A DNA stretch of 64,000 bases, from the NCBI GenBank assembly GCA_964548205.1, contig CAZJPJ010000004.1, positions 21,577 to 85,576 on the forward strand, written 5' to 3'. The position numbers and the translations under genes were made by a program. The notes under the pieces were generated by a model. The model was not told the origin of the DNA. It saw nothing but the letters and a program-made list of their open reading frames with translations, and did no database searches. The stretch comes from an uncultured Candidatus Saccharibacteria bacterium. Its GTDB lineage: Bacteria; Patescibacteriota; Minisyncoccia; Phycocordibacterales; WO2-35-19. Positions within the stretch are counted from its first letter, which is position 1. Each line of letters begins with the position of its first letter. Positions 1 to 64,000 of the stretch are shown here, piece by piece.

Positions 1-876
1 CTCTCTTGCAGAGACGCTCGATTCGCTTTCACCCTTTATACCAGTTTCGCTATAAAGAATAGTCTTATAACGATTCACCCTTTCCTTTACCAGATCACTT
101 TCACCATTTGCGTATAATTTCGATTCTGGTTTTTCCTTAAGATAATCAGCTAGCTCAAAAATTGTGTCAGTAGTGTTTTTAGTGTTAAGGAATTTCTCTA
201 GATGAGCTTCATTTATACCAGTAATGATGCCTATATTTGGGCGAACAAGAAGGCAAAGTTCCTCTATGTCACCCTTATAATACTCCCCTAATTCAAAGAT
301 TAGAACTTCCTCGTCAAAATCTAGTGTGTGAATAAATTTAGATATACCGAGTGGAGTATTCTTGTTGTCTGGCGTGGCACTTACTTTAAACTTTTTCGAC
401 AATACAGTTTTGAGCATCTCTTTCATAGTAGTTTTACCAAAAGATCCAGCCACAGCTATTTTTAGAGCCTCATGTTTTTTTAATTTTCTATTAGCCACAC
501 CTATAATCCTTTTTTCAATCGGTTTTTGTAGAAAATTTATGCAAAAAACTAACGCTATCACAAAGATAACTAAGGCAATAGGCCAAAGAATAGCAAAGAC
601 AAAGATTATTAGAAATGTTCCGAAAGCTGATTCCGCAAAAAGAATATACTTAACAGAAATTGCTACATACAAAAGTGCAAAGACCCAAGACAGAAAGTAA
701 ATAACTTTTACTTTTGTAGTAAAGACAAGTGTTTTACGTTTTTCTACATCCCCAAAATTTTGTACTCTTTTATACCAAGTATAAAAATCAGATAATTTGT
801 ATTCGCTCGACTGCATCATATACACCAATGACCTTATGTACCGCAAACTATATTTTGATATCAATCTTTTTATCAT
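1..876 (-). CDS. murF: Mur ligase family protein, MurF-like (UDP-MurNAc-tripeptide--D-Ala-D-Ala ligase-like), 3' end off the window edge. N-terminal ~120 aa contain 2-3 predicted TM helices. Start ATG overlaps the upstream TGA (ATGA).
   Basis: Hand translation of the minus strand gives ...IAVAGSFGKTTMKEML... (Mur ligase P-loop), then TPDNKNTPLGISKF and IFELGEYYKGDIEELCLLVRPNIGIITGINEAHLEKF, which resemble the MurF central domain. A hydrophobic stretch FLSWVFALLYVAISVKYILF...ILWPIALVIFVIALVFCINFL lies upstream. Not in the ORF track because it runs off the edge. Confidence 0.55.
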   Translation of the reverse strand, partial: MIKRLISKYSLRYIRSLVYMMQSSEYKLSDFYTWYKRVQNFGDVEKRKTLVFTTKVKVIYFLSWVFALLYVAISVKYILFAESAFGTFLIIFVFAILWPIALVIFVIALVFCINFLQKPIEKRIIGVANRKLKKHEALKIAVAGSFGKTTMKEMLKTVLSKKFKVSATPDNKNTPLGISKFIHTLDFDEEVLIFELGEYYKGDIEELCLLVRPNIGIITGINEAHLEKFLNTKNTTDTIFELADYLKEKPESKLYANGESDLVKERVNRYKTILYSETGIKGESESSVSARE

Positions 877-1631
877 GGTCTTCTTATGAAATTGACGATT
901 ATATCTTTCACCTTATCCGCTTTCTCTATAAATGAGAAATGACCCGTACCGTCCAACTCCACAAGTTCAGAATTTTTTAGAAGCTTGTGAAGCCTCAAAC
1001 CTTGCTCAACGGGAGTCTCAAGATCATCCTTGCCCCAGATGAGTAAAGTGGGTGTATCTATTTTTTTTGCAAACTGACTCAAATCTTCATCTACCACAAC
1101 TTTGAATATATCTTTCATGTGCCCTGAGTTTATATATCCACTACCGAGCAGCTTATAAAATCTTCTTTTCAATCTGTCTTTGATCAAACTCAAAAAAGGC
1201 AGACTAAATACAAGATCACCAATTTTAGCTAGAGTCATAAATATAAATTTACGCATACCCGCAGTTTTCAAACCAGCAGCAGATATAAGTACAAGTTTTT
1301 CTGCATCTAGAACACCGCTTCCTACACCTTTCAAAATAATACGACCACCAAATGAATGTCCCAATAAGACCTGTGGGGATACCGATATTTTTTCTTGAAA
1401 TTTCTTTACAAAATTTACATAATCAGCTACCGACCAAGTCTCTTTGGGTCTATCACTCCCACCAAAGCCAGGTAGATCCAGACGTACAACCCGATACTCA
1501 TGTGAAAGAAAACCTGATATATCTGCAAAATCACCGGATTCTCTCCACCATCCATGCAAAAGTAGAGCCACTTTCTGATTTGACCCCTCTTCAAAATATT
1601 GAGTTTTTATACCATCAACTATTGTTTGCAT
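873..1631 (-). CDS. alpha/beta-fold hydrolase
   Basis: LLLHGWW near the N-terminus and the GHSFGG nucleophile elbow (GxSxG); length typical of the fold. Confidence 0.7.
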   Translation of the reverse strand: MQTIVDGIKTQYFEEGSNQKVALLLHGWWRESGDFADISGFLSHEYRVVRLDLPGFGGSDRPKETWSVADYVNFVKKFQEKISVSPQVLLGHSFGGRIILKGVGSGVLDAEKLVLISAAGLKTAGMRKFIFMTLAKIGDLVFSLPFLSLIKDRLKRRFYKLLGSGYINSGHMKDIFKVVVDEDLSQFAKKIDTPTLLIWGKDDLETPVEQGLRLHKLLKNSELVELDGTGHFSFIEKADKVKDIIVNFIRRP

Positions 1632-3342
1632 CGTTTACCAAGTATTCTCTTGTATTTCTAGCCATAAAGTCAATAACCTGCCTCATTACAGAAGTGGCTC
1701 CAACTAGGTTTTTTACTGGCCCTTTCTCCATAACCAAAGCGAAGGCATACTTAGGATTTTCATAGGGAAAGAAGCCTACTACCCAAGAATTTACAAACTG
1801 CTTCTTTGCACCGAGTTCTGCTGTACCAGTCTTAGCTGCGATAGCCACATCTTTGGTATTTAGACCTATGGCCGTAGAGTCAGTGACTGCCATACGCATA
1901 CCCTCACGTGCAATCTGAAAATGTTCGCTATCCCCTTCTATCTTTTCATTACTCTGAAGAACAGTTGACGTAGATGTAAACACGAGTGAAGGAGTGACGA
2001 GATGCCCACCATTTGCCAAGGCAGCCACAGCTCGGACAGCTTGTATAGGGGTTATTTGGGTTCCATATTGTCCAATAGATGTATTGTATGTATCACCTAT
2101 CCTCCACTCTTCTCCGTCAAATGTTTTAGCTTTCCATTCTGGATCAGGTATTACGCCGATAGCTTCGCTCCCAAAACCAAAACCGGTATCTCTAGCAAAA
2201 CCGAACTTCTCAAGATATTTTTTTATGTTGGCGACACCAAGACCTTTTTGGCTACCAAAGCCCCCACCAATCTGGTAGAAATATACGTCTGAAGATACAG
2301 CAATAGCCCTTCTCATATCTGTCGCACCATGAGCCTTCCAGTCCTTAAATATAGTGGGGTTGTCGGGATTATAAGGATTTGGTATCACTAAGCGACCGGT
2401 GCTTACGATCTCTCTTTCAGGAGTTATCACACCTTCCTCTAAAGCTGCAAAAGCGAGGAATGGCTTCACGATAGAGCCAGGTGTATAAAGACCATTATTT
2501 ATCCTCTCAAGAAAAGGATTGTCAGGATTTGAAAGATAAGAATTTATAACACCAACATCCGTACCGTCAGTCATCACTTGCGGATTATATTCTGGATAAC
2601 TCGTCATTGCTATTAATTCACCTGAATATATGTCCATTATGGCGCCAGTGCCACCCTTAAAATCAACTTTCTCTGCAAGATTTCTTATTTGTTTGAACAT
2701 TTCGTTTTGAATACGAGAATCAATCGAAAGAAATAAATCTTGGCCAGGTATAGGCTTTTCAACAACATTCTCAGATATAATATCCCCATTTACTGATACT
2801 TCTGAGAGTTTACTGCCGTTATACCCAGCAATAGCATCGTTCATATATAGTTCTACACCATCTTTTGGATCATAAGCTGCATTTATAAAGTAACCATTTG
2901 CATCCAAAGCGGGATTCTTCACAAACCCTAGCAATAAACCGAAGCCCTCTTCGTCAATGTACTTCCTTTGGGGAAATAATAGATCGGTAGATGTAGAAAA
3001 ATTATAAATCAGCTTTTCACCATTCCTACTATAAACTGTACCTCGAGGGGCTATTAGTAAACTTTTTTTCAAACTATTGTTGATACTACGTTCTCTAAAC
3101 ATATCTCCGTCTACTATCTGCAATGAATACAATTTTGTAGTAAAAACAAACAGTGTAATAACAATAAGGATTGTAGTGAAAATATATGAATACCTACTGA
3201 TTGGTCTTTCCAATCGACCCTCCATCTGATATTTATCAAAATCTGGTAAATTCCTAGAATCCAAAAAAACTTCGTCCGGATATATCTCCGACTTCGATTT
3301 TGAACTAATACGCCTGAGTGTACGTTTTAAACTTCCGAACAT
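1615..3342 (-). CDS. mrdA: penicillin-binding protein 2 (peptidoglycan D,D-transpeptidase), elongasome-associated
   Basis: N-terminal TM. SxxK (GSIVKPF) and KTG (AKTGTAE) motifs. Sits directly downstream of mreBCD. Confidence 0.85.
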   Translation of the reverse strand: MFGSLKRTLRRISSKSKSEIYPDEVFLDSRNLPDFDKYQMEGRLERPISRYSYIFTTILIVITLFVFTTKLYSLQIVDGDMFRERSINNSLKKSLLIAPRGTVYSRNGEKLIYNFSTSTDLLFPQRKYIDEEGFGLLLGFVKNPALDANGYFINAAYDPKDGVELYMNDAIAGYNGSKLSEVSVNGDIISENVVEKPIPGQDLFLSIDSRIQNEMFKQIRNLAEKVDFKGGTGAIMDIYSGELIAMTSYPEYNPQVMTDGTDVGVINSYLSNPDNPFLERINNGLYTPGSIVKPFLAFAALEEGVITPEREIVSTGRLVIPNPYNPDNPTIFKDWKAHGATDMRRAIAVSSDVYFYQIGGGFGSQKGLGVANIKKYLEKFGFARDTGFGFGSEAIGVIPDPEWKAKTFDGEEWRIGDTYNTSIGQYGTQITPIQAVRAVAALANGGHLVTPSLVFTSTSTVLQSNEKIEGDSEHFQIAREGMRMAVTDSTAIGLNTKDVAIAAKTGTAELGAKKQFVNSWVVGFFPYENPKYAFALVMEKGPVKNLVGATSVMRQVIDFMARNTREYLVNDANNS

Positions 3343-3351
3343 AAGATGATT

Positions 3352-3624
3352 TTACAATATTTTTCTCCATTCGACCCTATCCGAAAGTAAATTTACCAAA
3401 AAAAATACCACTAGAGACAGGATTGAAAAAGTATAGTTAAATACAAAACCGTCTCCTGTATAAAATAGTACATCACCAACAGCCCCCCAAAAAAATATCT
3501 CGATCGGGTTTCTAACCAATATCGGATAAATTATCATCGATATAATAAGAAACCACCAACCAAAAACAGTGCTTAAAACTAACATCAGAAGAGAAGAAAC
3601 GAATCTTAGAAAAACCTTATCCAT
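3352..3624 (-). CDS. mreD: rod shape-determining protein MreD-like small membrane protein
   Basis: 90 aa, entirely hydrophobic, positioned between mreC and the PBP2 gene. Confidence 0.5.
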   Translation of the reverse strand: MDKVFLRFVSSLLMLVLSTVFGWWFLIISMIIYPILVRNPIEIFFWGAVGDVLFYTGDGFVFNYTFSILSLVVFFLVNLLSDRVEWRKIL

Positions 3625-4427
3625 CAGTTTGAATTATCAATGACGTAGAGTGTATCCGTTTTCCTGATATCGAAAGGCAGGGACAACAATATTGTTTTAT
3701 TACCCAAACTATCAGCTTCTTTTATAGATCCTACAACTGCCAAAGTATAGTTGCCGATATAGTTCATGATTATTTTATCTCCGATATCAATATCAAAATC
3801 TTCTGGGACTACTGATTCAAAATTACCACTAGATATACCCTCAATATCCATGACTTCAAGCGTCCTTGATACATAACCGGTATGCTTGGTATTGTTATAA
3901 GAATTTATCTTCACAATAGATGTGTCAGTAAACACTTCAGTAATATATCCAAAAGCAGTATTTTCAGAAGCAAGAACCAACTGACCAACTTTAACACCAT
4001 CTGTTTCACCTATATTTATAATAACCGTGTCAAACAATGTCTGTGGAGATCGAGCTGTTACAGAAGCTCTTAAGAAAGAGCCCTTGATGTTGATACCCAG
4101 TTCATTTTTTAACTTACGACTTTCAAGGTACAGTGCGTCATAATCACTCTCTTTTAGTTTCAATTCAAAATTTTCTTCTTCTAAGTTTTTTATCCTATCT
4201 AAAAGCTCAGCTCTCGACGATAACCAAGTAGGAGTCAGGTCAATGTTTTGATACAATACCCTACCCCAAGAAAAATACTGTAAAAAAAATCTGGCTACAA
4301 CACTTCGAACCGAGCCGTTAGAAAATAAAAAAAATATCAGCAAAGCTGAAACAACTGATTTGTATAAAAATTTTGATTCTCTTCTTCTGTTATTATGTAA
4401 GCTCATTATCTTCGTTGAGTAACACAC
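3624..4427 (-). CDS. mreC: rod shape-determining protein MreC
   Basis: N-terminal TM, a coiled-coil segment (LEEENFELKLKESDYDALYLESRKLKNEL) and a beta-rich C-terminus; lies between mreB and mreD. Confidence 0.8.
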   Translation of the reverse strand: MCYSTKIMSLHNNRRRESKFLYKSVVSALLIFFLFSNGSVRSVVARFFLQYFSWGRVLYQNIDLTPTWLSSRAELLDRIKNLEEENFELKLKESDYDALYLESRKLKNELGINIKGSFLRASVTARSPQTLFDTVIINIGETDGVKVGQLVLASENTAFGYITEVFTDTSIVKINSYNNTKHTGYVSRTLEVMDIEGISSGNFESVVPEDFDIDIGDKIIMNYIGNYTLAVVGSIKEADSLGNKTILLSLPFDIRKTDTLYVIDNSN

Positions 4428-5475
4428 TCTTATACTTATCTAGATTCTCTAAAATAATACCCGTGCCCCTAACGACACAACTAAGTGGATTGTCTGCTAC
4501 ATAGACTGGTATTTTAGTTTCTTCGTGCAAAACATCTGCGATCCCTTTTATCAGCGCCCCACCACCAGCAAGATACAACCCTCTATGCATCACATCTGAC
4601 AAGATCTCTGGTGGAGTGACTTCAAGTACTTCCTTGGTTGCAATAACTAGCCGCTCGATTGAATTAGATATAGCATCTCTTACATCGACATCGGTCACAA
4701 CAACTTCCTTAGGCAAGCCACTTATTAGGTCCCTACCCCTTACTGCAATCTCTAGTGCTTCGTTACCAGGGATCAGTGCAGTTATGTTGGTCTTTATGAG
4801 TTCAGCCGTTTTTTCACCAATTACTATTTTAAACTCACTTCTTACATACGTAGCTATATCATTGTCCAGTTTGTCCCCTGCAATCTTTATGTTTTTAGAC
4901 CTTATAATACCCCCAGCAGATATGACAGCAATATCAGCAGTACCTCCTCCTATGTCTATAACCATATTGCCGATAGGTTCAAATATAGGCAGGTGCATAC
5001 CAACTGCTGCAGCTACAGGCTCTTCTATCAGATATACTTCACTTGCCCCTGCATTGCGAGTAGCATCTCGAACAGCCCGTGTCTCAACGTTTGTTATGCC
5101 AGATGGAACACCTACCACTACTCTAGGGCCCAAAATCCTACGAGATATGTTACCCACCTTATTCAACATATAGAAAATCATTTCTTCCGTAACCTCAAAA
5201 TCAGATATTACTCCATCGACAATAGGTCTTATAACTTCAATATGAGCCGGAGTTCTCCCAAGCATACTTCTGGCATCATTACCCACAGCTACAACCTGAT
5301 TAGTCTTGCGATTTATAGCGACAACAGAAGGCTCATTTATGACAATGCCTTTACCTTTTATGTAAACTAAAATATTGGCCGTACCGAGATCAATACCGAC
5401 ATCATTTTTCAGCAAGCTATGCCATTTTGATAATTTTTCAATAAATTTCATCGATTGATAGCATTTTAATTTCAC
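4393..5475 (-). CDS. mreB: rod shape-determining protein MreB (actin-like ATPase). The true start is probably downstream of the track start.
   Basis: VGIDLGTANILVY and DIGGGTADIAVIS phosphate-binding motifs. Confidence 0.9.
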   Translation of the reverse strand: MKLKCYQSMKFIEKLSKWHSLLKNDVGIDLGTANILVYIKGKGIVINEPSVVAINRKTNQVVAVGNDARSMLGRTPAHIEVIRPIVDGVISDFEVTEEMIFYMLNKVGNISRRILGPRVVVGVPSGITNVETRAVRDATRNAGASEVYLIEEPVAAAVGMHLPIFEPIGNMVIDIGGGTADIAVISAGGIIRSKNIKIAGDKLDNDIATYVRSEFKIVIGEKTAELIKTNITALIPGNEALEIAVRGRDLISGLPKEVVVTDVDVRDAISNSIERLVIATKEVLEVTPPEILSDVMHRGLYLAGGGALIKGIADVLHEETKIPVYVADNPLSCVVRGTGIILENLDKYKSVLLNEDNELT

Positions 5476-6673
5476 CTGTTTTTCTATTCTTTACTTCAAA
5501 CTTTCCAGATTCAATATTCTTTTCGCTCACTATGATTTGGTAAGGCATACCCAAGAGATCTGCATCTGCAAACTTTTCCCCAGCCCTTGCTTCTTTGTCA
5601 GCATAGAAACAATTGTTTTCTCCCAACTTCTTGTAAATCATTTCACTAACCTCCTTTACCTTACTGTTTTCTGAACTTATCTCTACAATATGATATCTAA
5701 ACGGAGCTACTTCTTCTGGCCAAGCCATACCTTTTTCATCTGAAAGCACTTCTACCAACACGCCCAAGAGTCTTGTTATACCAATACCGTAAGAACTTAG
5801 AAATACCGGCTTTCTTGCGCCATCTAGGTCTGTAAAGTAGAGCCCCAATTGCTCGCTTTTTTTTGTACCAAAATTAAATATGTTGCCGACTTCTGCTGCT
5901 TTTTTTTCTTCAAAATCAGCGCTAGTCTTTCCTAAAGACGCAAGAGTGTCAGTATTGAAAACCTCTTGATTTACTGCCTGTTTATTATCTTTAGATACAA
6001 AGATTACATCTTCGCCAGCATCAGTCAAAGTTTGAAATTCGTGACTAAACTTATCAGTAAAGGCGCCGCCAGAAGCACTTGTAACAAATGTGGACTCACC
6101 TATACCTATTCGCGCAAAAACTTTTCTGTATGAATCAATAACTCTGTTATAAAAATTATTATTCTCCTCTTCACTCTTTGCAAAGTAATACATATCTTTC
6201 ATCAAGAACTCTCTGCAACGCATGATGCCACTCTTTGCTCTAACTTCATTTCTAAGCTTATTCTGAAATTGGTGTACCGCGACAGGTAAATCGTTGTAGC
6301 TAGAGACATTGCCTTTCATTATCTCTGATATTGGTTCTTCATGTGACCAACCAAAACCCACCTCGCCACCAGCCTGCAAATTTGATTTAAACCAAACATC
6401 TACGTTTTTATCATCCCATCTATCTGTCTTTTGCCACAATTCTTTATTCTGCAACGTTGAGGCTAAAAGCTCTACAGAAGAAAGTAGCTGCATTTCTTCA
6501 TCGACTATTTTTTTTATCTTCTGCACCACCAAAAACCCCAGCGGCAATAAAGAATATACTCCGGCCATCTCTTTATGGATATAACCACCACGTATTAAGA
6601 GTATTGCGTTTTTAGATGACTCGTCACTCGGTGCCTCTCTTCTGGTCTTGGTAAAAAGCTCACTTTGTCTCAT
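5438..6673 (-). CDS. proS: prolyl-tRNA synthetase (short form without an editing insertion)
   Basis: N-terminus MRQSELFTKTRRE... matches class II ProRS; the C-terminal anticodon-binding region resembles ProRS. Confidence 0.85.
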   Translation of the reverse strand: MRQSELFTKTRREAPSDESSKNAILLIRGGYIHKEMAGVYSLLPLGFLVVQKIKKIVDEEMQLLSSVELLASTLQNKELWQKTDRWDDKNVDVWFKSNLQAGGEVGFGWSHEEPISEIMKGNVSSYNDLPVAVHQFQNKLRNEVRAKSGIMRCREFLMKDMYYFAKSEEENNNFYNRVIDSYRKVFARIGIGESTFVTSASGGAFTDKFSHEFQTLTDAGEDVIFVSKDNKQAVNQEVFNTDTLASLGKTSADFEEKKAAEVGNIFNFGTKKSEQLGLYFTDLDGARKPVFLSSYGIGITRLLGVLVEVLSDEKGMAWPEEVAPFRYHIVEISSENSKVKEVSEMIYKKLGENNCFYADKEARAGEKFADADLLGMPYQIIVSEKNIESGKFEVKNRKTGEIKMLSIDEIY

Positions 6674-6706
6674 ATGGAGACAATCATATCAAAAGAAGTA
6701 CCAATT

Positions 6707-7798
6707 TCAAAGGAGGTTTGATATATCTTTTGCTGTTACAACAACCATGAGAACGATCAGTATGATAAATCCGATCAAGTTTGCCATACTTGCAAAACGC
6801 GGATTAAGAGGAGATCCTTTTATTGATTCTACCAAAACAAATAGCAACCTGCCCCCATCGAGTGCTGGAAATGGTATGAGGTTTATAACTGCAAGATTTA
6901 TAGATATCAGAGCGGTAAATGTAAGAAGATAAACAAATCCAAGTCTCGACGCATCTCCGACCAAACCAACTATCCCTATAGGCCCTGTAATACCTGAAAG
7001 GTCTGTCTCTGATTTGAATACTGACAACACCAGATCAAGGAGTCCGGTAACTGTCATTTTGGTCAATCTGGTTGCAAGTTTTACACCTTCTAAAAGAGAT
7101 TGAAAGAAAGGCAATCTTACCGTGCCCACCGTATCCATACTTATACCTATAGCTTTTCTACCTGAAACAATACCTGATTGTGGAGTTACTTCGACAAACA
7201 TGCCGTCATCTCCACGAGCAATACTCAGCAAAATATCCCCCTCTGCGCTATTAATAAAATCACTTACACTTTGGCTATCAACTTCATCTATAACTCTAGA
7301 ATCAGAAATAGACAGTATCACGTCACCGCTCTTTATTTGTGCTTCCGATGCAGGGCTGTTTGGCATAACAGAAGTTATAGTTAGCTTAGGATTTTCTACT
7401 ACTGCACCAAAATCATTGTCACTTGTAGTCGGCATACCAGACATAAAGGCTAGTGCAAACAAGAAACAGGCAAATATGAAATTGAACAGTACTCCCGCCA
7501 CCAAAATCAGAGCCTGCGAAATCTTTGAGACCTCAGTAAAACTTTTACCTACCTTTGTTGATCCGTCTTCATCTTCTTCTGTATAATTTTCACCAAATAT
7601 TTTTACAAAACCACCAAACGGTACCCAGTTTAACGTAAAGATGGTTCCCCACTTTTTTGTTATAGTTAGAGCCCTAGGAGGATACCCAAAACCAAATTCA
7701 TCGACTCTTACACCTGCTTTTTTTGCAAACAAAAAATGCCCACACTCGTGTACAAGCACAAGAATTCCGAGTATTAATATAAAGATTATTATCGTCAT
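6707..7798 (-). CDS. rseP: RIP zinc metalloprotease RseP (site-2 protease) with a PDZ domain
   Basis: HECGHFLFAKKAG HExxH motif inside TM1, a central PDZ-like region, and multiple TMs. Confidence 0.85.
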   Translation of the reverse strand: MTIIIFILILGILVLVHECGHFLFAKKAGVRVDEFGFGYPPRALTITKKWGTIFTLNWVPFGGFVKIFGENYTEEDEDGSTKVGKSFTEVSKISQALILVAGVLFNFIFACFLFALAFMSGMPTTSDNDFGAVVENPKLTITSVMPNSPASEAQIKSGDVILSISDSRVIDEVDSQSVSDFINSAEGDILLSIARGDDGMFVEVTPQSGIVSGRKAIGISMDTVGTVRLPFFQSLLEGVKLATRLTKMTVTGLLDLVLSVFKSETDLSGITGPIGIVGLVGDASRLGFVYLLTFTALISINLAVINLIPFPALDGGRLLFVLVESIKGSPLNPRFASMANLIGFIILIVLMVVVTAKDISNLL

Positions 7799-8346
7799 TA
7801 TTGCTTTATTTCTTTCTCCTTCTTTAAGGCCATCTCATCTAGCCCCTTAGAAGTTTCATCAATTATTTTTTGCATTTCTTCCTTCAACCTAAACTTCATG
7901 TCTTCGCTTATCTCTCCAGACTTCTCATCATCTTGGATCTGACTCCATTCTTTGTCTCTTACATTTCTTAGAGAAATTTTTGATTCTTCTAGTTTCTTAC
8001 GAGTCAATTTTACAAACTCGTCTCTTCTCTCAGAAGTTAATTCTGGGAAAATTATCCTGACACCCTTTTCATACGGAGAAGAGCCAAGACCCAGGTTTGA
8101 GGTAGCTATAGCCCTTTCGATATCCTTTATGATACTGAGGTCATAAGGTTCTACTCTTATAGTTTTCGGATCTTCAAGGTTTATAGAGGCAAGCTCCTTG
8201 ATGGACATCTTAGACCCGTAAGCATCGACCATAATACTATCGAGCATAGCCGTAGCCGCTCTACCTGTACGTATAGCGGACAATTCTTTTTCAAAAAAAT
8301 CCTTTACTTCTTTTGTTTTGTTTTTAAGATTAGAGAAATCTTTCAT
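7798..8346 (-). CDS. frr: ribosome recycling factor
   Basis: RTGRAATAMLDSIMVDAYG... signature, 182 aa. Confidence 0.9.
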   Translation of the reverse strand: MKDFSNLKNKTKEVKDFFEKELSAIRTGRAATAMLDSIMVDAYGSKMSIKELASINLEDPKTIRVEPYDLSIIKDIERAIATSNLGLGSSPYEKGVRIIFPELTSERRDEFVKLTRKKLEESKISLRNVRDKEWSQIQDDEKSGEISEDMKFRLKEEMQKIIDETSKGLDEMALKKEKEIKQ

Positions 8347-8379
8347 CGGTATTTTTATTATTTTCCCATTCTAAATTAT

Positions 8380-9000
8380 TTATAGATAATAAGCCAGCCA
8401 CTCAAGAATCATCTTATGAGATACGCCTTTTTGTAGAGCGTACTTCAGTCCCAACATGATTTTCTCTAATTCTTTATAATTGCGATCTTTCTTTTCCTTG
8501 AAGTATAACTCAGCCTCTTCAATGAGATTTGGCAAGCTTTCTTTGTCTAGATTTTTCTTATCTCTTATTATCTCTAATCTAGATTTCATATCTTTGTCCC
8601 AGAAATCTGATTTGGTAGGAGCGGCCACAAGATCATGGGTTATCATCCTAGATCTAAGAGTTGGCAGTATAAATTTTTGGTTTTTTATGATGATATAGAG
8701 ATATGTCCACGACCTTATCTCTTCAACTTCTTTCAGCAAGGCATTCTGAGACTCTACAGTCATAGAACTTGTAACAATGACGCACACCTTCCTATCGCCT
8801 ACAGGTTTCAATTTTGCCCACTCTTCAAAAAAACGGGAGTCATCGATGCCAAAATTGACCACATCTATCACCAGAAAATCTGGATTACCGAGAACACTAT
8901 ATCCACTTGCCTCAAGTCTTGATTTTATTTGGCAAAAAGCCTCCTTTCCACCAAACACCAAGTTTGCTTGGTGCATTTTGTCTAAACTCTCAAAAAACAT
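8380..9000 (-). CDS. holB: DNA polymerase III delta-prime-like clamp-loader subunit, N-terminally short
   Basis: QNALLKEVEE ... ILPTLRSRM resembles the AxNALLKxLEEPP and SRC sensor motifs of delta-prime. No Walker A is present. Confidence 0.5.
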   Translation of the reverse strand: MFFESLDKMHQANLVFGGKEAFCQIKSRLEASGYSVLGNPDFLVIDVVNFGIDDSRFFEEWAKLKPVGDRKVCVIVTSSMTVESQNALLKEVEEIRSWTYLYIIIKNQKFILPTLRSRMITHDLVAAPTKSDFWDKDMKSRLEIIRDKKNLDKESLPNLIEEAELYFKEKKDRNYKELEKIMLGLKYALQKGVSHKMILEWLAYYL

Positions 9001-9003
9001 ATT

Positions 9004-10053
9004 TTATCTTTTTGATACAGAAGCTCTCTTATAAGCATCGAGGTGATCTAATGCAATTCCGGCACCTTTTACAACACAATACAGAGACTCATCAGCAAGT
9101 GCGGCTTTCACTCCTATCCTACGCAAAACCAACTCTGGAAAATTGCGAAGATTCGATGTTCCTCCAGTCATAATGATACCGTTATCTATAATATCGGCAG
9201 CCAATTCAGGTGGAGTATTTTCCAAAGCTTGCTTCATGGCTTGGATCATTTCTCTAAGTTCTTTAGTGATAGCTTTTACCACCTCGTTGGTTTTTAGTTC
9301 AATAATTTTCGGCAAGCCAGAGACTACATCCCTACCCTTCACATTCATCGACAATTCCTCAGATATTGGCAAAGCCGAACCTATCCCTATCTTTACTTCT
9401 TCGGCCATCTTGTCACCGATAAAGATATTGAATGTTTTCTTTACATAGTCGACTATGGCTTCATCTATCCTATTGCCCGCACATTTGACGCTAGTAGAAG
9501 CTACAATACCCCCAAGCGATATAACCGCGACATCTGTAGTACCACCACCTATATCCACAATCATATGACCTTGAGCTTCATATATTGGGATACCAGCTCC
9601 GATAGCGGCGAGAATCGGCTCCTTTACCACATAAGCATTTCTTGCTCCAGCCTTTATAGCAGCCTCAATCACAGCCCTCCTTTCAGTCGAAGTGATACCA
9701 GCTGGTACAGATATGAGAACTTCTGGTTTTATGAAATTCCACCTACCTAAAGCTTTATGAATATAATACTTCAACATAGCTTCTGTCACTTTATAATCCG
9801 CTATGACTCCATCTTTGAGAGGCCTATAAGCGGCAATAGCATCTGGGGTCCTACCAACCATCACTTTGGCATCGTTACCGACTGCCAATATCTTGTTATT
9901 GTCTAAAGATACAGCAACAACTGAAGGTTCGTTTAAAACTACACCACTTCCTGGTAAAAATACGAGAGTATTAGCTGTACCTAGATCTATACCGAGTTTT
10001 TTGGAGAAAAGAGACATAAAGGATAATATACAAGTTTTTTGCATCATCTTCAA
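9004..10053 (-). CDS. second MreB/Mbl-family actin-like protein (paralog)
   Basis: LGIDLGTANTLVF and DIGGGTTDVAVIS motifs; 349 aa. Confidence 0.8.
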   Translation of the reverse strand: MKMMQKTCILSFMSLFSKKLGIDLGTANTLVFLPGSGVVLNEPSVVAVSLDNNKILAVGNDAKVMVGRTPDAIAAYRPLKDGVIADYKVTEAMLKYYIHKALGRWNFIKPEVLISVPAGITSTERRAVIEAAIKAGARNAYVVKEPILAAIGAGIPIYEAQGHMIVDIGGGTTDVAVISLGGIVASTSVKCAGNRIDEAIVDYVKKTFNIFIGDKMAEEVKIGIGSALPISEELSMNVKGRDVVSGLPKIIELKTNEVVKAITKELREMIQAMKQALENTPPELAADIIDNGIIMTGGTSNLRNFPELVLRRIGVKAALADESLYCVVKGAGIALDHLDAYKRASVSKR

Positions 10054-10099
10054 CCCATTATTTCTTGCGTCTTAGAGCATTCTCTATTTTACTTATACT

Positions 10100-11983
10100 A
10101 TGTATCTTGTGAGCTGCACAATTTTGGAAAAAAATATCAAGAAAAATCTATCTTATTTTTCCAGTGAAAATTATGAGATTGGCTCCCTTATAAAAGTAAA
10201 AATAAGAAATAAAAACACTATTGGCCTAGTAACAGAGACCAAGAGTATTCTGGACGAAAAAATCGCCATTAGAAAGATGGGGTTCCCACTGAAAAAAGTA
10301 GTATCTAAGCATTATTCAGATTTCCTTTTAAAACCATTTTTGGAAAGCACGAGAGAAATCGCAAACTTTTACGCTACTACACAGGGAGCTGTTTTACGTC
10401 AGTTGATACCAGATTCCCTCCTCGAAAATCAAAATCTTATAAAGGTAGAGGGGGGGTTCAACATAACGGCTAATAATATAGAAAGAATTAATGTTTTGCA
10501 GGCGAATACAAACGAGCGCTACGATCATTATCGAACAATCATCCGTACTGAATTTGCAAAGAAACATTCAGTTTTTATATGTGTATCCAGAAATGACGAA
10601 GCAATCAAACTGAAAGAATTTCTTGGAAAAGGCATTGAAAAGTTTATAGCTACTCCAGAAACTTTTATGTCTAAAAAGGATATGAAAGCAGAGGTAATTA
10701 AGGCCGTGGACCGAAACCACCCTGTTCTAGTTATTGCCACAGGTTCTTGGCTTTTTTTACCGCGCACTGATTGGGGTTTGTTTATTATTGAGGGTGAGAA
10801 TTCGAATAATTGGTCAAGTTTTGGTAGTCCTTTTATAGATATGAGGGAGGTTACTAAATCAATATCAAAGCACTATGGCGCAACTCTTGTATTAGGAGAT
10901 AGCTTTCTTAGGATAGAGACCCTGTACCAATACAAGAACCAAAAATATGGCGAATTTGGATCTGTAAAATGGCGGCTCAGTCCAGAAGTTGATTGTCAGA
11001 TATTTGATAAGAGCGACGAAGTCAAGTTGAACAAGGACCCAAAAATATTGTCATCAATGATCCTAGAGAAAATCGAGCAAGCAATAAAAAGCAAGAAAAA
11101 TGTCTTCATATATTCTCCTCGCAAAGGTTTGGCCTCAAGCATTTTGTGTAGAGATTGTGGCCAAACCATAGAATGCAGCAACTGCAACTCTCCCATGGTC
11201 TTATACCGCCTCCATGATGAGAACATCTTTCGCTGTCATCAATGCGGAGAAAAGAGATCATCTAAGGAACTCTGCAAGATGTGTGGAGGTTGGAGACTGA
11301 TATCACTTGGTAGCGGCTCAGAAAAAATATCAGATGAAGTATCTAAGCATTTCAAAGACACATACGTATTTGAAATAAGTAAGGACAAAACTAAAACAAG
11401 CAAGCAAGTAAAAGATACTATCAGCAATTTTTTCCAAAAAAAAGGCAGTGTCTTGGTAGCCACAGAAATGGCACTTCCGTATATTTACAAACCAGTACCT
11501 CTTGTAGTAGCGGCTTCTCTTGCCCCATTATTTTCGATTCCAAACTTCAAAATTAACGAAAAGATATTCAAATTAGTGCTAGAGCTAAGAAATATGGCTA
11601 AGGATTTGTTCGTAGCCGAATCATATGGCAGCGACAAAGAACTTTTAGAAAAAGCTGTAAAAGGAGACGTTATGTCTTTTTATCAAGAAGAACTTAGCGA
11701 TAGAGAACTTTTGAATTATCCCCCATTTTCTATATTTATAAAAATAACTGTCAGAGGGACCAAAGAATTCGTAGAGAGAGAATCAGCTACTATCTTGGAT
11801 TTATTAGACAGTTATGATGTCACCACATTTCATTCGTTACATGAGAAAAAAGGACAGCCGTCAGCAATAAATATAGTAATAAAGCAAGATATCGAAAATT
11901 ATCCAGACATTGAACTTATAGCTATACTTAAAGATTTGCCCCTACATTTTGAGGTAAAAGTATCACCTGACAATCTGTTATAG
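10100..11983 (+). CDS. priA: primosomal protein N' (PriA) homolog with degenerate helicase/ATPase motifs
   Basis: N-terminal 3'-DNA-binding-like region. The zinc-binding Cys-rich region CRDCGQTIECSNCNSPMVLYRLHDENIFRCHQCGEKRSSKELCKMCGG is intact, and the C-terminal ...DRELLNYPPF fits PriA. Walker A is absent (YRTIIRTEF where GVTGSGKT is expected), DEEH is replaced by EGEN, and motif VI is lost. Confidence 0.7.
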   Translation: MYLVSCTILEKNIKKNLSYFSSENYEIGSLIKVKIRNKNTIGLVTETKSILDEKIAIRKMGFPLKKVVSKHYSDFLLKPFLESTREIANFYATTQGAVLRQLIPDSLLENQNLIKVEGGFNITANNIERINVLQANTNERYDHYRTIIRTEFAKKHSVFICVSRNDEAIKLKEFLGKGIEKFIATPETFMSKKDMKAEVIKAVDRNHPVLVIATGSWLFLPRTDWGLFIIEGENSNNWSSFGSPFIDMREVTKSISKHYGATLVLGDSFLRIETLYQYKNQKYGEFGSVKWRLSPEVDCQIFDKSDEVKLNKDPKILSSMILEKIEQAIKSKKNVFIYSPRKGLASSILCRDCGQTIECSNCNSPMVLYRLHDENIFRCHQCGEKRSSKELCKMCGGWRLISLGSGSEKISDEVSKHFKDTYVFEISKDKTKTSKQVKDTISNFFQKKGSVLVATEMALPYIYKPVPLVVAASLAPLFSIPNFKINEKIFKLVLELRNMAKDLFVAESYGSDKELLEKAVKGDVMSFYQEELSDRELLNYPPFSIFIKITVRGTKEFVERESATILDLLDSYDVTTFHSLHEKKGQPSAINIVIKQDIENYPDIELIAILKDLPLHFEVKVSPDNLL

Positions 11984-12032
11984 AGTTTATCCGGACCTAT
12001 CAACATTCAGGTCTTTATGCTAAATTCTAGCT

Positions 12033-12587
12033 ATGGAAAAAGATATTTTACAAAAGGATGATCCTATTCTTAGGTTGACAGCCAAGTCAGTAGAAGTGGA
12101 GGATATAACATCTAGAAAAATACAGACAATAATAAGACGAATGCAAAAAGCTCTCGAATCGCAAGACGATGGAGTTGCCATCGCTGCACCTCAAATAGGA
12201 GAATCTCTTAGGATTTTTGTAGTGTCAAAAAGAGTATTCGATATTCTGGAGGAAGAAAATAGGACAAACAATGAGGATGAAATAGGATCAAAAAACAACA
12301 AAGATATGGGTAAAACTAAGGATTTAGTCTTTATAAATCCAGTCATCATAAAACAATCAAAGAAAAAGATTATGCTTGAAGAGGGTTGTCTTTCTGTAAG
12401 ATGGTTATATGGATTGGTCCAAAGATCTGAAAAAACAACAGTTCGAGCTTATGATGAAATGGGTAAAATTTTTACTTTTGGGGGATCTGGCATCATGTCG
12501 CAGATTTTTCAACACGAGACGGATCACCTAGATGGCGTATTATTTATCGACAAAGCAAAAAATTTGAAAGATATACCACCAGAATAA
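12033..12587 (+). CDS. def: peptide deformylase
   Basis: EGCLSV and QHETDHLDG motifs. Confidence 0.9.
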   Translation: MEKDILQKDDPILRLTAKSVEVEDITSRKIQTIIRRMQKALESQDDGVAIAAPQIGESLRIFVVSKRVFDILEEENRTNNEDEIGSKNNKDMGKTKDLVFINPVIIKQSKKKIMLEEGCLSVRWLYGLVQRSEKTTVRAYDEMGKIFTFGGSGIMSQIFQHETDHLDGVLFIDKAKNLKDIPPE

Positions 12588-12591
12588 ATTC

Positions 12592-13470
12592 ATGTTAGAT
12601 ATCATCAATAAAAAAGAGAATTTTGTTTTTTTTGGATCATCAGAAATGTCTGTTTTTGTGCTTGATGAATTGAAAGCGCATGGTCTTGTACCAAAAATGA
12701 TAATCTCTACCCCAGATAAGCCTAAAGGAAGGAAGCTAGTGATGACTCCTTCGGTGGTGACAAATTGGGCTCTTGAGAACAACATAGAGGTATTGAGACC
12801 AGTCTCACTAAAAAATAACCAAGAAATAGTAGAGATTTTACAGAAAGGAAACTACCAGTATTTTTTGGTAGCATCTTATGGAAAACTCATACCAAGCACT
12901 ATATTTGATATCCCAGAAAAGAAAACTATCAATATACATCCTTCTTTGCTACCAAAATATAGAGGCGCTTCACCTGTACAAGCTCAAATACTTGAAGACG
13001 AGAAAGAAGTAGGAGTAAGTATAATGCTAATAGATGAGGAGATGGACCATGGACCACTATTAGCTCAGGAAAAAGTACAGATAGAAATGTGGCCATTAGG
13101 TAGAATCGAACTCGAAAAAATATTGGCAAAACGAGGAGCCTTACTTTTTCTACAGACCATTGAAAATTGGATTCTAGATAATGTAACACCACAAACACAA
13201 GATGAATCGAAAGTCATCCTTTGCAAGAAAATTATCAAAGAAGATGGCTTATTAAACATAAGTAATCTCGACTACAAACAATTCCTGAAAATTAAGGCTT
13301 TCGAAGGATGGCCCGGAACATTTTTTTTGTTTGATACTGGTGATAAAAAAATAAGAGTCATAGTAAAAGAAGCTCTTTGGAAAGACTGTGAGGTGGAAAT
13401 AACAAAAGTCCTACCTGAGGGTAAGACTTTGATGTTATATAAAGATTTCTTAAGAGGTTACAACAGATAG
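12592..13470 (+). CDS. fmt: methionyl-tRNA formyltransferase
   Basis: FFGSSE...TPDKPKGRK and NIHPSLLPKYRGASP motifs; the def-fmt pairing is classic. Confidence 0.9.
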   Translation: MLDIINKKENFVFFGSSEMSVFVLDELKAHGLVPKMIISTPDKPKGRKLVMTPSVVTNWALENNIEVLRPVSLKNNQEIVEILQKGNYQYFLVASYGKLIPSTIFDIPEKKTINIHPSLLPKYRGASPVQAQILEDEKEVGVSIMLIDEEMDHGPLLAQEKVQIEMWPLGRIELEKILAKRGALLFLQTIENWILDNVTPQTQDESKVILCKKIIKEDGLLNISNLDYKQFLKIKAFEGWPGTFFLFDTGDKKIRVIVKEALWKDCEVEITKVLPEGKTLMLYKDFLRGYNR

Positions 13471-13473
13471 CAT

Positions 13474-13761
13474 TTATTCGAGCTCTATTTCACTGCTTAC
13501 ACCTTCAGTATCAGCTAAATCTGCCGCATCAGTTGTATCAGAAACTTCGTCATTGGTTATAGTCGTATTTGTTTTATCTAGCTCTTTAAGACTCATAAAT
13601 GTGGCTGCTGTTTGGGTATAGGAAGCATCTAACTCCTCATACATACCGATACTTTTGTCATCTGAATAGGTGGTATACACGCTAGCCGTAATCAAAGCTG
13701 CGGCAAGCAAGACAATAGCTGATACTGTGTTGTTTACTTTTGGATCAAGATTATCGTTCAT
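13474..13761 (-). CDS. hypothetical membrane-anchored acidic protein
   Basis: One TM (VSAIVLLAAALITASVY) and an acidic tail; no family recognised. Confidence 0.3.
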   Translation of the reverse strand: MNDNLDPKVNNTVSAIVLLAAALITASVYTTYSDDKSIGMYEELDASYTQTAATFMSLKELDKTNTTITNDEVSDTTDAADLADTEGVSSEIELE

Positions 13762-13786
13762 TGGTAAATTCTTATATTATTAATAA

Positions 13787-14155
13787 CTACCTAAATTTTA
13801 TCATCTTTAGAATATTTTTCACCTTGGCTGCACCTGCTCTAAAAAGCTTCTCGCTTTTCTTTTTGTCTCGGGACAACTCCTTAGTTATCTCATCTTTGAC
13901 TTCGTCTATGGCGGCATAAAGGTCATCTTTCTCAACTGAGGCAAAGAAATCTTTACCACCTATATTTACCTTTATTTCTGCTCTAAAAATATCCCCCGAC
14001 TTATGATGATTGCTAGTCTTCCCCACTTCTACATTTGCAAGCAACTCTTCCTCCTCCTTTATATATTTATGAAGAGCCATAAGCTTCTTATCCACATATT
14101 CGCTAATAGCCTGAGTCAACTCTATGTTTAATGTTTTAAGATTAGTCTTTATCAT
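13787..14155 (-). CDS. hpf: ribosome hibernation-promoting factor / RaiA (YfiA) family
   Basis: MIKTNLKTLNIELTQAISEYV... and the overall pattern of the S30AE family; 122 aa. Confidence 0.75.
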   Translation of the reverse strand: MIKTNLKTLNIELTQAISEYVDKKLMALHKYIKEEEELLANVEVGKTSNHHKSGDIFRAEIKVNIGGKDFFASVEKDDLYAAIDEVKDEITKELSRDKKKSEKLFRAGAAKVKNILKMIKFR

Positions 14156-14178
14156 ACTACTATTCTACCACAAAATTA

Positions 14179-15033
14179 TTAGTCAAATATACTAACAAGG
14201 TACAAGTCGATGTTTCTCTGTTCTATGTCATAAAAATGCTCATTTTCTTCATGGAGCCTAGTTGCTAGGCCGACTCCTACAAATCTCCAGTGCCAAGGTT
14301 CAAACTGGTAATAGCCATTATCCTCTGGGTAGGACAATACAAAACCATACTTATAGGCATTTTGGTTCAACCAAGTATATGCATCTGTTTTATCAAATTT
14401 ATTGAAATCAGCACCAGTAGCCTTGGTCGTAAAATCTAGAGCTGTGCCTAGTTGGTGTTCAGAATACCCTTGGTCAGCACTGAATTTGTTGGCTCCGGTT
14501 CCGTAAACAACGGTATATCCGTTCTTCAACTGACTCTGGTCTCCAAAGGATCTGTAAGCTGAGATTACTTTTATGTCTACACCGCTACTCGAAGCAGCTT
14601 GCATCATTAGCTCAAAATACCTATAAACTTTTGAATGAAGCTTTAGATCTCTGGTTGGCTCGTAGAGCAAACCTTTGTCTATAGAGGTCAGAGAATCCGG
14701 TACATAGTGTTCATTGAGAAAGTAGACTTTGGAGTATTTCTGAAGTAATTCCTTATCAGTCTTAGACAGTTTGTCCAAAACTCCTACTGTGCTGGCTATC
14801 TCTTTTATTTGATTTTCAAACTCAGTGTTTCTAGATTTTTCATCATAAAGCAGAGATAGTATCCTTATGTTACTCTCTGACAAAGAGCTTACAATCTCAG
14901 GAGACTGATCGAACATAAATATTATTTCTTGATACAACCCTTTATAAACAAAATAAACATACCCCAAACCAGCAAAAGACAAAACTAAAAGTGCATAGAA
15001 GATGATCTTTTTTTTAGGTGAGCTATTTACCAT
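14179..15033 (-). CDS. D-alanyl-D-alanine carboxypeptidase, VanY/M15B family, membrane-anchored
   Basis: SEHQLGTALDF and ISAYRSFGDQ motifs of M15B peptidases; N-terminal TM. Confidence 0.7.
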   Translation of the reverse strand: MVNSSPKKKIIFYALLVLSFAGLGYVYFVYKGLYQEIIFMFDQSPEIVSSLSESNIRILSLLYDEKSRNTEFENQIKEIASTVGVLDKLSKTDKELLQKYSKVYFLNEHYVPDSLTSIDKGLLYEPTRDLKLHSKVYRYFELMMQAASSSGVDIKVISAYRSFGDQSQLKNGYTVVYGTGANKFSADQGYSEHQLGTALDFTTKATGADFNKFDKTDAYTWLNQNAYKYGFVLSYPEDNGYYQFEPWHWRFVGVGLATRLHEENEHFYDIEQRNIDLYLVSIFD

Positions 15034-15090
15034 GGCAAGATATTAGCATAAGAAATACAACCACAATAGAGCAAAGCTATAAATACCAAA

Positions 15091-15108
15091 CCCCGCACGA
15101 CGGCGGGG
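15091..15108 (-). terminator. intrinsic terminator hairpin for the 15117..15488 gene
   Basis: ccccgc-acgacg-gcgggg, a 6 bp GC stem, followed on the minus strand by a T-rich tract. Confidence 0.5.
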
Positions 15109-15116
15109 TAACACGA

Positions 15117-15488
15117 TCAGCGGGCGCTGATTTTGAGAGCCTTGAGAAATCTCAGGTCCTGTCTATCCAGAACGAGACCTGGCTCGTCGTCAGTTTCTGT
15201 ATGCATTACGATTTCTGCCCCATTTAAAATGATGGGGGCAATTGATTCGTTTGGCGTCAGATCGACGGTAAACGCCACGCCAGTCAAAGACGGGACAATC
15301 CCCATCTCCCTGATTTCCCGCATCACATTGGAGATCCTCGGGTCCTCAATAAACCCTTTTGCCATCTCCATGAATACATCATTGAGGCCTTGATCGAGAA
15401 CCTCAACTAATCCCCTCAACCGAGCAATAGCCTCGGGATTGTCTCTGAAAGGAAAACCTTCCCCTTCGAAGCTGAGATTATTTATCAT
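15117..15488 (-). CDS. hypothetical protein with GC-elevated coding sequence
   Basis: 123 aa. By eye the GC is about 48% against a mid-30s surround. No recognisable motifs. Confidence 0.4.
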   Translation of the reverse strand: MINNLSFEGEGFPFRDNPEAIARLRGLVEVLDQGLNDVFMEMAKGFIEDPRISNVMREIREMGIVPSLTGVAFTVDLTPNESIAPIILNGAEIVMHTETDDEPGLVLDRQDLRFLKALKISAR

Positions 15489-15539
15489 TCCAAGAAAATA
15501 ATAACATAGCTGTATAAAATAATCAAGTTTTAGGATATA

Positions 15540-15572
15540 CCAAAAGCGCCGCTTGCAAGCGCGCGCTTTTGG
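15540..15572. terminator. GC-rich near-perfect palindrome (ccaaaagcgc...gcgcttttgg) with A/T-run flanks, possibly a bidirectional terminator
   Basis: 10 bp perfect outer arms flanking an inner 12-nt palindrome. Confidence 0.4.
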
Positions 15573-15860
15573 AAACGGCTACAAATCGTAGAAGAGATGC
15601 GCCCCCTATTGTTTTATTTTTTATCTTGGACGATTTCGGGCTCATAACACCGAGGTCGATACACAAGATTTTGATATAGATTTAATCTATGGAGGCTCTC
15701 TTCAGACTTACCGTTGATTATATTTTCGCTTATCTAACAGAAATATCAATACCCCTCTGTGTCTAATTTTCTGGATTAACTGTGGAAAAAATGTTCAAAA
15801 GCCCCCTAAATCTGTGGGTAACTTTATACACAACAAAATGTCGTTCTTGTATATAAAAAC

Positions 15861-16604
15861 CTAGTACCAATCCCCTAGTACCACTTCTATATCAGGATTT
15901 GCATTATTTACTATCTCTTTAAACTTCTCTACATCGCTTAGTCCATCTTGACTACGATAATGGTATGGCCAGACCTGCTTTGGTTTGAACTCTAGCACTG
16001 CATCTGCCGCTTCTTCTACGGTCATGGTATAAGGCAGGTTCATAGGTATAAAGGCCACATCTATACTATCGAGCACTCTCATTTCTGGTGTACCGGAAGT
16101 GTCTCCGGCTATGTATACCCTGAAACCATCTTTTTCTACTACATAACCATTTCCTCTGCCCTTTGTATGATATGCGTCATCAGATTCTGGGATATTGTAC
16201 ATAGGTATCGCTGTTATTTTAAAGCCATCGAAGTCAATACTGTTGCCATTGCTTAAAACTTGAGATTTTATAACTACACTGTCTGGCAATTTTTCCTCTA
16301 ACACTTGGGGTACCACTAACAGTTCAGCGCTTTCAGCTACAGCTTCGAGCGTACTAGTACTAAAGTGGTCACCATGAATATCTGTAACAAGTACAATCCT
16401 TGCTGGTCCTTCTGCTGCAAATTTTTCTACACCCCCCACAGGATCTACATATATGTTTGTATCCCCCCAGTTCATGACAAAAGTAGCATGCTCTATAGGA
16501 TGGATATCAAAATTTTTTACCATAGCATCATTCTTGTCTCCCACCATAGACCCAATAAATATTAATACTAAAACCACCACTACCAACAAAATTAATTTTT
16601 TCAT
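15861..16604 (-). CDS. MBL-fold metallo-hydrolase, secreted or membrane-anchored
   Basis: VTDIHGDH (HxHxDH) motif; N-terminal signal/TM. Confidence 0.75.
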   Translation of the reverse strand: MKKLILLVVVVLVLIFIGSMVGDKNDAMVKNFDIHPIEHATFVMNWGDTNIYVDPVGGVEKFAAEGPARIVLVTDIHGDHFSTSTLEAVAESAELLVVPQVLEEKLPDSVVIKSQVLSNGNSIDFDGFKITAIPMYNIPESDDAYHTKGRGNGYVVEKDGFRVYIAGDTSGTPEMRVLDSIDVAFIPMNLPYTMTVEEAADAVLEFKPKQVWPYHYRSQDGLSDVEKFKEIVNNANPDIEVVLGDWY

Positions 16605-16643
16605 AACTATATATTAACACATTTATATAGTGACGTGACCGAG

Positions 16644-17096
16644 TCAAAATCTTGCGACTACTATGTAGAAGACAAGGAGCGCGAGACCTCCCCACCAACC
16701 TATATCAGAGAGTATCAAACTGACAATGATCTTTTTTTGCAAATACTGCGGCAGAAGTTCTGCTTGTCGTCCTTCTCGTTCTCGTGCAAGCAGAAAAGGA
16801 CTGACGTAAAAAGAAAGAAACAAACCGTTCAATATAAGTACGGTAGCGATAATGGCATGATACAGAGGTATGCCTGACAAAGACTCATGGCGATAAAATA
16901 TAAAGCCTCCGATTATAGCGAAAGTTGTACCAACCCATATTAGGGGCTTGGTTACCTTGTGAGTACGAATGGTTGCTTCGGTCCAATAAGAAGACTTGCG
17001 GCCCAAAAACCCGTGAACATCTATCACGGTGACAGCCCCAAGACCGATCACAAATCCAGCAATAAAGACAAACAAACCAATAAAATCTAAAATCAT
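16644..17096 (-). CDS. hypothetical polytopic membrane protein
   Basis: About 4 TM helices; no motif recognised. Confidence 0.4.
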   Translation of the reverse strand: MILDFIGLFVFIAGFVIGLGAVTVIDVHGFLGRKSSYWTEATIRTHKVTKPLIWVGTTFAIIGGFIFYRHESLSGIPLYHAIIATVLILNGLFLSFYVSPFLLAREREGRQAELLPQYLQKKIIVSLILSDIGWWGGLALLVFYIVVARF

Positions 17097-17495
17097 TTAT
17101 TTGAAACTTGTAATAAAGAAATATGCTATAGCACTGGTAAGCGCCGTAACTACCACTCCCCATAATATATCTACTACAGTCATAGAAATAGGCCACCGAT
17201 CTATAGTTGCATGGTTGGTCAGATCATAAGCAGCATATGCAGCAAGGCCCAAAAGAGCTCCTCGCCACAAAACCCCTACCCACGAACCAGATGAAATGCC
17301 CGGCAAAACAACCAACATAAGTATTACAAAAGCATAAAGGGGATAAAAAAAGGCTATCGGTAATATTTTTACTGATTTAGTAAAAAGAAACCCCATCTGC
17401 TCGGCATAAAAGTTTTTGGCAACTACCAAAATCCATATAGCATCGAGTACGATCATAGGTACAAGAGTTGCGATGTATGTGAGTAATAGATTCAT
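17097..17495 (-). CDS. hypothetical polytopic membrane protein
   Basis: 4 TM helices, 132 aa. Confidence 0.4.
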   Translation of the reverse strand: MNLLLTYIATLVPMIVLDAIWILVVAKNFYAEQMGFLFTKSVKILPIAFFYPLYAFVILMLVVLPGISSGSWVGVLWRGALLGLAAYAAYDLTNHATIDRWPISMTVVDILWGVVVTALTSAIAYFFITSFK

Positions 17496-17498
17496 AAG

Positions 17499-17906
17499 CT
17501 AATTATTTATATAAGTTATGGTCAACTGTAAGCAAGTAGCAAAAGTCACCCAAAGAAGATATGGGATATTGGCATAAACCACCCACCGAAGTGAAGCTGA
17601 TGAGTGCCATGCAGTATAAAGCGCCCAGACAAGAGTAATAAGAACAGCTAAAATATCGATAGAGGCTAGAAGGTTGTTTTTGAGGCCAAACTGTATCGGA
17701 GTAAAGGCAAAATTAAACACAAGATTGAGAGCAAACGGCAAAACTGTAATCAGTGGGATTTGTCTTGTAAAAGCTTTATAGAAAACTGTACCGAAGGATA
17801 TGGCGATAATAGCGTACAACAATGTCCATACCGGCCCAAAAACCCACGATGGCGGCGCCCAACTCGGCCTCAACAAAGCTTGATATGACTCATAGTTGTT
17901 TTCCAT
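17499..17906 (-). CDS. tspO: TspO/MBR family tryptophan-rich sensory protein
   Basis: LRPSWAPPSWVFGPVWTLLY motif and 5 TM helices. Confidence 0.7.
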   Translation of the reverse strand: MENNYESYQALLRPSWAPPSWVFGPVWTLLYAIIAISFGTVFYKAFTRQIPLITVLPFALNLVFNFAFTPIQFGLKNNLLASIDILAVLITLVWALYTAWHSSASLRWVVYANIPYLLWVTFATCLQLTITYINN

Positions 17907-17947
17907 ACCAAAATCATCTCATTTTTTGATAAAAAAAGAAAACTTTG

Positions 17948-18020
17948 CTCCGCGGGTAGGATTCGAACCTACGACCAACCCGTTAACAGCGGGCCGCTCT
18001 ACCAGCTGAGCTACCGCGGA
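17948..18020 (-). tRNA. tRNA-Asn (anticodon GTT)
   Basis: Minus-strand cloverleaf TCCGCGGTAGCTCAGCTGGTAGAGC...CTGTTAA...GGTTCGAATCC...CCGCGGAG. No encoded CCA. Confidence 0.85.
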
Positions 18021-18045
18021 ATAATGAATATTTAAAATAATTTTT

Positions 18046-18087
18046 CCCGCTCTACCATCCGCCAGCTGGCGGAGAGCTACCGCGGAA
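18046..18087 (-). repeat. partial copy of the tRNA-Asn 5' end (acceptor plus D-arm) with a 16-nt palindrome inserted in the D-loop, 25 nt upstream of the intact tRNA
   Basis: TCCGCGGTAGCTC [TCCGCCAGCTGGCGGA] TGGTAGAGCGGG compared with the tRNA's own positions 1-27. Confidence 0.6.
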
Positions 18088-18299
18088 TAAATTTTTTAAC
18101 GAACTCTCTGCCCCTAAAACTTTGCGATCACTTTTTCGATCTCTATAGGGCAACCCAAAAAGAATAGCAAAAAAAATAGTGGTAGTAAATATATCGCTAG
18201 CCGTCTTTCCCAAAGACTATATTTGTGGTACAATTCTTCCAGACAAAAGATCGGGTCGGCTGCTATCCCGACCTAACCAAGTTACCGGAAGGAGAGAAA

Positions 18300-18509
18300 G
18301 TGGAACATAAAAACAACGAGAGTATCGTGGAAATGATCAGGAAAGCATTCAAAAAAGATCCTGAATTCGCAGCGGCAGCAGCTCGAAGACATGAGACGTG
18401 GGAAACGATGACTGAGTTGATGCGTGAAGCATCGCAAAACTTGGTTGTACACGACCGGGTTTGTAGAGAAATTTGGTTACTCCGACGACAACTTGAATTG
18501 AGCCTTTAG
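18300..18509 (+). CDS. small hypothetical protein. A GTG start with a GGAAGGAGAG Shine-Dalgarno site is preferred over the track start.
   Basis: SD then GTG at about 18300; 69 aa; followed by a strong terminator. Confidence 0.35.
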   Translation: MEHKNNESIVEMIRKAFKKDPEFAAAAARRHETWETMTELMREASQNLVVHDRVCREIWLLRRQLELSL

Positions 18510-18538
18510 GAACCCTCACACCATTCGCATCCCCCCTA

Positions 18539-18561
18539 CCCCCGCGGCTTCGCCGCGGGGG
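18539..18561 (+). terminator. intrinsic terminator hairpin
   Basis: cccccgcgg-cttc-gccgcggggg, a perfect stem followed by a weak T-tract. Confidence 0.5.
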
Positions 18562-18605
18562 TACTCATTTTATAATTCGAAAAGACAGTTATCTAACATG
18601 CACAC

Positions 18606-19154
18606 CTAGCGCAAGCTAAGATCGTGAGCTTCTACTATTATAGCCCTTATTTCCTCCGGATTATCAGCGTGGTGGATGACTATGTCATCATGAGTTTTTG
18701 AGGCACCAGAGCCTGCAGTATGCACGTGTAGCGTGCCAAACTTGAAGAATGTGGCGATAAAGCCTTTTGTCTCTACTGTTATATCTTGTATCTGGTTGTA
18801 AGCACAGCTTGTGACGTGTCTATGGAAAAAGCCTTTCTGCTCTATATCTATAATTCTCTTGTTTGTAATAATCCATGTATCGAGATAATAGTCCGTCCAT
18901 TCTACAAAGAATACTATCCAAAGAAATAACAACCAAAGGGAGTAGGCAAAAGCGTAATGTCCACTGACAAAATTCCTTACACTTTCCACTATATCAGGGC
19001 GCAAAAAACTTGAAGTATCGCCGGAGAATACAAGTTTATACAAAGCTATAGGTAGAAGAGACATAGCAACAATACCAAGAGTAAATCCTATCATTACAAA
19101 CCAGTGTTTTCTGACCACTTTTACTATTTTCTCACCTTCTGAAAGTATAACCAT
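18606..19154 (-). CDS. membrane protein with a bacterial PH domain (bPH_2/YdbS-like, DUF304). The start is probably at MVILSEGEK rather than the track start.
   Basis: Two TMs followed by ...ITNKRIIDIEQKGFFHRHV...QIQDITVETKGFIATFFKFGTLHVHTAG, the bPH_2 pattern. Confidence 0.55.
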   Translation of the reverse strand: MVILSEGEKIVKVVRKHWFVMIGFTLGIVAMSLLPIALYKLVFSGDTSSFLRPDIVESVRNFVSGHYAFAYSLWLLFLWIVFFVEWTDYYLDTWIITNKRIIDIEQKGFFHRHVTSCAYNQIQDITVETKGFIATFFKFGTLHVHTAGSGASKTHDDIVIHHADNPEEIRAIIVEAHDLSLR

Positions 19155-19165
19155 GAAGATTTTTA

Positions 19166-19411
19166 TTAACTTATTGATTGAGAGGCCAAAAGCAATAGCA
19201 CTGCGGACACTATCAGAAAAACTACGGACAAGAGCAGGAATTTCCTTTCTCCCAACCCGTACTTTCGCCAATGATAGATCATAACTACAGAGACGACCAC
19301 AGTCATGATAGTAAAAAGAGCAAAAACCACCCACTCTAATTCCAAAAAAGTCATGCCAAGTATGATGTTAGAAAAAGTGGAGAGTATTTTATACGGTATA
19401 TCCACTGTCAT
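19166..19411 (-). CDS. small two-TM membrane protein (hypothetical)
   Basis: 81 aa and hydrophobic; fits the gap between dus and the bPH gene. Confidence 0.3.
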   Translation of the reverse strand: MTVDIPYKILSTFSNIILGMTFLELEWVVFALFTIMTVVVSVVMIYHWRKYGLGERKFLLLSVVFLIVSAVLLLLASQSIS

Positions 19412-19414
19412 ATT

Positions 19415-20581
19415 TTAGCACAAACCACTGAGAATTTTTTTGAAATTTATGAGTATAGCTATCGATTCTTCTGGTGTTTTAGAATCCATAAGCATAGAAA
19501 GGTGTTTGTTTTTCTCTTCATAAACTCTTGTATCGCCAATAGACGAGACGGCATTGTTGAGATAAGACTTGAAATGCTTTTTCATCACAGCAAAGGACTT
19601 AAATAGAGAAAGATTTTTATCGAACATTTTGATATGCTCTATTAGAGCATCGATCCTCTCTAGTGCAGAAGCATTTGTGGTGACAAAGAGAAAAGGGTCG
19701 CCAAATATGGCTCTACCTAGCATCACCCCGTCGCAACCTGTCTCATCGGCCAGTTGGTAGGCATGAGGCACGTCTCTCACATCACCATTGCCGAAGATGA
19801 GAGTATGATCTCCCCCACCCGCTTCGCTACGCTCAGCACCCTCCCCTTGATCAGGGGAAGGCCTTGGGACAGAAATGCTCTTCGAAGAGACTTGCGACCT
19901 GCCCGCCTTGCTACGCAAGGCATTGCAGGCGGTGCGCGAAAAATACTCATCCCTTATCTCCACTGCTCTCTTTATCCTCTCCCACCTAGCAGGCACCTTG
20001 GACATTTCTTTGCGTGTGCGAGCATGCAAAGTGATAACTGCTGGTTGTGCTTCTAGTAAAGTCGGGAGCCAGCTTTCGAGCTCATCTTTGTTGTATCCAA
20101 GACGGGTCTTTACTGATACAGGTATCTCACTCTTGCCGTATTTTTTTGCACCATCTCTCACTCCCTTTTTTGCCGCTTCGATCAGCTCACGAGCAAGAGA
20201 AGGGTTCTTGATAAGTGCCGCTCCAGCTCCCTGCTTTTCTACACTTTTGTCCGGACAGCCCATATTGATATCTACTCCATCGAACCCGAGCTCTACTGCA
20301 AGCCTTGCCGTCTTCTCCATATGCTCCGGCTTGCTTGTGAAAAATTGAGCCACTATCGGCCTCTCGATCTCGTTATATTCCAGACCTTTCATCAGTCTTT
20401 TCTTTCCTTCCTCTGGAGCAAGAGCCAATCCATCGGCACTGACAAATTCAGTCCATGTCACATGAGGAATGTCTGAATTTTTTGATATGACATATCTAAA
20501 TGCACTGTCAGTAACATCAGCCATAGGAGCCAAACACAAAATCGGCTTTTTTAGATCCGCCCAGAACCCCAGATTTACCAT
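19415..20581 (-). CDS. tRNA-dihydrouridine synthase (Dus family) with a roughly 40-aa GC-rich in-frame insertion
   Basis: LAPMADVTDSAFR ... GFDGVDINMGCP ... GCDGVMLGRAIFGDPFLF. The insertion SRTACNALRSKAGRSQVSSKSISVPRPSPDQGEGAERSEAGGG is encoded by a GC-rich segment that carries the palindromic repeat. Confidence 0.85.
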   Translation of the reverse strand: MVNLGFWADLKKPILCLAPMADVTDSAFRYVISKNSDIPHVTWTEFVSADGLALAPEEGKKRLMKGLEYNEIERPIVAQFFTSKPEHMEKTARLAVELGFDGVDINMGCPDKSVEKQGAGAALIKNPSLARELIEAAKKGVRDGAKKYGKSEIPVSVKTRLGYNKDELESWLPTLLEAQPAVITLHARTRKEMSKVPARWERIKRAVEIRDEYFSRTACNALRSKAGRSQVSSKSISVPRPSPDQGEGAERSEAGGGDHTLIFGNGDVRDVPHAYQLADETGCDGVMLGRAIFGDPFLFVTTNASALERIDALIEHIKMFDKNLSLFKSFAVMKKHFKSYLNNAVSSIGDTRVYEEKNKHLSMLMDSKTPEESIAILINFKKILSGLC

Positions 20582-20935
20582 TGAGAAAATATAGCATAAA
20601 AAACAGCGCTGGAGATGACAAAATCAGGAAGAAAAGTCACCTCCACTAAGCGCTGCGCGGCTCACACTATGCCCGCAACCGAAGTTAGGATGCGAGCCAC
20701 TGTATGGAAAATAGTAAATCATAAACACGCCAAAATAGCAACAAATAACGCGGGCGGCCTCTCCCAACGAGAAGGCCGCCCATTTTGATGTTAGAGAGCG
20801 ACCCGCCTACTTTGGCGAGTGTGCGGGTCTTCTCCCTAGAGTGACTATATTATACAAAATTTCTTATAAAAACAAAATCCCCATCTGCACAATCGCAGTG
20901 GGGACAACAGAAGAAAGAACAAAAGATCGGGCTTA

Positions 20936-20969
20936 CCCGCACACCCAGAAGACGATCTGGGTGTGCGGG
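20936..20969 (-). terminator. strong intrinsic terminator (14 bp perfect stem) downstream of a minus-strand sORF
   Basis: cccgcacacccaga-agacga-tctgggtgtgcggg, followed on the minus strand by a T-rich run. Confidence 0.55.
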
Positions 20970-21028
20970 CTGCCCTTCGCGGAGAGCGGCCGGCTAGCTG
21001 GTAGCTAGCCTGCCGCGCCGGCGCCCGG

Positions 21029-21211
21029 TCAGCCGGGGCACCGGTCCGGAGCGCCGATGCGCACGCGGCGGGCGGCGGCCTGGTACGGGCCGAAAAGAAT
21101 GGGGTGGATCCGAGTGGTCGCGGCGCCCGCGGTCTTGCGGGTGCGGCCGGCGAAAGAAAAAACTGTTATCGATGTACCCATGGTTTTTGCCATGGGCGGC
21201 GAATTGGGCAT
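21029..21211 (-). CDS. candidate small GC-rich ORF (60 aa) with a strong Shine-Dalgarno site; function unknown, may not be coding
   Basis: AAAGGAGGG, then 6 nt, then ATG. Product MPNSPPMAKTMGTSITVFSFAGRTRKTAGAATTRIHPILFGPYQAAARRVRIGAPDRCPG. Ends before the 20936 hairpin. Confidence 0.25.
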   Translation of the reverse strand: MPNSPPMAKTMGTSITVFSFAGRTRKTAGAATTRIHPILFGPYQAAARRVRIGAPDRCPG

Positions 21212-21360
21212 CTTCTGCCCTCCTTTCTTTTTGCGCCAGTACCTAAAACTGGCAATCATTTTTCAACTACCAACGAACGAAATTACCGTTATATCATAGC
21301 ACAACCATAGAAAGTGTCAAGGGTTTTACATGCTTTCCTGCATTTTGTCTAGCCCTTGTA

Positions 21361-21392
21361 CCAAAAAACGGCTTTACGAAGCCGTTTTTTGG
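21361..21392. terminator. bidirectional terminator-like hairpin (A-run, 12 bp stem, T-run)
   Basis: ccaaaaaacggc-tttacgaa-gccgttttttgg. Confidence 0.45.
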
Positions 21393-21539
21393 TAGTGCAA
21401 AAATATTTTGTAAAATTTTATATCAAAACAGAGGCAGTTTTGGTATGTATTTAGGCACAGTTTTTTATATAAAAAAGAAATCCGGGCGCCCTGGGTAGAG
21501 GGGCCCGGAATCGGGTTGTTCGGCGGTGCCTGGAGACTC

Positions 21540-21641
21540 CTAGGCGCCGTCGAAAGTGTTCGAGTCCACCGCGGCCTTCATGCCGACGATCTTCATGCCG
21601 GGAATCATCACTTCGTTGACTTCGCAATGATCGGTTCGCAT
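21540..21641 (-). CDS. candidate small ORF (33 aa) followed by a terminator hairpin; function unknown
   Basis: AGGAGA, then 12 nt, then ATG. Product MRTDHCEVNEVMIPGMKIVGMKAAVDSNTFDGA. The hairpin at 21481..21509 plus a T-run sits immediately downstream. Confidence 0.2.
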   Translation of the reverse strand: MRTDHCEVNEVMIPGMKIVGMKAAVDSNTFDGA

Positions 21642-22024
21642 GATTTGTTGGTTTCTCCTGTTGTTGAGGTGACACCCAGCCCCCGAGGGCTGGGTGAGAA
21701 CGGTGGTGCTGTTCTTTTTTTAGAATAGCAAATATAAAAAATCCTGCAAGTATTAAAACAAAAAGTGTGGATAAGTAAGAAAATAAAAAAGTATAAAAAG
21801 TTTTAGGCCCGTGCGCTCCCTCTTAGTGGATTACGCACGGGCCTCTGTTTGGACGCGCCAGGGTAAAGATCTTGCGCAGGTGGCGAACCATCTCTGGTTC
21901 TTTCTGGGGAAGGTGCTTCGAGGGCTTACTTCCTAAATTTATACCACCTGCTTTTATTTAATAAAATAATAAAAATAATATAGAAAAAGAAAATTTTGTC
22001 AACTACAAAAGTGTATAAAATTTA

Positions 22025-22064
22025 CCCCTCCCCTGATCAAGGGGAGGGGGTTGGGGGTGGGGTT
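22025..22064. repeat. GC-rich palindromic repeat element, copy A (CCCCTCCCCTGATCAAGGGGAGGGG plus a G-tract), lying just 3' of the ClpC-like gene and probably acting as its terminator
   Basis: Perfect 9 bp arms around TGATCAA. A near-identical copy lies at 29741..29784. Confidence 0.7.
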
Positions 22065-22065
22065 C

Positions 22066-24486
22066 CTAAAGTTCTTCGACCTTCACCTCAATTTTCCCTC
22101 CACTTTTCACTTCCCCACTGATTATCTTCTTTGCCACAGCGTCCTCGACGATAGTTTTGACGGCTCTATTTATAGAGCGAGCTCCAAACTTCGGATCGGC
22201 CCCCTTTTCTACAAGATAGCGAACAAGTTCATCTGTTATGACTAATTCTATCTCTTTACTTACGAGTTGCTCTTTCAGTTTTTCTAGCTCGAGCCTAGCG
22301 ATAGTAGCGAGGTTCTCGTTACCAAGTGGCTCGAACACAACCAGTCCATCGAAGCGGTTTAGAAGCTCTGGTTTAAATATTTTTTGTTCCACAATTTTAT
22401 TTATTATTTCATCTTTTTCTTCTGCCAAATTTTTACCCTCACTCTCCGCTTTCCATATAAGGTCACTGCCTGCGTTTGAAGTAGCTATGATGATGAGGTT
22501 ACGACAATTTACCTTATTACCAGAAGCATCGCTAAAAAATCCTTCATCCAGTATTTGTAAGAATAGATCATGGACTTCCCTAGAAGCCTTTTCAAATTCA
22601 TCAAGGAGCAATACTCCATACGGGTTATCTTTGACTTTGCTCGAGAGTATCCCAGGTTTACCATCAGAAAAGTTCCCTATAAGACGAGAGAGTGCATCAA
22701 AACCACTATATTCGGACATGTCTATTCTTACCATCTTGTCTTCGCTCCCAAAATACACTAGAGCCAAAGTCTTTGCAGTCTCTGTCTTACCTACACCGGT
22801 TGGGCCAAAGAAAAGGAAGGAGCCTATCGGTCTATTTGGATTGCCGAGTCCTGACCTTGCTCTCCGTACCGCGCTCGACACTGTATCTACGGCAAATTTC
22901 TGACCGACTACCCTCTCCCCAAGCAAAGATTCTAGTCTATTTATCTTCTCCATCTCTTCTTCTCCGACTTTACCGATCTTTATACCAGTCTTTTCTGACA
23001 CATAAGCCACCACATCTTCTTCTTTCAAAATCTGGCCTTTCACAAGCTTTGTACTCAATACCTCATCGAGAAGATCTAGAGCTTTTTCTGGCATCTCACC
23101 GGTAGTGATATGACGCACAGCAGAGAGCACTATCTGCTTTATCGCTCCGAAGCTAACCAATATCTTCTTACCATCCTCTATTGATCTTACTTTTTCTATT
23201 ATTACAGGCAGCGAAGAATCTTCATGCACTTCAACCGGAAGGACTCTTTCAAATTTTTCTGAAAGTTCTGCACTTGTCTCCAAAAAGAAATGGAAATCAG
23301 CCGATGTAGAATGAGCAACAATGTTCAGTGAAGACGAATTGAGATACGGAGAAAGTAGTGACGCTACATTTACACCGCTCTGTTTGGCGCTGACCAAAAA
23401 AGATGGTAAGTCTCTGATATATAGGATTATATTACCTGCATTTGATGCTTGAGTTAGGAGTTTCAATATTTCAGATTCTATGTCAGCTTTATTCTTAAAG
23501 GTTGCTAAAAGCGCAGACCAATCCAACTCTATGATTTCCTTATGTTCGATATTAGGCAACGCAATCCCAAGCCTTATCTTGCGCAAAAGCCTAGCTACAA
23601 TATCTCTAGAGACATCCTCGCTATTGCTTACTATTACTGCATTGGCCTCCTCACTCCTTTCTAAAATACCTTCGAGGATAGAGACTTCGTGTTCTCTGTA
23701 CCCATTTTCAAGATTGATAAGTGACAAATCTATAGTATTTCCAAAACTTCTGCCATATTTACCAAGCTCAAATGAAATACCGTAGCTCCAAGATTTACCG
23801 ATAGAGGGGATACTACCGAGCTTCTCCCTACCCCAAAACCTTTCTTCCCGTCTCTCTCGTTCTATCGATTCCGCTTCCATCAGAGCTGCTCCAAGAAATT
23901 CTTTTTTTCCTACATTGTGAGTATTCAAAAACTGAGCAAAGACTTTATCCAATTCATATACCGCACTAAGATAGCTGACAAGATCTGATTGTTCGTTTTC
24001 TGTATTGACTGAACCAGAAATGATAGGGGTACGCGCTCCGTCGACAAAACCTTGCCATTCATCCTTTTCGACACCACTTCTTTCAAGCACTCTTTTGCCA
24101 GTCTTACTTTCAAATATGCCCCTCGTTATATCTATCTCACTTGTGTGGTAAAGGATCTCAGATAGTGCAAAGTCGATCCGTCTATTTTCTTTGAGGTTGC
24201 GTTCTACCACTCTCGAATATATCCCTTCACCTTTCATAGAATGGTAGAAAAATTCTATAGAAGCGAAAATCAGATAGAAAAATACAAACAAGAAAAACAA
24301 TGCGTCAGCAAAACTAAAATCTAGGGGCAATACATCTATAGATGCAAACGACAATATGAAGGAGAAAAGTGCCAAAGTAGCCGAGAGCTTCCTAAAAACA
24401 GCCCGCAAAAAACGTGGCAAAAACCTGTCTATAGTTAGGACCAAGGCATGAGGTCTGCTTATTTCCTTTATTTTACTGAAAGTCAT
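22066..24486 (-). CDS. Clp/Hsp100-family AAA+ ATPase, ClpC-like, with an N-terminal transmembrane region and a degenerate first AAA domain
   Basis: D2 is intact: FFGPTGVGKTETAKTLA (Walker A), VLLLDEFEKA (Walker B), IIIATSN, LLNRFD. In D1, Walker A and B are replaced (SNSEDVSR and ILYIRD). The N-terminal 90 aa are hydrophobic. Confidence 0.75.
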   Translation of the reverse strand: MTFSKIKEISRPHALVLTIDRFLPRFLRAVFRKLSATLALFSFILSFASIDVLPLDFSFADALFFLFVFFYLIFASIEFFYHSMKGEGIYSRVVERNLKENRRIDFALSEILYHTSEIDITRGIFESKTGKRVLERSGVEKDEWQGFVDGARTPIISGSVNTENEQSDLVSYLSAVYELDKVFAQFLNTHNVGKKEFLGAALMEAESIERERREERFWGREKLGSIPSIGKSWSYGISFELGKYGRSFGNTIDLSLINLENGYREHEVSILEGILERSEEANAVIVSNSEDVSRDIVARLLRKIRLGIALPNIEHKEIIELDWSALLATFKNKADIESEILKLLTQASNAGNIILYIRDLPSFLVSAKQSGVNVASLLSPYLNSSSLNIVAHSTSADFHFFLETSAELSEKFERVLPVEVHEDSSLPVIIEKVRSIEDGKKILVSFGAIKQIVLSAVRHITTGEMPEKALDLLDEVLSTKLVKGQILKEEDVVAYVSEKTGIKIGKVGEEEMEKINRLESLLGERVVGQKFAVDTVSSAVRRARSGLGNPNRPIGSFLFFGPTGVGKTETAKTLALVYFGSEDKMVRIDMSEYSGFDALSRLIGNFSDGKPGILSSKVKDNPYGVLLLDEFEKASREVHDLFLQILDEGFFSDASGNKVNCRNLIIIATSNAGSDLIWKAESEGKNLAEEKDEIINKIVEQKIFKPELLNRFDGLVVFEPLGNENLATIARLELEKLKEQLVSKEIELVITDELVRYLVEKGADPKFGARSINRAVKTIVEDAVAKKIISGEVKSGGKIEVKVEEL

Positions 24487-24487
24487 C

Positions 24488-24883
24488 TTATATTAGAAAA
24501 AAGGTAAAAGATAAAATGGCACATCCAAGGAGCACTGCGGGCAGCAACAACCAAAGCATCATAACAAGTAGAAAAAGTAGTGAAATAACACCGTAAGACA
24601 AAACACCCACCAAGAGCACTACTACTCTGCTGACGAAACCGACTACTCTCATCAAAGAGTTGACTATGAAAGTTTCTACCAAATTCTCAAGATTGAAACC
24701 AGCAACGTAGGACTCGCCCATCCTCCTCCACAGGGCAAACAGTGTGTGAGTAAGCAAATTAAATGAAAAAAAATTCTTTATAAACCACAACACATTACCA
24801 AAAACACCGACAAGCTCTCCAAAACCCTGTAGATAGTGCCAATGCACATACGAGAAAAAAATATTCCTCTCAGCGTTTATCAT
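24488..24883 (-). CDS. hypothetical polytopic membrane protein, adjacent to and probably co-transcribed with the ClpC-like gene
   Basis: 131 aa, 3-4 TMs; a 1-nt gap separates it from the upstream gene. Confidence 0.4.
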   Translation of the reverse strand: MINAERNIFFSYVHWHYLQGFGELVGVFGNVLWFIKNFFSFNLLTHTLFALWRRMGESYVAGFNLENLVETFIVNSLMRVVGFVSRVVVLLVGVLSYGVISLLFLLVMMLWLLLPAVLLGCAILSFTFFLI

Positions 24884-24898
24884 TTTTATATTATAACA

Positions 24899-25702
24899 TT
24901 AGTTTTCTAGCTTGAAGAAAAGCTTGTTGCCAAAACGCGCATCGATATATTGAAATAGAGCATCTGCTTTTTTACTTTTCTGATCATCGTACAATAGAAA
25001 TATATTCTCCAATATCTCTTCCATTTTTTCTTCGTGCGGGTTTAGCAATATCTCACCTATAGAAGTAGTCATGGTAAATTTTTCACTAGACTCTGACCGA
25101 ATAGAACTGACGCTCAAACCTTTCTTCTCAAAAGCTTCTAAAGCCTTAAACATATTTTCCCTTACGCTCTGCTCTGCGATTTTTGCCCCCAAAAGCCCTC
25201 CTTCCACTTCTGTATAAAAAACAGTCATATTTTCTCTATCCTGACTCTCTAAGTTAGCCTGCTCTCTGTATTCAAATATAGTCCCCGACATATCTACCTC
25301 AAAACATTCTTCTTCGTTGCACCATAAAAATTTTGGGCTCTTTTCTTCTATCTTTACGCTCAGTTTGTATAGACCTGCTCTGCTTATATCTATCTTCTGT
25401 ATAGCCGTAAATTCTCCACGCATCTTATTCTCGAGAACATTGGTGCTGAGAAAAATGATATTTGCATTCGGAATGATCCTGTATTTATAACCACTAGTTA
25501 GTTCCAGTAACGCATTTTTTATGTCTCCCTCACTCAATGCAACTATACCTTCTACCTCCACTTCTCTGACTCTCAATGTATCAGAATAAGTAATAAAAAT
25601 TAGACATAACAACAAAATGGAGGCAACCAAAGCAAAAAAAACTAGCTTTTTTATTTTTTTGACCTTGGTCCTTTTTGAAATCTTGTATGAATACCCTTTC
25701 AT
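24899..25702 (-). CDS. ftsQ: cell division protein FtsQ/DivIB-like (POTRA domain)
   Basis: N-terminal TM followed by LRVREVEVEGIVALSEGDIKNALLELTSGYKYRII..., which is POTRA-like. Confidence 0.55.
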   Translation of the reverse strand: MKGYSYKISKRTKVKKIKKLVFFALVASILLLCLIFITYSDTLRVREVEVEGIVALSEGDIKNALLELTSGYKYRIIPNANIIFLSTNVLENKMRGEFTAIQKIDISRAGLYKLSVKIEEKSPKFLWCNEEECFEVDMSGTIFEYREQANLESQDRENMTVFYTEVEGGLLGAKIAEQSVRENMFKALEAFEKKGLSVSSIRSESSEKFTMTTSIGEILLNPHEEKMEEILENIFLLYDDQKSKKADALFQYIDARFGNKLFFKLEN

Positions 25703-26988
25703 TATTTGGATATCCGATCTTTACCACCCATATATGGTCGCAAAACTTCTGGTACGGTGATGCTGCCATCTTCGTTTTGATAGTTTTCGATAATAGCGAC
25801 AAGAGGCCTACCAGACAAAGCCGTATTATTGAGAGAGTGAGCAAACTTTAGCTTACCAGCTTGTCCTGAGCCAGCCGAAGGATCAGTGTCTTTATACCTA
25901 ATGTTTAGTCTACGAGTCTGGAAATCATGGAAGTATGAGGAGGAATGAGTTTCTCTATACTTACCTTCGCTTGGCATCCACACTTCTGTGTCATATTTTT
26001 TGACCTGACCTAACCCTAGGTCGCCAGTACAATTGACCACTATCCTATATGGCAACTTCAGAGCTTGCATGAGCTCTTCTGTATTTTGAGTTATCTCCTC
26101 ATGCAATTTTACCGACTCTTCATGACTTGCTTCGCAGAGTACCACTTGTTCGAACTTATAGAACTCATGTACTCGTATCAGGCCTTTTGTATCTTTGCCA
26201 TGTGCCCCAGCTTCCCTACGAAAACAAGGAGAGAAGGCGATAATTTTTTTGGGCAGATCTTTTTTGTCCAAAACTTCGTCCATGTAGTAGCCCATAGTAG
26301 CCACTTCGCCAGTACCAGAAAGATAGTCGCCGTCTTGAGTTTTATAAAGATCTTCTTCACCCTGAGGAATATAGCCGGTACCTAAGAAAACCTCTCTTTT
26401 GACCAGAGAAGGTACTATCATAGGGACAAAATTTTTCTTACGAAAGAAATCGTTGGTAAACTGCCAAAGAGCAAATTGCAACTGTGCCGCCGCATTTTTC
26501 AAGAAATAACCTCTGAAGCCTGCCACCTTGCTACCACGCTCGAAATCGACAAGATCTAGTGCAAGCATCAGATCGGTATGGCTCTTGGGTGCAAAAGTGA
26601 ACTTTGTTGGTTCACCTATCTTCTTCACTTCTACATTCTCACTATCATCCTTGCCTTCTGGTACAGACATATCGGGGACATTTGGTACAGCTATCATGAG
26701 CTTTTGCCACTCTACCATCACCTCTCTCATTTCTTCTTCCAGCTTTTGTATTTCTTCTTTTAGAGGCTGCATCTCACTTATGAGCCGAGCTTTCTCTTCC
26801 GGAGTAGAGTTGGGTATAGCTTCGCTTGCTTTGTTTTGTTTGGCCCTCTTTTCTTCAAGACTTTGACCTACGGTTTTCCTTTTGTCATCCAAGGCAATCA
26901 GAGCATCGAGATCTAGCTCAACAAATTTCTTGCGAGCCGCTTCTTTGATCACATCACTATTTTCTCTTATGAATTTGATATCAAGCAT
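25702..26988 (-). CDS. serS: seryl-tRNA synthetase
   Basis: N-terminus MLDIKFIRENSDVIKEAARKK plus the class II core motifs. Confidence 0.9.
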   Translation of the reverse strand: MLDIKFIRENSDVIKEAARKKFVELDLDALIALDDKRKTVGQSLEEKRAKQNKASEAIPNSTPEEKARLISEMQPLKEEIQKLEEEMREVMVEWQKLMIAVPNVPDMSVPEGKDDSENVEVKKIGEPTKFTFAPKSHTDLMLALDLVDFERGSKVAGFRGYFLKNAAAQLQFALWQFTNDFFRKKNFVPMIVPSLVKREVFLGTGYIPQGEEDLYKTQDGDYLSGTGEVATMGYYMDEVLDKKDLPKKIIAFSPCFRREAGAHGKDTKGLIRVHEFYKFEQVVLCEASHEESVKLHEEITQNTEELMQALKLPYRIVVNCTGDLGLGQVKKYDTEVWMPSEGKYRETHSSSYFHDFQTRRLNIRYKDTDPSAGSGQAGKLKFAHSLNNTALSGRPLVAIIENYQNEDGSITVPEVLRPYMGGKDRISK

Positions 26989-27093
26989 AGGATTGAATTA
27001 TGAAGCTTGAATCATGAATCATGCATAATTCTTAATTCATACTTCGTGATTCATATGATAGCAGATGATACAATATATTAAAACTCAAGCCAA

Positions 27094-28050
27094 ATGACAT
27101 ACACAATCCAAAAAATGTTGCCCACGGATTGGCCCCCTCTGCTTCAAGCAATCAACGACCCGCCTAAAAAACTTTTTTATGCAGGCAGAATACCTGATTA
27201 TGAGAGAAAATTTTTGTGCGTTGTGGGTAGTAGAAAATATACAAACTACGGTAAAGAAGCTGTCACTTCGATCATCTCCGACTTGCAGGGGTATCCAGTG
27301 ACAATAGTTTCTGGTCTTGCTTATGGTATCGACGCTCTAGCACACCGTAGCGCTATGAAGTTTGGCTTGCCCACGATCGCCGTACCGGGGTCGGGACTTT
27401 CAAGAGAAGTCTTACACCCTAGTGCTCATGCCGGCTTAGCAGAAGAGATAGTGGCAAGCGGTGGGACTCTACTTTCAGAATACGATAGCGATTTCAAAGC
27501 TACCCAATGGAGCTTCCCTCTGCGCAATCGGATCATGGCCGGCATGTCTGTCGCCACCCTCATTATAGAAGCAGAAGAAAAGAGCGGCACCATGATTACA
27601 GCCAAATTGACTACCGAATACAACCGCGATTTGCTCGCCATACCCGGCAGCATTTTCTCACCATCTTCAGACGGACCAAATATGTTTATACGTCTTGGGG
27701 CTACTCTAGTAAGAAATGGGGGTGATGTATTAGAAGCTTTGGGGATAGGAAGGATGAAGTTCAAAGTAGAAAGCGAAAAGTCAGAAAATAAAAATGGATC
27801 ACAAATTTCAGAAAGAAAAGAAGTTGGAGAAGAACACTTGGATAAATATTTGAAAGAAAAGTATCAGGACTGCGGAGAAAACGAGCTAGTACTAATAAAA
27901 ATATTGATAAAAGAAAACAAGCCCCGCGACGAACTCGTTCGTCGCGGGGCCGACTCCGGCCTCTCCATCTCCGACATCCAAACTTCTCTCACCCTCCTCG
28001 AACTCAAAGGCCATATCGAAGAAAAACTCGGAGAAGTAAGGCTTATATAG
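27094..28050 (+). CDS. dprA: DNA processing protein DprA (Smf)
   Basis: VVGSRKYTNYGKEA...VSGLAYGIDALAHRSA...FPLRNRIMAGMS...EAEEKSGTMITA. The C-terminal wHTH-like tail contains an in-frame 30-nt perfect palindrome. Confidence 0.85.
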   Translation: MTYTIQKMLPTDWPPLLQAINDPPKKLFYAGRIPDYERKFLCVVGSRKYTNYGKEAVTSIISDLQGYPVTIVSGLAYGIDALAHRSAMKFGLPTIAVPGSGLSREVLHPSAHAGLAEEIVASGGTLLSEYDSDFKATQWSFPLRNRIMAGMSVATLIIEAEEKSGTMITAKLTTEYNRDLLAIPGSIFSPSSDGPNMFIRLGATLVRNGGDVLEALGIGRMKFKVESEKSENKNGSQISERKEVGEEHLDKYLKEKYQDCGENELVLIKILIKENKPRDELVRRGADSGLSISDIQTSLTLLELKGHIEEKLGEVRLI

Positions 28051-28108
28051 CCCAAAATACCCCCCACCCATTTACTTTTTGAAAATAAGTGCTAGTGTTG
28101 CAGGCAGC

Positions 28109-28225
28109 ATGGGAATCATTCTCTTTATTGTCATAGCGCTATCAATAGCGCTGTGGAATTTTAAAAGGGCGGTAAAAAGGGGGATACTAGACCCCTTCAA
28201 TCCGCCGAATCCAAATGAGGACTAG
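28109..28225 (+). CDS. candidate 38-aa single-TM peptide; weak
   Basis: MGIILFIVIALSIALWNFKRAVKRGILDPFNPPNPNED. No clear Shine-Dalgarno site. Followed by the terminator at 28238. Confidence 0.15.
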   Translation: MGIILFIVIALSIALWNFKRAVKRGILDPFNPPNPNED

Positions 28226-28237
28226 AAAAACCCCGAT

Positions 28238-28272
28238 CCCCGACCGTCACAAGTCGGGGGTTGCTTTTTTAT
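28238..28272 (+). terminator. intrinsic terminator
   Basis: ccccgac-cgtcacaa-gtcgggg followed by ttgctttttta. Confidence 0.55.
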
Positions 28273-28280
28273 ACAGAGTG

Positions 28281-28289
28281 TGATATAAT
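28281..28289 (+). promoter_or_regulatory. extended -10 promoter element (TGaTATAAT)
   Basis: tgatataat lies 26 nt upstream of the ATG at 28315. Confidence 0.4.
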
Positions 28290-28314
28290 CAAAAATGGAA
28301 AGGAAACCTCAATC

Positions 28315-28869
28315 ATGAACCTGTGGAAACATTTTGCTGATTGGTGGCTTGCGCCAAAGAAGCAAGCTGCCAAGCTTCTTCCTGAGCTAATTGAGTTGCG
28401 CGAACAACTCAATAAAGCAATCAATCGCCCCCCCCTTGACGCAATCGTTTCGTTTTTTGATATCGTGTCGATGTGGCACGATCGCATCGATGAGGTGGAC
28501 AACCTCATCTCAAGCTTGGAGAAGGTCAACTATGGCCAACACACCAAGTTGATCCAAAATTTAATGGGACTAAGAAAACACTTTGAGGACGCTGGCCGGA
28601 GTAGGTACGGATGGAATAGGACCACAAGGGGCCAGACAGTCACCGAAGACACCGTCTTTCTGGGCAACATTTTCGGACTGTGGACTTTTCCAGTACGTCA
28701 CTGGAAATCAACCAGGAACCAAGCGCGGGACATCGGTACATTTGCGGGATTCACGGGAATGAGGGAAATGAACGCCTACGACGTAGTGTGTTGCCAGGCA
28801 ACCAGATTCATTACCCCTCACGCGATCGGTATCCGTAGAGCCATAAGCTGGCTCGAAAACAATCTGTAA
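28315..28869 (+). CDS. hypothetical protein with GC-elevated sequence. The start is taken at MNLWKHF because the -10 element lies inside the longer track ORF.
   Basis: 185 aa, about 50% GC by eye, no motifs recognised; GGAAAGG Shine-Dalgarno site. Confidence 0.4.
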   Translation: MNLWKHFADWWLAPKKQAAKLLPELIELREQLNKAINRPPLDAIVSFFDIVSMWHDRIDEVDNLISSLEKVNYGQHTKLIQNLMGLRKHFEDAGRSRYGWNRTTRGQTVTEDTVFLGNIFGLWTFPVRHWKSTRNQARDIGTFAGFTGMREMNAYDVVCCQATRFITPHAIGIRRAISWLENNL

Positions 28870-29234
28870 AACCGATTCCGCCCCACCTTGAGCAATGCCA
28901 ACCAGCAGAGCTCAAGGCGGGGCTTTTCGTATTATAAATTTTCCACAAAACAAATCTAAACACCGATCACGAAGTGCCACAAAGTATTCGTGTCCCCATT
29001 ATTTTGCTACGATCGTAGTAAAATAATGTAGCCAAGTGTAAAGAATTCAAGATGTTCAGATATCAAAGGCGCCCTTTGGGATGGTTTGTCTATATCTTTT
29101 TTTATAATAAAATTAATAAGGAGGTCCAACATGGACCATGGCTAAAAGGTTAAATCAAAAGGGGAATAACCCCCAACTTTGCCCCGCCACTCACTTGTAC
29201 GATGAGAGGCGGTTTTTGTATACAAAATCAGAAT

Positions 29235-29264
29235 TTGACAATATATAGGCGACTATGCTATAAT
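29235..29264 (+). promoter_or_regulatory. consensus sigma70-type promoter (TTGACA, 18-nt spacer, TATAAT)
   Basis: ttgaca-atatataggcgactatgc-tataat. Confidence 0.55.
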
Positions 29265-29283
29265 GCAGTTTAGGAGGCACACC

Positions 29284-29397
29284 ATGAACGATGATCCGTT
29301 TGTGATTGTGTTAGTTCTAGGAGGCTTCCTTTGTCTTATCGTCGCAAGACGACAAATAAAGGAAGTCAGAAAAATTTTTGGAGGAAAGAAAAAATGA
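29284..29397 (+). CDS. 37-aa single-TM small protein, translationally coupled (ATGA) to the downstream Flp-like gene
   Basis: AGGAGG, 6 nt, ATG. Product MNDDPFVIVLVLGGFLCLIVARRQIKEVRKIFGGKKK. Confidence 0.4.
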   Translation: MNDDPFVIVLVLGGFLCLIVARRQIKEVRKIFGGKKK

Positions 29398-29633
29398 GGA
29401 GAAAAAATGCTGCCCGGAGGGGTAGCAACTTGTTGGAGTACGCGGTGGTGGTGGGATTCGGAATTGTGGCCATCTATATGGCCTTCCGCGAGCCGATCAA
29501 GCTCGCAGTCCTAAACCTCATCAATGCGCGCGTAACTGCGTGCATTGCAAGCAACCCCACAGACAATACATGGCGGGAGCAATGCCACAAAGATGGCATG
29601 AATTGGAGGAGGATAATCGTAGACAGGTTGTAA
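29394..29633 (+). CDS. Flp/Fap-family pilin-like protein (type IVb / Tad pilin-like prepilin)
   Basis: MRRKNAARRG|SNLLEYAVVVGFGIVAIYMAF fits the Flp G-x4-EY processing motif and hydrophobic core; 79 aa. Confidence 0.55.
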   Translation: MRRKNAARRGSNLLEYAVVVGFGIVAIYMAFREPIKLAVLNLINARVTACIASNPTDNTWREQCHKDGMNWRRIIVDRL

Positions 29634-29678
29634 AATGCTATTGCTATAATACTCTCTCTCCTTCTCCCCTAACACCCC

Positions 29679-29716
29679 CGCGGCGCAAGCAGTTTAGCGC
29701 CGCGTGGTATTTTTTT
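29679..29716 (+). terminator. intrinsic terminator
   Basis: ccgcggcgc-aagcagttta-gcgccgcg followed by tggtattttttt. Confidence 0.6.
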
Positions 29717-29740
29717 AATTAAGTAATTTCAATTTCTCTT

Positions 29741-29784
29741 CCCCCCTCTCCTGATCAAGGGGAGGGGTTGGGGGGTGGGGTTTT
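29741..29784. repeat. GC-rich palindromic repeat element, copy B
   Basis: ccccctctcctgatcaaggggaggggttggggggtggggtttt; near-identical to copy A at 22025. Confidence 0.7.
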
Positions 29785-29821
29785 GCATTTTCTGCCCTTA
29801 TTCTTTATCCTGTAATAAATA
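29780..29821 (+). repeat. left copy of a roughly 42 bp direct repeat flanking the mazF-like cassette
   Basis: gttttgcattttctgcccttattctttatcctgtaataaata matches 30354..30396 at 38 of 42 positions. Confidence 0.6.
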
Positions 29822-29846
29822 CAGTACAGGGTTGCTATAATATTTT

Positions 29847-30233
29847 ATGAAAAAAGATTTTAAAGATTGGCACAAAGAAAAAAGTTGCTTGCAGGAAGAT
29901 AAGGTTCGTCCATTTTTTCATGAGAGAGAAGTTTGGTTTGCCTCTGTTGGTTTAAATATTGGTTTTGAACAAGACGGTAGAGGGGATAGATTCTTGAGAC
30001 CAGTTATTATTTTAAAGAAATTTAACAATGAAGTACTCTGGTGTATACCACTTACAAAAAATCAGAAGAAAGGGAAATATTATCTTCAATTTAGACTTGG
30101 AGATGAAACCAGCACAGCCATACTCTCTCAGATTCGCCTGATAGATTCAAAAAGATTGCAGTACAAAATCGGAAACCTTGAAGTAGATGACTTTAGTGAA
30201 CTAAAAAAGAAAATCACCCAAATTCTTGGATGA
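29847..30233 (+). CDS. PemK/MazF-family endoribonuclease toxin-like protein, solitary (no adjacent antitoxin ORF)
   Basis: EVWFASVGLNIGFEQDGRGDRFLRPVIILKK...LWCIPLTKNQKK...AILSQIRLIDSKRLQYKIGNL matches the MazF/PemK fold pattern. TATAAT lies 14 nt upstream. Confidence 0.55.
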   Translation: MKKDFKDWHKEKSCLQEDKVRPFFHEREVWFASVGLNIGFEQDGRGDRFLRPVIILKKFNNEVLWCIPLTKNQKKGKYYLQFRLGDETSTAILSQIRLIDSKRLQYKIGNLEVDDFSELKKKITQILG

Positions 30234-30353
30234 TTTTCTTTTTTACCCTCTTGCGAGGGAGGGCCGAAGCCATTTGTACCCGTATTTTAGCAAATTGGTA
30301 ATTTTTGCGCAAGCGTCAGTGGTAATTGCTAAAATTAAGCGAGCAAGATTATA

Positions 30354-30396
30354 GTTTTGCATTTTATCCCCTTATTCTTTATTCTTTAATAAATAT
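30354..30396 (+). repeat. right copy of the roughly 42 bp direct repeat; abuts the topA start codon
   Basis: gttttgcattttatccccttattctttattctttaataaata. Confidence 0.6.
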
Positions 30397-32628
30397 ATGA
30401 AATTGTTAATAGTAGAAAGCCCAGCCAAAGCAAAAACAATAAATAAATACTTAGGAAGCGACTACAAAGTGGTGGCTTCTATTGGACACATCAGAGATTT
30501 ACCAAAAAGCAACAAGAAGGCCATCGATATCGAGGGTGGCTTCATCCCCCACTACGAAGTGAGTAAAGGAAAAGAGAAGGTGGTAAGCGAAATAAAAGAG
30601 TTGGCCAAAAAAGCAGATGAGGTCCTGCTAGCCACCGACCCCGACAGAGAAGGAGAGGCCATAGCTTGGCATATTGCTGAAATCATCGCAGATGATTTCA
30701 GCAAGTCAAAAGCTAAAAGCCAAAAGCAAAAAGCTATCAAAAGAGTGACTTATCATGAGATTACAGAAGAAGCTATCAAAGAGGCTCTGAAACACCCTCG
30801 CAATATCGACGAAAATTTGAAAGAAGCTCAAGAAGCCAGAAGAGTGTTGGACAGACTCGTAGGTTACGACCTCTCAGGACTTATATGGAAAAAAGTCCGA
30901 TATGGGCTTTCGGCCGGAAGAGTACAATCCCCTGCTCTAAGAATATTAATGGAACGCGAGCGGGAGATACGAGCATTCAAACCAGAAACTTTTTATGTAC
31001 TGAGTGTAGACCTAGAGACAAAAGCCAAAGAAAGGATCACTGCTTTTTGCGAAGTAGAACCAAGAGACAAGGCTGAAGCAGACAGGATATATGAAGTAGC
31101 AAGCACCAAAGATTGGACAGTAGTAGACATAAGCGAGACAGAAGTAAAACGTAGTCCTCGCCCACCATTTACAACCTCCACTCTGCAACAAGCGGCTTCT
31201 ACTCGGTTAGGTTTTTCTCCCAAACGCACTATGATGGCGGCCCAAAAACTTTATGAAGCAGGCCACATCACCTACATGCGTACCGACAGCACCTCTCTTG
31301 CAGCCGTAGCTATGAATCAGATAAAGAGTGTAGTAAACAAAAAATTTGGCAGCGAGCACTATAGTGCTAGGCAGTTCAAAACCAAATCAAAGAACGCCCA
31401 AGAAGCCCATGAAGCCATAAGGCCAACTCATTTTGAAAGAGAAGCTCTAGGCACCACAGACGATCAGAAAAAACTCTACAACCTCATCTGGCAACGAACC
31501 GTATCTAGTCAGATGAAAGAAGCTCTGACTATGCGTACCAAGATAACTGCGCAACCGAAAACTGTGGGGAGCGCAGCAAAATCTGTCCCAGATTTTGCTG
31601 CGCATGGCTCGCGCATAGTCTACGATGGCTGGTTGCTTGCAGACCCAAGAGCCAAAAGCGAAGATGTTATATTGCCAAAAATGACAACAAACGACCCCCT
31701 TTCACTAGTAGATATCAAATCAGAAGAAAAACAAACAGAACCGCCAAACCGCTACAGCGAGGCCGGCTTGATCAAAGAACTTGAGAAGCGTGGCATAGGC
31801 AGACCAAGCACCTACGCTTCTATCATCAACACCATCATAGAACGCGGCTACACAGAAAAAGATGGCAAAACTTTGAAACCTACAGACATAGGAGACATAG
31901 TCTCTACTTTTCTTGAAGATAACTTTACTGATTATATAAGCGACACCTTTACAGCAGAGATGGAAGATAAGCTCGACGATATTGCAGAAGGTAAAAGAGA
32001 ATACCTAAAGACCCTCAAAGAATTTTACGGACCATTTATAAAAGAAGTAAAATCGAAAGAAAAAATAGAAAAGATAAACAACCTCGGCGAAGCCGATCAT
32101 AAATGGAAGTGCCCGAAGTGCAACAGTAATATGGTTATAAAAATAGGCAGAGGTGGCAAGTTTATGTCTTGTGATAGATTCCCAGAATGCGAAGGTATGA
32201 GAAGTATAGACGGTGAAGAAGTCAAAGAAGCTGAGAGCATAGGCAACGACCCAACCACAGGACTTCCTGTGTTTGTTAAGGATGGGAGATTTGGGCCATA
32301 TGTCCAAATAGGAGAAAATGTTAAAAGTGAAAAGTCGAAAGCGAAAAGTCAAAAACCAAAGAGAGCAAGTATACCTAAAGACAAAGATCCTAATACAGTA
32401 TCTCTAGAAGAAGCTCTGCACTATCTCTCTCTGCCTAGAGAATTAGGAGCCCACCCAGACACAGGAGAGATGATAAGTGCGAATATAGGCAGATTTGGCC
32501 CATACATAGTCCACCAAAAAGATTTTCGTTCACTCAAAGAAGATGATGTATATACTATAAGTTTAGATCGGGCTCTAGAAATACTGAAAGAACCAAAAAA
32601 AGTAGGAAGAAGAGGAAAAAAGAAGTAA
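30397..32628 (+). CDS. topA: DNA topoisomerase I
   Basis: MKLLIVESPAKAKTINKYLG Toprim start; C-terminal zinc ribbons (CPKCNSNMV...CDRFPEC). Confidence 0.9.
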   Translation: MKLLIVESPAKAKTINKYLGSDYKVVASIGHIRDLPKSNKKAIDIEGGFIPHYEVSKGKEKVVSEIKELAKKADEVLLATDPDREGEAIAWHIAEIIADDFSKSKAKSQKQKAIKRVTYHEITEEAIKEALKHPRNIDENLKEAQEARRVLDRLVGYDLSGLIWKKVRYGLSAGRVQSPALRILMEREREIRAFKPETFYVLSVDLETKAKERITAFCEVEPRDKAEADRIYEVASTKDWTVVDISETEVKRSPRPPFTTSTLQQAASTRLGFSPKRTMMAAQKLYEAGHITYMRTDSTSLAAVAMNQIKSVVNKKFGSEHYSARQFKTKSKNAQEAHEAIRPTHFEREALGTTDDQKKLYNLIWQRTVSSQMKEALTMRTKITAQPKTVGSAAKSVPDFAAHGSRIVYDGWLLADPRAKSEDVILPKMTTNDPLSLVDIKSEEKQTEPPNRYSEAGLIKELEKRGIGRPSTYASIINTIIERGYTEKDGKTLKPTDIGDIVSTFLEDNFTDYISDTFTAEMEDKLDDIAEGKREYLKTLKEFYGPFIKEVKSKEKIEKINNLGEADHKWKCPKCNSNMVIKIGRGGKFMSCDRFPECEGMRSIDGEEVKEAESIGNDPTTGLPVFVKDGRFGPYVQIGENVKSEKSKAKSQKPKRASIPKDKDPNTVSLEEALHYLSLPRELGAHPDTGEMISANIGRFGPYIVHQKDFRSLKEDDVYTISLDRALEILKEPKKVGRRGKKK

Positions 32629-32637
32629 GATAGGTAC

Positions 32638-34143
32638 ATGGCCGAGGTCAAAGACACAAATATATCTATAGACGAAATATGGAAAGCCACAGCTCTTTCA
32701 GAGAAAGATAAAAAGCTAGTAGAGAAAGCGTACAACTTCGCAAAAGAAGCACACAAAAACCTGACCAGACACAGCGGAGAGCCATATTTCAACCACTTAT
32801 TCGCTACTGCAAAATACCTTGCCGAACTTGGCTTAGATGGCGAAAGTATAGCTGCCGGATTTTTGCATGACACGATCGAAGACGTAGGTGTAGATAAAGA
32901 GACTATAAAGAAGGAATTCGGTGATGAGGTCCTATTCATAATAGAAGGTGTGACCAAACTTGGCCATGTGCGTTATCATGGATCAGATAGACACAACGAA
33001 TCATTGAGGAAACTTTTCGTAGCAGTATCGCAAGACATGCGCGTAATACTAGTAAAACTTTGTGACAGGTTGCACAATATGGAAACACTCGAGTTCGTAC
33101 CGAAAGAAAAACAGCTTCGCATAGCCAAAGAAACACTAGAAATATATGTACCTATCGCCTACAGACTCGGTATACGAAAGCTATCTAGGCGCCTCGAAGA
33201 TTTAGCTTTTCCGTATGTCTTCCCCCAAGAATCGAGTGAAATAAAAAAGCTTATAAAAGAGAAATTTGATTCCAGAGAAGAGTCACTTGATAAATTCAGA
33301 AAATCTCTAAGCAAAGAACTGGCAAAGTCAAGCCTAAGGGATTTTAAAACTGAGTATAGAGTCAAAGGCAAATATAGCCTTTATAAGAAATACCTAAAAT
33401 ATAAAAAGGAAATAGATAAGATATTTGATATCGCTGCCGTAAGGATACTGCTCCCGAAAGTTGAAGATTGTTATAAGGTACTTGGCATAATACACTCGAA
33501 CTTCCAACCTATGCCCGGACGTATCAAAGACTTTATCGCCTTCCCAAAGACAAATGGCTATAGAGGCATACATACTACTGTCTTTACGGGTGACGGAAGC
33601 TGCATAGAAGTACAAATAAAAACTTATGACATGCATAATGAGTCAGAGTATGGTATTGCCTCTCATATGAACTACAAGACTGGAAAATCTGGGACACTTA
33701 GTCAAAGCTTAGAGTGGATAAAAAGTATACTGCCCCAAAGCTATTTCAAGAAAAATGAAGATCGAAAGGAGTATAAAGGTATACCAGACTGGATAAAGGA
33801 CTTGGTCGAATATCAGAGTAATTTTGAAGACAGCGACAGTGTCATAAGTGACATAAAAAGTGATTTCCTAAATGAGCAGATTTTCGTATTTACACCTAAA
33901 GGTGACGTAGTGGACCTCCCAAAAGGAAGCTGTGCTATCGACTTTGCATATGCCATACACTCTGATATTGGCGACCATATATCAGGAGCTATTATAAACG
34001 GCAAAATGTCAGGTATTGATACTCCACTTTCCAGTGGAGACATCGTAGATATCCAAACAAGCAAAAATTCTAAACCCAAGCGCAAATGGCTTGAATTTGT
34101 AAAGACAACACTTGCAAAAAGAAGTATAAGAAACCAAATTTAG
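32638..34143 (+). CDS. rel: RelA/SpoT-homolog (p)ppGpp synthetase/hydrolase (HD, synthetase and TGS domains; no ACT domain)
   Basis: HD motif FLHDTIEDV; synthetase core ...FQPMPGRIKDFIAFPKTNGYRGIHTTV; TGS IFVFTPKGDVVDLPKGS. Confidence 0.85.
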   Translation: MAEVKDTNISIDEIWKATALSEKDKKLVEKAYNFAKEAHKNLTRHSGEPYFNHLFATAKYLAELGLDGESIAAGFLHDTIEDVGVDKETIKKEFGDEVLFIIEGVTKLGHVRYHGSDRHNESLRKLFVAVSQDMRVILVKLCDRLHNMETLEFVPKEKQLRIAKETLEIYVPIAYRLGIRKLSRRLEDLAFPYVFPQESSEIKKLIKEKFDSREESLDKFRKSLSKELAKSSLRDFKTEYRVKGKYSLYKKYLKYKKEIDKIFDIAAVRILLPKVEDCYKVLGIIHSNFQPMPGRIKDFIAFPKTNGYRGIHTTVFTGDGSCIEVQIKTYDMHNESEYGIASHMNYKTGKSGTLSQSLEWIKSILPQSYFKKNEDRKEYKGIPDWIKDLVEYQSNFEDSDSVISDIKSDFLNEQIFVFTPKGDVVDLPKGSCAIDFAYAIHSDIGDHISGAIINGKMSGIDTPLSSGDIVDIQTSKNSKPKRKWLEFVKTTLAKRSIRNQI

Positions 34144-34158
34144 GCCAAATACTTATAC

Positions 34159-35253
34159 CTAAATACTAAAATTTTTTATTGAGTATAGATCTTCCTCTTC
34201 TTTGGCCACTTCTTCAATAGTTGGTATAGGCGTATCTTCGGCTTTTTTTATCTCATCTTGGGATCTATCATCTATAAGCTCCTCTTCTAACCCATCATTT
34301 TCAACTGATACCTTTCCTGAAGACTCTTCAGTGCCTGACACTTCCCCATCAAAAGAAATTTTTTCTACACTGCTTATATCTTTTGCAAACGGCTGCAGCG
34401 CTCCCTTCTTGCCACTTTCTACGATTGCAAGCAAAGCTTCGAGATCATCATAAGAGAAAAAATCTAGAATCATTCTTCCACCCTCTTCTCGCTTTTCAAT
34501 GCGAACACGTGTACCGAGACTATCTTCAAATTTCTCTTCTAAATCTGTCACTTCCGGATCGATATCTGATTTGAACCTTCTGACTTTATCTATAGCTATA
34601 CGCCTTGCAGCAGTCTCTGCATCGCGCACGTTCATTTTGCGTAGAATGATGTCTTTGAAAAGTACAAGCTGTTCTTCTGCTCTATCGGCAAGCATCAGGA
34701 GTGGTCGAGTATGACCTTCATTGATCTTGCCCTCTGATAGTGCATCTAACATTTCATTTGGCAGTTCTAGTATGCGCATAGTGTTGCTCACATATACCCT
34801 ACTCTTCCCGACCTTCTGAGCGATCTGGTTGTGCTTAAAACCAAAATCATCAGCAAGCTTTTTGAAAGCTCTGGCTCGTTCTACAGGATTGAGGTCCTCT
34901 CTTTGGACATTTTCTATGATAGCCAACTCGAGCTTCAAGAGTTCATCGTCCTTCTTCTCTTCTTCACCAATTCTTATAAGGACTGGTACTTGCGAAAGAC
35001 CAGCCAACTTTGATGCCCGTAGCCTTCTTTCGCCAGCAATAAGTTCGTACTCTACGACCAAACCATCTTCCCGCACTATTTCTTTCCTAGTAACTACCAA
35101 AGCCTGTAGTACTCCGTACTGTTTTATCGAATCAGAAAGCGCCTGCAAAGCTACTGGGTCAAACTCTCGACGAGGTTGATATGGGTTTGGCTTTATTTTA
35201 TCGACATCCACCCAGAAAATAGAGTTCTGATAAAAACTTGATTGACTATGCAT
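34159..35253 (-). CDS. parB: ParB/Spo0J-family partition protein with a long acidic C-terminal tail; no parA adjacent
   Basis: LIAGERRLRASKLAGL ParB box and an HTH region; 364 aa. Confidence 0.8.
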   Translation of the reverse strand: MHSQSSFYQNSIFWVDVDKIKPNPYQPRREFDPVALQALSDSIKQYGVLQALVVTRKEIVREDGLVVEYELIAGERRLRASKLAGLSQVPVLIRIGEEEKKDDELLKLELAIIENVQREDLNPVERARAFKKLADDFGFKHNQIAQKVGKSRVYVSNTMRILELPNEMLDALSEGKINEGHTRPLLMLADRAEEQLVLFKDIILRKMNVRDAETAARRIAIDKVRRFKSDIDPEVTDLEEKFEDSLGTRVRIEKREEGGRMILDFFSYDDLEALLAIVESGKKGALQPFAKDISSVEKISFDGEVSGTEESSGKVSVENDGLEEELIDDRSQDEIKKAEDTPIPTIEEVAKEEEDLYSIKNFSI

Positions 35254-35351
35254 GATAGACTAAATATTATCACAAAAACCTCTCTAATTTTTGATTTTAG
35301 TGGATATATAGAGTATATTTCTAAGTATAAAACACACAGGTGTTTTCAGTG

Positions 35352-35420
35352 CCGGAGTGGATCAAAAGCAAACTGCTTTGCTTTTGATCCGAAGCTTGCG
35401 TAGGTGGCCGACACTCCGGC
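35352..35420 (+). repeat. tRNA-Leu 5'-end copy (tgccggagtgg) plus a palindromic hairpin plus the complementary 3' arm (cactccggca), forming a tRNA-like minihelix in the -35 region of the tRNA-Leu gene
   Basis: 11 nt identical to the tRNA 5' end. Internal hairpin atcaaaagcaaactgctttgcttttgat. The terminal segment ccgacactccggca is complementary to the start. Confidence 0.5.
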
Positions 35421-35455
35421 ATGTATAATGAAAAAGCTACGCATGTTTTCATAAT

Positions 35456-35539
35456 GCCGGAGTGGCGGAATGGCAGACGCGCACGACTCAAAATCGTGTC
35501 TCGCAAGGGGTGTGGGTTCAAGTCCCACCTCCGGCACCA
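35456..35539 (+). tRNA. tRNA-Leu (anticodon CAA), class II, CCA encoded
   Basis: GCCGGAGTGGCGGAATGGCAGACGCGCACGACTCAAAATCGTG...GGGTTCAAGTCCCACCTCCGGCACCA; TATAAT at 35424. Confidence 0.85.
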
Positions 35540-35616
35540 GATTGAGCATAGCGAAAGCTGTGTTTTTATTGTAAACAAAAAAAGATCGCCCCCGCCGGAC
35601 GATCCTTGAAGCTGAT

Positions 35617-36126
35617 TTAGTCTGTTTTATTTTTGAAAAAATCCTCAATATGGGGCTTGGCTTGTTTCCATATTTCTGCCCATTCATAAATCCTTAACCT
35701 CGGTTCCGTACTCTCAATCGATGGAGAGTACTTCCAAATCGCAACCCCATATCTCCAAAGAACCACCTTCGTGACTCCGTCAATCCGAAAAATACGGTCC
35801 TTCATCTCCAAAGCTGGGTTTGATAAATAGTCGATGGGCTTGTCCCACACGCAAACCAAAATAAATTGATTCTGTTTGGCCTCAAGTCTTTCATCGAGAT
35901 CAGTAACTTCGTGCGCGGTAGCGTAGGCGGTATACTTGACCTCGCCGAAAGCCTCTTGTTCGGCTCGAAATCCATCTACGCGGGGAAACCACTTTTCTGA
36001 GGCTCTCCCTGACGTGATCGATTTGAGTCCAATACCCGCAAGGATACATAGTGCTCCGATGGCTACACTGTACCACCGATGCCAGATTACTTGTGTCGAC
36101 CTACGTCGACGAGACTTTTTTTCCAT
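35617..36126 (-). CDS. hypothetical membrane-anchored protein, GC-elevated
   Basis: 169 aa, one N-terminal TM, strong GGAGGTG Shine-Dalgarno site; no family recognised. Confidence 0.4.
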   Translation of the reverse strand: MEKKSRRRRSTQVIWHRWYSVAIGALCILAGIGLKSITSGRASEKWFPRVDGFRAEQEAFGEVKYTAYATAHEVTDLDERLEAKQNQFILVCVWDKPIDYLSNPALEMKDRIFRIDGVTKVVLWRYGVAIWKYSPSIESTEPRLRIYEWAEIWKQAKPHIEDFFKNKTD

Positions 36127-36191
36127 GACACCTCCAAAGATCTTGATATGTCAAAGGGAGGCCTTCTGTTTTGACGACCCCCCCCATTCGC

Positions 36192-36242
36192 TTATCCCAG
36201 CCAATAGCCGAGGATAAGCAGTCCTGCAAACAGGAATCTCAT
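36192..36242 (-). CDS. 16-aa upstream small ORF (MRFLFAGLLILGYWLG) with a perfect Shine-Dalgarno site, followed by a C9/G9 homopolymer; candidate leader peptide
   Basis: AGGAGG, 6 nt, ATG; lies 65 nt upstream of the 35617..36126 gene. Confidence 0.3.
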   Translation of the reverse strand: MRFLFAGLLILGYWLG

Positions 36243-36332
36243 AGCGTACCTCCTACCTACAATAATACACAAAATCATAATTATGTCAAACCAAGAGTGT
36301 GAATAAGAGCAGAAATATGTTAATACTTATGT

Positions 36333-37379
36333 GTGAAAAATAAAGGAGGTAAAACAAATAATATAGGAGAAAAGATAAAAGTGCTAGTGATACTTGGCCC
36401 CACAGCGAGTGGCAAGAGCGACTTGGCTGTATCTTTGGCGCGCAAATATGGCGGCGAAGTGGTAAGTGCAGATTCTAGACAGGTGTACAAAGGGTTAGAC
36501 ATTGGCACGGGGAAAATAACAAAAAGAGAAATGCAAGGTGTGCCCCACCATCTGCTTGATGTAGCTTCGCCAAAGCGACAATTTTCTGCTCACGACTTTG
36601 TAGAGCTTGCACAAAAAGCTATTGAAGACATACACGCGCGAGGTAAATTGCCCATCATCTGCGGTGGTACAGGGTTTTATATTAGTGCCCTACTTGGAGA
36701 GACAAAACTTTCTGACGTGCCGATGAATAAAAACCTCCGCAAAGAGCTGGAGAAAAAATCTGCACGAGAGTTGTTTGAGATTCTTCAAAATCTTGATGCA
36801 AAGAGAAGTAAAACAATCGATAAGTATAATCCGCACAGGCTGATAAGAGCAATAGAAATAGCCAAAGCTTCTGCAAAACATAAGCAAGCATCAAGTCCTA
36901 AAAAACAAGTTCCAAACAAATATGAGGTATGCAAAATAGGAGTTGCACCAATGAAAAAAATATCCCACCCCCCTACCCCCTCCCTTACCTTAAGGAAGGG
37001 GGCGAAGAGAGAGAGTTATATCATTGATCAAACAGAATTAAAAAGAAAAATAAATGAGCGTATAGATCGATGGTTCAAACTTGGACTAATAAATGAGGTG
37101 AAAAATCTTCACAAGAAAAGGATTTCGTGGAAACGAATGTCAGATATAGGCTTAGAATACAGGCTAGTTGCACAATACTTGCAAAAGAAACTAACAAAAG
37201 ATCAACTTACAGAAAGAATGCGGCTTGAAACTTGGCACTACGCCAAACGCCAGATGACGTGGTTCAAGAGACCTGTCCACCACGCTTCGCGAAGCGATGC
37301 ATGCGGAGATAGACAAATACATTGGTTCAAACCTGACCAAGTTACAAAGATCCAAAAGCTAGTTTCAAAATTTATTTAG
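36333..37379 (+). CDS. miaA: tRNA dimethylallyltransferase
   Basis: VLVILGPTASGKSDLAVSLA...VVSADSRQVYKGLDIGTGKIT. Contains an in-frame GC-rich insertion (ISHPPTPSLTLRKGAKRES). Confidence 0.85.
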   Translation: MKNKGGKTNNIGEKIKVLVILGPTASGKSDLAVSLARKYGGEVVSADSRQVYKGLDIGTGKITKREMQGVPHHLLDVASPKRQFSAHDFVELAQKAIEDIHARGKLPIICGGTGFYISALLGETKLSDVPMNKNLRKELEKKSARELFEILQNLDAKRSKTIDKYNPHRLIRAIEIAKASAKHKQASSPKKQVPNKYEVCKIGVAPMKKISHPPTPSLTLRKGAKRESYIIDQTELKRKINERIDRWFKLGLINEVKNLHKKRISWKRMSDIGLEYRLVAQYLQKKLTKDQLTERMRLETWHYAKRQMTWFKRPVHHASRSDACGDRQIHWFKPDQVTKIQKLVSKFI

Positions 37380-37451
37380 CGGGTCCAGCAGGACTCGAAC
37401 CTGCAACCTCGGTTTTGGAGACCGATGTTTTACCATTGAAACTATAGACCC
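37380..37451 (-). tRNA. tRNA-Trp (anticodon CCA)
   Basis: GGGTCTATAGTTTCAATGGTAAAACATCGGTCTCCAAAACCGAGGTTGCAGGTTCGAGTCCTGCTGGACCCG. Confidence 0.85.
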
Positions 37452-37717
37452 TAAAAATCTAGCCTGTAAATATCCTTGTGATGGCCGATGTATAGGAATG
37501 TTACAACATCTCCGGAAAAATGAAAAATGATACGGTAGGCTCTATCTACCCTAAAACTCCAAATATTCAACTGCTTTGGAGAAAGTTTCTCAGTATTAAG
37601 AGAAGGATAAAACATATTAGCCCGAAACACAGCCTCCTGTTTCTGAGCTTTTCGTTGAATTACAGGTGTTAATTGTTCATACATACGAATAAATTTTCGT
37701 GTATAAACAATCTGCAT
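37451..37717 (-). CDS. RelE/ParE-family toxin (type II TA)
   Basis: 88 aa; ...LRVDRAYRIIFHFSGDVVTFLYIGHHKDIYR resembles the C-terminal motif of the RelE/ParE fold. Confidence 0.6.
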   Translation of the reverse strand: MQIVYTRKFIRMYEQLTPVIQRKAQKQEAVFRANMFYPSLNTEKLSPKQLNIWSFRVDRAYRIIFHFSGDVVTFLYIGHHKDIYRLDF

Positions 37718-37723
37718 TTTGTT

Positions 37724-37918
37724 TTAGATGTACTTTAGACTTTTAGCTTTGACTACCCTACCCTCCTTCATATCAGCAAGTGACTCTTTCATATCTTTGA
37801 CAAATTTGGGTTCAAACATATCCAAAGAACCTGCAATTCTCTCAAGAGCGTTCAGATCAACGGAAATATTGTATTTCTTTGACTTATGATTTTTTGTTGT
37901 AATTATCATCAAATTCAT
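37724..37918 (-). CDS. cognate antitoxin (small, upstream of the toxin)
   Basis: 64 aa; position and size fit a RelB/Phd-type antitoxin; a 6-nt gap separates it from the toxin. Confidence 0.45.
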   Translation of the reverse strand: MNLMIITTKNHKSKKYNISVDLNALERIAGSLDMFEPKFVKDMKESLADMKEGRVVKAKSLKYI

Positions 37919-37937
37919 AAGTTTATTATAGCATATA

Positions 37938-38093
37938 TTACTTCTTACTTTCCTTGAAAACGACCCTCTTTCGGAGCTTTTTGGAATATTTTTTGAGCTC
38001 GATTTTACGCTCTACTTTTTTCTTGTTTTTGCGTGTCCAATACACCTCCCCAGTAGTTTTGTGCACTAGTTTTATCAGTTGATCTTGAGACAT
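37938..38093 (-). CDS. rpmG: 50S ribosomal protein bL33
   Basis: Hand translation gives MSQDQLIKLVHKTTGEVYWTRKNKKKVERKIELKKYSKKLRKRVVFKESKK, which resembles the E. coli L33 pattern IKLV..TG..Y.T.KNKR...KLELKK.....R.V.YKE.K. At 51 aa it is below the track cutoff. Confidence 0.8.
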   Translation of the reverse strand: MSQDQLIKLVHKTTGEVYWTRKNKKKVERKIELKKYSKKLRKRVVFKESKK

Positions 38094-38109
38094 AGGCTTC
38101 AATATAACA

Positions 38110-38949
38110 CTATTTTAATAGCTGTGCAAACCCTCCCATAAGCTCTTCGGTAACTCTCCCAATAGCCCCACCCCCCACTACAGAATCATCTATTTTGACT
38201 ATCGGCACTATATCTTTGAATGAAGAAGTTATAAAGACCTCATCCGCCTCATAGAGCTCCTTGGTATAAACCCTTCTTTCTTCTACCTTATATTTATCCT
38301 TGGCAAGATCGAGTACGACCTTGCGAGTGATGCCATAAAGCACCTCGTCCGATGGAGTGATGATAGTATTATCCTTGACCATAAAAATGTTACTAGTTGC
38401 ACACTCATACACTTCCCCATCTTTGGTATAGAGCACTTCTACTGCACCCTCTTGTTTTCTATGGTCCTGCAAACTCACACCTCTGATATAGTTTGTAGTT
38501 TTATATTCTGGAAATTCTCTCAAAAAATCTACGGTTATAAGCGCAGCCCCATTTTCATAATAATTTTTGGGTAAAGATACAAACTTCTCGACAATGATAT
38601 AAAAAGTAGGATTTGCAAACTCATACTCTATACCTGCAATGGTCCGCCCGCCGGTTAGGATCAACCTTACATTGCCGCGATTACAAACATCACCCACACA
38701 ACCATTTTTGATTGCAAGTTCTTCTATCTTTTTTTCTACTACTTCTGGAGCATACGGAATGTTGAGATTGAGAAACCTTGCCCCACTCACAAACCTATTC
38801 CAGTGATCTTCAAAGTGAAAAACTTTGCCATTTATGACCGCAAGCCCGTCATATATGCCATACCCTCTCAAAAGCCCTATGTCTTCAATTCCGATCTTAG
38901 CCTCTTTAAGCGGCATTATCTCTCCGTTTAGAAAACAATATTCCATCAT
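38110..38949 (-). CDS. dat: class IV PLP aminotransferase, probably D-amino-acid aminotransferase
   Basis: Fold-type IV pattern (GLLRGYGIYDG... ; ...EVFITSS). Overlaps the murD stop by 4 nt. Confidence 0.65.
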   Translation of the reverse strand: MMEYCFLNGEIMPLKEAKIGIEDIGLLRGYGIYDGLAVINGKVFHFEDHWNRFVSGARFLNLNIPYAPEVVEKKIEELAIKNGCVGDVCNRGNVRLILTGGRTIAGIEYEFANPTFYIIVEKFVSLPKNYYENGAALITVDFLREFPEYKTTNYIRGVSLQDHRKQEGAVEVLYTKDGEVYECATSNIFMVKDNTIITPSDEVLYGITRKVVLDLAKDKYKVEERRVYTKELYEADEVFITSSFKDIVPIVKIDDSVVGGGAIGRVTEELMGGFAQLLK

Positions 38950-40301
38950 TTTTGTTTTATACTATCTACTAATAAATTAAACTTCTCTCCCCGATCAAAT
39001 TCATTTTTAAATTTTTCAAAACTCTTGGCCCCCGGTGAAAAGATGATAGCGGTTTTTTTGTTATCAGTTGATTTTGTAAGATCCAAAGCTCTTTTAAAGC
39101 ATTCGTCCAACGAACCATACTCTTGATAACTCTGATAAGAGAGAGCGTTCTTGAGTTTTTCTGTAGCACTACCAGATATAAGTATAAGATTTTCTCTATC
39201 TATCCTTTTATTTATGGCTTCTGCTAAAGGTTTTAGTTCGAGCTCCTTATCGGTACCACCAGCTATGAGTACAGTCCTTTCGCTACCAAACCTTTCTATA
39301 GCAGCAACAGTTGCTTCAGGAGAAGTAGCAGCAGAATCGTTGTATATCTTCAAATTTGCATCAGAATATACAAGCTCCTGTCTAAATTTTATCTGGGGCA
39401 AAGTTTCTACAGCTTTCCTTATATCTGTGTTTATAACTCCAGCAAGAAGTGCGGCTTCAGTAGCAAATAACAGATTGGTGGTATTGTGCAGCCCCCACTT
39501 TTCTTCAAATCTTTTTAGAAAAGCATCGTCATAAACATCAGGATGATTTATATACAAAACTTGTCTGCCATGCCTCAAATCTGAAAAGTATTTTGACCAT
39601 TGTTGATTGTAATCAAGAATAAGAACGTGATCACTAGATTGGCCCAAGAAAATATTTGCTTTTATTCTTGCATAATTTTCGATATTTTTGTGCCGGTTCA
39701 GATGATCAGGATAAATATTGGTGATAATAGCAACAATAGGATCAAAGTTATATTTGTCCACCAGCTCCAAATGATACGAAGGCACTTCTAGGACTACTAT
39801 GCTTTCTTCGTTTATCGAATCTAATGCCTGAAGAAACGGATTTTCTGGATTGTTACCAAGTAAAAAAGTATTTGGAAACTTACTCTTTATAAGATGGTAG
39901 GTCCATGCTGATGTTGTAGTCTTACCTCTCGTCCCTGTAATTGCAACTACTTTCTTACTTTTGCAATATTTATAAAAGAGAGTCAGCTCATTTTCTATCA
40001 ACTTACCTTTTGCTCTTGCCAGCTCTACGTACTTATTATCACTCGGTACATCAGGGTTAATGACAATTATATCGTTATTCAAAAAGTCCAACTCATCATG
40101 CCTACCAAGTTTATAATGTATACGATCTTCAAATTCTTTGAGTTTTTCAATAGAAGAGTTCAGAGCTTCAGCATCCTTCAAGTCTGTGATAGTCAGAAAT
40201 ACTCCTTGATTCAAAAGCCATCTTGCAGTAGCCACTCCGCCACCCAAGATGCCCAAACCCATAAGTAAAACTCTTTTTTCTCTTAGAATCATTTTAGACA
40301 C
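38946..40301 (-). CDS. murD: UDP-N-acetylmuramoylalanine--D-glutamate ligase
   Basis: N-terminal Rossmann region GLGILGGGVA; VVAITGTRGKTTTSAWTYHLI P-loop; C-terminal GGTDKELE. Confidence 0.85.
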   Translation of the reverse strand: MSKMILREKRVLLMGLGILGGGVATARWLLNQGVFLTITDLKDAEALNSSIEKLKEFEDRIHYKLGRHDELDFLNNDIIVINPDVPSDNKYVELARAKGKLIENELTLFYKYCKSKKVVAITGTRGKTTTSAWTYHLIKSKFPNTFLLGNNPENPFLQALDSINEESIVVLEVPSYHLELVDKYNFDPIVAIITNIYPDHLNRHKNIENYARIKANIFLGQSSDHVLILDYNQQWSKYFSDLRHGRQVLYINHPDVYDDAFLKRFEEKWGLHNTTNLLFATEAALLAGVINTDIRKAVETLPQIKFRQELVYSDANLKIYNDSAATSPEATVAAIERFGSERTVLIAGGTDKELELKPLAEAINKRIDRENLILISGSATEKLKNALSYQSYQEYGSLDECFKRALDLTKSTDNKKTAIIFSPGAKSFEKFKNEFDRGEKFNLLVDSIKQK

Positions 40302-41826
40302 TTGTTATTTTCTCGATACTTGCACCGATACTATTGAGCCTATCGACCACATCTTCATAACCACGAGTGATGGAGTAGACATTTCTCAACACAGACGTCC
40401 CACTTGCGGCAAGCATTGCTATAAGGATAATCATCGCAGGTCGCAAGGCTGGAGGACATACCACCTGAGCCCCCTTTAATAGGGTTGGACCGTTTACAAA
40501 AGCTCGGTGGGGATCGACTAGAGTAATGCTGGCTCCCAACTTATTTAGCTCAGTAAAGTGTATAGCCCTATCTTCCCACATCCAGTCGTGTATAAGAGTG
40601 CGACCTTGTGCTTGTGTGGCAATAGGTACAAAAAACGGTAGGTTGTCAGAGTTTAATCCCGGATATGGCAAAGCGTGCAATTTATCATGCGGAGCACTGA
40701 GCTTGGATGGCAAGACAGTTATATCTACGAGCTTAGTGTGACCATTCTTTGCAAGATATGATTTTGATATCAAAAATTTTTGACCCATCTTTTCCAATTT
40801 CAAGACCTCAAGCTGTAGGAAATCTATCGGGCATCTTTTTACTACAAGCCTTGAATTTGTGGTTATAGCAGCAGAAAGAAACATCATAGACTCTATCGGG
40901 TCTTCACTATTTTCATACTCCACATTCTGATTGATCTCCTTTAGCCCCGTCACCTGAAGAGTGGTAGTGCCTATGCCTTCTATCTTCACACCCAACTTCT
41001 GCAGGAAAAAGCAAACCTCCTGCACTTGATAATTCGGGGGTGCAAAACTTATCTTGGTAGTACCCTCAATCAAAGAAGCCAGCATTATGGCATTTTCGGC
41101 GGCAGTATCGCTCGATTCGTAAAGTACTATCTCGTTAGCCTTCAGCTTTTTTGTAGTTATTTCATATTTACCATCCAGACTTTTTATATTCACCCCCAAA
41201 TCTTCGAAGGCAAATTTATGAGCGGCAATAGTTCTCTCTCCCATCTTGCAACCACCTGTATGAAGCATAGGAAAATTCCCAAGATTGTGCACAAAAGCAG
41301 GTATGAGCATCAGACTAGAACGGACACTAGCTACTGATTTGTGCATCAGTCCAGTTTTCTCAAATGTTTTTGGAGGCACGATCTCCAGCGTATGGAGATC
41401 GAGCCAGCGAGTCTTTACTCCCAAATTGCTAAATATCTCTAACATTCTGTTTACCTCTTCGATGCGCGGCATACCTCTAAGAGTAGTAACCCCTTTGTTT
41501 AAAAGCGCAGCACAAAGAAGCCCCATAGCACCATTTTTAGATGGATTTGTGGTAATAGAACCTTTGAGTTTCTTACCACCATGCACCTTAAAATCTACGG
41601 TATCAGAAAGTGAGACGATCTTGTGATCTAGAGCATCGCTGATACGCATCAACTCCTGAGCAGTAAGATTCTGACCACCACGCTCTATCCTAGCAATAGC
41701 ACTTTGGGAAGTGTTCAATCGTTTGGCTAGATCTCCTTGGGTAAGAAGCCTCTTTTCCCTCAACTTTTTGATAAAAGCTCCTATTGCCTTCTGACTCTGA
41801 TCGGTAATGTTTTGCACATTTTTCAT
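40294..41826 (-). CDS. murA: fusion of an N-terminal XRE-family HTH domain to UDP-N-acetylglucosamine 1-carboxyvinyltransferase (MurA)
   Basis: Residues 15-75: LTQGDLAKRLNTSQSAIARIERGGQNLTAQELMRISDAL, a Cro/C1 HTH. From about residue 85 the MurA features begin: KNGAMGLLCAALL...; the Cys/Asp loop ...HTGGCKMGERTIAA; C-terminal ...RGYEDVVDRLNSIGASIEKI. Confidence 0.8.
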   Translation of the reverse strand: MKNVQNITDQSQKAIGAFIKKLREKRLLTQGDLAKRLNTSQSAIARIERGGQNLTAQELMRISDALDHKIVSLSDTVDFKVHGGKKLKGSITTNPSKNGAMGLLCAALLNKGVTTLRGMPRIEEVNRMLEIFSNLGVKTRWLDLHTLEIVPPKTFEKTGLMHKSVASVRSSLMLIPAFVHNLGNFPMLHTGGCKMGERTIAAHKFAFEDLGVNIKSLDGKYEITTKKLKANEIVLYESSDTAAENAIMLASLIEGTTKISFAPPNYQVQEVCFFLQKLGVKIEGIGTTTLQVTGLKEINQNVEYENSEDPIESMMFLSAAITTNSRLVVKRCPIDFLQLEVLKLEKMGQKFLISKSYLAKNGHTKLVDITVLPSKLSAPHDKLHALPYPGLNSDNLPFFVPIATQAQGRTLIHDWMWEDRAIHFTELNKLGASITLVDPHRAFVNGPTLLKGAQVVCPPALRPAMIILIAMLAASGTSVLRNVYSITRGYEDVVDRLNSIGASIEKITSV

Positions 41827-41855
41827 GGTATAAAATATATCATATGTGATATATT

Positions 41856-42851
41856 GTGTGTATGACTATTGTGGAAAAAGATGCTTTTATACCAAACTCT
41901 ATGAGCTTAGAATCGCGAGCCAGACTGCTTGTCCGAGCCAAAAGCCGGGCGGACATAGTAGAAGCTTGTGAGCTTTCTGATCGCGAGAAGTTACCTCTCT
42001 TGGCTATAGGAGGCGGCACCAATGTCATACTTGGTCCTAAGATCGAAGCTCTTGTGCTACTTATGGAAAATATGGGGGTGGAGATAGGCCCCATATCTAC
42101 AGTGCAAGCAGGGGAAGATTGGGACAGCTTCGTAGCCAAAGCAGTCGGAGTAGGACTCTCTGGTATAGAAAGTCTTAGCGCTATACCAGGAAGCACTGGA
42201 GCGGCACCTGTCCAAAATATCGGGGCTTATGGTTCGGAGATAAAAGATATTCTCATATCGGTAGAGGCTTATGATAGAGAGAAAACAGAGTTTGTAGAAA
42301 TAAACAACAAAGATTGCGGTTTTGGATATAGGGAAAGTGTTTTCAAAAGAGAGCCGAATAAATTTGTCATTGCATCGATAAAGTTAAAACTAAACACTAA
42401 CAAACCAAAAGTGCCGGAATACAAAGATGCTATAAAATATTTCGCAGACAGAAACATCACCTCCCCTACTCTGCAAGAAATACGAGAAGCTATAATAGAG
42501 ATACGGAGCAACAAACTACCTGACCCAAAAGAAATACCGAACTGCGGTTCTTTTTTCAAAAACCCGATTTTAGATCTTCCATCACTTGATAAACTGAAGA
42601 CCGTTTTGCCTGCAATACCTACATTCCCTTTCGGAGACTCATACAAAGTACCAGCAGGACACCTCATAGAACAAGCGGGTTTTAAGGGTAAAGAGATAGG
42701 TAAAATAAAAGTTTATGAACACAACGCACTAGTGCTTACAAATCCAAACAATGGATCCTACCAAGATATTTTAAGCGCGAAGGAGACCATAGAAAAAGAT
42801 GTTTTGGAAAAATTCGGCATTAAATTAGAACCAGAAGTAAATTTTGTATAA
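41856..42851 (+). CDS. murB: UDP-N-acetylenolpyruvoylglucosamine reductase
   Basis: FAD-binding LLAIGGGTNVILGPK...GIESLSAIPGSTGAAPVQNIGAYG. Confidence 0.85.
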   Translation: MCMTIVEKDAFIPNSMSLESRARLLVRAKSRADIVEACELSDREKLPLLAIGGGTNVILGPKIEALVLLMENMGVEIGPISTVQAGEDWDSFVAKAVGVGLSGIESLSAIPGSTGAAPVQNIGAYGSEIKDILISVEAYDREKTEFVEINNKDCGFGYRESVFKREPNKFVIASIKLKLNTNKPKVPEYKDAIKYFADRNITSPTLQEIREAIIEIRSNKLPDPKEIPNCGSFFKNPILDLPSLDKLKTVLPAIPTFPFGDSYKVPAGHLIEQAGFKGKEIGKIKVYEHNALVLTNPNNGSYQDILSAKETIEKDVLEKFGIKLEPEVNFV

Positions 42852-44220
42852 TTTATACATGAATATTTTTGATAAAAAAAAATATCATTTTATAGGCATA
42901 GGGGGGATCGGCATATCGGCTATTGCCAGAATGCTTGTCTTGCAAGGCAAAAAAGTAAGCGGGAGTGACAGTGCAAAATCAGAGATAACGGATGATCTAG
43001 AAAAGATCGGGGTAAAAATATACATAGGGCAAAGAGCGGAAAACATTGCACCTGATACGGAAGTGGTTATCTATACTATCGCAATACCAGATACCAACCC
43101 AGAGATGCGAGAAGCTATGAAGAAAGCGGGTGGAGCAAAATCAGCAACGGAGCGAACATCCGCAGTGCAACGAGGACAAGAGAGCGAAATAGCTACTTTC
43201 GCTTCACCCAATTTATTATGTCTTTCTTACCCCGAAGCACTTGGTGAGCTTTCTAGGCAAAAATACACCATAGCCATATCAGGTACCCACGGCAAGACCA
43301 CAACCACTGCCATGATCGCCCACATTATGGAAAAGGCAGGACTCGACCCAACTGTCATCATAGGTTCAAAGATGCTCAGTGGTGACGGAGATAGTGCACA
43401 AACTAACTTTCATGCAGGTAAGAGCAAGTACTTGGTAGCCGAAGCTTGCGAATACCGCCGTTCATTCCTCAATCTTTCCCCTACAATACTTGTGATAACA
43501 AACATCGAACCTGACCACCTTGATTACTACAAAGATTTCGATGATATAAAGAGCGCCTTTGAAGAACTAAAAGCAAAAGTACCAGAAAACGGGTTTGTAG
43601 TAGATGAAAATGAATACAGCAAGATCACACAAACATTCCCTCTCCCCATGGCCGGTGAGCACAATATGAAAAATGCTCGAGCTGCCATATGTGCTGTCAG
43701 TAAAATAGGAGTAAGTGTCGAAAAAGCTATCAAATATCTTCAGGACTTTAGAGGCACTTGGCGCAGACTCGAATATAAGGGTAGTATCTCAAATAAAGAC
43801 GGAGAGCAAAACAGTATGATATTTTATGACGACTACGCCCACCACCCTACTGCCATAGAAGCTACGCTCAGAGCTCTTAGAGAAAAGTACCCAGATCACA
43901 CACTCATAGCAGTATTTGAACCTCATCAACAGAAACGGACTAAAGATTTTTTTGATCAGTTTGTCACTTCCCTCTCACTTGCCGACCTTGCCTTCATCGC
44001 CCCAATATACATGGCCCGCGAAGAAAAGGACCCAAGCATCTCAAACACTATTCTCGCAGATACTATAAACAAAAATATCCCTGCCAAACCAATCGCTAAT
44101 GTAGATGAACTTAAAGCATACTTGGATCGTATCGATAATTCCAAGCCTATCTGCGTGGCTATGATGGGAGCTGGTGATATTTATAAGTACACCCAAGCTC
44201 TTTTATCAAAAACCTCATAA
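42844..44220 (+). CDS. murC: UDP-N-acetylmuramate--L-alanine ligase
   Basis: GIGGIGISAIARML; IAISGTHGKTTTTAMIAHIM; DHLDYY. Confidence 0.85.
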   Translation: MYNLYMNIFDKKKYHFIGIGGIGISAIARMLVLQGKKVSGSDSAKSEITDDLEKIGVKIYIGQRAENIAPDTEVVIYTIAIPDTNPEMREAMKKAGGAKSATERTSAVQRGQESEIATFASPNLLCLSYPEALGELSRQKYTIAISGTHGKTTTTAMIAHIMEKAGLDPTVIIGSKMLSGDGDSAQTNFHAGKSKYLVAEACEYRRSFLNLSPTILVITNIEPDHLDYYKDFDDIKSAFEELKAKVPENGFVVDENEYSKITQTFPLPMAGEHNMKNARAAICAVSKIGVSVEKAIKYLQDFRGTWRRLEYKGSISNKDGEQNSMIFYDDYAHHPTAIEATLRALREKYPDHTLIAVFEPHQQKRTKDFFDQFVTSLSLADLAFIAPIYMAREEKDPSISNTILADTINKNIPAKPIANVDELKAYLDRIDNSKPICVAMMGAGDIYKYTQALLSKTS

Positions 44221-44453
44221 CGATCACAGCTCGCTGGCGAAGCACAGCGAGCTGGTTGGGGCGATCATTCATCGCCTGAATTATTTGGACTGCCATGGCC
44301 AATAGCTGCAAATAGCAGTCCGAAAAATACAACAAAAATAGCGATCAGTGGCATCCATCGCATATGTATAGACCCCTTCTTGGACGCGAGTTTCTTGTTC
44401 TAACCTAAATTTAACACGACTAACAAAACTAGGCATTGTGGATAGGTTTGAAC

Positions 44454-44483
44454 TTGACAAGGTGCTATATACTATGCTATAAT
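44454..44483 (+). promoter_or_regulatory. consensus sigma70-type promoter (TTGACA, 18-nt spacer, TATAAT)
   Basis: ttgaca-aggtgctatatactatgc-tataat, about 25 nt upstream of the 44510 ATG. Confidence 0.5.
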
Positions 44484-44509
44484 ATAGGTATTATTCCTAT
44501 ATTGGAAAT

Positions 44510-44971
44510 ATGAGTAAAATATCAAAAATAGCTTTAATAACAGGCCTCTCTACCCTTTTCGCCCTCAGCGCTAGTGCACAGACAATAGTAAGGGCAGAGG
44601 CTAGTACTCCCGATAGTATAAAAGTAGGCAAAGAGCAGACAGTAAACTGGAGTAGCGAGCATTTTCCAAAAGGAGCCTTCGTGCATATCAACCTTATAGA
44701 AAAAGTATCTGACTCCCCCAACACTTACGAGCTTGTAAGGAGACTTGCAGAATATAGCGTAAATGATGGCAATGAGACATGGGTGCCAGAAAGAGTAGAT
44801 ATGGGCAAGGAACTTTATATCGAAGTCACTTGTGCCGGAGCCACTAGATTCCCAGACGGATGTTCTTCTGCATTGCCTACAAGTAAGTTTGCAGTAGAGA
44901 GCAGTTTCGGCAGCAATCTTGCAAATATCTACACTGCATTTGTAGAATTCTTGGGTAGCGTGCTCAAATAA
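44510..44971 (+). CDS. hypothetical secreted protein (Sec signal peptide)
   Basis: MSKISKIALITGLSTLFALSASAQ signal; 153 aa. Confidence 0.5.
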   Translation: MSKISKIALITGLSTLFALSASAQTIVRAEASTPDSIKVGKEQTVNWSSEHFPKGAFVHINLIEKVSDSPNTYELVRRLAEYSVNDGNETWVPERVDMGKELYIEVTCAGATRFPDGCSSALPTSKFAVESSFGSNLANIYTAFVEFLGSVLK

Positions 44972-44989
44972 ATAAAGAAAAAATAAAAG

Positions 44990-45019
44990 CAAAAAACGAG
45001 CCTCAGTCTCGTTTTTTGG
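44990..45019 (+). terminator. intrinsic terminator
   Basis: aaaaaacgag-cctcagt-ctcgttttttgg. Confidence 0.55.
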
Positions 45020-45038
45020 TAAAACTGAACCCCCAAGC

Positions 45039-45341
45039 TCATCTGTAAAGACGCCAGGCCACCACCTGATGTTGCGGGAACACAGAATTGGGCAAACACC
45101 CATACGGTTCTATCGGATATAACCACACCAGTTCTGAGTGACCGAAGCCAATTGTTGCAAATGAGAACATGCCATTTCGCAACAAAATACAAAAAGTGCG
45201 CGCTCGGATACTGTGCTCCGGCAACTCAGGCAGCGGTCTAGTATTAAAACTCAAACGGCGCTCCCGCACAAACCGACTCATTCTTAGCCCGAGAGACCAG
45301 AATCGACTTTCTAGTTCCACTATTTCAACTTGTGTGCTCAT
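45039..45341 (-). CDS. hypothetical protein (100 aa), GC-elevated, unrecognised
   Basis: AGAGGTGA Shine-Dalgarno site then ATG; no motifs recognised. Confidence 0.3.
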   Translation of the reverse strand: MSTQVEIVELESRFWSLGLRMSRFVRERRLSFNTRPLPELPEHSIRARTFCILLRNGMFSFATIGFGHSELVWLYPIEPYGCLPNSVFPQHQVVAWRLYR

Positions 45342-45462
45342 AGATCACCTCTGCAACAAAACTAACATTTAAGGCCTGAATTTCCAAGTATCCTTATTAC
45401 AATAATATCAATATCCAGACTACTTTTATTTAATGATTTTTATGATAAAATCTGCATTATCG

Positions 45463-45511
45463 CGTCGGTGGTAGAGCTTGCCCCGCCACGGCGGGGTGAA
45501 GTCAATTACAA
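45463..45511 (+). repeat. tRNA-Tyr 5' fragment (positions 1-27) with a 25-nt GC hairpin inserted in the D-loop, immediately upstream of the GIY-YIG gene
   Basis: gcgtcggtggtagag [cttgccccgccacggcggggtgaag] tcaattacaa compared with the intact tRNA's gcgtcggtggtagagtggtcaattacaa. Confidence 0.65.
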
Positions 45512-45512
45512 T

Positions 45513-45755
45513 ATGTGGTATGTATATATTCTCAAAAGCTTGAAGGATGAAAAATACTATATAGGTTGTACAGATAATTTAGAGAGAAGAATTGATCAAC
45601 ACAACAGAGGAGAAAATTCATCGACTAGATTCCGGAGACCTTTTGAGTTAATCTATACAGAAACATACGCGAATAGCAGTATTGCTTATTCGAGAGAAAA
45701 GAAAATAAAAAGATACAAAGGTGGAAATACCTTTAGGAAATTGATAAGTAAATAA
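45513..45755 (+). CDS. GIY-YIG nuclease family protein (small, UPF0213/YhbQ-like)
   Basis: MWYVYILKSLKDEKYYIGCTDNLERRIDQHNRG, the GIY-YIG motif. The ATG at 45513 is preferred; the track ORF starts from an upstream GTG that lies inside the tRNA fragment. Confidence 0.7.
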   Translation: MWYVYILKSLKDEKYYIGCTDNLERRIDQHNRGENSSTRFRRPFELIYTETYANSSIAYSREKKIKRYKGGNTFRKLISK

Positions 45756-45756
45756 T

Positions 45757-45840
45757 GCGTCGGTGGTAGAGTGGTCAATTACAACAGACTGTAAATCTGT
45801 CGGCCTTAGGCCTACGCAGGTTCGAATCCTGCCCGGCGCA
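45757..45840 (+). tRNA. tRNA-Tyr (anticodon GTA), class II long variable arm
   Basis: GCGTCGGTGGTAGAGTGGTCAATTACAACAGACTGTAAATCTGTCGGCCTTAGGCCTACGCAGGTTCGAATCCTGCCCGGCGCA. Confidence 0.85.
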
Positions 45841-46037
45841 CAGCGCAAAACAAAACAAAAACAGGATAAATGCCTGTTTTTGTTTTCGTGCCTATGCACG
45901 AGGGAGGATTCGAAAGCCGGAGGGCACGGAGCGAAGCGAAGTCCGAACTTAGCAAAGTTCGGGCCCGAGGTGGGGTCGCGGAAAATTATTTTTGACGAAA
46001 AATAATTTATCTGTGACCGAATCCTGCCCGGCGCACA
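45823..46037 (+). mobile_element. att-like structure: a 20-nt direct repeat of the tRNA-Tyr 3' end (cgaatcctgcccggcgcaca) bounding a roughly 175 bp hairpin-rich segment; remnant of an element integrated at the tRNA 3' end
   Basis: Identical 20-mers at 45823..45842 and 46018..46037; internal palindromes (acaaaaacagg...cctgtttttgt and aaaattattttt-gacg-aaaaataatttt). Confidence 0.55.
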
Positions 46038-46089
46038 ATATCAAACTTTCCGATTTTTATATTACCCCTACTAGATGGTATGCGGTGAA

Positions 46090-46257
46090 TTATTCTTCTT
46101 CAGCTTCAGAAGCTGCCTCGTCGGCTTCTCGTTGAGCTTCGCTAGCGGCTTCTTTGCGATCATCCGCAACGTTCTGTCTATGGCCTGCATGACGATACTT
46201 CTGTGCTTTTTTAGTTCTTCTATCTGCTTCGTCTTCATATTTATTTTTATTTGCCAT
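46090..46257 (-). CDS. candidate 55-aa small charged protein (MANKNKYEDEADRRTKKAQKYRHAGHRQNVADDRKEAASEAQREADEAASEAEEE)
   Basis: Hand-translated; weak Shine-Dalgarno site; overlapped by two longer, less plausible track ORFs. Confidence 0.3.
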   Translation of the reverse strand: MANKNKYEDEADRRTKKAQKYRHAGHRQNVADDRKEAASEAQREADEAASEAEEE

Positions 46258-46352
46258 GATTGTTTTGTTATTTGTAACAATAAAACCATCACGGATATTT
46301 TAAACCGCAGACCATGAATAAATCGTGAAATAGAAGTAATATAGATTGGGAT

Positions 46353-49040
46353 CTAAATATTGACTTTCGTATCCAATATACTAGCTTCTATTATAGAACC
46401 ACGTCTACCTTTCTTGATATCAAAAATAAGCTCTCCACCTTTTTCAGAAACAGTTATCGAACCACCTTTCAAGACTTTCTTCGATATGATGTAAGAAGCG
46501 ATAGGATTGAGTATCTTATTTTGGATAAGGCGCTTGAGTGGTCTTGCACCATATTGTGGGTTGTAGCCTTCGTTTGCAAGGTAAACAAGAGCGCTATCTT
46601 CTACTTTGATGCTTATTTCTTTCTCTTCCAACCTCTTAGCCACCAGCTCGATCTGGATCTTTACGATATCTGCCACCGCTTCTTTACTTAGAATATCGAA
46701 GAGGATGATATCATCGATACGATTGAGAAATTCTGGCCTAAAGTGATCCTTGAGAGCCGCAAGCACCTTGTCTTTTACTGCCCCATAGTCTCCATCTTTC
46801 TTCTCCCCATCGGCAAATCCAATCTTTTCCATCCTATCAATGTATTGAGCACCTATGTTTGAAGTCATGATGATGATGGTATTTTTGAAGTTGACTGTCC
46901 TACCTTTCGAATCTGTCAGACGACCATTGTCTAGCACTTGGAGCAGTAAGTTGAAAACTTCCGGATGAGCTTTTTCTATTTCATCAAAAAGGACGATTGA
47001 ATACGGTCTATGACGGACCATGTCAGTAAGACTGCCACCTTCTTCATACCCTACGTATCCTGGAGGAGCCCCGATCAATTTTGATATGGCATGGCGCTCC
47101 ATGTATTCGGACATATCGATACGAAGCAAGGCCTTCTCATCGTTAAACATAAAGTCAGCCAAAGCTTTAGTAAGCTCTGTCTTACCTACTCCAGTAGGCC
47201 CAAGAAAAATGAACGAGCCAATAGGCTTGTTTGGGTCGCTTATACCAGCCCGAGAACGCTTGATAGTATCGCTGATCTTTTGGACAGCTTCGTCTTGACC
47301 AATGATTCTTGATTTGAGCTCTTCTTCCATCCTTCCGAGTTTCTCGGCTTCTTCTTCGAGCATACGAGTCACTGGTATACCAGTCCACCTAGAGACCACA
47401 CTCGCTATATCTGTTTCGGTAATTTCTTCTCTCAAAATTCTTCTGGAACTCTGAAGTTTCTTGAGCTTCTTCATACTCAGGTCGAGATTCTTCTCAAGAT
47501 TTGGAATAGTGCCATAACGTATTTCCGCCGCTTTCGATAAATCAACTACAGCCTCAGCAGACTCTGCATCAAGCCTAGCTTGCTCTAGCTTCTTCTTGGT
47601 ATCTTTTATCTCTGTCACTGTTTCCTTCTCGTTTTTCCACTTGAGATCTATCTCTCTTATTTTTTCTTGCAGATCAGCGATCTCTTGGTCGACTTGAACC
47701 AGACGGTCTTTGGCTTTGTTGTTTTTGGTCGATTCATTTTTCAAGGCCTCACGTTCTATCTCGAGCTTCACAATCTTAGAATTGGTCTCTTGCAAAACTG
47801 GAGGCATATTCTCAAGAGAGATCTTGAGCTCAGAAGCGGCTTCGTCGATAAGATCGACTGCTTTGTCCGGAAGGAACCTATCTGTGATATATCGAGTGCT
47901 TAAGTTTACCGCCGCTTTGATGGCATCATCAGTGATACGCACGCCATGATAGAGCTCATACTTTTCTTTGAGACCTCTTAAAATAGTTGTGGCGTCTTCT
48001 ACGTTTGGTTCTGAGACATAGACTGGTTGGAAGCGCCGAGTCAGAGCTGGGTCTTTCTCGATATGCTTCTGATATTCTTTGATGGTGGTAGCCCCTATGG
48101 CTCGAAGCTCGCCTCTAGCGAGAGGGGGTTTGAGCATATTGGATGCGTCGAGCGAGCCTTCTGCACTGCCAGCTCCGACGATAGTGTGTATCTCATCTAT
48201 AAAGAGGATTATTTTGCCGTTTGATTTTTCGACTTCTTTTATTATATTTTTTAGTCTTTCTTCAAATTCTCCTCTGTATTTGGTACCCGCCACAAGCAAA
48301 CCTACGTCTAAGGACACCAGCTCTTTGTCTTTTAGCGACTCCGGCACATTACCAGAAACTATCCGCATAGCCAAGCCCTCGGCAATAGCAGTCTTACCTA
48401 CACCCGCTTCTCCGATCAATATCGGGTTGTTCTTAGTGCGACGCGAAAGTATTTGGATAATTCTTGATATTTCTATGTCTCTACCAATAACTGGATCAAG
48501 CTTGTTCTCTTTGGCAAGCTTGGTAAGAGAACGAGTATACTTGACTAGAGTTTTAGCCTTGCCTTCACCGCCACTTGCACCTATACGACCTTGTTTTATC
48601 TCCTGTATTACGTACATCACTTTTTCCTTTTCGATCTTAAACTTGGCAAGCATATCTTTGGCTGGACCTGGCACATCGAGGCAAGCTATGAACAGATGCT
48701 CAGTAGAAACAAACTCATCTCCCATAGAGCTTGCCACCTTGGAAGAATGTTCAATGATGTGAGCTAGTTCGGGAGTAATGTATATCTGATAAGAAGGAGT
48801 CAGAGTGCCCCCACCTGGTTCGCCTTCTATGACTTCAAGAAGAGAATCGGTTAGTAGAATATGGTCCACTTCCAGAGTATCGAGTACCGAGATAACCATG
48901 CTCTCTTCCTGCAATATGAGAGCAGTAAGAAGGTGGAGAGGGCCTACGTGGTTACTACCACGTTCAATAACCAGTTCGTGAGACTTCCTGATGACTTCCT
49001 TAGCTTTGGTCGTAAAACGATTGAATGGAATCATAAGCAA
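46353..49040 (-). CDS. clpB: ATP-dependent chaperone ClpB (both AAA domains intact, coiled-coil M-domain)
   Basis: ILIGEAGVGKTAIAEGLA and ILFIDEIH (D1); IFLGPTGVGKTELTKALA and VLFDEIEKAH (D2); long coiled-coil between them. Confidence 0.9.
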   Translation of the reverse strand: MLMIPFNRFTTKAKEVIRKSHELVIERGSNHVGPLHLLTALILQEESMVISVLDTLEVDHILLTDSLLEVIEGEPGGGTLTPSYQIYITPELAHIIEHSSKVASSMGDEFVSTEHLFIACLDVPGPAKDMLAKFKIEKEKVMYVIQEIKQGRIGASGGEGKAKTLVKYTRSLTKLAKENKLDPVIGRDIEISRIIQILSRRTKNNPILIGEAGVGKTAIAEGLAMRIVSGNVPESLKDKELVSLDVGLLVAGTKYRGEFEERLKNIIKEVEKSNGKIILFIDEIHTIVGAGSAEGSLDASNMLKPPLARGELRAIGATTIKEYQKHIEKDPALTRRFQPVYVSEPNVEDATTILRGLKEKYELYHGVRITDDAIKAAVNLSTRYITDRFLPDKAVDLIDEAASELKISLENMPPVLQETNSKIVKLEIEREALKNESTKNNKAKDRLVQVDQEIADLQEKIREIDLKWKNEKETVTEIKDTKKKLEQARLDAESAEAVVDLSKAAEIRYGTIPNLEKNLDLSMKKLKKLQSSRRILREEITETDIASVVSRWTGIPVTRMLEEEAEKLGRMEEELKSRIIGQDEAVQKISDTIKRSRAGISDPNKPIGSFIFLGPTGVGKTELTKALADFMFNDEKALLRIDMSEYMERHAISKLIGAPPGYVGYEEGGSLTDMVRHRPYSIVLFDEIEKAHPEVFNLLLQVLDNGRLTDSKGRTVNFKNTIIIMTSNIGAQYIDRMEKIGFADGEKKDGDYGAVKDKVLAALKDHFRPEFLNRIDDIILFDILSKEAVADIVKIQIELVAKRLEEKEISIKVEDSALVYLANEGYNPQYGARPLKRLIQNKILNPIASYIISKKVLKGGSITVSEKGGELIFDIKKGRRGSIIEASILDTKVNI

Positions 49041-49057
49041 TATTATACACCAAAATC

Positions 49058-49930
49058 CTATTTATTCAAATCTGAAATAGCTCTATTTATAGAATTTTTT
49101 AGTGCGTTTATAGGAAAATAAGAAATAGCAGCACTGTTGCTGTCTTCTATCTCTATCCCGACAAGATCTGCCGAAAGATTCAGTACTGGGCTACCGGTCA
49201 TAGCTCTTGAAGATCTAATGTCTGTATCTACGGCTGTCAGTTTGTCTGCCTTCTTTACGAGTTCTGCTACTCTCCCGACTGTAACCGCATTGCTTTCTTT
49301 TCCTGAGACAGCTATAAGAGTCTGCCCAAGACGCAAAATGTCTGAATCGCCAAGCTTAGCTGGAACGAATATTCTCTTTTCTGTAAGCGGGATACCAGGC
49401 TTCATAAACACAAAACCACTCTCTTTGTCTTCGAACACCTTCGAAACACTGTACTCAGAACCGTCTGGGTATTCGATTTGATATTTCTGGTTCACTGAGT
49501 AAGTGTCTTGACCAAAAGTGACAATACCATCGCTTGAAACAATTACACCTATACTTACCACTATTTCACTGCCATCAAACCCAACTGTTTTAACCCTAGC
49601 AATAGATTTTGTATTTTTTTCTATGGATTCAAGTATCAGATCTTCTTCACTTACCACATTGGTCACTTCTTTGATCACCTCTCCAGAATTATTTTCATTT
49701 CCCCCGTCTACAGTAGCCACCTTTTCTATAGTTCTTTCTACCACCCTGTTGATAGTTTGAGTCACAGCGATAGGAGCTTCCTGGAGAAGAGTAGATGTGA
49801 TGATACCTGTAGCAATAGAAGTGACAAAGCTCACTAGTAAAGTGAGAAGAATAAGTTGTTGTTTGTTTAGATCTTCCATCCCATAATGAAATAGTTTATA
49901 TAAATATTTTACCAAAAAAACCAAAAGCAA
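49058..49930 (-). CDS. membrane-anchored trypsin-like (S1 family) protease-domain protein, divergent
   Basis: N-terminal TM; C-terminal ...DTDIRSSRAMTGSPVLNLSADLVGIEI resembles the TDAAINPGNSGGPL region of the chymotrypsin fold, but the GNSGG motif is degenerate. Confidence 0.45.
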   Translation of the reverse strand: MLLVFLVKYLYKLFHYGMEDLNKQQLILLTLLVSFVTSIATGIITSTLLQEAPIAVTQTINRVVERTIEKVATVDGGNENNSGEVIKEVTNVVSEEDLILESIEKNTKSIARVKTVGFDGSEIVVSIGVIVSSDGIVTFGQDTYSVNQKYQIEYPDGSEYSVSKVFEDKESGFVFMKPGIPLTEKRIFVPAKLGDSDILRLGQTLIAVSGKESNAVTVGRVAELVKKADKLTAVDTDIRSSRAMTGSPVLNLSADLVGIEIEDSNSAAISYFPINALKNSINRAISDLNK

Positions 49931-49935
49931 GAAAG

Positions 49936-51165
49936 CTATTTCAAAACTTTTTTGAGAGCAACTATAAGTTTGTCTATATCTGTTTTTTTTGTATCCCTAC
50001 CAAATGTAAAACGCAAAGAAGAAGTAGAGCATTCAGGCTTACCCAGAGCTTCGATAACATAAGAGCCATTTTCGAAAGAGAGGGAGTGACAAGCGCTAGC
50101 AGCAGAAACCGCAAACCCTAGCGTGTCCAGCTTGATGACTACAAACTCAGAATCAAATCCTATAAACCCATTTTCTTGAGACTCTGGCGAGGCGAAGCAG
50201 ATATTTACATTGTTTGGCAACCTTGCTTCCTTACTACCATTGAGTGAAGAGTTGGGAAAAGTAGAAAGTATTTTGTCGATACAATAATCTCTGATCTTCA
50301 TCAATCTTTCCGACTCCTTCTCTCGCATATTACTTGCCAGCCTGAACGCCTCGGCAAATCCGATTGCACCAATGACATTTTCAGTACCACTGCGCAAACC
50401 GTTTTGTTGTCCTCCACCATAAAAAATGGGGTCAACTTCTACAGAATTCCTGACCACGAGCACGCCGACACCTCGCGGCCCATACATCTTGATGCCATCA
50501 AGAATAAGTATGTCTGCCCCAAGTCGTTCTATAGATACATCTTCATAACAAGCTGACTGGCTAGCATCGACCAACAAATATGTATTGTGGGGTAAGTATT
50601 TTGTATTCTGCGATTTTATGGCAGAACAAATTTTGCGAATAGGCTGCAATGTCCCTATCTCATTGTTTGTATGCATGACACAGACAAGTACGGTATTTTC
50701 TTTTAATTCTCTTGCTACAGATTCTGGGTTTATTAGCCCCTCTTCGTCTGGGGAAACAAAACTCACCTCCACTTTACACCGCCTCAAAAGAGCCCTAATC
50801 ACCTCTATTACCGCTGGGTGTTCTATGGTAGAGCATATGATGTGAGGTAGCTTTTCGATTTTCAAATCTTTAAATCTTTCGATAGATCTCTCTACCACGC
50901 CTTGGATAGCTATATTCAGAGCTTCTGTGCCGCCACTTGTAAAATATATTTCACTCTTCTTGCAATGCAAAATCTTAGCTACTTCTATTTTTGCATTATC
51001 AAAAGCCTCTTTAGCCTTCTCGCCTTCAGCATGCAAAGATGAAGGGTTGGCCCAAGCAAAATTGTCGGCATTTTTCATAGCCTTAAGCACCCTCTTGTCT
51101 ATAGGGGTAGTGGCAGCGTGGTCAAAATAGATCCGTGCATTCCTCCCTTTGGTTACTTCTTTCAT
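49936..51165 (-). CDS. cysteine desulfurase (class V aminotransferase, NifS/IscS-like)
   Basis: PLP-fold pattern; ...SAASACHS near the C-terminus; 409 aa. Confidence 0.8.
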   Translation of the reverse strand: MKEVTKGRNARIYFDHAATTPIDKRVLKAMKNADNFAWANPSSLHAEGEKAKEAFDNAKIEVAKILHCKKSEIYFTSGGTEALNIAIQGVVERSIERFKDLKIEKLPHIICSTIEHPAVIEVIRALLRRCKVEVSFVSPDEEGLINPESVARELKENTVLVCVMHTNNEIGTLQPIRKICSAIKSQNTKYLPHNTYLLVDASQSACYEDVSIERLGADILILDGIKMYGPRGVGVLVVRNSVEVDPIFYGGGQQNGLRSGTENVIGAIGFAEAFRLASNMREKESERLMKIRDYCIDKILSTFPNSSLNGSKEARLPNNVNICFASPESQENGFIGFDSEFVVIKLDTLGFAVSAASACHSLSFENGSYVIEALGKPECSTSSLRFTFGRDTKKTDIDKLIVALKKVLK

Positions 51166-51241
51166 AAAATATTTTTACATTATTTTTTGCAAAATGACAA
51201 TAAAAGGGTTAGAATGCTCTCACTTTTTGTAATACTAGAAA

Positions 51242-52723
51242 ATGACTAACAACAATGAAAACAACACAAAGAGACCTCCGGTAGTAGTAGTGATGGGGCA
51301 CATCGATCATGGCAAATCAACACTGCTAGATTTTATACGCAAATCTAAAATAGTAGAACGTGAGGCAGGAGGAATAACCCAACACGTAGGCGCATACGAA
51401 GTGGAAGTAGGTAATGATAAGTCAAAGATAACTTTTCTCGATACTCCAGGCCACGAAGCCTTTTGTTCGATCAGAGAACATGGTTCAAAAACTGCTGATA
51501 TAGCCGTACTCGTAGTCTCTGCAGAAGATGGGGTAAAACCCCAAACCATAGAAGCCCTAAAGTGCATCACTACCGAAAACTTGCCATACATAGTAGCGAT
51601 AAACAAGATCGACAAACCAAACGCAAACGTAGAGAAGATAAAACAAGAACTTGCAGAAAAGGAAGTGTATCTAGAGGGTTGGGGCGGCCATGTACCAGTA
51701 GTGGCTATATCAGCAAAGACAGGACAAAATGTAGACGAACTTCTAGAGCTTATATTGCTCCAAGCAGAACTTTTGGAGCTAAAATCGGACTCTAGTTCAA
51801 CTGCAAGCGGTTTCGTCGTAGAGAGCAACATGGATAGCAAGACAGGTATAAGAGCAACACTAATCGTAAAAGATGGCACCCTACTAAAACAGACATTCTT
51901 AGCAACCCCGAACGCTTGGACAGTAGTACGAATGATCGAATCGAGTGAAAAGAAAATACTAGACAATGCAATAGCTTCGACCCCAATCATCATAACAGGC
52001 TGGAGCGAAGTGCCCATGGTTGGCTCTACGTTCAAAGCTTATGAAAGCAAAGATAAAGCAATAGAAGCGGCAAGCTGTATGGCCAAAGATAGCAAGGAAA
52101 CAGAGGAAGTTGCTTTGGATTTTGTTGTGACAAATCTTATAGTGCGCGCAGATACTCATGGCAGCATGGAAGCTATAAAGCATGAACTAGAAAAGCTCAA
52201 CTCTGAATTTATAGAAAAGAAGGTTATAGCACGCATCGTGGCCTCAGGTATCGGGGCAATAACAGAAAGTGATGTAAAGAACGCATCTAGCAGCAAATCT
52301 ATTGTCATAGGGTTCAATGTAAAACAAGACAAAAATGCAGCCGCTATATCTCTCAGAGACAATGTAGAAATACTAGATTTCAATATCATATACGAGCTTA
52401 CTGATGCTATAAAAAACAAAATGCAACAGATAGTACCCTCTACAGAAGAAGATATGATCATAGGCAGAGCCACTGTACTGAAAAAATTTAGCCAGACAAA
52501 AGACAAACAGGTCTTGGGCTGCAAGATAGAATCAGGAGAGGCCAAAAAGGGATCTAGCTTGAAAGTCTTGAGAAGAGACACAGAAATCGGTGTCGGCAAA
52601 ATAAAGGAGCTTCAAAGCAAGAAAGAAAAAGTGGGTAAAGTAAGTGAAGGTGAAGAATGCGGCATGCTTGTAGAATCAAAGACTGAAATACTCTTAGGTG
52701 ACACACTTACAATATTCAACTAG
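51242..52723 (+). CDS. infB: translation initiation factor IF-2 (short form lacking the N-terminal extension)
   Basis: VVVVMGHIDHGKSTLLD (G1), DTPGHEAF (G3), NKID (G4). Confidence 0.9.
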   Translation: MTNNNENNTKRPPVVVVMGHIDHGKSTLLDFIRKSKIVEREAGGITQHVGAYEVEVGNDKSKITFLDTPGHEAFCSIREHGSKTADIAVLVVSAEDGVKPQTIEALKCITTENLPYIVAINKIDKPNANVEKIKQELAEKEVYLEGWGGHVPVVAISAKTGQNVDELLELILLQAELLELKSDSSSTASGFVVESNMDSKTGIRATLIVKDGTLLKQTFLATPNAWTVVRMIESSEKKILDNAIASTPIIITGWSEVPMVGSTFKAYESKDKAIEAASCMAKDSKETEEVALDFVVTNLIVRADTHGSMEAIKHELEKLNSEFIEKKVIARIVASGIGAITESDVKNASSSKSIVIGFNVKQDKNAAAISLRDNVEILDFNIIYELTDAIKNKMQQIVPSTEEDMIIGRATVLKKFSQTKDKQVLGCKIESGEAKKGSSLKVLRRDTEIGVGKIKELQSKKEKVGKVSEGEECGMLVESKTEILLGDTLTIFN

Positions 52724-52805
52724 TGCCCGAGGTGGGGGTCGAACCCACATCCCTTTCGAGACACGATTTTAAGTCGTGCGCGTATACCGATTCCGCCACT
52801 CGGGC
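52724..52805 (-). tRNA. tRNA-Leu (anticodon TAA)
   Basis: GCCCGAGTGGCGGAATCGGTATACGCGCACGACTTAAAATCGTG...GGGTTCGACCCCCACCTCGGGCA. Confidence 0.8.
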
Positions 52806-52876
52806 ATCCGCCTACACTTCGCACAAGCGAAGCGCTGAACTTTTATAGTCGCTCCCTGCTCCTTAAAAATTCAAGG

Positions 52877-52948
52877 AGGCCTAGGGCGGAATCGAACCGC
52901 CGTATAAGGGTTTTGCAGACCCTTGCCTTACCACTTGGCGACTAGGCC
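52877..52948 (-). tRNA. tRNA-Cys (anticodon GCA)
   Basis: GGCCTAGTCGCCAAGTGGTAAGGCAAGGGTCTGCAAAACCCTTATACGGCGGTTCGATTCCGCCCTAGGCCT. Confidence 0.8.
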
Positions 52949-52980
52949 GTGTCGCAATATTAACATATTGACCTATTTTA

Positions 52981-53296
52981 GTCCGCTCAGAGGGAATCGG
53001 TCACGAGTTCCTTCGCCAAGCTCAGGACTCTCGACCCCAGCTCGCCCGTCTCGCTTTGCTCGACATGGCTCCGCTTTTCGATTCCTCACGCAAGCAAAGC
53101 AGTTTGCTTGCTTTCGCGTCCAAACCGCTTCGCAACTTGTCCGCTCAGAGGGAATCGGTCACGAGTTCCTTCGCCAAGCTCAGGACTCTCGACCCCAGCT
53201 CGCCCGTCTCGCTTTGCTCGACATGGCTCCGCTTTTCGATTCCTCACGCAAGCAAAGCAGTTTGCTTGCTTTCGCGTCCAAACCGCTTCGCAACTT
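52981..53296. repeat. two tandem 158 bp repeat units, each beginning (in plus-strand view) with a 19-nt copy of the tRNA-Lys 3' end
   Basis: Units at 52981..53138 and 53139..53296 are essentially identical. Each starts gtccgctcagagggaatcg, the 3' end of tRNA-Lys. Each contains the hairpin gcaagcaaagcagtttgcttgc. Confidence 0.75.
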
Positions 53297-53297
53297 G

Positions 53298-53370
53298 TCC
53301 GCTCAGAGGGAATCGAACCCCCGACCATCTCCTTAAGAGGGAGCTGCTCTACCAGCTGAGCTATGAGCGG
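53298..53370 (-). tRNA. tRNA-Lys (anticodon CTT); the acceptor stem begins C1:G72
   Basis: CCGCTCATAGCTCAGCTGGTAGAGCAGCTCCCTCTTAAGGAGATGGTCGGGGGTTCGATTCCCTCTGAGCGGA. Confidence 0.75.
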
Positions 53371-53415
53371 ATACTCTTTATATTTTTATCATAAAATTTC
53401 TTTGATAGAAATTTG

Positions 53416-53496
53416 TGCTGAGGAGAGGACTTGCACCTCCACGCCTTGCGGCACTAGTTCCTAAGACTAGCGTGTCTTCTATTTCACCACCTCAGC
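53416..53496 (-). tRNA. tRNA-Leu (anticodon TAG), class II; atypical D-loop (no GG) and a T-loop TGCAAGT (G55)
   Basis: GCTGAGGTGGTGAAATAGAAGACACGCTAGTCTTAGGAACTAGTGCCGCAAGGCGTGGAGGTGCAAGTCCTCTCCTCAGCA. Confidence 0.55.
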
Positions 53497-53936
53497 AATC
53501 AATACTTCTAAAACTCTTCAAAACAACTTTCTCCTTCCTTTTGATGTAAGGTAAAGTATGGCTATTATACACTGATTTTATTATTTTTAAAGTATCAGAT
53601 TTACAAAATTGTAGGGCAGACACACTTTGTAATTTATGCTTATAAATCGAGCCTCCTGTGCACGAAAACTTTTGTTTAATTTTCTTATGCATCCAAATTA
53701 GAAAATTTGGACTCGCTGAATACAACCGGAGTTTCAGTTGCCATTGTACACTTTTTATTTTTACTAAGACTTATAGCGTATACCATCTATTACATAATAC
53801 ACGAGAATTATTTGATAATAAACATAGTCAGCATGAAATATTGGGGAATCATTTATACCCACAAAATATACCAAAAATAAGGTCATTTTGAGATGTAAAC
53901 AACTGGTGTTTACATACTGAAATCGAGAGGTAGAAT

Positions 53937-54308
53937 GTGGATATGAGTATGAATATGGAATCAGCTTATGAGGCGGGAGAATTTGATGGGCATGCAAGTG
54001 AAGCCGTAGAAACTGAAGCACGGCAAGAATACCATGAAGGTCATTCTGAGTATGTAGTTTTTGAATCAGAGGAGAAAAAAGAAGAAGCAAAAAAACTGCT
54101 TGATGAGCACCACCAGACTGATGGCAGGCTGACTTATTTTCTTAGATACGAAGACAACGAAAACCAAAACTGCCTTCAAATAATATTTTCTAAAACATCA
54201 CAAGACCAATGGAGAGATCTAAAGGATTTTTTCAAAGAACACGGTCTCAGGATTGAAGACAAAGACATTCACACCGTGGACCCTAAAGGCAACGAGACAC
54301 ACCACTAA
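53937..54308 (+). CDS. hypothetical acidic protein (123 aa)
   Basis: GAGAGG Shine-Dalgarno site; His/Glu-rich N-terminus; followed by a 17 bp-stem terminator. Confidence 0.4.
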   Translation: MDMSMNMESAYEAGEFDGHASEAVETEARQEYHEGHSEYVVFESEEKKEEAKKLLDEHHQTDGRLTYFLRYEDNENQNCLQIIFSKTSQDQWRDLKDFFKEHGLRIEDKDIHTVDPKGNETHH

Positions 54309-54312
54309 ACAA

Positions 54313-54353
54313 GCCCACAAAAAAACACTCTTTCGGAGCGTTTTTTTGTGGGC
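54313..54353 (+). terminator. strong intrinsic terminator (17 bp stem with one mismatch)
   Basis: gcccacaaaaaaacactc-tttcg-gagcgtttttttgtgggc. Confidence 0.6.
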
Positions 54354-54444
54354 CATATTTTCATAAGCCGAATTCTGTTTTGATTGCAACAATTTATCTG
54401 GACTTAATATTACTATTAAGTTCTTGCGGCACTCCCCATGAGGT

Positions 54445-54800
54445 AATTTCGCAAAAGCTCACTATCTCACGGGGCACGGCCTTGCACAGAAGTAAGGATT
54501 TTGCCGTTTCAGCTTGGCATTGCTACCAAGACGTTCCGATCGCTTGGAACCCCTATTCTTTCGAAATCGGGCGTTTCTGTTCGCACCTCTTCCAATTTTG
54601 CCCACCGAAAGTGGTCGCAAAATTGAGAATCCGCCGAAGCTTTAGTGAAGGCGGAGACATTGTCTCAACTTTGTATTCACTTTCAGTGAACAAAACCAGA
54701 GACGGGTGTTACCCGCTACCCTGCTGCATATGAGGTGGCAAGATCTTGCGAGCTCCACCTCATATGCCTGTGTTCGGACTTTCCTCCACGTGAGATAACT
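54445..54800 (-). ncRNA. rnpB: RNase P RNA (bacterial type, reduced); antisense to track ORF 54380..54733
   Basis: The minus strand reads ...GGAGGAAAGUCCGAACACAGG... (P4 5' strand), ...CAGGGUAGCGGGUAACACCCG..., ...GAACAGAAACGCCCGAUU... (P4 3' strand-like). P1 pairing UAUCUCACGUGG/CCGUGAGAUAG spans about 54463..54797. The segment is GC-rich in an AT-rich context. Ends are approximate. Confidence 0.7.
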
Positions 54801-55041
54801 GCAAACTATCCTTCAACCGGGATTTTATATACCGTCTGCCCCAAGCAGTTTTAAGATACTTTTCTCTTTTTAGAGAATCTCTGCTACTTGAACAGGCTTC
54901 ATAATATACAAGTCTCCATGGCCCGCGGTTTTTTGTAGCAATAGACTTATTGTCGTTATGTTCTTTAAGTCTTCGCTTCAGATCAGAAGTATATCCGATA
55001 TAAAACTGCTTTGGGCCTTTGATTATGTATACGTAGTGCAT
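54760..55041 (-). CDS. GIY-YIG nuclease family protein (UPF0213/YhbQ-like), paralog 2; its 3' end overlaps the predicted 5' end of rnpB
   Basis: MHYVYIIKGPKQFYIGYTSDLKRRLKEHN. Confidence 0.65.
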   Translation of the reverse strand: MHYVYIIKGPKQFYIGYTSDLKRRLKEHNDNKSIATKNRGPWRLVYYEACSSSRDSLKREKYLKTAWGRRYIKSRLKDSLQLSHVEESPNTGI

Positions 55042-55177
55042 AATTTACAATTATCTCACGTGGCTGTTGCACGAAATATGGCCTGAAATATAGGTTATCA
55101 CACATTTCCCCAAAATTCAACATTTTGCTTGCATTTTCTATCATAATATGCTATAATAAAAGTAGGAGGTGGTCATA

Positions 55178-55579
55178 ATGAAGATCACATTATTGCTCGT
55201 TTTCACGCTGGTCGCGGTGACCAGCTCCACTTTGCTGGCCCAAGGCCGGCAGGCCGGCTCGGTGGCCATCGCCGAGCACATCAGTTCAAACCTTGTGCTC
55301 GACTCAGTGAAGTGCCTGGAGCGAGCAACAAATAACAATATTAGGGCTGGAGAGAAAAATCCGGCCGAAAAGGCATCCAAGTTTTGTCAAACCTCAGTCA
55401 ACGCTGAAGTTAAGAGGAGTACGGGGGTTGCCAACGAGGCCGCAGACGCCACAAAGGCATCGGCCCCTCGGGGAGTAGTTCTTCCCGGGGGAATAGGACT
55501 TGGTTGGGGGGGTTACTACGGGGGAGGAGGCTTCATCCTCCGCAGGCCGATCGGTCGGCGGCAGATAGTCCGGCGGTAA
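55178..55579 (+). CDS. secreted hypothetical protein with a Gly/aromatic-rich C-terminal tail (GGIGLGWGGYYGGGGFILRRPIGRRQIVRR); GC-elevated
   Basis: AGGAGGTG Shine-Dalgarno site, 6 nt, ATG; Sec signal MKITLLLVFTLVAVTSSTLLAQG. Confidence 0.5.
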   Translation: MKITLLLVFTLVAVTSSTLLAQGRQAGSVAIAEHISSNLVLDSVKCLERATNNNIRAGEKNPAEKASKFCQTSVNAEVKRSTGVANEAADATKASAPRGVVLPGGIGLGWGGYYGGGGFILRRPIGRRQIVRR

Positions 55580-55588
55580 GACCGCCAA

Positions 55589-55630
55589 TCCCGTCGAGAT
55601 GCACACAGCACCTCGACGGGATTTTTATTT
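55589..55630 (+). terminator. intrinsic terminator
   Basis: atcccgtcgag-atgcacacagcacc-tcgacgggat followed by ttttattt. Confidence 0.55.
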
Positions 55631-55639
55631 ACAAAAACC

Positions 55640-55668
55640 TTGCATTTTCCACCCTTTTGTGATATAAT
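55640..55668 (+). promoter_or_regulatory. sigma70-type promoter (TTGCAT, 17-nt spacer, TGtGATATAAT extended -10)
   Basis: ttgcat-tttccacccttttgtga-tataat. Confidence 0.5.
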
Positions 55669-55715
55669 AGAGGGTGGAAGTAGATCTTCTACAAATCTAT
55701 TTAGAGGCAACGAAA

Positions 55716-56852
55716 ATGACGGAAAAGAATGAAGAAAAGATCCAAGAAAAAGGGGTGGGTGGCCCCAACCCCCCACCGGAATACCAGTGGATAGTTACGG
55801 TCCCCCAAGAGTGGTTCAGACTGGTTCTTAGGGGAGAGGACCTTGACTCAATTATCCACGGAGCGCGTGGATACAGAGTCAACGAGGAATTGGAATTTGA
55901 AAAAATCCCACCGGGATTTGAAGACGCTTACGACCTATCACCTAGACACCTCTTCCGCCAAGTAACTGGGCGGGAATTCGTCGGGATTCCCAAGCTCAAG
56001 AGGACCGGTATATACGGAAAAAAATTCCGTTGGGCCGCGTTTTTTCCAAGAACCGAAGGAGGTGGTGAGAACGGTAAACCGGTATACACGCCGGGCTGGC
56101 ACGACCAAGAAATCGTGCGGGCATTTCCTCTCGTATCGAGTTACCCTCTAACCTTTACAAATATCGACGTACAAGGTCGAGAGGTGACAACTGGCGACCC
56201 GTCGATCGTCCAGATCGCGATGACGGTCATCATCCGAGTCAGGATGCTAAGGCCACGGATCGCACTGATGCAAAATACCGACTGGCTCGGAAACGGCGTG
56301 TCCCCCTATCTCCAAGGTCGCATTGGTGACTATATGAGGACTGGAGGAGATGACACAAATATTATGTCCTATGACCGTGTCATACGTCGTGATAGATTGA
56401 ACGGTAGAGGAAGTCGGTTTCGCAACACCTTTCTCGGCACGTTGATCAATGGCGGAAAGCAAGTCGAGCGAAGCAGTTTGAGACTCTCCTTACTTGCACA
56501 GTATGGAGTGGACCTCATCGACGTGCAAGTCGTCGATGTGCAAACGAACGAAGAGTTCGAGAAGAAGCTGAGAGCACTAGCCGACGCCGATATCGATGCC
56601 GCAATCATCGAGCGGCAGGCAAGAGCCGAAGCCCAGAAGCGAAAGCTTCAGGCTGAGGCCGAGGGAGAGTATATTCGCCAAACATCAGCCGCCATTCAGG
56701 ACAGACTCCGCCGGTTGATGGAAAGCATGGGAGGAGACGCGGCTAGCGTAAGGGCGATCGAATATGCCTATGCCCTGCGCGACTCCAAACTCACCACCCT
56801 TGCCGGGGCCGGCGTCAGCCTCGTCGTAGGCCCAGACGGCACCATCCGCTAG
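55716..56852 (+). CDS. SPFH/Band-7-domain protein with a roughly 160-aa N-terminal extension and no predicted TM; GC-elevated
   Basis: ...YGVDLIDVQVVDVQTNEEFEKKLRALADADIDAAIIERQARAEAQKRKLQAEAEGEY... then ...VRAIEYAYALRDSKLTTL...VVGPDG, which fits the SPFH core plus the coiled-coil pattern of HflK/C, stomatin and flotillin. Confidence 0.55.
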   Translation: MTEKNEEKIQEKGVGGPNPPPEYQWIVTVPQEWFRLVLRGEDLDSIIHGARGYRVNEELEFEKIPPGFEDAYDLSPRHLFRQVTGREFVGIPKLKRTGIYGKKFRWAAFFPRTEGGGENGKPVYTPGWHDQEIVRAFPLVSSYPLTFTNIDVQGREVTTGDPSIVQIAMTVIIRVRMLRPRIALMQNTDWLGNGVSPYLQGRIGDYMRTGGDDTNIMSYDRVIRRDRLNGRGSRFRNTFLGTLINGGKQVERSSLRLSLLAQYGVDLIDVQVVDVQTNEEFEKKLRALADADIDAAIIERQARAEAQKRKLQAEAEGEYIRQTSAAIQDRLRRLMESMGGDAASVRAIEYAYALRDSKLTTLAGAGVSLVVGPDGTIR

Positions 56853-56994
56853 ACCCAAGCCCTGTTTAGGGCAAACCAACCCCCAAATGCATCGCTTTCA
56901 AGGCATAGCGTGAGGGGGTTGCTTTTTTATACGAAATGTGCTATAATATAAATAGGTCTGTGTACAATAACAATTGCATAAGGAGACGAAGGAA

Positions 56995-58227
56995 ATGAAC
57001 GCAATAAATAGTGGAAATGGCCGCTTGATTAGCGGCCAGACGATGGCCCAGTCTTTCTGGGCCCAGTTCTGGGCCTGGATCAAGTATAGTTGGGCGACAA
57101 GTGGGTGGTGGAAAAAAATCACCCTCGTCCTGCGGGCAATCTGGGCACTCCTGGTCGCAGGAGTACGGTTTCGGATCTTATCAGCAGGGCTCGCCGGATT
57201 GGCCGCTTTGGCCATCATCCTCGGGGTAGCATACTGGTTCGTGATGGGTGGTTACAAGTGGTTATTTAGCTCCACTATGTGGATGCTGTTTGCCACTGCC
57301 ATCTTCATCGGCCTATGGTGGCACCTTCGGAAGTACAAGGATGAGGATTTCGTAAAAATTGCGGGGGGAAAGTTCGTAGCCAAACCCCTGCGGTCAGCTC
57401 CGTTATGGGCAATCGCTGTCATCTGGGCAATCTGGGTCGCCGTTCAGGCGATAATTCTGGGTTGGCAAGGTGTGGTCGCGATCTACAAGCTCGCCGCAGA
57501 CTGGTTCTTCAACTTTTCTGGGGGGCTCGCTCTCTGGAAAGTCGCTCTGGGTTTACTCCTGCTAGCCGGCATTGTGTGGGTAATAAGCATACTCGTCCGG
57601 TGGGCAAGAAAGTCTAGAGAGGAGAACGACAAAACCTTTGGACTCGGCTCGGCCCTCGTAGTCGGCATGGTGGCAGTAGCAATACTGAACACCATACTGT
57701 TTCTCGAAGCGTATCTATGGATCGCTTTCGCAGAGAACCACACGGCTGGGTTCCTGGGAACCAACCTCTCTCTCTGGCTTGCTGTAAGCGCATGGCTGGT
57801 CAGAGACAAGGAGGGCAACCGCCCCGCTTGGTCTGCCAATGCTTCAAATATCCTATTTGCTCTCGCTTTAATCGGCGTCAGCATAGCGGGATGGGAGGCA
57901 TTCCGGCAAATCGAGGAACCGATTACTTACGAGGCGGTTCCTGGAGGGGTACTGGCAAAGGTTCTTGCTCCAATCGACGATTGGAGTAAAAACCTATCCG
58001 TCCGAGGAAACAAGTTCAACCTTGAAACCGTCCCCGGACGGAAGTTCAAGGTGAAATTCCTCGGATACGAGGTTAAGGACGGGAGAAGGATTCCTTTGGT
58101 CAAAGTTTTCGTGGTCAACGACAATGACCACGATTTCGAGACTGATGGAGTGATTCAAGAAATACTTGTTCAATCACTCGATGGGAGACCGATGAGAGTT
58201 CCAGTCGAGATGATGTCGCGGCGATAA
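56995..58227 (+). CDS. Trp-rich polytopic membrane protein (about 8 TM) with a roughly 110-aa C-terminal soluble domain; GC-elevated; function unknown
   Basis: AAGGAGA Shine-Dalgarno site; TATAAT at 56943; TM helices rich in W (WAQFWAWIKYSW..., LWAIAVIWAIWVAV...). Confidence 0.45.
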   Translation: MNAINSGNGRLISGQTMAQSFWAQFWAWIKYSWATSGWWKKITLVLRAIWALLVAGVRFRILSAGLAGLAALAIILGVAYWFVMGGYKWLFSSTMWMLFATAIFIGLWWHLRKYKDEDFVKIAGGKFVAKPLRSAPLWAIAVIWAIWVAVQAIILGWQGVVAIYKLAADWFFNFSGGLALWKVALGLLLLAGIVWVISILVRWARKSREENDKTFGLGSALVVGMVAVAILNTILFLEAYLWIAFAENHTAGFLGTNLSLWLAVSAWLVRDKEGNRPAWSANASNILFALALIGVSIAGWEAFRQIEEPITYEAVPGGVLAKVLAPIDDWSKNLSVRGNKFNLETVPGRKFKVKFLGYEVKDGRRIPLVKVFVVNDNDHDFETDGVIQEILVQSLDGRPMRVPVEMMSRR

Positions 58228-58300
58228 ATTTCCACCCTTCTCCTTATGCACACCCCCGCTTGGTTTCGGCCATGCGGGGGTGATTTTTTATAAAGCTTTT

Positions 58301-58564
58301 TTACAACCCCAAAAGCCCAGAGTAAGTGATACCAAAAGTAGAGAGCACGAGGCGCAATATGCCATAGACGCTAAACATCACAAACATCCCCACAATTCCA
58401 TAGAACACTGTGCTCTTTTTTTTCTCCAAGTCTCCCCCGTCTGCCCCCCATATAAGCCTTACTACACCCCAGAAGAAGACTACAGTAGCTATAGCGAAGC
58501 CGAAGACTATCACTGGATTGATGATATAAGTGGCTATCTTACCGAGCAAAATTTTTATTGGCAT
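58301..58564 (-). CDS. small two-TM protein, paralog 1 of a VirB2/TrbC-like array (no signal peptide)
   Basis: ...VFGFAIATVVFFWGVVRLIWGADGGDLEKKKSTVFYGIVGMFVMFSVYGIL... Confidence 0.5.
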   Translation of the reverse strand: MPIKILLGKIATYIINPVIVFGFAIATVVFFWGVVRLIWGADGGDLEKKKSTVFYGIVGMFVMFSVYGILRLVLSTFGITYSGLLGL

Positions 58565-58639
58565 TGGCTAAATAATAGCACAACCCCGACACTATTTTGT
58601 GTGTCGGGGTTGTGCAAAAGACAATTATTTCTTTTCTTA

Positions 58640-59002
58640 TTACCCTTGTGGGACAAGATCAGTAGGACTGAAGCCAGGACCAGTACCAGTATCTATATCG
58701 AGAGAGCTACTTAGGAAGTTTACCAAGCCCCAGACAGCTGCCATGACGAAGAGGGCTACTACACCCCAGATCATAGTCTTCTTTGCCTTCTCCTTGTCGT
58801 GCTCACCACCAAAGATGTATAGAGCCAAACCCCAGAAGAAGAAGAGCATAGCAAGAGCAAATACTATAGGGATGAGGATGTTGATGATATCACCTACAGA
58901 TGATGCCAGAGTCTTTATGTTGTCGAGTTGCTGTGCTCCTGCTACCAACGGTAGAGAGAACATAGAAGCAACCAAAGCTATTTTCTTCATTTTTATAAAC
59001 AT
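58640..59002 (-). CDS. secreted two-TM small protein, paralog 2 (VirB2/TrbC pilin-like topology)
   Basis: Signal MKKIALVASMFSLPLVAGAQQ; ...IPIVFALAMLFFFWGLALYIFGGEHDKEKAKKTMIWGVVALFVMAAVWGLV. Confidence 0.55.
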   Translation of the reverse strand: MFIKMKKIALVASMFSLPLVAGAQQLDNIKTLASSVGDIINILIPIVFALAMLFFFWGLALYIFGGEHDKEKAKKTMIWGVVALFVMAAVWGLVNFLSSSLDIDTGTGPGFSPTDLVPQG

Positions 59003-59105
59003 TAATTATTAAACGACCGTTTTAATATATCACAATTATACCCAATTTGCAAAAACACGCGCAACTCTGTAATCCACAGCAGACATTTTTTGAATCAAAA
59101 ACTAA

Positions 59106-59546
59106 TTAAATATCGCCCAACAATAATGGCGTCTCTCCCCCACCACTTGAAGCACTTCCATCCAGATTTATATTTGGCACAGTTTGATAATTACCCACAT
59201 CTCTAATACCAAATTCTCGTCTCAAGAAAAATACCAGACCCCAAACTGAAGACATTACGAAGAGTGCTACAACTCCCCATACCATTATCCTCTTACCATC
59301 ATCTTTACCTTCACCTTCAGAGCGAATGTACTTTGCAACACCCCAGAAGAAGAAGAGCATAGCAGCCGCAAAAGCAAGGGGCACCAATATATTTGAAACT
59401 AGAGATAGAGCATTGGTAAAAAATCTATCCGTGCCGCCTAGAGGTTCTGAAGTCAACACCTGAGCATTGGCAACTGTAAAAGTCAGACAATACAGCGTTA
59501 TCAATAGAATCTTATTTACACTTTTCTTCATTTTGTTTTCAAACAA
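59106..59546 (-). CDS. secreted two-TM small protein, paralog 3
   Basis: Signal ...LTFTVANAQ; ...VPLAFAAAMLFFFWGVAKYIRSEGEGKDDGKRIMVWGVVALFVMSSVWGLVFF. Confidence 0.55.
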   Translation of the reverse strand: MFENKMKKSVNKILLITLYCLTFTVANAQVLTSEPLGGTDRFFTNALSLVSNILVPLAFAAAMLFFFWGVAKYIRSEGEGKDDGKRIMVWGVVALFVMSSVWGLVFFLRREFGIRDVGNYQTVPNINLDGSASSGGGETPLLLGDI

Positions 59547-59552
59547 TTTAAC

Positions 59553-59831
59553 TTATAAGCTATTGCCTTGGATACTGATCGTATCCTTTTGCGGCAATTG
59601 AAATTCTTTTTGTATAAACTCTATTATACCCCATATAGAGAAAACTACGAATATCCCTAGGAGTCCCCACATCATCACCCTCCTACCCTCTTCTGCTGCC
59701 CTATCTCCCCCAGCGTCTTTGCGGATATACTTGGCAATGCCCCAGAAAAAGTAAAGTAGGCACAAAGCAAAGGCAAGAGGCACCATAGTACCTGTTATGA
59801 TCGACGTTGCTCTTTGGACAAGTTCTACCAT
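59553..59831 (-). CDS. two-TM small protein, paralog 4 (start taken at MVELV so that it abuts paralog 5)
   Basis: ...MVPLAFALCLLYFFWGIAKYIRKDAGGDRAAEEGRRVMMWGLLGIFVVFSIWGII. Confidence 0.5.
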   Translation of the reverse strand: MVELVQRATSIITGTMVPLAFALCLLYFFWGIAKYIRKDAGGDRAAEEGRRVMMWGLLGIFVVFSIWGIIEFIQKEFQLPQKDTISIQGNSL

Positions 59832-59835
59832 ATTG

Positions 59836-60114
59836 TTATTTAATGAATATTTGAGGTATGCCCAGAGTATCACCAAAACCAAACTCCTTTCTTATAAATA
59901 TCAGAATACCCCATATAGAGAACATTATAAAGATACCGATAACTCCCCATATTATGATATTTTTGCTCTTGGCTAGCTCATTCTCATTGCCCGCACTCCT
60001 TATAAACCTTCCGACTCCAAAAACAAAAGATACAAAGGCTAGTGCTGCAAGGAAAGGTACCAATACCAAGGCCATATCTGTAAATTTTTCCAATACTTGT
60101 GTCAGATTGTCCAT
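59836..60114 (-). CDS. two-TM small protein, paralog 5
   Basis: ...LVPFLAALAFVSFVFGVGRFIRSAGNENELAKSKNIIIWGVIGIFIMFSIWGILIF. Confidence 0.5.
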   Translation of the reverse strand: MDNLTQVLEKFTDMALVLVPFLAALAFVSFVFGVGRFIRSAGNENELAKSKNIIIWGVIGIFIMFSIWGILIFIRKEFGFGDTLGIPQIFIK

Positions 60115-60134
60115 TTTGTATCTATATTTTCAAA

Positions 60135-60548
60135 TTAACCTCCAAGCTGTTTTACGGTGCCCCCTATGGCATTGGCGATGACCCAAGCCCCTAGCAATAT
60201 AGCGGCTCCCACCACTCCGTACAAAAGAGCCTGGTGAGCCTTGGCTATCTTGCTCTCATTTCCACCTGCGGTCACATACAAAAAGCCAGCGTAGATGATC
60301 ATAATAACTGCGATAACAGCCCCTATTGGCAATATGATCTCGTTGATTATGAGCCTAAGGAAACTATCTACATCTTTCACATCCCCTTTCAGAGGATTTT
60401 GGATGTCTATACTATAGCTAACAGGTGGCTCCGAGTTATTACCACTTATGTCTGCAAACAAAGCAAGGGGGGCTATCATGCCGATGATTATCATTATAGT
60501 CACTATAGCTATAAATATTTTTTTGTAAGTATCTTTTACCTTTAGCAT
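60135..60548 (-). CDS. secreted two-TM small protein, paralog 6; the closest match to the VirB2/TrbC pilin pattern
   Basis: Signal/anchor; ...ILPIGAVIAVIMIIYAGFLYVTAGGNESKIAKAHQALLYGVVGAAILLGAWVIANAIGG. Confidence 0.55.
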   Translation of the reverse strand: MLKVKDTYKKIFIAIVTIMIIIGMIAPLALFADISGNNSEPPVSYSIDIQNPLKGDVKDVDSFLRLIINEIILPIGAVIAVIMIIYAGFLYVTAGGNESKIAKAHQALLYGVVGAAILLGAWVIANAIGGTVKQLGG

Positions 60549-60549
60549 G

Positions 60550-60981
60550 TTATTTGTTTAGTTGTACAGCATCGTTTATATCTGGCCTAAAGATAGCTCG
60601 CGATATGGTGCCGACTATAAGCCAAGCTGCTAGCATGATAACAAACCCGATAAAAACTTTCTTGAACAACTCTTTGGCTTCAGAACGCCTATCAGAGACT
60701 CCAGTAGTCATAAGTATAAAACCAGCATAAGCAAAAGCCCCCGCCGCTATAGGTACTGATATTTTCACAAGGTATCCCAATATCTTGTTTACCAGAGTGA
60801 CAAGCTTCTCCAAACTGCATTCATCTCCCGGCAAGCCACTGCAGACTACAAAACCTCTGTTTTCATCCCTATCATTCTGAGCATTTGCGACTGTGGGTAA
60901 AAGGTTCAGTGCAAAAATAAACAGACACAGCAGAGCCATCAGACTTTTGAATTTATAACTTTGTACTTTCAAACTTTTCAC
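60550..60981 (-). CDS. secreted two-TM small protein, paralog 7
   Basis: Signal ...LLPTVANAQ; ...ISVPIAAGAFAYAGFILMTTGVSDRRSEAKELFKKVFIGFVIMLAAWLIVG. Confidence 0.55.
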   Translation of the reverse strand: MKSLKVQSYKFKSLMALLCLFIFALNLLPTVANAQNDRDENRGFVVCSGLPGDECSLEKLVTLVNKILGYLVKISVPIAAGAFAYAGFILMTTGVSDRRSEAKELFKKVFIGFVIMLAAWLIVGTISRAIFRPDINDAVQLNK

Positions 60982-61004
60982 TTTATTTTATGTTGTTTCG
61001 GTTA

Positions 61005-62300
61005 TCATTTACCCAAAAGCAGTACGTCGATTTCTCTGTTTGCTCTAGAAAGAGCGTCCCCAATTCTCGAACGACCGCTGGTTATCGACTCTACCATGGA
61101 CTTAAAGACTGCGTTTGTCTCTAGTGGTTCTGGATCGAGCCAACCTCTCGCCATGATAGCACTTTCATAAAAGATAACCTTATATGCATCCGTCTGCCTT
61201 TCTGCAAGCAAGTCTCGCCTTACCGGTGGAAGATTCATCATGGTACTAATAACCTCAGCGCTTTCTCCCAATGCTAAAGCGTTTGCTACAGTGAAAGCTG
61301 CGTTTGGATTTTTGGATGTTTTGGTTATTGCAAAACCATAAAAATCACCAAAAGTGACATTTTCACCATTTTCTCTAGGCACTGGTATCTTGGTTACATC
61401 GAAGTTTAGGTTTGGGTTCTTTATATTTATACTAGAAAGCTCACTTGCGGGACCGAAATACATAGCCAAGTCACCACCCAAGAAATATGTCAGGGAATCT
61501 GGCAATGACCTATTCCAAGAATAAGAACTTTTGGCTGGATTACCAAACTCTGTATAGAAGTTGAGAGCAGATTCTGCAGGCAATATAGGCTTGTTCGATG
61601 GGTTTAGAGTCCATGCACTTTTGGGCTCACTGCCTAGCCAATAGACTATAGGGGTACTGGCTTGCATGGCCAGAGTAGCGATTATGTCCTTTGCGTGGCG
61701 TATGTTTGAAAATTCCCCCATAGAGACAGCACTACGTTGGATATTTAGAGCCCCGTCCTTTATAGAAATCTGTGAAGAAAGACCATAAAACTGATCCCAA
61801 TATTTGGGTGGCAATGTCACCTGAACATCGTTAAAAATAGACCTGTTCCAATACATGACAAGCGGATCTACGACCACAGGTAGAGCCATAGCTCCATCTG
61901 GAAACATAAATATCTCAGCTCCTTCTATGAAAGCATCTTTGTATTGCCTCTGTGTAAACACGTCATAAGGTAGCGGCAATATTTTGTTTGAATGTTTGAG
62001 TAGTTTGGAGCTAGGGAGCAAAATAAGATCAGGGCCATCACCTGAAGCTAGTGCTTCAATAAAACTTTGGTCAAACTCATCGCTGGATCGATATTTGTAT
62101 TCGATCTTTATGTTTGATTTGCTGTTGGAAGAAAAGGGGCTCGACTCTACTATGGTGTACCAATCGCTCTGAGGTATGCTGCCCCAGACTGATACTACTA
62201 CCTCTTGGCCAGACGAACCTTTGTATGCAGAGAAAACAATAACCCCACCTATGATAAACAAACCAAAGACGGCCGTAAGGATGATCTGAAATTTTGACAT
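61005..62300 (-). CDS. extracellular solute-binding protein (ABC transporter SBP family 1-like), N-terminally anchored
   Basis: N-terminal TM then a roughly 400-aa alpha/beta domain with aromatic-rich ligand-pocket-like segments; weak family assignment. Confidence 0.5.
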   Translation of the reverse strand: MSKFQIILTAVFGLFIIGGVIVFSAYKGSSGQEVVVSVWGSIPQSDWYTIVESSPFSSNSKSNIKIEYKYRSSDEFDQSFIEALASGDGPDLILLPSSKLLKHSNKILPLPYDVFTQRQYKDAFIEGAEIFMFPDGAMALPVVVDPLVMYWNRSIFNDVQVTLPPKYWDQFYGLSSQISIKDGALNIQRSAVSMGEFSNIRHAKDIIATLAMQASTPIVYWLGSEPKSAWTLNPSNKPILPAESALNFYTEFGNPAKSSYSWNRSLPDSLTYFLGGDLAMYFGPASELSSINIKNPNLNFDVTKIPVPRENGENVTFGDFYGFAITKTSKNPNAAFTVANALALGESAEVISTMMNLPPVRRDLLAERQTDAYKVIFYESAIMARGWLDPEPLETNAVFKSMVESITSGRSRIGDALSRANREIDVLLLGK

Positions 62301-62360
62301 AACAAAATTATACTAGAGCAATTTTTTATTGCCCACAAAAACAGTGGATTCAAATGTTAT

Positions 62361-64000
62361 TTAGAAACACACAAGAGAAGCGAGAGAATCCCCATCTCTC
62401 AGCTTCATGATCCGTACACCCTGAGTAGACCTGCCGAGAGTTGGAACTTCAGATAGCTCGAGACGTATAACTTGGCTTTTCTTAGACATAGCCACCAACT
62501 CTGACTCTTCTTCGGTAACAACACTTGAAGCCATTATTTTGCCAGTCTTTGAAGTAACACTTGAGGTCTTTATACCAGAACCTCCTCTGTTTTGGATCTT
62601 ATACTCTTCTATGAGAGTTTTCTTGCCGTAGCCGTTTGCACCCACAACAAGCAATGCGGAGGCCTTTTCTTGACCTTTCGGCACCCTATGAGCACCGATA
62701 ATCTTGTCTCCTTTATCAAGCTTCATAAGTTTGACACCCCCCGCTTGCCTGCCCATCTCTCGGGCATCACTTTCCTTAAATCTGATAGATTGACCGTTCT
62801 GAGTTACTAGTATGCAAGAATCTGCTTTCGATACTTGAAATACTGACACTAGTTTGTCATCTTCGTGCAGCTTTACCGCTATGATGCCGCTAGAGCGCAC
62901 ATCATGGAAACTTGAGGCAGAAACCCTCTTGCCCACACCGTGTTCTGTAACCATAAAGAGAGACAAATCAGCGTTTGCCTTTGAATCTTTTGATACAGGC
63001 AATATGGAAGTAACCTTTTCTCCTTCTGAAAGTGAGATAAAGTTCATAATAGACTTACCACGGGTAGCACGCCTGCCTTCTGGGATATCGTACATCTTTA
63101 TCTGATAAGCCTTACCTTTGTCGGTAAAGAACAAAAGATCTGCGTGGGTGCTAGCTGTCAAAAACTGTGTGACAAAATCTTCTTCTTTAGTATCTAGATC
63201 TACCACTCCTACGCCACCACGTCTTTGCTTTTTGTATTCGTCTGGATGTGTTCTTTTGACGTAGCCACCAGCAGTAAGAATAAGCGTACTTTCTTCGTCT
63301 GGTATCAGATCTTCTACATTGATGACTTTGACCCCACCCTTAATAACCTTTGTTCTGCGGTCATCTCCATACTTTTCTGCAATATCTGAAAGCTCTTTCT
63401 TGATGATAGTCATCATCTTTTTGGCACTTGCAAGTATCGACTCTAGTTCCTTTATCAATTCTTGGATGGCTTTCAGTTCGTCTTCTATCTTCTTTCTTTC
63501 AAGACCGGCAAGCTTCTGCAATCTCATCTCTAGAATAGCGTTTGCCTGTATCAGAGAAAACTTAAACTCTTTCATCAGATTCTCTCTGGCTGTATTTACG
63601 TCTTTACTCTTCTTTATCAGAGCTATTATTTTGTCTATGTGGTCAAGCGCTTTCTTCAATCCAAGCAAGATATGCTCTCTAGCCTGAGCTTCTCTAAGAT
63701 CAAACTCGGTTCTACGTTTTACTACCACCTTCCTGTGCTTGATGAATTCATCTATGACACCTTTGAGAGACAGAGTCTGAGGGACATTGTCTACCAGTGC
63801 TACAAGATTTACATGGAAAGTCTCTTCAAGCTGAGTGTGCTTGTAGATATAATTCAAAACCTTCTGAGGATGGCTGCCTGATTTTAGGTCTATCACCACT
63901 CTTATATCTTTGGTTGATTCGTCCCTGATACCTTTTATACCTTCAAGTTTTTTATCCCTTACAAGGTCAGCTATACGCTCTATCAGAGTAGATTTGTTTA
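62361..64000 (-). CDS. gyrA: DNA gyrase subunit A, C-terminal portion; the gene continues past the window end
   Basis: ...HILLGLKKALDHIDKIIALIKKS..., coiled-coil tower, and repeated beta-pinwheel blades (GyrA-box-like QNRGGSGIK). The track ORF begins at an internal Met; the frame stays open to position 64000. Confidence 0.85.
   Translation of the reverse strand, partial: NKSTLIERIADLVRDKKLEGIKGIRDESTKDIRVVIDLKSGSHPQKVLNYIYKHTQLEETFHVNLVALVDNVPQTLSLKGVIDEFIKHRKVVVKRRTEFDLREAQAREHILLGLKKALDHIDKIIALIKKSKDVNTARENLMKEFKFSLIQANAILEMRLQKLAGLERKKIEDELKAIQELIKELESILASAKKMMTIIKKELSDIAEKYGDDRRTKVIKGGVKVINVEDLIPDEESTLILTAGGYVKRTHPDEYKKQRRGGVGVVDLDTKEEDFVTQFLTASTHADLLFFTDKGKAYQIKMYDIPEGRRATRGKSIMNFISLSEGEKVTSILPVSKDSKANADLSLFMVTEHGVGKRVSASSFHDVRSSGIIAVKLHEDDKLVSVFQVSKADSCILVTQNGQSIRFKESDAREMGRQAGGVKLMKLDKGDKIIGAHRVPKGQEKASALLVVGANGYGKKTLIEEYKIQNRGGSGIKTSSVTSKTGKIMASSVVTEEESELVAMSKKSQVIRLELSEVPTLGRSTQGVRIMKLRDGDSLASLVCF

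Follow-up and report, generated by a model that had tools for sequence, protein, structure and literature searches.

The window, a stretch of 64,000 nucleotides (nt) from an uncultured Candidatus Saccharibacteria bacterium, carries on its plus strand an intact tRNA-Tyr (GTA) gene at 45757..45840, recognized by ARAGORN and by Rfam model RF00005 (60.6 bits) and lacking an encoded CCA. The locus is immediately surrounded by open reading frames (ORFs) of 100 and 153 amino acids (aa) upstream and a 55-aa ORF and clpB downstream. Ahead of the tRNA, at 45462-45511, lies a split partial copy of the same gene: bases 1-15 (acceptor 5' strand and start of the D-arm) at 45462..45476 repeat 45757-45771 exactly, and bases 18-28 (the remaining D-arm) at 45501..45511 repeat 45774-45784 exactly. 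Between the two parts, in the D-loop and in place of the 2-nt D-loop TG, stands a 24-nt hairpin module (CTTGCCCCGCCACGGCGGGGTGAA; 45477..45500) laid out as CTTG-CCCCGCC-AC-GGCGGGG-TGAA, whose arms (45481-45487 and 45490-45496) form a 7-bp stem made up entirely of GC pairs. This module occurs once in the window, with 0 occurrences expected by chance. A preliminary description of this DNA had already noted both the duplication and its hairpin insert, giving 27 duplicated bases from 45463 and an insert of 25 nt; the duplicated bases number 26 and begin at 45462, 295 nt start to start from the intact gene.

Between this pseudo-copy and the tRNA is a gene for an 80-aa stand-alone GIY-YIG nuclease of the UPF0213 / SLX1-YhbQ type (45513..45755, stop codon included; PF01541, E=2.7e-17), in agreement with the small GIY-YIG ORF first seen there. 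It begins within 2 nt of the pseudo-copy, and its TAA at 45753-45755 ends 1 base ahead of the tRNA. The ORF had been listed from a GTG at 45468; the ORF is real, but we place its start at the ATG at 45513, since that Met is the first residue of the Pfam GIY-YIG domain: the PF01541 match spans residues 16-84 of the longer, 95-aa reading.

On the other side, the last 20 nt of the tRNA recur downstream, as had been reported: 45823..45842 (T-loop base C56 to discriminator A73, plus CA) and 46018..46037 are identical, with 175 nt between copies. The tRNA-Tyr repeats are exact and non-random; none of 100 dinucleotide-preserving shuffles reproduced either the 5' or the 3' repeat pattern. The segment between the 3' repeats had been called hairpin-rich, and it does fold better than shuffled sequence (z = -4.65). 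It contains an A/T-rich perfect hairpin followed by a T run (45852..45886; 14-bp arms, 100% complementary), which is terminator-like and forms the center of a long imperfect palindrome. A consensus promoter/terminator scan was uninformative and omitted this hairpin from its list because the stem has too few G-C pairs. Next comes an inner arm at 45892..45914 (..GCACGAGGGAGGATTCGAA), an imperfect reverse complement of the tRNA 3' end (inverted repeats, 78% complementary), and then the remainder of a structured core (45894..46035; model R1, cmsearch 104.9 bits) composed of a helix, P1, and two arms, PA and PB. The second direct-repeat copy supplies the 3' strand of P1 and mimics the acceptor 3' strand. 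Rfam 15 covariance models, among them those for group I introns, HDV-like and hammerhead ribozymes, and tmRNA, searched over 44900-46500 at E<=10 matched nothing besides the tRNA itself, and over the whole window at gathering thresholds they matched only tRNAs.

The nuclease family and its hairpin

The encoded protein has the VYI and YIG motifs of the GIY-YIG superfamily, and residues Y5, Y16, G18, R26, H30, E50, R61, and E62 are invariant among the 22 homologues compared. A PDB profile search placed it with the UPF0213 / SLX1-YhbQ family (1zg2, E=5e-13; 1ywl, E=2.1e-11), with SLX1 chains following at E=7e-06 to 7e-04. The T5orf172 domain was matched as well (PF10544, E=4.7e-06), and the NCBIfam group I intron endonuclease model reached 20.5 bits, below its cut-off of 56. 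Nearly the entire 80 aa is taken up by the Pfam domain, leaving no separate DNA-binding domain. Exact look-ups returned nothing for the protein, whether read as 80 or 95 aa or taken through database entry P0001, which is 100% identical, and PADLOC, PHROGs, and NCBIfam gave motif-level matches only.

A same-strand tRNA touches the nuclease ORF at all 80 genome loci of homologues (~43-69% identity; several phyla). At ~60 of these the tRNA lies 0-20 nt downstream of the ORF, often with the stop codon inside the tRNA, and at the remaining 20 it lies directly upstream; at nearly all loci that we read, the other side of the ORF bears a partial copy of the same tRNA. Homologues of 51-69% identity share the arrangement of the window locus. 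Chromosomal cassettes occur in Patescibacteria, Omnitrophota, and Bacteroidota, the last with tandem ORF-tRNA arrays, and the protein tree clusters by tRNA type, with Glu, Tyr, Gln, Ser, Pro, and Gly clades. As a negative control, relatives from a scan of viral contigs, which yielded distant matches only (31-43% identity), were not beside tRNAs at 12 of 13 loci.

The hairpin had been described as interrupting the duplicate. Rather than being incidental, it is the most conserved hallmark of the nuclease family: a C-rich GC hairpin of the CCCCGCC..GGCGGGG type lies near the nuclease ORF at 76 of 82 loci. Its density is 2.29/kb near the ORFs and 0.061/kb elsewhere in the same loci, a difference of ~38-fold, and in a stricter scan it was 0.015/kb at empty tRNA-Tyr loci. 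The stem is preserved through compensatory changes (TCCCGCC/GGCGGGA and TTCCGCC/GGCGGAA), and the module recurs in homologous loci of Tyr, Ser, and Gln type. We also considered whether the hairpin covers a ribosome-binding site and set this aside, as its spacing to the ATG varies between 11-18 nt and a Shine-Dalgarno-like sequence of its own lies 3' of the hairpin at some loci.

The gene is a sporadic occupant of its site. Among 120 loci with the same 39-nt tRNA-Tyr core, only 3 have the nuclease gene. A comparison of related tRNA-Tyr loci for empty sites, as had been suggested, found one locus (L112) that keeps the order murC..tRNA-Tyr..clpB with neither insertion and another (L110) that has the downstream element and no nuclease cassette, in line with the earlier view that the 5' insertion carries the GIY-YIG gene. 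Relics without an ORF, in which pseudo-copy and hairpin directly precede the tRNA, are found at L111, at L146, and at the window's own tRNA-Asn. Truncation points of the pseudo-copies vary, and some are decaying (L009, L036). There is thus presence/absence polymorphism at a conserved site with degenerate copies, in comparisons that are between genera, not strains. The preliminary description held that the same arrangement in related genomes would speak against an insertion; the arrangement does recur in many lineages, but because its distribution is patchy rather than fixed, this recurrence is no argument against one. An all-against-all search for recently transferred cassettes turned up none with near-identity between unrelated flanks, so numerous losses after an old insertion could also have produced the patchiness. 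Occupied and empty loci do not differ in tRNA bases 7-45; any target within the tRNA would thus persist after insertion, unlike in classical homing.

The structured element downstream of the tRNA

The downstream element (45841-46037; ~195 nt) is non-coding and belongs to a family separate from the nuclease cassette. It consists of the terminator-like hairpin, the tRNA-complementary arm, a conserved three-way junction, and the exact copy of the tRNA 3' end from C56 onward. The inner arm forms the 5' strand of P1 in the family consensus and can pair with either direct-repeat copy, while PA and PB are each capped with a variable hairpin. The inner arm and the repeat copy, when paired, copy the T-stem and acceptor stem continuously, ending at the discriminator base. 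Support for the fold comes from compensatory changes, seen at 13 of 20 pairs in 9 sequences and, in 26 distinct sequences with 93.5% of positions paired, at 19 of 20. Pairing in the consensus fold was 91.6%, compared with 73% in shuffles and 24-44% with the partners slid. The junction sequences GAAAG, CGG-A, CGAG, GGGGTCG, and GTGAC are conserved. G-U pairs are scarce, and the molecule that folds could accordingly be RNA or single-stranded DNA.

Members of this family follow at least six kinds of tRNA (seven anticodons), including Trp, Leu(TAG), Leu(CAA), Thr, Lys, and Tyr; with few exceptions they terminate in 15-21 nt identical to the 3' end of the neighboring tRNA. The identity of the inner arm follows that of the neighboring tRNA, and the 3' copy stays identical to the tRNA while the cores have diverged. 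Units usually lie 1-70 nt from the tRNA and do not abut it, and a terminator-like hairpin is often found in between. Tandem arrays of different members occur at single tRNAs (L009, L099, L114). The window itself has only three copies, of which two form a tandem duplicate; its Tyr and Lys cores have diverged. These are not the features of MITEs (miniature inverted-repeat transposable elements), which share terminal inverted repeats across a family and have many near-identical dispersed copies; here the arms vary with the neighboring tRNA. The element was present at 9 of 20 loci with the nuclease gene and at 16 of 88 (18%) tRNA-Tyr loci without it (p=0.017), a weak statistical link given that the two groups were sampled differently.

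Several other identities for this region were tried and rejected. A degraded minus-strand tRNA-Ser in the downstream segment, suggested by a loop resembling an anticodon loop, was found by neither ARAGORN nor Rfam, and the stretch in question is a variable hairpin in the family alignment. Nor is the inner arm a copy of the acceptor 5' strand: opposite G69 it has C, whereas that strand of the tRNA has T (L001, L010). A group I intron within either the T-loop or the D-loop is at odds with an uninterrupted tRNA and the lack of any intron model match, and known tRNA introns of Patescibacteria sit at 35/36.

Proposed origin of the two elements

We consider it slightly more likely than not that two unrelated accessory elements have inserted in one tRNA-Tyr gene, each bringing a duplicate of the part it displaced; because such a duplicate arrives with each insertion, the tRNA would stay in working order. 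Our best reading of the sequences is that both elements are selfish and homing-like and leave the tRNA intact. The upstream one (45462-45755) would be a tRNA-resident GIY-YIG cassette, and the old tRNA 5' part (bases 1-28) would now be an upstream dead pseudo-copy bearing the family's cognate GC hairpin. The spacing seems to leave the nuclease gene no room for a promoter of its own. The gene is probably read from the tRNA promoter; pseudo-copy, ORF, and tRNA would share a transcript from which RNase P releases the tRNA. The nuclease, SLX1-like and presumably structure-selective, may break an uninterrupted tRNA gene or the DNA beside it, perhaps at a hairpin or at cloverleaf DNA. Repair would then copy the cassette from an occupied copy with tRNA sequence as homology on both sides, and the unfailing match between the duplicate and the local tRNA would thereby be explained.

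The hairpin is probably a site bound or cut by the nuclease. By dividing the direct repeat into stretches of 15 + 11 nt, it should also slow deletion of the gene by recombination. The downstream element may have entered at the T-loop (between TT and CGAA), either through a break-and-copy process of this kind or as a small unit that recombines, and its two arms would have to stay paired, or else the inner arm would trap the tRNA's own 3' end. Break-and-copy in its simple form does not explain a hairpin that sits within the pseudo-copy and has local tRNA sequence on either side of it. In addition, site-specific homing is hard to picture for an 80-aa protein without a DNA-binding domain.

For the downstream segment, an origin by site-specific integration was the earlier proposal, with the 3' repeat as a classical attL/attR scar. 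The two 20-nt copies would then be the attL and attR cores of an island now without its interior, or the segment would be a small integrase-less unit that a phage or island integrase moves in trans, for which the cis-mobilisable elements of streptococci offer a model. The tRNA 3' end is directly repeated at both borders, the classical signature, here in exact form, and different members in tandem at one tRNA are expected of repeated integration at one att site. We nonetheless regard this origin as unlikely: the 175-nt segment has no integrase gene, the immediately neighboring ORFs lack a recombinase domain, and a length of 115-200 nt is very short for recombinase synapsis. Moreover, the non-coding interior belongs to a structured family whose conserved three-way junction shows compensatory changes across six tRNA kinds, and its inner arm tracks the identity of the neighboring tRNA. 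What survives of the initial mobile-element reading is thus accessory insertion with duplication of a tRNA part, not an integrase-type scar. The same covariation and conserved junction sequences, together with the continuous T-stem and acceptor-stem copy ending at the discriminator base and a 3' copy that stays identical to the tRNA beside diverged cores, might instead point to a functional RNA tied to the tRNA, either a cis processing element or ribozyme or an acceptor/T-arm minihelix mimic matured with CCA. Ribozymes adjacent to tRNAs are known (PMC10879173). This, too, seems to us unlikely, since the element is patchy (the 18% of tRNA-Tyr loci without the nuclease gene), usually lies 1-70 nt from the tRNA and often behind a terminator-like hairpin, forms tandem or mixed arrays that resemble insertions, and has few G-U pairs; Rfam did not match the tRNA-Tyr copy at E<=10 or the tRNA-Lys copies at gathering thresholds.

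The nuclease, for its part, could be a host enzyme of tRNA or tRNA-gene metabolism, with the tRNA-like leader acting as a regulatory mimic as in the thrS operator. Its gene is always tRNA-linked and probably co-transcribed, its catalytic residues are conserved, and one report describes an SLX1-like GIY-YIG domain fused to TrmH, the D-loop methylase (PMC1564403). A host role is nevertheless very unlikely in our view, for a gene found at ~3% of loci with the same tRNA-Tyr, accompanied by variably truncated and decaying pseudo-copies, by ORF-less relics, and, in Bacteroidota, by tandem ORF-tRNA arrays. The leader is also identical in sequence to the local tRNA, not a structural mimic of it.

Known systems and relatives in RNase P RNA

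Both element families are widespread beside tRNA genes, and neither was found described in the literature searched; in particular, our searches found no description of the arrangement of tRNA, partial copy, hairpin, and nuclease. Phage tRNA clusters hold free-standing GIY-YIG homing endonuclease genes, such as T4 SegB and the T5 tRNA-region endonucleases, which resemble the window gene as optional GIY-YIG nuclease genes between or beside tRNA genes. Seg proteins exceed 200 aa and have a DNA-binding domain, whereas the window protein is an 80-aa catalytic domain alone, encoded on a chromosome. Genes of the window type also sit tightly, at 0-20 nt, against the tRNA and are accompanied by a signature hairpin and a duplicate of part of the tRNA, and we know of no Seg gene with any of these three traits. 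SegB of T4 cleaves in a tRNA gene region and is preferentially inherited together with its flanks (PMC2330249). In size and motifs, and as the best structural matches, the stand-alone URI domains of the UPF0213 / SLX1-YhbQ-YazA group (BH0048, 1zg2; EF2693, 1ywl) are closer. Eukaryotic SLX1 needs SLX4 and carries a zinc-finger domain (PMC7017083), and the literature that we found on bacterial UPF0213/SLX1 members reports no function or tRNA linkage.

Islands and prophages inserted by tyrosine integrases at tRNA 3' ends likewise replace the displaced part and are bracketed by direct repeats. The present inserts, in contrast, are 115-300 nt and not kilobases, have no integrase, and include one element that duplicates the tRNA 5' part and another with a conserved fold and a repeat-complementary arm as its interior. 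HDV-like theta ribozymes share with the downstream element their small size, structured and non-coding nature, numbers, and position just after tRNAs of many types (PMC10879173). They lie <=5 nt from phage tRNA 3' ends, have minimal HDV folds, and lack a tRNA 3'-end copy (PMC10879173), whereas our element starts 1-70 nt away, has a three-way junction and a tRNA 3'-end copy, and lacks an Rfam match. Group I introns of Patescibacteria, finally, are optional tRNA-gene insertions in the same host phylum that spare tRNA function. They interrupt the anticodon loop and need splicing (PMC13011429), unlike the present insertions, which leave the tRNA uninterrupted, match no group I intron model, and would secure integrity through duplication.

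Stand-alone nucleases of the UPF0213/SLX1 type are widespread in bacteria and have no assigned role in the papers searched. Their association with what may be selfish elements of stable-RNA genes would give these proteins a concrete and testable biology. It would also provide another route, alongside introns and integrases, by which mobile DNA can occupy a tRNA gene without destroying the tRNA, and help account for annotation oddities of reduced genomes such as spurious N-terminal ORF extensions, tRNA pseudogenes, and below-threshold RNase P RNAs. The downstream family adds a well-supported new structured motif to those known after tRNA genes.

RNase P RNA is where a sister of the nuclease is found. 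The gene for this RNA in the genome of the window has a paralogous nuclease gene in its P3 loop, flanked by inverted arms of 13 nt; the P3 insert measures 250 nt. It is possible, though unlikely, that an 80-aa GIY-YIG protein and its cognate inverted-repeat hairpin make up a minimal, unrecognised kind of mobile DNA of structured-RNA genes (tRNAs and RNase P RNA). The hairpin arms would then be at once the ends of the element, the substrate of the nuclease, and, as in the P3 loop, an extra RNA helix that makes the insert tolerable; in RNAs that do not tolerate inserts, such as tRNAs, survival of the element would be confined to a duplicated portion of the gene. The three-way-junction elements would represent a second family with the same lifestyle, perhaps non-autonomous passengers of the break-and-copy route or, alternatively, tRNA-minihelix mimics matured by tRNA processing enzymes. 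If the hairpin is the recognition element of the nuclease, the pair would rank among the smallest known mobile systems made up of a nuclease and its site. The same P3-loop arrangement occurs in the RNase P RNA genes of two further loci (L225 and L226), and ORF-less hairpins with the same arms are found elsewhere in those RNase P RNAs.

The tRNA-Tyr locus and its nuclease gene

The tRNA-Tyr(GTA) gene of the window (45757-45840; G+C content of the window, 41%) is preceded by a partial copy of itself at 45462-45511, which consists of tRNA bases 1 to 15, the 24-nt insert CTTGCCCCGCCACGGCGGGGTGAA, and tRNA bases 18 to 28. Between the two lies a GIY-YIG open reading frame (ORF) that ends 1 nt 5' of the tRNA; its true start is ATG 45513 and not the listed GTG 45468, because the Pfam GIY-YIG domain (PF01541, E=2.7e-17) begins there. 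On the other side of the tRNA, an exact direct repeat (45823-45842 and 46018-46037) comprises the final 18 nt of tRNA-Tyr and 2 nt more. The 5' copy, hairpin, and 3' repeat patterns were all absent from shuffled sequence, and the preliminary description of this arrangement was correct save for one-base details.

The nuclease, at 80 amino acids (aa), is a bare GIY-YIG domain. Among solved structures, the UPF0213 proteins BH0048 and EF2693 come closest, with SLX1 next. Its catalytic residues (Tyr, Arg, His, and Glu) do not vary among homologues. It reached no NCBIfam model at the curated threshold, and its similarity to PHROGs and PADLOC families was weak and confined to the motif level. Bacterial YhbQ and YazA appear merely as SLX1 relatives in a 2020 review (PMC7017083), and a 2006 superfamily survey lists one SLX1-like domain fused to the D-loop methylase TrmH (PMC1564403).

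The nuclease cassette is accessory. A metagenome scan for the exact 39-nt core of the window tRNA-Tyr returned 120 loci; three carried a GIY-YIG gene, two (L111 and L146) had an ORF-less pseudo-copy with hairpin directly 5' of the tRNA, and the others were plain. The tRNA-Tyr/clpB neighborhood (window 46353-49040) is conserved widely among Patescibacteria, with clpB at ~65 to 71% nucleotide identity, and offers a handy reference point for setting occupied against empty sites. Empty orthologous sites, for which a search had been proposed, do exist: the related locus L112 has murC, tRNA-Tyr, and clpB in the order and orientation of the window, without pseudo-copy, ORF, or downstream element. A further locus, L110, has tRNA-Tyr with the same trailer and a downstream element and lacks the cassette. 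Cassette and downstream element are thus independent insertions. The downstream element was present in 9 of 20 tRNA-Tyr loci with the nuclease versus 16 of 88 without it (p=0.017, with groups that were sampled differently). An all-against-all comparison gave no proof of recent transfer, in that no cassette had a near-identical counterpart in unrelated flanks.

A tRNA-linked family and its hairpin

Homologues of the window nuclease share 46 to 67% identity with it and come mostly from Patescibacteria; the N-terminal extensions of several database homologues are spurious, being translated hairpin. The first loci read (Adlerbacteria L001 to L004, L005) have the order seen in the window, namely, a tRNA-Tyr-like fragment with GC hairpins, the ORF, and tRNA-Tyr, and the fragment fits its local tRNA even where this differs from the window tRNA (GGCGGAG..ATCGCA in L005). 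A family scan taking one genome per species gave 80 loci from Patescibacteria, Omnitrophota, Bacteroidota, Marinimicrobia, and others. In ~60 of them, the ORF is followed within 20 nt by a tRNA on the same strand (Tyr, Ser(GGA), Glu, Pro, Gln, Gly, or Ala), and the two often overlap at the stop codon; in the remaining 20, a tRNA lies directly 5' of the ORF and a 3' or full-length pseudo-copy follows it, so that all 80 are tRNA linked. The far side of the ORF held a partial copy of the same tRNA in nearly all loci read. As a control, more distant, viral relatives (31 to 43% identity) were not tRNA adjacent in 12 of 13 loci. In a neighbor-joining tree, the proteins clustered mainly by the accompanying tRNA.

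A GC hairpin is the hallmark of the cassette family. Pseudo-copies bear at least one, with the consensus CCCCGCC-N3-5-GGCGGGG, located in the D-loop or at the 8/9 junction, or substituting for the anticodon stem or D-arm. At least one hairpin was found within -200/+250 nt of the ORF in 76 of 82 loci, and hairpin density was 2.29/kb near ORFs versus 0.061/kb in the remainder of the same loci; under stricter criteria, the values were 1.14/kb near ORFs and 0.027/kb elsewhere, with 0.015/kb in empty tRNA-Tyr loci. Paired changes preserve the stem (TCCCGCC/GGCGGGA and TTCCGCC/GGCGGAA). A bulged-A variant, CCACCGCC..GGCGGGG, was seen in family loci L021, L032, L072, L081, and L086, and L056 has a diverged form of it; the proteins of L056, L072, L081, and L086 cluster in the tree.

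The window itself holds an ORF-less relic at 18086-18047 (minus strand), made up of tRNA-Asn bases 1 to 13, the 16-nt palindromic hairpin TCCGCCAGCTGGCGGA, and bases 17 to 27; a 26-nt A/T spacer without an ORF separates it from the intact tRNA-Asn (18020..17947, minus strand). Other layouts were seen as well. In the Omnitrophota loci L054 (2822-2955), L080 (2819-2890), and L031 (1962-2090), one or two partial copies follow tRNA-Glu, running from the 3' side of the D-arm to the 3' end with a CCCCGCC hairpin replacing the anticodon arm. The Bacteroidales loci L039, L048, and L068 have tandem arrays (~2100-3500) of three to four units with a period of ~360 nt, each unit a GIY-YIG ORF plus a tRNA-Pro-like copy in which a CCCCGCC hairpin replaces the D-arm. 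A normal tRNA-Pro stands just 5' both in the related nonarray locus L069 and at the L048 and L068 arrays.

A sister nuclease gene in RNase P RNA

A second 80-aa GIY-YIG ORF (55041..54802, minus strand) interrupts the P3 loop of the RNase P RNA gene (55083..54351, minus strand). This gene starts with P1 (GGCCATATTT), P2, and the P3 5' strand CCACGTGAGATAA, followed by 9 nt and the ORF; after the ORF come the P3 3' strand TTATCTCACGTGG and AGGAAAGTCCGAAC (P4), with the P4, P2, and P1 3' strands at the far end. The P3 arms that bracket the ORF are 13 nt each. Because of the P3 insert, the Rfam score of the gene is below threshold (50 bits). Loci L225 and L226 show this layout as well, with a compensatory P3 change; their Rfam RNase P matches begin within the ORF end. 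The subfamily is large, with 1,524 matches. Each nuclease subfamily thus comes with a cognate inverted repeat of its own, which in the RNase P type encloses the gene.

The window ORF reads CAG at the position of the L225 and L226 stop codon (TAG) and runs 14 codons further, into RNase P RNA sequence (54802-54760, minus strand). ORF-less hairpins with the P3-insert arms (CCCCGTGAGAT..ATCTCACGGGG) lie elsewhere inside RNase P RNA genes (window 54474..54434, minus strand; L225 ~1915-1955 and 2125-2165) and look like miniature derivatives. In loci L223/L224 (1470-1765), an RNase P-type ORF with the same 13-nt inverted arms sits between uvrD-like and LysM genes, away from any RNase P gene, with TATAC on both flanks; this insert, seen at one genomic site only, resembles a transposon flanked by a 5-bp target duplication.

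The downstream element and proposed routes of insertion

The segment after tRNA-Tyr (45841-46037) shares sequence blocks with two identical 158-nt tandem units after tRNA-Lys (tRNA, 53370..53297; units, 53296-52981; minus strand), each of which terminates in the final 19 nt of tRNA-Lys. RNAalifold folded nine aligned examples into a three-way junction, consisting of helix P1, whose inner arm (..GGATTCG) pairs with the beginning of the tRNA 3'-end copy (CGAATCC..), arm PA, with a GGA/GAG internal loop and a variable cap, and arm PB (GGTC../..GACC), with a second variable cap. In this alignment, 91.6% of cells were paired versus 73% in column shuffles and 24 to 44% with slid partners, and 13 of 20 pairs changed on both sides. 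In the window, a covariance model built from it matched the three copies already known and no others, the two after tRNA-Lys at 53255-53140 and 53097-52982 (79.7 bits each); in other loci, it found many new members, located after tRNA-Trp, Leu(TAG), Leu(CAA), Thr(GGT), Lys(CTT), and Tyr. With 26 distinct sequences, 93.5% of cells were paired and 19 of 20 pairs showed compensatory changes, in an alignment fitted to the model and thus biased towards structure. No Rfam family matched the tRNA-Tyr copy of the window.

The new members begin 1 to 72 nt 3' of the tRNA, and nearly all terminate in an exact 15- to 21-nt copy of their own tRNA 3' end (10 nt in one); a few model matches after Trp, Lys, and Tyr had no exact copy. 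The inner arm varies to match each copy and is complementary to the tRNA 3' strand rather than copied from the 5' strand (L001 and L010). In most members, C56 of the T-loop, within the palindromic TTCGAA, is the first base of the repeat. In the window, the tRNA-Tyr 3' end, trailer, 14-bp A/T hairpin, and inner arm form one long imperfect palindrome. Different members stand in tandem at one tRNA in loci L009, L099, and L114. The earlier reading of the 3' repeat as a classical integrase scar is not supported.

These facts are consistent with selfish elements of stable-RNA genes that spare the host gene. At tRNA targets, the gene would be spared through duplication of the displaced part; in RNase P RNA, the insert occupies a loop that its own arms close off. 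A break-and-copy, homing-like route is inferred, in which conserved tRNA sequence would supply homology to either side. A break near base 27/28 would account for the cassette, and one at TT|CGAA in the T-loop for the downstream element and the start of its repeat. This route has its weak points: the nuclease lacks a DNA-binding domain, the presumed target outlasts insertion, and the hairpin is located within the pseudo-copy. For the downstream element, a serious rival to the selfish reading is that it is a functional RNA. Its fold has few G-U pairs and is often preceded by a terminator-like hairpin, which suggests that it may act in RNA or in single-stranded DNA.

In the literature searched, we found no description of either arrangement. 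Among the closest published parallels to these putative selfish elements are T4 SegB (PMC2330249), theta ribozymes at phage tRNA 3' ends (PMC10879173), and group I introns of Patescibacteria tRNAs (PMC13011429). Two further loci, L148 and L186, have a 5' counterpart of the downstream element, ~150 to 160 nt 5' of tRNA-Tyr: tRNA bases 1 to 19, ~135 nt of hairpin-rich noncoding sequence (including a CTCCCGC..GCGGGAG hairpin), and then the intact tRNA.

Follow-up and report, generated by a model that had tools for sequence, protein, structure and literature searches.

Integrative elements that target tRNA genes, and the CIMEs, are generally known for insertion at tRNA 3' ends, a direct repeat extending from the T-loop to the 3' end, an intact tRNA and possible tandem accretion. 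The element described here is alike in these features. In contrast to those systems, its body is 139 bp, no integrase was found nearby among the 10 window ORFs scanned, and it is found at 33 tRNA species with rewritten arms. It also contains a complement of the repeat and a covarying three-way junction, and the length of its repeat varies from 3 to 21 nt.

R2-type retroelements and SINEs, which either are transcribed together with a structural RNA gene of the host or descend from one, share with the element the lack of an own promoter, the fixed orientation to the host RNA gene and the target sequence at the transcript 3' end. Arrays occur as well, and flanking repeats of variable length and truncated copies may be a further resemblance. 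However, the host is bacterial in the present case, the element is not derived from a tRNA body, it has no poly(A) or other tail, and no reverse transcriptase or endonuclease partner was found.

The tRNA-mimic RNAs (tmRNA, the Y RNA YrlA, viral 3' tRNA-like structures and mascRNA) possess, similarly to the element, an acceptor/T-arm-like helix which ends at the discriminator base, and both are plausible substrates of tRNA-processing enzymes. The mimics are single-copy or viral, keep the T-loop and imitate tRNA generically, whereas in the element the junction replaces the T-loop, the helix copies the particular neighbouring tRNA, and there is no Rfam match. REP/BIME, ERIC, Correia/NEMIS, RUP and MITEs are, as commonly described, also short, multi-copy, non-coding, co-transcribed, hairpin-forming and patchy, but these repeats are not known to associate with tRNA 3' ends, their terminal inverted repeats are fixed and do not follow a neighbouring gene as the arms of the element do, and a conserved multi-helix junction is lacking. 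The bridge (seek) RNAs of IS110/IS1111 resemble the element in combining a conserved RNA scaffold with reprogrammable target-matching segments. Unlike them, the element has neither an adjacent DEDD recombinase gene nor a donor-binding loop, and its two programmable segments complement each other, not adjacent half-sites.

Tandem units beside tRNA-Lys(CTT)

The window, i.e. the whole 64-kb stretch of DNA that was analysed, contains a tandem repeat at 52981-53315, for which Tandem Repeats Finder determined a period of 158, 2.1 copies, 100% matches and zero indels. The repeat search of the window resulted in two 158-nt copies with a mutual identity of 100%, so that, in this assembly, the two essentially identical units and the boundaries proposed in the earlier note were confirmed. 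The 19-mer GTCCGCTCAGAGGGAATCG was detected three times, starting at 52981, 53139 and 53297 with a spacing of 158 nt; at 53297 it forms the 3' terminus of tRNA-Lys(CTT). The units are thus bounded by exact copies of the tRNA-Lys 3' end, as had been claimed. In the RNA sense the 19-mer reads CGAUUCCCUCUGAGCGGAC and covers the tRNA from C56 of the T-loop to the discriminator and one additional base. Each unit consists of a 139-nt body and this 19-nt copy. The coordinates of all features are presented in Table 1.

Table 1. Features of the tandem units, the surrounding tRNA operon and the related copies in the window
Feature	Position	Strand	Basis or remark
Unit 2, tRNA-proximal	53139..53296	-	begins at the base right after tRNA-Lys; repeat searches
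Unit 1, tRNA-distal	52981..53138	-	100% identity to unit 2
Three-way-junction core, unit 2	53146..53246	-	covariance model R1, 79.5 bits, E 3.7e-24; order: P1 5' strand, J1/2 AAAA, P2 (GGA/GA internal loop), GG linker, P3 GGUCG...UGACC, P1 3' strand
Three-way-junction core, unit 1	52988..53088	-	R1, 79.5 bits, E 3.7e-24
CUGC-loop hairpin, unit 2 (GCAAGCAAA-CUGC-UUUGCUUGC)	53248..53269	-	sequence and hairpin-core match
CUGC-loop hairpin, unit 1	53090..53111	-	sequence and hairpin-core match
tRNA-Lys(CTT)	53297..53370	-	last 19 nt (53297-53315) are the first direct-repeat copy
19-nt tRNA-Lys 3'-end copy (C56 to A73 plus C) closing unit 2	53139..53157	-	repeat family
19-nt tRNA-Lys 3'-end copy closing unit 1	52981..52999	-	repeat family
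tRNA-Leu(TAG), first gene of the tRNA operon	53415..53496	-	tRNA prediction
Promoter-like site preceding the operon (TTTAAA and TATAAT, 16-nt spacer)	53564..53591	-	consensus match only
tRNA-Cys(GCA), downstream of the units, same operon	52875..52948	-	tRNA prediction
tRNA-Leu(TAA), last operon gene	52723..52805	-	tRNA prediction
tRNA-Tyr(GTA)	45757..45841		
Single family element directly 3' of tRNA-Tyr(GTA)	45842..46037	+	R1, 74.8 bits
71-nt pseudo-tRNA or miniature derivative upstream of tRNA-Leu(CAA)	35349..35421	+	fold z -4.0

The four-tRNA cluster mentioned in the earlier note is real and consists of the minus-strand genes Leu-TAG, Lys-CTT, Cys-GCA and Leu-TAA. The neighbours of the units are tRNA genes, IF-2 and ClpB. 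No terminator-like site was found on the minus strand between the promoter-like site and the units, and co-transcription of the units with the tRNA operon is predicted from the sequence. The minus strand of unit 2 had a folding energy of -67.9 kcal/mol (z -3.8), compared with -45.5 kcal/mol (z -1.05) of the plus strand. The overlapping ORFs in the region were rightly regarded as artefacts: they span tRNA genes on both strands, and one of them passes through the identical units with a change of reading frame, as the period of 158 cannot be divided by 3. A second assembly of the same organism (Logan SRR15237813, a 6.9-kb contig) ends 29 nt past IF2, before the repeat.

The three-way-junction core

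The conserved core of the element is a three-way junction composed of P2 with the GGA/GA internal loop (pattern A-S-C / GGA ... GA / G-S-U), the GG linker and P3 (GGUCG...UGACC), in which an A is bulged. The covariance model R1 was built on 27 training sequences, including one Lys unit and the Tyr element. The core was detected in both Lys units (79.5 bits) and in the Tyr element (74.8 bits); the value of the Lys units is partly circular, as one copy of the unit sequence was in the training set. Independent support for the Lys unit comes from the fact that it aligns with the Tyr element and with 25 elements of other genomes.

In an independent MAFFT alignment, 92.7% of the cells were paired, compared with 34-44% with slid partners. 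The covariation score was 0.514 versus 0.178 in shuffles, and none of the 500 shuffles reached it. Double (compensatory) changes were observed in 18 of the 30 pairs of the MAFFT alignment and in 29 of 30 when the 85 model-aligned R1 matches were used. On the tRNA-sense strand, G·U and U·G combinations (171) outnumbered A·C and C·A (34), and this one-strand excess points to RNA, not duplex att DNA. The G·U pair at the base of P3 was near-invariant (27/27 and 78/82 sequences). The CUGC hairpin resulted to be a family-wide module as well, with a short stem which covaries between loci and a CUGC loop.

Arms copying and complementing the neighbouring tRNA

The junction is closed by the helix P1. 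Its 3' strand repeats the tRNA sequence between T-loop C56 and the 3' end, and its 5' strand is the complement of this copy. In canonical members, the CUGC hairpin splits the complement at the T-stem/acceptor boundary, and hence the RNA resembles the minihelix which the acceptor and T-arm form in its own tRNA. In most loci, 9-10 of 10 positions of the P1 5' strand were complementary to the segment that extends from C56 to the end of the T-stem 3' strand. The Lys units have the same placement and P1, unit 2 abutting tRNA-Lys with an exact 19-nt copy. Their P1 5' strand, UGAGGAAUCG, pairs with CGAUUCC(C)UC with a score of 7.5 of 10 and one bulged C, and the acceptor-5' complement of the canonical members is absent.

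The 3' copy was identical to the tRNA segment from C56 to the 3' end, or one base off, in 24 of the 62 assessable elements. These 24 cover 18 tRNA species, and CCA is included in the copy where it is gene-encoded. In 33 of the 62, the copy differed at more than 5 positions or contained indels. In the so-called copy-less members, the 3 nt after GUGAC match the last 3 nt of the tRNA; these are mostly CAC but GAC in locus L198, whose tRNA ends with GAC. Whether 3 nt or 19-21 nt long, the flanking repeats share the tRNA end as their anchor.

The complement of the tRNA 3' end was retained even in members without the 3' copy (L197-L199). The loci L198 and L199, whose IF2 proteins are 57% and 55% identical to that of the window, carry one Lys-linked element each, of another subtype. 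These two elements are orthologous, with 78% identity over the tRNA plus the element, which equals or exceeds that of the flanking coding DNA. In this pair, the tRNA end and the element have changed together in a compensatory manner, CGGAC/GUCCG versus CGCAC/GUGCG.

Distribution of the family

The genomes of Patescibacteria are among the smallest and least understood in bacteria. With R1, 104 matches were obtained in 67 sources (66 fetched loci and this window), the host labels being Patescibacteria and, in a few cases, Elusimicrobia. A same-strand tRNA was located at most 260 nt upstream in 76 of the 104 matches, covering 33 tRNA species and 16 amino-acid identities. Most of the remaining matches were at contig ends or behind tRNAs missed by ARAGORN. 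The element was always oriented along the tRNA-sense strand. The tRNA-Lys(CTT)-linked position recurs in L029, L031, L046, L050, L084, L198 and L199 in addition to this window. The units are members of a widespread tRNA-trailer family, neither a minisatellite confined to this locus nor an att scar left by a phage.

Tandem arrays of the family were present in independent MAGs (L010, L034, L112, L114 and L119), and differing subtypes or fragments were mixed in the arrays of L010, L034, L025, L198 and L197. Fragments with only the 3' part were found in L197, L198, L084 and L092, with R1 being biased towards P3. An intrinsic-terminator-like hairpin lies between the tRNA and the core in many loci. 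The syntenic Cys-Leu-Lys-Leu cluster of L122-L124 gave no R1 match, and the spacer after tRNA-Lys in L123 is only 45 nt. No conserved partner gene was found near the elements.

Within the window, a full element is located behind 2 of the 8 tRNAs. The core of the Tyr element is at 45903-46029, and a 20-nt copy of the tRNA-Tyr 3' end is at its end, 46018-46037. Its cloverleaf-like fold had an energy of -88.1 kcal/mol and a z of -8.1. The Lys and Tyr elements share about 72% of the alignable columns. The miniature upstream of tRNA-Leu(CAA) is built of the acceptor 5' strand of that tRNA, a 14-bp CUGC hairpin, CGAAGC..GUGGCCGA remnants and the acceptor 3' strand. As its match to R1 had an E of only about 1-2, its assignment to the family relies on the architecture and not on the score. 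The window contains exactly three occurrences of the hairpin core AAGCAAACTGCTTTGCTT, at 53092-53109(-), 53250-53267(-) and 35366-35383(+), against a chance expectation of 0.17, and 0 of 100 shuffles reached three matches. The link between the units and the Leu(CAA) element by a common hairpin, drawn in the earlier note, is in agreement with these values. Between the Lys and the Tyr locus, the three copies of the element in the window are not nearly identical, which gives no sign of recent transposition in this genome.

The scan of the whole window with Rfam 15, whose families include the tRNA clan, tmRNA, Y RNA-like RNAs and self-cleaving ribozymes, returned only tRNAs at the gathering score. 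No Rfam matches overlapped the units at E up to 10, nor the canonical members in L092, L033, L010 and L034 at E up to 0.1. An unrelated LOOT RNA was matched in L010 during the Rfam scan. The core pattern had three matches in viral contigs, all by chance in high-GC coding DNA, and blastn of the unit against phage records gave nothing. A published description of the element was not found by full-text literature searching. The closest IF-2 relative was 57% identical and the best of the metagenome scan 47%; an exact-protein look-up of three neighbouring genes found no other assemblies. As no closer relatives were found, the comparisons are possible at the family level only.

Discussion

Our preferred reading, to which we give an even chance, is that each unit is a conserved structured non-coding element of tRNA 3' trailers which, at the family level, is duplicative and probably selfish. 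The two units would be transcribed within the operon in the order Leu-Lys-unit-unit-Cys-Leu and might be released through cuts of the RNase Z or RNase P type, made by the enzymes which excise the tRNAs on either side. The lack of the acceptor-5' complement in the Lys units makes such processing uncertain for both copies, and the terminator-like hairpin before the core renders read-through transcription questionable in many loci. The expression of the element would rely on the tRNA promoter, and its conserved fold would be recognised by a trans-acting factor. The family may represent a non-autonomous repeat which establishes itself at tRNA 3' ends and persists there; the tRNA-end direct repeat of 3 nt to 19-21 nt, the heterogeneous arrays, the fragments and the absence at the same tRNA elsewhere are consistent with such behaviour. 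The tandem pair most likely arose from recombination between the 19-nt repeats. Its perfect identity would be accounted for by recent unequal recombination or replication slippage between them, while a second insertion into the 19-nt copy seems less likely.

The selfish reading has to face the following observations. The Pfam scan of 10 window ORFs revealed no mobilising enzyme, whether integrase, reverse transcriptase or transposase, and no viral or phage copy was detected. The rewriting of the arms for a new tRNA is left unexplained by it. Furthermore, the core kept across very distant lineages and the L198/L199 orthologue are no less compatible with a function for the host than with selfishness. 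In this alternative, the element would benefit the host as an RNA that acts in tRNA metabolism, in cis or in trans, and the trailer would encode a tRNA mimic or "anti-3'-end" module. Through pairing with the acceptor/T-arm of its own tRNA, or through mimicry of that arm, it could control the 3' maturation, folding, stability or modification of the tRNA; it could also serve as a decoy of a factor reading that arm. The tandem would be a simple gene duplication. The deep conservation of the unpaired junction bases, the strong covariation, the strict co-orientation and adjacency to tRNAs, the complement kept in the copy-less L197-L199, the compensatory change of L198/L199 at 78% identity and the recurrent tRNA-Lys(CTT) linkage in many lineages all argue for such a function. 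However, the distribution is patchy even among the tRNAs of the window, the syntenic L122-L124 cluster has no match after tRNA-Lys, and decayed copies, fragments and mixed-subtype arrays occur. The arms are often degenerate, as in the 33 elements described above, and no conserved partner gene was found nearby. We consider a host function somewhat unlikely.

The earlier note had interpreted the units as the outcome of iterated site-specific insertion and excision at a tRNA att site. This would mean scars of a phage or integrative element with a tyrosine integrase, attB being the tRNA-Lys 3' end and the 19-nt copies the att cores. The tRNA 3' segment is indeed directly repeated on both sides of the insert, in three 19-mer copies at 158-nt spacing, and its span from C56 to the tRNA 3' end corresponds to a known att sublocation for tRNA-targeting integrases. 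The insert, in contrast, has a length of only 139 bp and represents a conserved structured element instead of cargo, and the one-strand G·U excess suggests RNA over duplex att DNA. The same body lies behind 33 tRNA species of 16 amino-acid identities with arms matching each, which a single protein-only att specificity cannot explain. The cognate integrase that was to be searched for was not found among the 10 window ORFs scanned, and no copy of the element was present in the viral contigs and phage records. Scars of this kind are thus very improbable.

Hardly any credit is left for an assembly artefact or a meaningless local minisatellite, in which the repeat would be collapsed or expanded by the assembler or generated by slippage. 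The 100% identity of the units would suit it, as would the end of the sole other assembly before the repeat. Yet single copies follow tRNA-Tyr in this window and occur at about 100 sites in other genomes, arrays of the family exist in five independent MAGs, and the Lys unit aligns to the Tyr element and the 25 elements from elsewhere. The minisatellite alternative of the earlier note does not hold either, the 139-bp body being a conserved structured element; the absence of other copies anywhere, which the note had named as a refutation of its view, is contradicted by the many that exist.

A more speculative and rather unlikely reading goes beyond the selfish repeat, namely that the element represents a new class of tRNA-templated or RNA-guided elements. 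A junction scaffold with arms rewritten to copy and complement the adjoining tRNA 3' end would have every tRNA gene or transcript as a potential target, either for homing or for its action. One form would be a mobile RNA/DNA element that programs itself, another a guide or mimic RNP for each tRNA, widespread in Patescibacteria.

If the preferred reading holds, Patescibacteria and some Elusimicrobia-labelled MAGs share a structured RNA with no Rfam model at a large share of their tRNA genes, and the conserved junction capping a tRNA-like arm must be read by some factor. This would offer a testable handle on tRNA maturation or on a new tRNA-targeted mobile element in uncultured lineages. The element would also explain spurious ORF calls and assembly breaks at tRNA clusters, and R1 is a covariance model usable for its annotation. 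Arms reprogrammed per target would be of interest to RNA-guided technology if a partner enzyme exists.

Several known motifs and elements were compared with the units and rejected. The bulge of the GGA/GA loop is too short for a K-turn, and the CUGAUGA...GAAA core of the hammerhead is absent. The "ACA" after P3 in the copy-less members, reminiscent of H/ACA RNAs, more probably reflects the final 3 nt of the tRNA, since GAC takes its place in L198. A primer-binding site was dismissed, as the complement generally omits the non-encoded CCA and is split by the CUGC hairpin. An IS110/IS1111 bridge (seek) RNA would be encoded at an IS end beside its DEDD recombinase gene, but the neighbours are those listed above, and the scanned ORFs include no transposase. 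Small GIY-YIG ORFs numbered 8 in 530 kb of element loci versus 1 in 486 kb. The GIY-YIG nuclease was nevertheless rejected as a mobiliser: its homologues also occur just upstream of tRNAs in loci without the element, and the link is to tRNA genes, not to the element.

A T-loop intron or interrupted tRNA was also considered. In this window an intact tRNA precedes the element, with no halves on both sides. In L051, L052 and L084, the 5' part of tRNA-Glu is fused to the core, but an intact tRNA-Glu adjoins each fusion. The CGGGU junction is common to the tRNA T-stem and to the conserved element module CGGGUGAG-hairpin-GCAAGACC, present also in L028 and L043, and a deletion at this shared sequence can explain the three fusions.

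Tandem units at tRNA-Lys and a second element at tRNA-Tyr

Tandem Repeats Finder resolved 52981-53315, at the 3' end of tRNA-Lys(CTT), into 2.1 copies of period 158 with 100% matches and no indels. The earlier note had described two near-identical 158-bp units bounded by the tRNA-Lys 3' end, and the repeat search of the window returned two identical 158-nt copies (the Lys units) together with three copies of the 19-mer GTCCGCTCAGAGGGAATCG, 158 nt apart. In RNA sense the 19-mer, CGAUUCCCUCUGAGCGGAC, covers tRNA-Lys from T-loop C56 through the discriminator and one further base. The reported four-tRNA cluster was also recovered, on the minus strand. The copy number derives from one assembly; the sole other assembly of the organism, a 6.9-kb Logan contig, ends 29 nt past IF-2, before the repeat. 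The ORFs over the repeat, called artefacts in the earlier note, are artefactual: they run across tRNA genes on both strands, and one of them reads both identical units in different frames, 158 not being divisible by 3.

Reading the flanks of other tRNAs showed that the 196 nt after tRNA-Tyr(GTA) (the Tyr element) close with GTGACC and then 20 nt copied from the tRNA-Tyr 3' end, and the Lys units end likewise. The blocks common to the Lys and Tyr elements were GAGGAWTCGAAA(A)GC(C)GGAG and CGAGSTGGGGTCG-hairpin-GTGACCGAWTCC. Within the window, only the Tyr element and both Lys units contained GGGGTCG-N15-45-GTGACC (expectation 0.01). In all of them the T-loop/T-stem portion of the terminal copy has its complement in the block preceding the A-rich stretch, and this block varies between elements to match (AAUCG:CGAUU vs AUUCG:CGAAU). 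The predicted folding energy of the unit RNA was -67.9 kcal/mol (z -3.8) for the tRNA-sense strand and -45.5 (z -1.05) for the opposite one; the Tyr element, at -88.1 kcal/mol (z -8.1), adopted a cloverleaf-like four-way shape.

A promoter-like site (TTTAAA, 16-nt spacer, TATAAT) precedes tRNA-Leu(TAG), and from there to tRNA-Cys the minus strand showed no terminator-like site, which makes it most likely that the Lys units are transcribed within the tRNA operon; they would be freed by excision of the flanking tRNAs.

Coordinates of the features, in the window unless a locus fetched from another genome (L number) is named
Feature	Position	Strand	Remark
tRNA Leu-TAG	53496-53415	-	ARAGORN + Rfam
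tRNA Lys-CTT	53370-53297	-	ARAGORN + Rfam
tRNA Cys-GCA	52948-52875	-	ARAGORN + Rfam
tRNA Leu-TAA	52805-52723	-	ARAGORN + Rfam
Lys units	52981-53138, 53139-53296	-	
tRNA-Tyr	45757-45841		
Tyr element	45842-46037	+	
tRNA-Leu(CAA) upstream element	35349-35421		acceptor strands of that tRNA, 14-bp CUGC hairpin, remnants CGAAGC..GUGGCCGA
Extended -10-like TGTATAAT	35421-35428		
Pseudo-tRNA with flanking duplication	35341-35466		duplicated GTTTTCA..TGCCGGAGTGG
tRNA-Glu fusions	L051 5638-5724; L052 4546-4610; L084 2638-2729		
LOOT RNA	L010 6513-6628	+	Rfam RF03000, 72.7 bits
GIY-YIG ORF (PF01541)	45510-45752	+	beside tRNA-Tyr
GIY-YIG ORF (PF01541)	54760-55041	-	
GIY-YIG ORFs (PF01541)	L200 2501-2746; L203 2501-2749; L024 2145-2429		Gln; Ser; Val
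tRNA-Asn	17947-18020	-	
tRNA-Asn partial copy	18041-18090		
GC-rich palindromic repeat	19838-19877, 22025-22064, 29743-29782		
GC-rich island	55000-58000		
TTGCWTTTT/TATAAT block	55128-55170, 55639-55681, 56918-56960, 28256-28294		
PemK/MazF-type toxin ORF	29847-30233	+	PF02452, E 1.2e-10

Structure of the element and its match to the neighbouring tRNA

From a MAFFT alignment of 27 clean elements, RNAalifold derived a three-way junction of 30 pairs (closing helix P1, helices P2 and P3) with compensatory changes in 18 of them. By pair counting on this independent alignment, paired cells amounted to 92.7%, compared with 34-44% when the partners were slid. The covariation score was 0.514 versus 0.178 in shuffles, none of the 500 reaching the observed value. 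Double changes were detected in 29 of the 30 pairs among 85 model-aligned matches to R1, a covariance model of the core trained on 27 sequences. The ratio of G·U/U·G to A·C/C·A pairs, 171 to 34, and one essentially invariant G·U at the base of P3 point to the element acting as RNA (or one single strand) in the tRNA sense. Within the window R1 matched both Lys units (79.5 bits each) and the Tyr element (74.8 bits) and nothing else; one Lys unit and the Tyr element belonged to its training set.

Canonical members consist, from 5' to 3' after the tRNA, of a hairpin, often terminator-like; the complement of the acceptor 3' strand; a short hairpin with a CUGC (sometimes UGGGA) loop and covarying stem; the complement of the T-stem 3' strand and T-loop positions 56-60; an AAAA junction; P2 (A-S-C/GGA ... 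GA/G-S-U, the S positions covarying, 14 G-C vs 12 C-G); a GG linker; P3 (GGUCG ... UGACC, with a variable hairpin and a conserved bulged A); and a tRNA copy from C56 to the 3' end, joined to P3 without a linker. Through this order the closing helix reproduces the acceptor/T-arm minihelix of the adjacent tRNA, the CUGC hairpin being at the place of the D and anticodon arms and the junction at that of the T-loop. In most loci 9-10 of the 10 positions of the P1 5' strand matched the adjacent tRNA. The 3' copy was identical or one base off in 24 of 62 assessable elements, covering 18 tRNA species, and includes CCA where the tRNA gene encodes it. The Lys units have the T-part complement, CUGC hairpin, core and copy; the acceptor-strand complement is absent.

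The hairpin said to link the units with tRNA-Leu(CAA) was confirmed: each unit has one copy of its core, AAGCAAACTGCTTTGCTT, and the third and last copy in the window lies 5' of that tRNA (0.17 by chance). The upstream element has lost P2 and P3, gives only E ~1-2 with R1 and is read as a miniature derivative. The end of this pseudo-tRNA coincides exactly with the start of the -10-like site, and about 20 nt including the tRNA leader are duplicated on both its sides, which suggests a rearranged tandem tRNA-Leu copy.

Distribution of the family

When one genome per species was scanned for the pattern CGAGSTGGGGTCG-N15-45-GTGACCGA, at least 120 loci emerged. Among the matches listed, about half were in MAGs labelled Patescibacteria (Saccharibacteria, Paceibacteria, Nomura-, Yanofsky-, Moran-, Kaiser-, Taylor-, Adler- and Campbellbacteria), just 3' of a tRNA and with the same architecture; the rest were chance matches in high-GC coding DNA. 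R1 gave 104 matches in 67 sources (66 fetched loci and the window), and the element was also present in three MAGs labelled Elusimicrobia (L055, L062, L109). A same-strand tRNA lay within 260 nt upstream of 76 of the 104 matches, representing 33 tRNA species and 16 amino-acid identities; most of the others were at contig ends or 3' of tRNAs missed by ARAGORN. A LOOT RNA was found in a Saccharibacteria MAG that also has a tandem array of the element.

Turnover, constraint and origin

That the Lys units are two tandem copies of a conserved, structured element of tRNA trailers, with arms mimicking the neighbouring tRNA, is firmly supported. Turnover of the family is seen in arrays of mixed subtypes or fragments (L010, L034, L025, L028, L112, L198, L197) and in core subtypes, such as the P2 hairpin GCAUAUUUUUGUUUUGCGAAGCAAAGGCAAAAAUGC, that reappear 3' of various tRNAs across MAGs, with entirely different arms. 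The conserved Cys-Leu(TAA)-Lys(CTT)-Leu(TAG) cluster beside IF-2 had no R1 match in L122-L124, the spacer after tRNA-Lys being only 45 nt in L123. Of the nearer relatives by IF-2, L198 and L199 (57% and 55% identity) have one Lys-linked element each, of a subtype different from the window's, and L197 (57%) a decayed one. Where the long copy is lacking, GUGAC is followed by the same three bases that end the adjacent tRNA gene (CAC in L197, L199, L052, L071 and L084; GAC three times in L198, where tRNA-Lys ends in GAC), hence the element is flanked by a direct repeat of 3 to 19-21 nt anchored at the tRNA end. We prefer, with about even confidence, a duplicative, probably selfish, non-autonomous element dependent on tRNA transcription and on a factor that would recognise its RNA fold; the perfect tandem would be a recent product of the 19-nt repeats, through unequal recombination or slippage. 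Signs of constraint are also present: L198 and L199 have orthologous elements, with 78% identity over tRNA and element, at least that of the flanking coding DNA, and a compensatory change links tRNA end and element (CGGAC/GUCCG vs CGCAC/GUGCG). This change and the deep conservation favour a host function in tRNA maturation or mimicry, which we consider less likely.

The classical integrase att scar proposed in the earlier note is very improbable, since several of its defining features are missing; Pfam scans of ten window ORFs revealed no integrase, transposase or reverse transcriptase, the gene content being otherwise housekeeping-like, and no copies were found in viral contigs or phage records. 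The minisatellite also proposed there, or an assembly artefact, likewise lacks several defining features and is about as improbable. Neither the Lys units nor canonical members matched any family in Rfam 15, and full-text literature searches revealed no description of the element. Traits are shared with tRNA-targeting integrative elements, co-transcribed site-specific retroelements and SINEs, tRNA-mimic RNAs and small structured repeats, but defining features of each are absent. That the element is categorically new, a scaffold RNA with arms reprogrammed per tRNA, is suggested only tentatively and seems doubtful.

Other observations

In L051, L052 and L084 the element is fused to a tRNA-Glu 5' part (acceptor, D arm, TTC anticodon arm) directly 5' of an intact tRNA-Glu; the L084 fusion has compensatory changes in the acceptor stem (5' TGACCAA, 3' TAGGTCA). 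The fusions are read as deletions at the common CGGGU, T-loop insertion being the alternative.

Small GIY-YIG nuclease ORFs end 2-12 nt 5' of co-oriented tRNA genes that differ in identity (Tyr in the window, Gln, Ser, Val), and two Logan contigs end 41 nt past the ORF. It looks like a free-standing homing-endonuclease-type gene targeting the 5' side of tRNA genes, and its occurrence in loci without the three-way-junction element indicates a separate phenomenon. Upstream of tRNA-Asn lies a partial copy of its 5' end including 4 nt of leader, in which the perfect palindrome CCGCCAGCTGGCGG stands in place of the D-loop; this copy lies outside the three-way-junction family.

The window, from an AT-rich genome, has three copies of a GC-rich palindromic repeat made up of CCCCTCCCCTGATCAAGGGGAGGGG and a G-rich tail after it. 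The GC-rich island (0.49-0.54 vs ~0.40) starts ~1.5 kb from the tRNA operon, codes for an SPFH/Band-7 protein and a 417-aa protein without Pfam match, and may be DNA acquired next to the tRNA cluster. The recurring block of TTGCWTTTT, spacer and TATAAT, often followed by a Shine-Dalgarno-like sequence, is probably the strong promoter consensus of the organism. The window also encodes a PemK/MazF-type toxin ORF.

Follow-up and report, generated by a model that had tools for sequence, protein, structure and literature searches.

Two adjacent genes of a Saccharibacteria (TM7) genome, encoding an SPFH/Band-7 protein without a transmembrane (TM) anchor (gene 2) and a Trp-rich polytopic membrane protein (gene 3), are, judged by their sequences and synteny, an old, vertically inherited pair of the clade. 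We consider it rather probable that they form a lineage-conserved envelope module in which the membrane protein would tether the SPFH scaffold, with a possible role in the pili encoded beside them. The preceding gene (gene 1) is a secreted Gly-rich ORFan unrelated to the SPFH-partner module. A preliminary description of this DNA had placed all three genes in one module; genes 2 and 3 do form an adjacent pair, whereas gene 1 belongs to a lineage-specific insert. Positions below refer to the window, the whole stretch of 64,000 nucleotides that was analysed.

Transcription signals of the locus

The features of the region are as follows.

55129..55138, plus strand: 10-bp direct repeat, copy 1, TTGCATTTTC; now the -35 of gene 1
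55129-55157, plus strand: gene 1 promoter, TTGCAT-17-TGcTATAAT, read from the sequence
55139..55649, plus strand: lineage-specific insert of 511 bp including one repeat copy, GC 0.54
55178..55579, plus strand: gene 1, 133 aa, ATG at 55178; ORFan
55590..55629, plus strand: gene 1 intrinsic terminator, CCCGTCGAG...CTCGACGGG followed by a T-run, read from the sequence
55640..55668, plus strand: gene 2 (SPFH) promoter, TTGCAT-17-TGaTATAAT; TTGCATTTTC-N13-TATAAT with TG-extended -10, containing copy 2 of the 10-bp repeat
55716..56852, plus strand: gene 2, 378 aa, ATG at 55716; SPFH/Band-7 protein without TM anchor
56880..56947, plus strand: SPFH/partner junction, a CCCCC...GGGGG hairpin whose T-run overlaps the -35 of the partner promoter
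56919-56947, plus strand: gene 3 promoter, TTGCTT-17-TGcTATAAT (-35 at 56919-56924, TGcTATAAT at 56939-56947)
56995..58227, plus strand: gene 3, 410 aa, ATG at 56995; Trp-rich polytopic membrane protein
58253..58290, plus strand: gene 3 terminator, CCCCCGC...GCGGGGG followed by a T-run, read from the sequence
58301..60981, minus strand: pilin array of seven VirB2-like genes (Pfam PF18895), convergent on the pair
61005-62300, minus strand: SBP_bac_1 (SBP) gene, preceding the pilin array
62361 onwards, minus strand: gyrA, preceding the SBP_bac_1 gene

Each of the three genes has its own promoter, as had been claimed, but the term near-consensus fits only the -10 hexamers, which are all perfect and TG-extended; the -35 hexamers match TTGACA at 3/6 positions, in the TTG only. 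The reported Shine-Dalgarno sites can be read before all three genes (AGGAGG, AGAGG and AAGGAG, respectively), and the length given earlier for gene 3, 417 aa, is corrected to 410 aa. The sequence TGNTATAAT occurs 10 times in the window versus 3.5 times by chance. The SPFH promoter is kept in the related loci L008, L001 and L015-L018, and the junction motif GGGGTTGCTTTTT(T)ATA-N-TGnTATAAT is found in 8/10 related loci. Nearly every base of these promoter and terminator motifs is conserved, despite a partner-protein identity of only 24-32%. For the pair, the strong individual promoters and the terminator/promoter junction are native traits that have been conserved.

Descent and base composition of the pair

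The order rnpB, SPFH gene, partner gene, convergent pilin array, SBP gene and gyrA is found in loci L001-L012, in the more distant loci L015-L018 and in metagenomic loci; the arrangement of pilin array, SBP gene and gyrA was recovered in 73 metagenomic loci. The SPFH and partner genes adjoin in every locus recovered, and the pilin-array genes have one-to-one orthologues in related loci. The SPFH protein is 50-55% identical to its relatives, compared with 52-57% for IF-2, 53-59% for an aminotransferase of the Pfam Aminotran_5 family and 55-62% for the SBP. Unrelated neighbours (rnpB, tRNAs, IF-2 and gyrA) are likewise syntenic in related genomes, so adjacency alone is weak evidence of function.

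The elevated GC content first noticed by eye is borne out by calculation, all three genes being clear outliers in the window. The GC contents of genes 1, 2 and 3 are 0.572, 0.530 and 0.526; the window genes average 0.405 (sd 0.041). Their GC3 values are 0.635, 0.573 and 0.612 versus 0.385 (sd 0.070; z = 2.7-3.6), and 31 confident background genes have a GC3 of 0.383 (sd 0.054, maximum 0.534). In 1-kb windows, GC is 0.49-0.54 from 55 to 58 kb and ~0.40 elsewhere; in 300-bp windows it is 0.50-0.58 over 55150-58150, with a sole dip in the promoter region at ~55600-55900.

Such outlying GC and GC3 could mark the whole three-gene block as a recently acquired foreign island with foreign-style promoters. 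Codons ending in C and in G are both enriched (C/(C+T) 0.65 vs 0.36 in the background; G/(G+A) 0.53 vs 0.36), like a general compositional shift, gene 1 is lineage-specific and looks inserted, and the block has a tRNA cluster and a GIY-YIG gene in its vicinity. The GIY-YIG gene, however, sits within rnpB and has an ordinary GC of 0.39. We consider this origin very improbable for the block, and for genes 2 and 3 it is contradicted by their shared chromosomal slot across related loci, by an SPFH divergence equal to that of the core neighbours and by promoters conserved at orthologous loci. In addition, among relatives with both sides measurable, the GC3 of the pair exceeds that of its neighbours by 0.08 to 0.18 in L005, L009 and L010, by a smaller margin in L001, L008 and L012 and not at all in L002. 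Since the orthologous proteins are ~50% identical and synonymous sites are saturated, this excess has been maintained and is not inheritance from a donor. The high GC3 of genes 2 and 3 is a conserved native feature of the pair. High constitutive expression or some other force that persists locally, and not recent acquisition, may explain why its composition and promoters are conserved; the window holds no ribosomal-protein genes as a high-expression reference. Of the horizontal acquisition proposed earlier, what stays plausible concerns gene 1 only.

Insertion of gene 1 into the SPFH promoter

The 511-bp insert contains a TGcTATAAT -10, an AGGAGG Shine-Dalgarno site, gene 1 and its terminator. 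When it is removed in silico, the remaining sequence is colinear with the rnpB-SPFH spacer of relatives, and the sequence upstream of repeat copy 1 is colinear with the region 5' of their SPFH promoter. Copy 1 is thus the original -35 region of the SPFH gene, and the window contains the repeat twice without mismatch, where 0 exact matches are expected. From this sequence comparison, the gene 1 segment is a recent insertion that entered the SPFH promoter and duplicated 10 bp of its -35 region, leaving a complete promoter for both gene 1 and the SPFH gene. The gene 1 protein has a signal-peptide-like segment at residues 3-21, two Cys and a C-terminus rich in Gly, aromatic residues and Arg (GGIGLGWGGYYGGGGFILRRPIGRRQIVRR). 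It has no match in Pfam, NCBIfam, PHROG or PADLOC and no tblastn match in any related locus, clusters as a singleton, and has no relatives in the metagenome, phage or plasmid scans. As an ORFan on an insert with a flanking duplication, gene 1 falls outside the conserved module.

An SPFH protein without its membrane anchor

The SPFH assignment of gene 2 holds in both a Pfam HMM test (Band_7, 32.7 bits against a cut-off of 23.6) and a Foldseek fold search of the PDB, which ranks HflK/C, stomatin, flotillin and prohibitin highest, with alignments of 250-300 columns. From N- to C-terminus, the protein consists of conserved residues 1-140, the SPFH domain, a coiled-coil helix (279-337) and a conserved C-terminal strand motif. 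The missing N-terminal anchor is confirmed: gene 2 has no TM segment, its maximum 19-residue Kyte-Doolittle hydrophobicity being 1.21. Having neither this nor a signal peptide, the protein should be cytoplasmic. The long N-terminal extension noted before is real and common to the family, which includes nine relatives (P0002-P0010) of 49-55% identity; more distant syntenic homologues have it as well, following a TM anchor. The AF2 model has low confidence over these N-terminal 140 residues.

With the HflK/C, stomatin, flotillin and prohibitin cages (PDB 7vhq, 9oh9, 9l3g, 9o9z), gene 2 shares the SPFH domain, the long coiled-coil helix and the conserved C-terminal segment. Unlike them, it lacks an N-terminal TM segment or hairpin, carries ~140 conserved residues before the Pfam-matched region and has no FtsH-type client gene nearby.

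A Trp-rich partner with a predicted extracytoplasmic domain

Gene 3 is, as described, a W-rich polytopic protein with a C-terminal soluble domain. It contains 6.3% Trp, and its hydrophobicity profile has 7 hydrophobic segments. The AF2 model (mean pLDDT 79.4) shows ~8-9 membrane helices and a confident beta-sandwich: an amphipathic Trp-rich helix is followed by ~8 TM helices in residues 21-306 and a ~7-stranded sandwich in residues 311-407 (nt 57925-58215), whose best Foldseek matches are weak and cupin-, jelly-roll- or CBM-like. Judged by the charges of its loops, residues 114-136, 206-216 and 269-277 lie within the cell and the C-terminus lies outside it, from which we infer that the C-terminal tail faces outward. 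Gene 3 is a fast-evolving polytopic membrane protein, and its family is small, a search of 1.84 billion representative proteins yielding only 64 relatives. Homology spans the TM region and the C-terminal beta domain in the family alignment; the TM region is highly variable, from 0 to 8 segments, and the conserved parts are the last TM helices and the extracytoplasmic domains. Gene 3 matches no Pfam family, the family profiles match no PDB sequence, and Foldseek of the gene 3 model against the PDB returns nothing at E <= 0.001.

Two identities had been proposed for gene 3, and neither gains support. One is a divergent stomatin-NfeD operon, in which the C-terminal beta domain of gene 3 would bind the SPFH protein. 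SPFH genes often share operons with NfeD, a protein of TM helices and a C-terminal beta-barrel (PMC2636767, PMC4208085), and in gene 3, too, TM helices precede a small C-terminal beta domain. However, gene 3 has no NfeD match in Pfam or in the profile search against PDB sequences, and no NfeD or 1510-C structure appears among the 50 Foldseek matches listed. In addition, the gene 3 beta domain is predicted outside the cytoplasm, the opposite topology to the NfeD OB-fold, and is preceded in orthologues by a disulfide-bearing, muramidase-like domain. An SPFH protein without an export signal and a beta domain predicted outside could not meet. The usual operon order is nfeD, then stomatin; here it is reversed, and the two genes have separate promoters. 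We consider this reading very improbable.

The other proposal makes gene 3 a divergent VirB6/TrbL-type channel subunit of a T4SS-like pilus, with the SPFH gene incidental. Gene 3 is polytopic, fast-evolving and adjacent to VirB2-like pilins, and VirB6 homologues are reportedly scarce or unrecognisable in some classes of Patescibacteria (PMC12102498). Against it, there is no TrbL/VirB6 Pfam match at E <= 0.1, a search of PDB sequences with the family profiles yields no VirB6/TrwI chain, even with the threshold relaxed to E <= 10, and the Foldseek search with the pLDDT-79 model lists no VirB6 among its 50 matches. A conserved channel core would not be expected to vary from 0 to 8 segments, as the TM region does, and conservation lies instead in the last TM helices and extracytoplasmic domains. 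The VirB6-like protein of Southlakia epibionticum ML1 is far larger (~1088 aa from a 3267-nt gene) and is encoded within the T4SS cluster. A channel role for gene 3 is therefore very unlikely.

Most gene 3 orthologues carry a further domain, termed CESG, between the last TM helix and the beta-sandwich. It aligns with the RpfB catalytic domain (hhalign probability 83.5%, E = 8e-6), including the catalytic Glu, and has the motifs C-E-S/A-G-G, G-x-x-Q and W...C. Two conserved Cys flank it like the two of RpfB, the second lying beyond the aligned columns and read from the sequences. Alone, the domain falls below Pfam cut-offs and has no match in PDB sequences. Its assignment as an Rpf-like, disulfide-bearing, muramidase-type domain is moderately supported. 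In gene 3 itself it has been lost by a clean deletion that leaves the beta-sandwich alone. The orthologues thus resemble VirB1-type and monoderm T4SS wall hydrolases (PrgK, TraG of pIP501) and Rpf (PDB 4EMN) in having a membrane-anchored, RpfB-alignable domain beside VirB2-like pilin genes, but they differ in that the putative hydrolase domain is below Pfam thresholds; gene 3, without the RpfB-like domain, also has no CHAP or amidase domain.

Proposed tethering of the SPFH scaffold

The proposed pairing of the SPFH protein with a membrane protein fits both the constant adjacency of their genes and a co-variation of anchor loss with partner TM count. The partners of 10 anchor-less SPFH proteins have a median of 7 hydrophobic segments, and those of 28 anchored ones a median of 3 (Mann-Whitney p = 2e-5, with no phylogenetic correction). 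The co-variation probably reflects one or few evolutionary events. That anchor-less SPFH proteins pair with partners richer in TM segments suggests that the partner may tether the scaffold, and recruitment of a cytosolic SPFH protein by membrane proteins has published precedent (PMC8581546; bioRxiv 10.64898/2026.02.06.704340).

In our model, the SPFH protein would oligomerise at the cytoplasmic face of the membrane. Gene 2 would have lost the N-terminal anchor, which syntenic homologues at greater distance still have. It would be tethered instead by the partner through its enlarged, Trp-rich TM domain, analogous to the recruitment of YdjI/SamI by YdjG/YdjH (SamG/SamH) in Bacillus subtilis, where an anchor-less SPFH gene likewise lies beside integral membrane protein genes (PMC8581546; bioRxiv 10.64898/2026.02.06.704340). 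The logic shared with that system is proposed by analogy, recruitment of gene 2 being inferred. In contrast to it, the gene 2/3 locus has no PspA gene, one large polytopic partner with an extracytoplasmic domain takes the place of two small proteins, gene 2 matches only the generic Band_7 model and gene 3 has no detectable Pfam homology. Together, the two proteins would organise a membrane patch and an outward wall-interacting domain. The patch may serve the assembly or wall passage of the VirB2-like pili, because the pair adjoins the SBP-pilin operon in a broad range of relatives; this is the weakest step.

Relation to the pilin array

The pilin-like array is a genuine PF18895 T4SS_pilin array by Pfam and, with its seven genes, a member of the class described in Patescibacteria (PMC12102498). 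The published array descriptions do not mention SPFH or gene 3-type polytopic neighbours (PMC12102498, PMC10633639). The array here differs from those in being preceded by an SBP gene and in adjoining gyrA, with no virB4 among the window genes scanned. Most patescibacterial VirB2-like pili have no identified VirB1-type wall hydrolase (PMC12102498), a missing role that the partner family could fill, and the pilin array is essential in Southlakia epibionticum (PMC10633639).

Alternatively, the pair may be a wall and membrane housekeeping module, in which the SPFH scaffold regulates or corrals an anchored Rpf-like muralytic protein and the pilin adjacency is inherited synteny. Growth, division or envelope-stress control would be example roles. 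Rpf-type and SPFH proteins act elsewhere in wall turnover and membrane quality control (PMC2636767, PMC8581546). Local synteny is high in general, since rnpB, the tRNAs, IF-2 and gyrA are conserved neighbours too, and the pair is convergent with the pilin operon, with its own promoters, and not co-transcribed. Among the metagenomic loci, 35 have an SBP-pilin array with 3.5 kb or more of sequence past it, and in 4 of these neither gene is detectably adjacent to the array. To our knowledge, Southlakia epibionticum ML1 is the sole genetically studied Saccharibacterium. Its pilin array lies in a T4SS cluster without a gene 2-like SPFH protein, and its single annotated SPFH protein is a canonical slipin encoded far from this cluster.

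We regard a pure housekeeping role as possible but somewhat unlikely, given the hydrolase gap of patescibacterial pili and the presence of the SPFH gene beside the array in 30/35 loci, with SBP identity down to ~42%, a persistence that suggests more than drift. A partner-family gene is found in 24 of the 35 loci, or 25 counting L025, in which the adjacency filter failed to catch a partner ORF that shares 4 bp with the last pilin gene.

A conserved gene pair next to the pilin array

Genes 2 and 3 of the three-gene module are a conserved SPFH–partner pair of a Saccharibacteria clade, and the pair is not described in the literature searched. The module and the genes that it faces are arranged as follows.

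55178–55579, plus strand: gene 1, a small Gly-rich ORF (start ATG 55178, 133 aa, read from DNA)
55716–56852, plus strand: gene 2, an SPFH/Band-7 protein (start ATG 55716, 378 aa, database protein P0001)
56995–58227, plus strand: gene 3, the Trp-rich polytopic partner (start ATG 56995, 410 aa, database protein P0011)
58301–60981, minus strand: seven VirB2-like pilin genes (PF18895), convergent on genes 2 and 3

Nine relatives of gene 2 were found at 49–55% identity among 5.8 billion clusters, and two of their contigs are labelled uncultured Candidatus Saccharibacteria. A contig look-up by the exact sequence of the gene 2 protein itself gave no result. Every contig with a gene 2 relative carries an Aminotran_5-family (Pfam) aminotransferase gene, IF-2, (RbfA), tRNAs, RNase P RNA, the SPFH gene and, 3' of it on the same strand, a gene for a membrane protein of 380–523 aa. 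Beyond the pair, these contigs have a convergent PF18895 pilin array, an SBP_bac_1 gene and gyrA. The downstream membrane proteins are gene 3 homologues, with just 20–30% identity. In the distant members (related loci L015–L018), an SPFH-type gene and a pilin array flank the gene 3 homologue again. The promoters of the pair are kept almost base for base in relatives. The SPFH promoter reads TTGCATTT(T/A)...TGaTATAAT, and at the partner promoter of 8 of 10 relatives the T-run of a hairpin doubles as the −35 element (GGGGTTGCTTTTT(T)ATA...TGnTATAAT).

Table. Protein identity of window genes to their relatives
Gene 2 (SPFH): 50–55%
IF-2: 52–57%
Aminotran_5-family gene: 53–59%
SBP: 55–62%
GyrA: 72–81%

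The preliminary description took composition and promoter style as signs of horizontal acquisition of the three genes. For genes 2 and 3 this reading fails, as they occupy the same site in all relatives and their divergence matches that of the flanking genes. Recent transfer of the whole block was rejected on the conserved synteny, the equal divergence and the conserved promoters, and a horizontal origin stays plausible for gene 1 alone.

Two slots vary among the relatives. One, flanked by rbfA and the tRNAs, can hold a LAGLIDADG endonuclease gene; the other, which separates the SBP gene from gyrA, can hold a Y1 transposase gene. Both genes are absent from the window. The genes in these slots (LAGLIDADG or Y1 transposase) are:

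Related locus L005, 3033–3788
Related locus L005, 11221–11880
Related locus L008, 14788–15423

Composition and expression signals

The three genes had been judged GC-rich by eye, which computation bears out: GC is 0.49–0.54 at 55–58 kb and ~0.40 for most of the window (1-kb windows). In 300-bp windows it is 0.50–0.58 across ~55150–58150, with a sole dip at the promoter region ~55600–55900. Genes 1, 2 and 3 have GC of 0.572, 0.530 and 0.526, where all remaining long ORFs average 0.405 (sd 0.041); GC3 of the three genes is 0.635, 0.573 and 0.612, against 0.385 (sd 0.070). The background GC3 from 31 confident genes is 0.383 (sd 0.054, maximum 0.534). The GC-rich genes are raised both in C-ending codons (C/(C+T) 0.65 vs 0.36) and in G-ending codons (G/(G+A) 0.53 vs 0.36); the 64-kb window holds no ribosomal-protein genes as a codon-usage reference. 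All three genes have a TG-extended perfect −10 element (TGnTATAAT) located 17 nt 3' of TTGCAT or TTGCTT. Their ribosome-binding sites are AGGAGG, AGAGG and AAGGAG, and terminators (hairpin and T-run) stand 3' of genes 1 and 3. In addition, TGNTATAAT occurs in 10 copies in the window, against 3.5 by chance.

The GC3 excess of the pair recurs in relatives. It is smaller in the related loci L001, L008 and L012 and absent in L002.

Table. GC3 of the pair and its neighbours in three related loci
L010: SPFH 0.53, partner 0.51, neighbours 0.35
L005: SPFH 0.46, partner 0.47, neighbours 0.38
L009: SPFH 0.47, partner 0.55, neighbours 0.42

Since synonymous sites keep no memory of a donor at ~50% protein identity, the GC3 excess must be actively maintained. 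The maintaining force may be expression-linked codon bias, biased gene conversion or another cause. In these genomes, elevated GC combined with strong promoters is an unreliable mark of horizontal transfer: orthologues with just ~50% identity keep the signature.

Other stretches of the window that are raised in GC or GC3 include the following.

28261–29633, plus strand: a further high-GC3 patch (0.57 and 0.60) of genes with no assigned function and no Pfam matches, with the same TGnTATAAT promoters at 28281, 29256, 29642 and 29833
20581–22066: 1.5 kb with GC ~0.48, flanked by a Dus gene and a ClpB-like gene, where no ORF exceeds 80 aa and Rfam matches nothing above its gathering threshold

As the first of these has both traits, the combination of high GC3 and strong promoter is not unique to the studied module.

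Gene 1, a probable insertion into the SPFH promoter

The gene 1 product begins with a segment that resembles a signal peptide and ends in a tail rich in Gly, aromatic residues and Arg. Searches of Pfam, NCBIfam, PHROGs and PADLOC gave no match, the protein is a singleton among 15 billion collected proteins, and no relatives were found in metagenome peptide-pattern, phage and plasmid scans. No homologue was found in any related locus; there, the end of rnpB and the SPFH start are 60–230 bp apart. The SPFH-promoter sequence TTGCATTTTC has two copies in the window, at 55129–55138 and 55640–55649, with 0 expected. Taken together, the flank 5' of the first copy and the flank 3' of the second match colinearly the one promoter that relatives have here. 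The 511 bp between the repeats have a GC of 0.54 and contain a −10 element, a Shine-Dalgarno site, gene 1 and its terminator. With its absence from relatives, a 10-bp direct repeat, GC of 0.57 and GC3 of 0.64, gene 1 has the marks of a recent insertion. The simplest reading of the sequence is that this segment inserted into the SPFH promoter with a 10-bp duplication, which would have left both genes a complete promoter.

The SPFH protein and its missing anchor

The SPFH identity of gene 2 is ordinary. Band_7 (PF01145) scores 32.7 bits against a cut-off of 23.6 over residues 156–321 of the 392-aa ORF, confirming the earlier call, and the distant syntenic homologues score 45–51 bits. In the AlphaFold2 model, residues 1–140 are poor and residues 140–360 moderate (pLDDT ~65–80). 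The model has the SPFH alpha/beta fold and a coiled-coil helix, and Foldseek against the PDB matches it to HflK/C, stomatin, flotillin and prohibitin with probability 1.00. An N-terminal membrane anchor, either a TM segment or a hairpin, is typical of stomatin, HflK/C and prohibitin. Gene 2 differs from them in lacking it: as had been noticed earlier, no TM segment is present (maximum 19-residue Kyte-Doolittle value 1.21). A role in anti-phage defence or a phage origin was rejected, as PADLOC (anti-phage defence) gave zero matches for genes 1–3 and PHROG gave a weak 'lipoprotein' match only, to the gene 2 coiled coil.

Most syntenic SPFH proteins, more distant homologues among them, have the N-terminal TM segment. 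Those without it are gene 2 of the window, its close relatives and the proteins of the loci L018, L030 and L059. An HMM for the Trp-rich N-terminal module of the partner gave zero matches, the slice having probably been poorly chosen, and TM-segment counts were used in its place. Partners of anchor-less SPFH proteins have a median of 7 hydrophobic segments and those of anchored ones 3 (Mann-Whitney p = 2e-5, without correction for phylogenetic relatedness). As the anchor-less proteins pair with TM-richer partners, we infer that the enlarged Trp-rich TM domain of the partner would hold the SPFH scaffold at the membrane, where the SPFH protein may assemble into a large ring or cage. Such tethering would parallel Bacillus subtilis, in which YdjG/YdjH recruit the cytosolic YdjI (PMC8581546). 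Anchor loss coupled to an enlarged partner offers a natural experiment on SPFH membrane attachment.

The partner protein

Trp makes up 6.3% of the gene 3 protein, in which seven segments are hydrophobic. Its AlphaFold2 model, built from a 52-sequence alignment (mean pLDDT 79), consists of an amphipathic Trp-rich helix, approximately eight membrane helices and a seven-stranded beta-sandwich (residues 311–407, pLDDT ~90). According to the positive-inside rule, the loops at residues 114–136, 206–216 and 269–277 are predicted to be inside and the C-terminal domain outside. A word-indexed search returned gene 3 alone and its profile version two proteins, so that an exhaustive HMMER scan was needed; among 1.84 billion representative proteins, it found 64 relatives only.

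The preliminary description proposed that gene 3 is a divergent NfeD-like partner of the SPFH protein or a VirB6/TrbL-like channel of the pilin array. Neither identity survives comparison with Pfam, PDB sequences and PDB structures. An NfeD-like protein would carry PF01957, a C-terminal OB-fold beta-barrel after TM helices. Gene 3 has no match to this family in Pfam (E <= 0.1), the family profiles retrieved no NfeD chain from the PDB sequences even at E <= 10, and none is among the Foldseek PDB matches listed for the model. In addition, a C-terminal domain outside the cell, as predicted, would speak against contact of the NfeD kind with an SPFH protein in the cytoplasm; orthologues have a disulfide-bearing, muramidase-like domain in this part of the protein. 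For VirB6/TrbL, Pfam gives no PF04610 match (E <= 0.1), the profiles found no VirB6 (TrwI) chain among PDB sequences even at E <= 10, and the fold is unmatched (Foldseek of the model against the PDB, nil at E <= 0.001). For the beta domain, Foldseek gives weak matches only, which are cupin-, jelly-roll- or CBM-like.

Most of the 64 relatives match over the last TM helices, a domain of ~100 aa and the C-terminal beta domain. The ~100-aa domain, here called the CESG domain, has the pattern C-E-S-G ... G-K-[WY]-Q-I ... C-W-x-P-K, of which E, G and Q never vary across the family. Aligned by hhalign to the catalytic domain of RpfB, whose sequence was confirmed to be that of PDB 4EMN, it gives a probability of 83.5% and E = 8.4e-6 over 68 columns that cover the catalytic Glu motif. 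Two conserved Cys flank the domain as in RpfB, the second outside the aligned columns. Pfam matches are sub-threshold (Transglycosylas E = 0.058, SLT E = 0.016), the CESG consensus sequence found nothing in Pfam or PDB sequences, and whole-protein family profiles of gene 3 matched no PDB sequence. A putative Rpf-like identity of the CESG domain thus has moderate support, which comes from the hhalign comparison with RpfB only. In the alignment, gene 3 of the window has a clean in-frame absence of this domain between the last TM helix and the beta-sandwich, and the domain is missing also in the database proteins P0016 and P0046. This genome has an SPFH protein without an anchor and a partner without the Rpf-like domain.

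Association with the pilin operon

The array consists of tandem small two-TM proteins of the T4SS_pilin family (PF18895). Four of them were scanned against PF18895, three scoring above the cut-off and one below, and all seven have orthologues in related arrays. In all loci an SBP_bac_1 gene lies directly 5' of the pilin genes on the same strand (60981–62300 in the window; 7171–8454 in the related locus L002, for example), sometimes with a 4-bp overlap. The pilin operon thus seems to begin with a solute-binding-protein gene.

A metagenome scan with the SBP gene as handle gave 80 loci, 73 of them with pilin arrays and 35 with at least 3.5 kb past the array. Among these 35, an SPFH gene is in the convergent position in 30, a partner-family gene is detectable in 24, and 4 have neither. 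The partner count becomes 25 with the metagenomic locus L025, where the adjacency filter missed a partner ORF that shares 4 bp with the last pilin gene. The association of the pair with the pilin operon is persistent, and its one line of evidence is synteny.

VirB2-like arrays are a hallmark of Patescibacteria, and few of their assembly factors are known; in the single species tested, they proved essential for epibiotic growth. The arrays have 2–11 genes, and a virB1 homologue is mostly missing from those genomes (PMC12102498). Most genomes have no assigned wall hydrolase. The array is essential in Southlakia epibionticum (PMC10633639), whose sole annotated SPFH protein is a canonical slipin encoded elsewhere in the genome. 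Neither paper mentions an SPFH neighbour of the array, and nothing in the literature searched joins 'Saccharibacteria' with 'SPFH'. The pair that accompanies the SBP–pilin operon across the clade supplies two candidates: an SPFH scaffold, and a membrane protein whose putatively wall-active domain would face outward.

We put forward, as a speculative and rather improbable model, that the pair is a dedicated accessory platform of the Saccharibacteria VirB2-like pilus. A cytoplasmic SPFH cage would be tethered by the partner, whose outward-facing Rpf-like muramidase and beta-sandwich would open up the wall and steer the export of pilins. If true, the platform would fill the 'missing VirB1' role of the patescibacterial T4SS, and a secretion or pilus machine with an integral SPFH microdomain scaffold would be a first. 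New leads, all open to testing, are the conserved pairing, the way anchor and partner co-vary, and the GC3 signature that is maintained.

Structured-RNA neighbourhood

Several features were observed upstream of the module and elsewhere in the window.

54351–55083, minus strand: RNase P RNA gene, in which a complete 93-aa GIY-YIG endonuclease ORF (54760–55041) appears inside the P3 stem-loop
45468–45755, plus strand: second small GIY-YIG ORF, which stops one base 5' of tRNA-Tyr (45757–45841, plus strand)
53937–54308, plus strand: acidic ORF of 123 aa, flanked by the tRNA cluster and rnpB, which matches no family and lacks homologues in the related loci
52981–53315: perfect tandem repeat (158 bp x 2.1 copies, 100% identity, GC ~0.55) between tRNA-Cys and tRNA-Lys

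A 24-nt inverted repeat (54786–54809 / 55040–55063) brackets the first GIY-YIG ORF at the site that the P3 hairpin occupies in relatives. The conserved GGAGGAAAGTCCGAACAC comes directly next and codes for the last residues of the ORF. The P1 pairing of the RNase P RNA is a perfect 10 bp (54351–54360 with 55074–55083), and Rfam detects the 3' part only, at 50 bits against 80–116 bits in relatives. As the second GIY-YIG ORF adjoins tRNA-Tyr, both GIY-YIG genes of the window abut or invade structured-RNA genes. Each 158-bp unit of the tandem repeat contains the tRNA-Lys 3' end (GATTCCCTCTGAGCGGAC), and the array looks like a series of att-like duplications of the 3' end of a tRNA, or else like an artefact of assembly.
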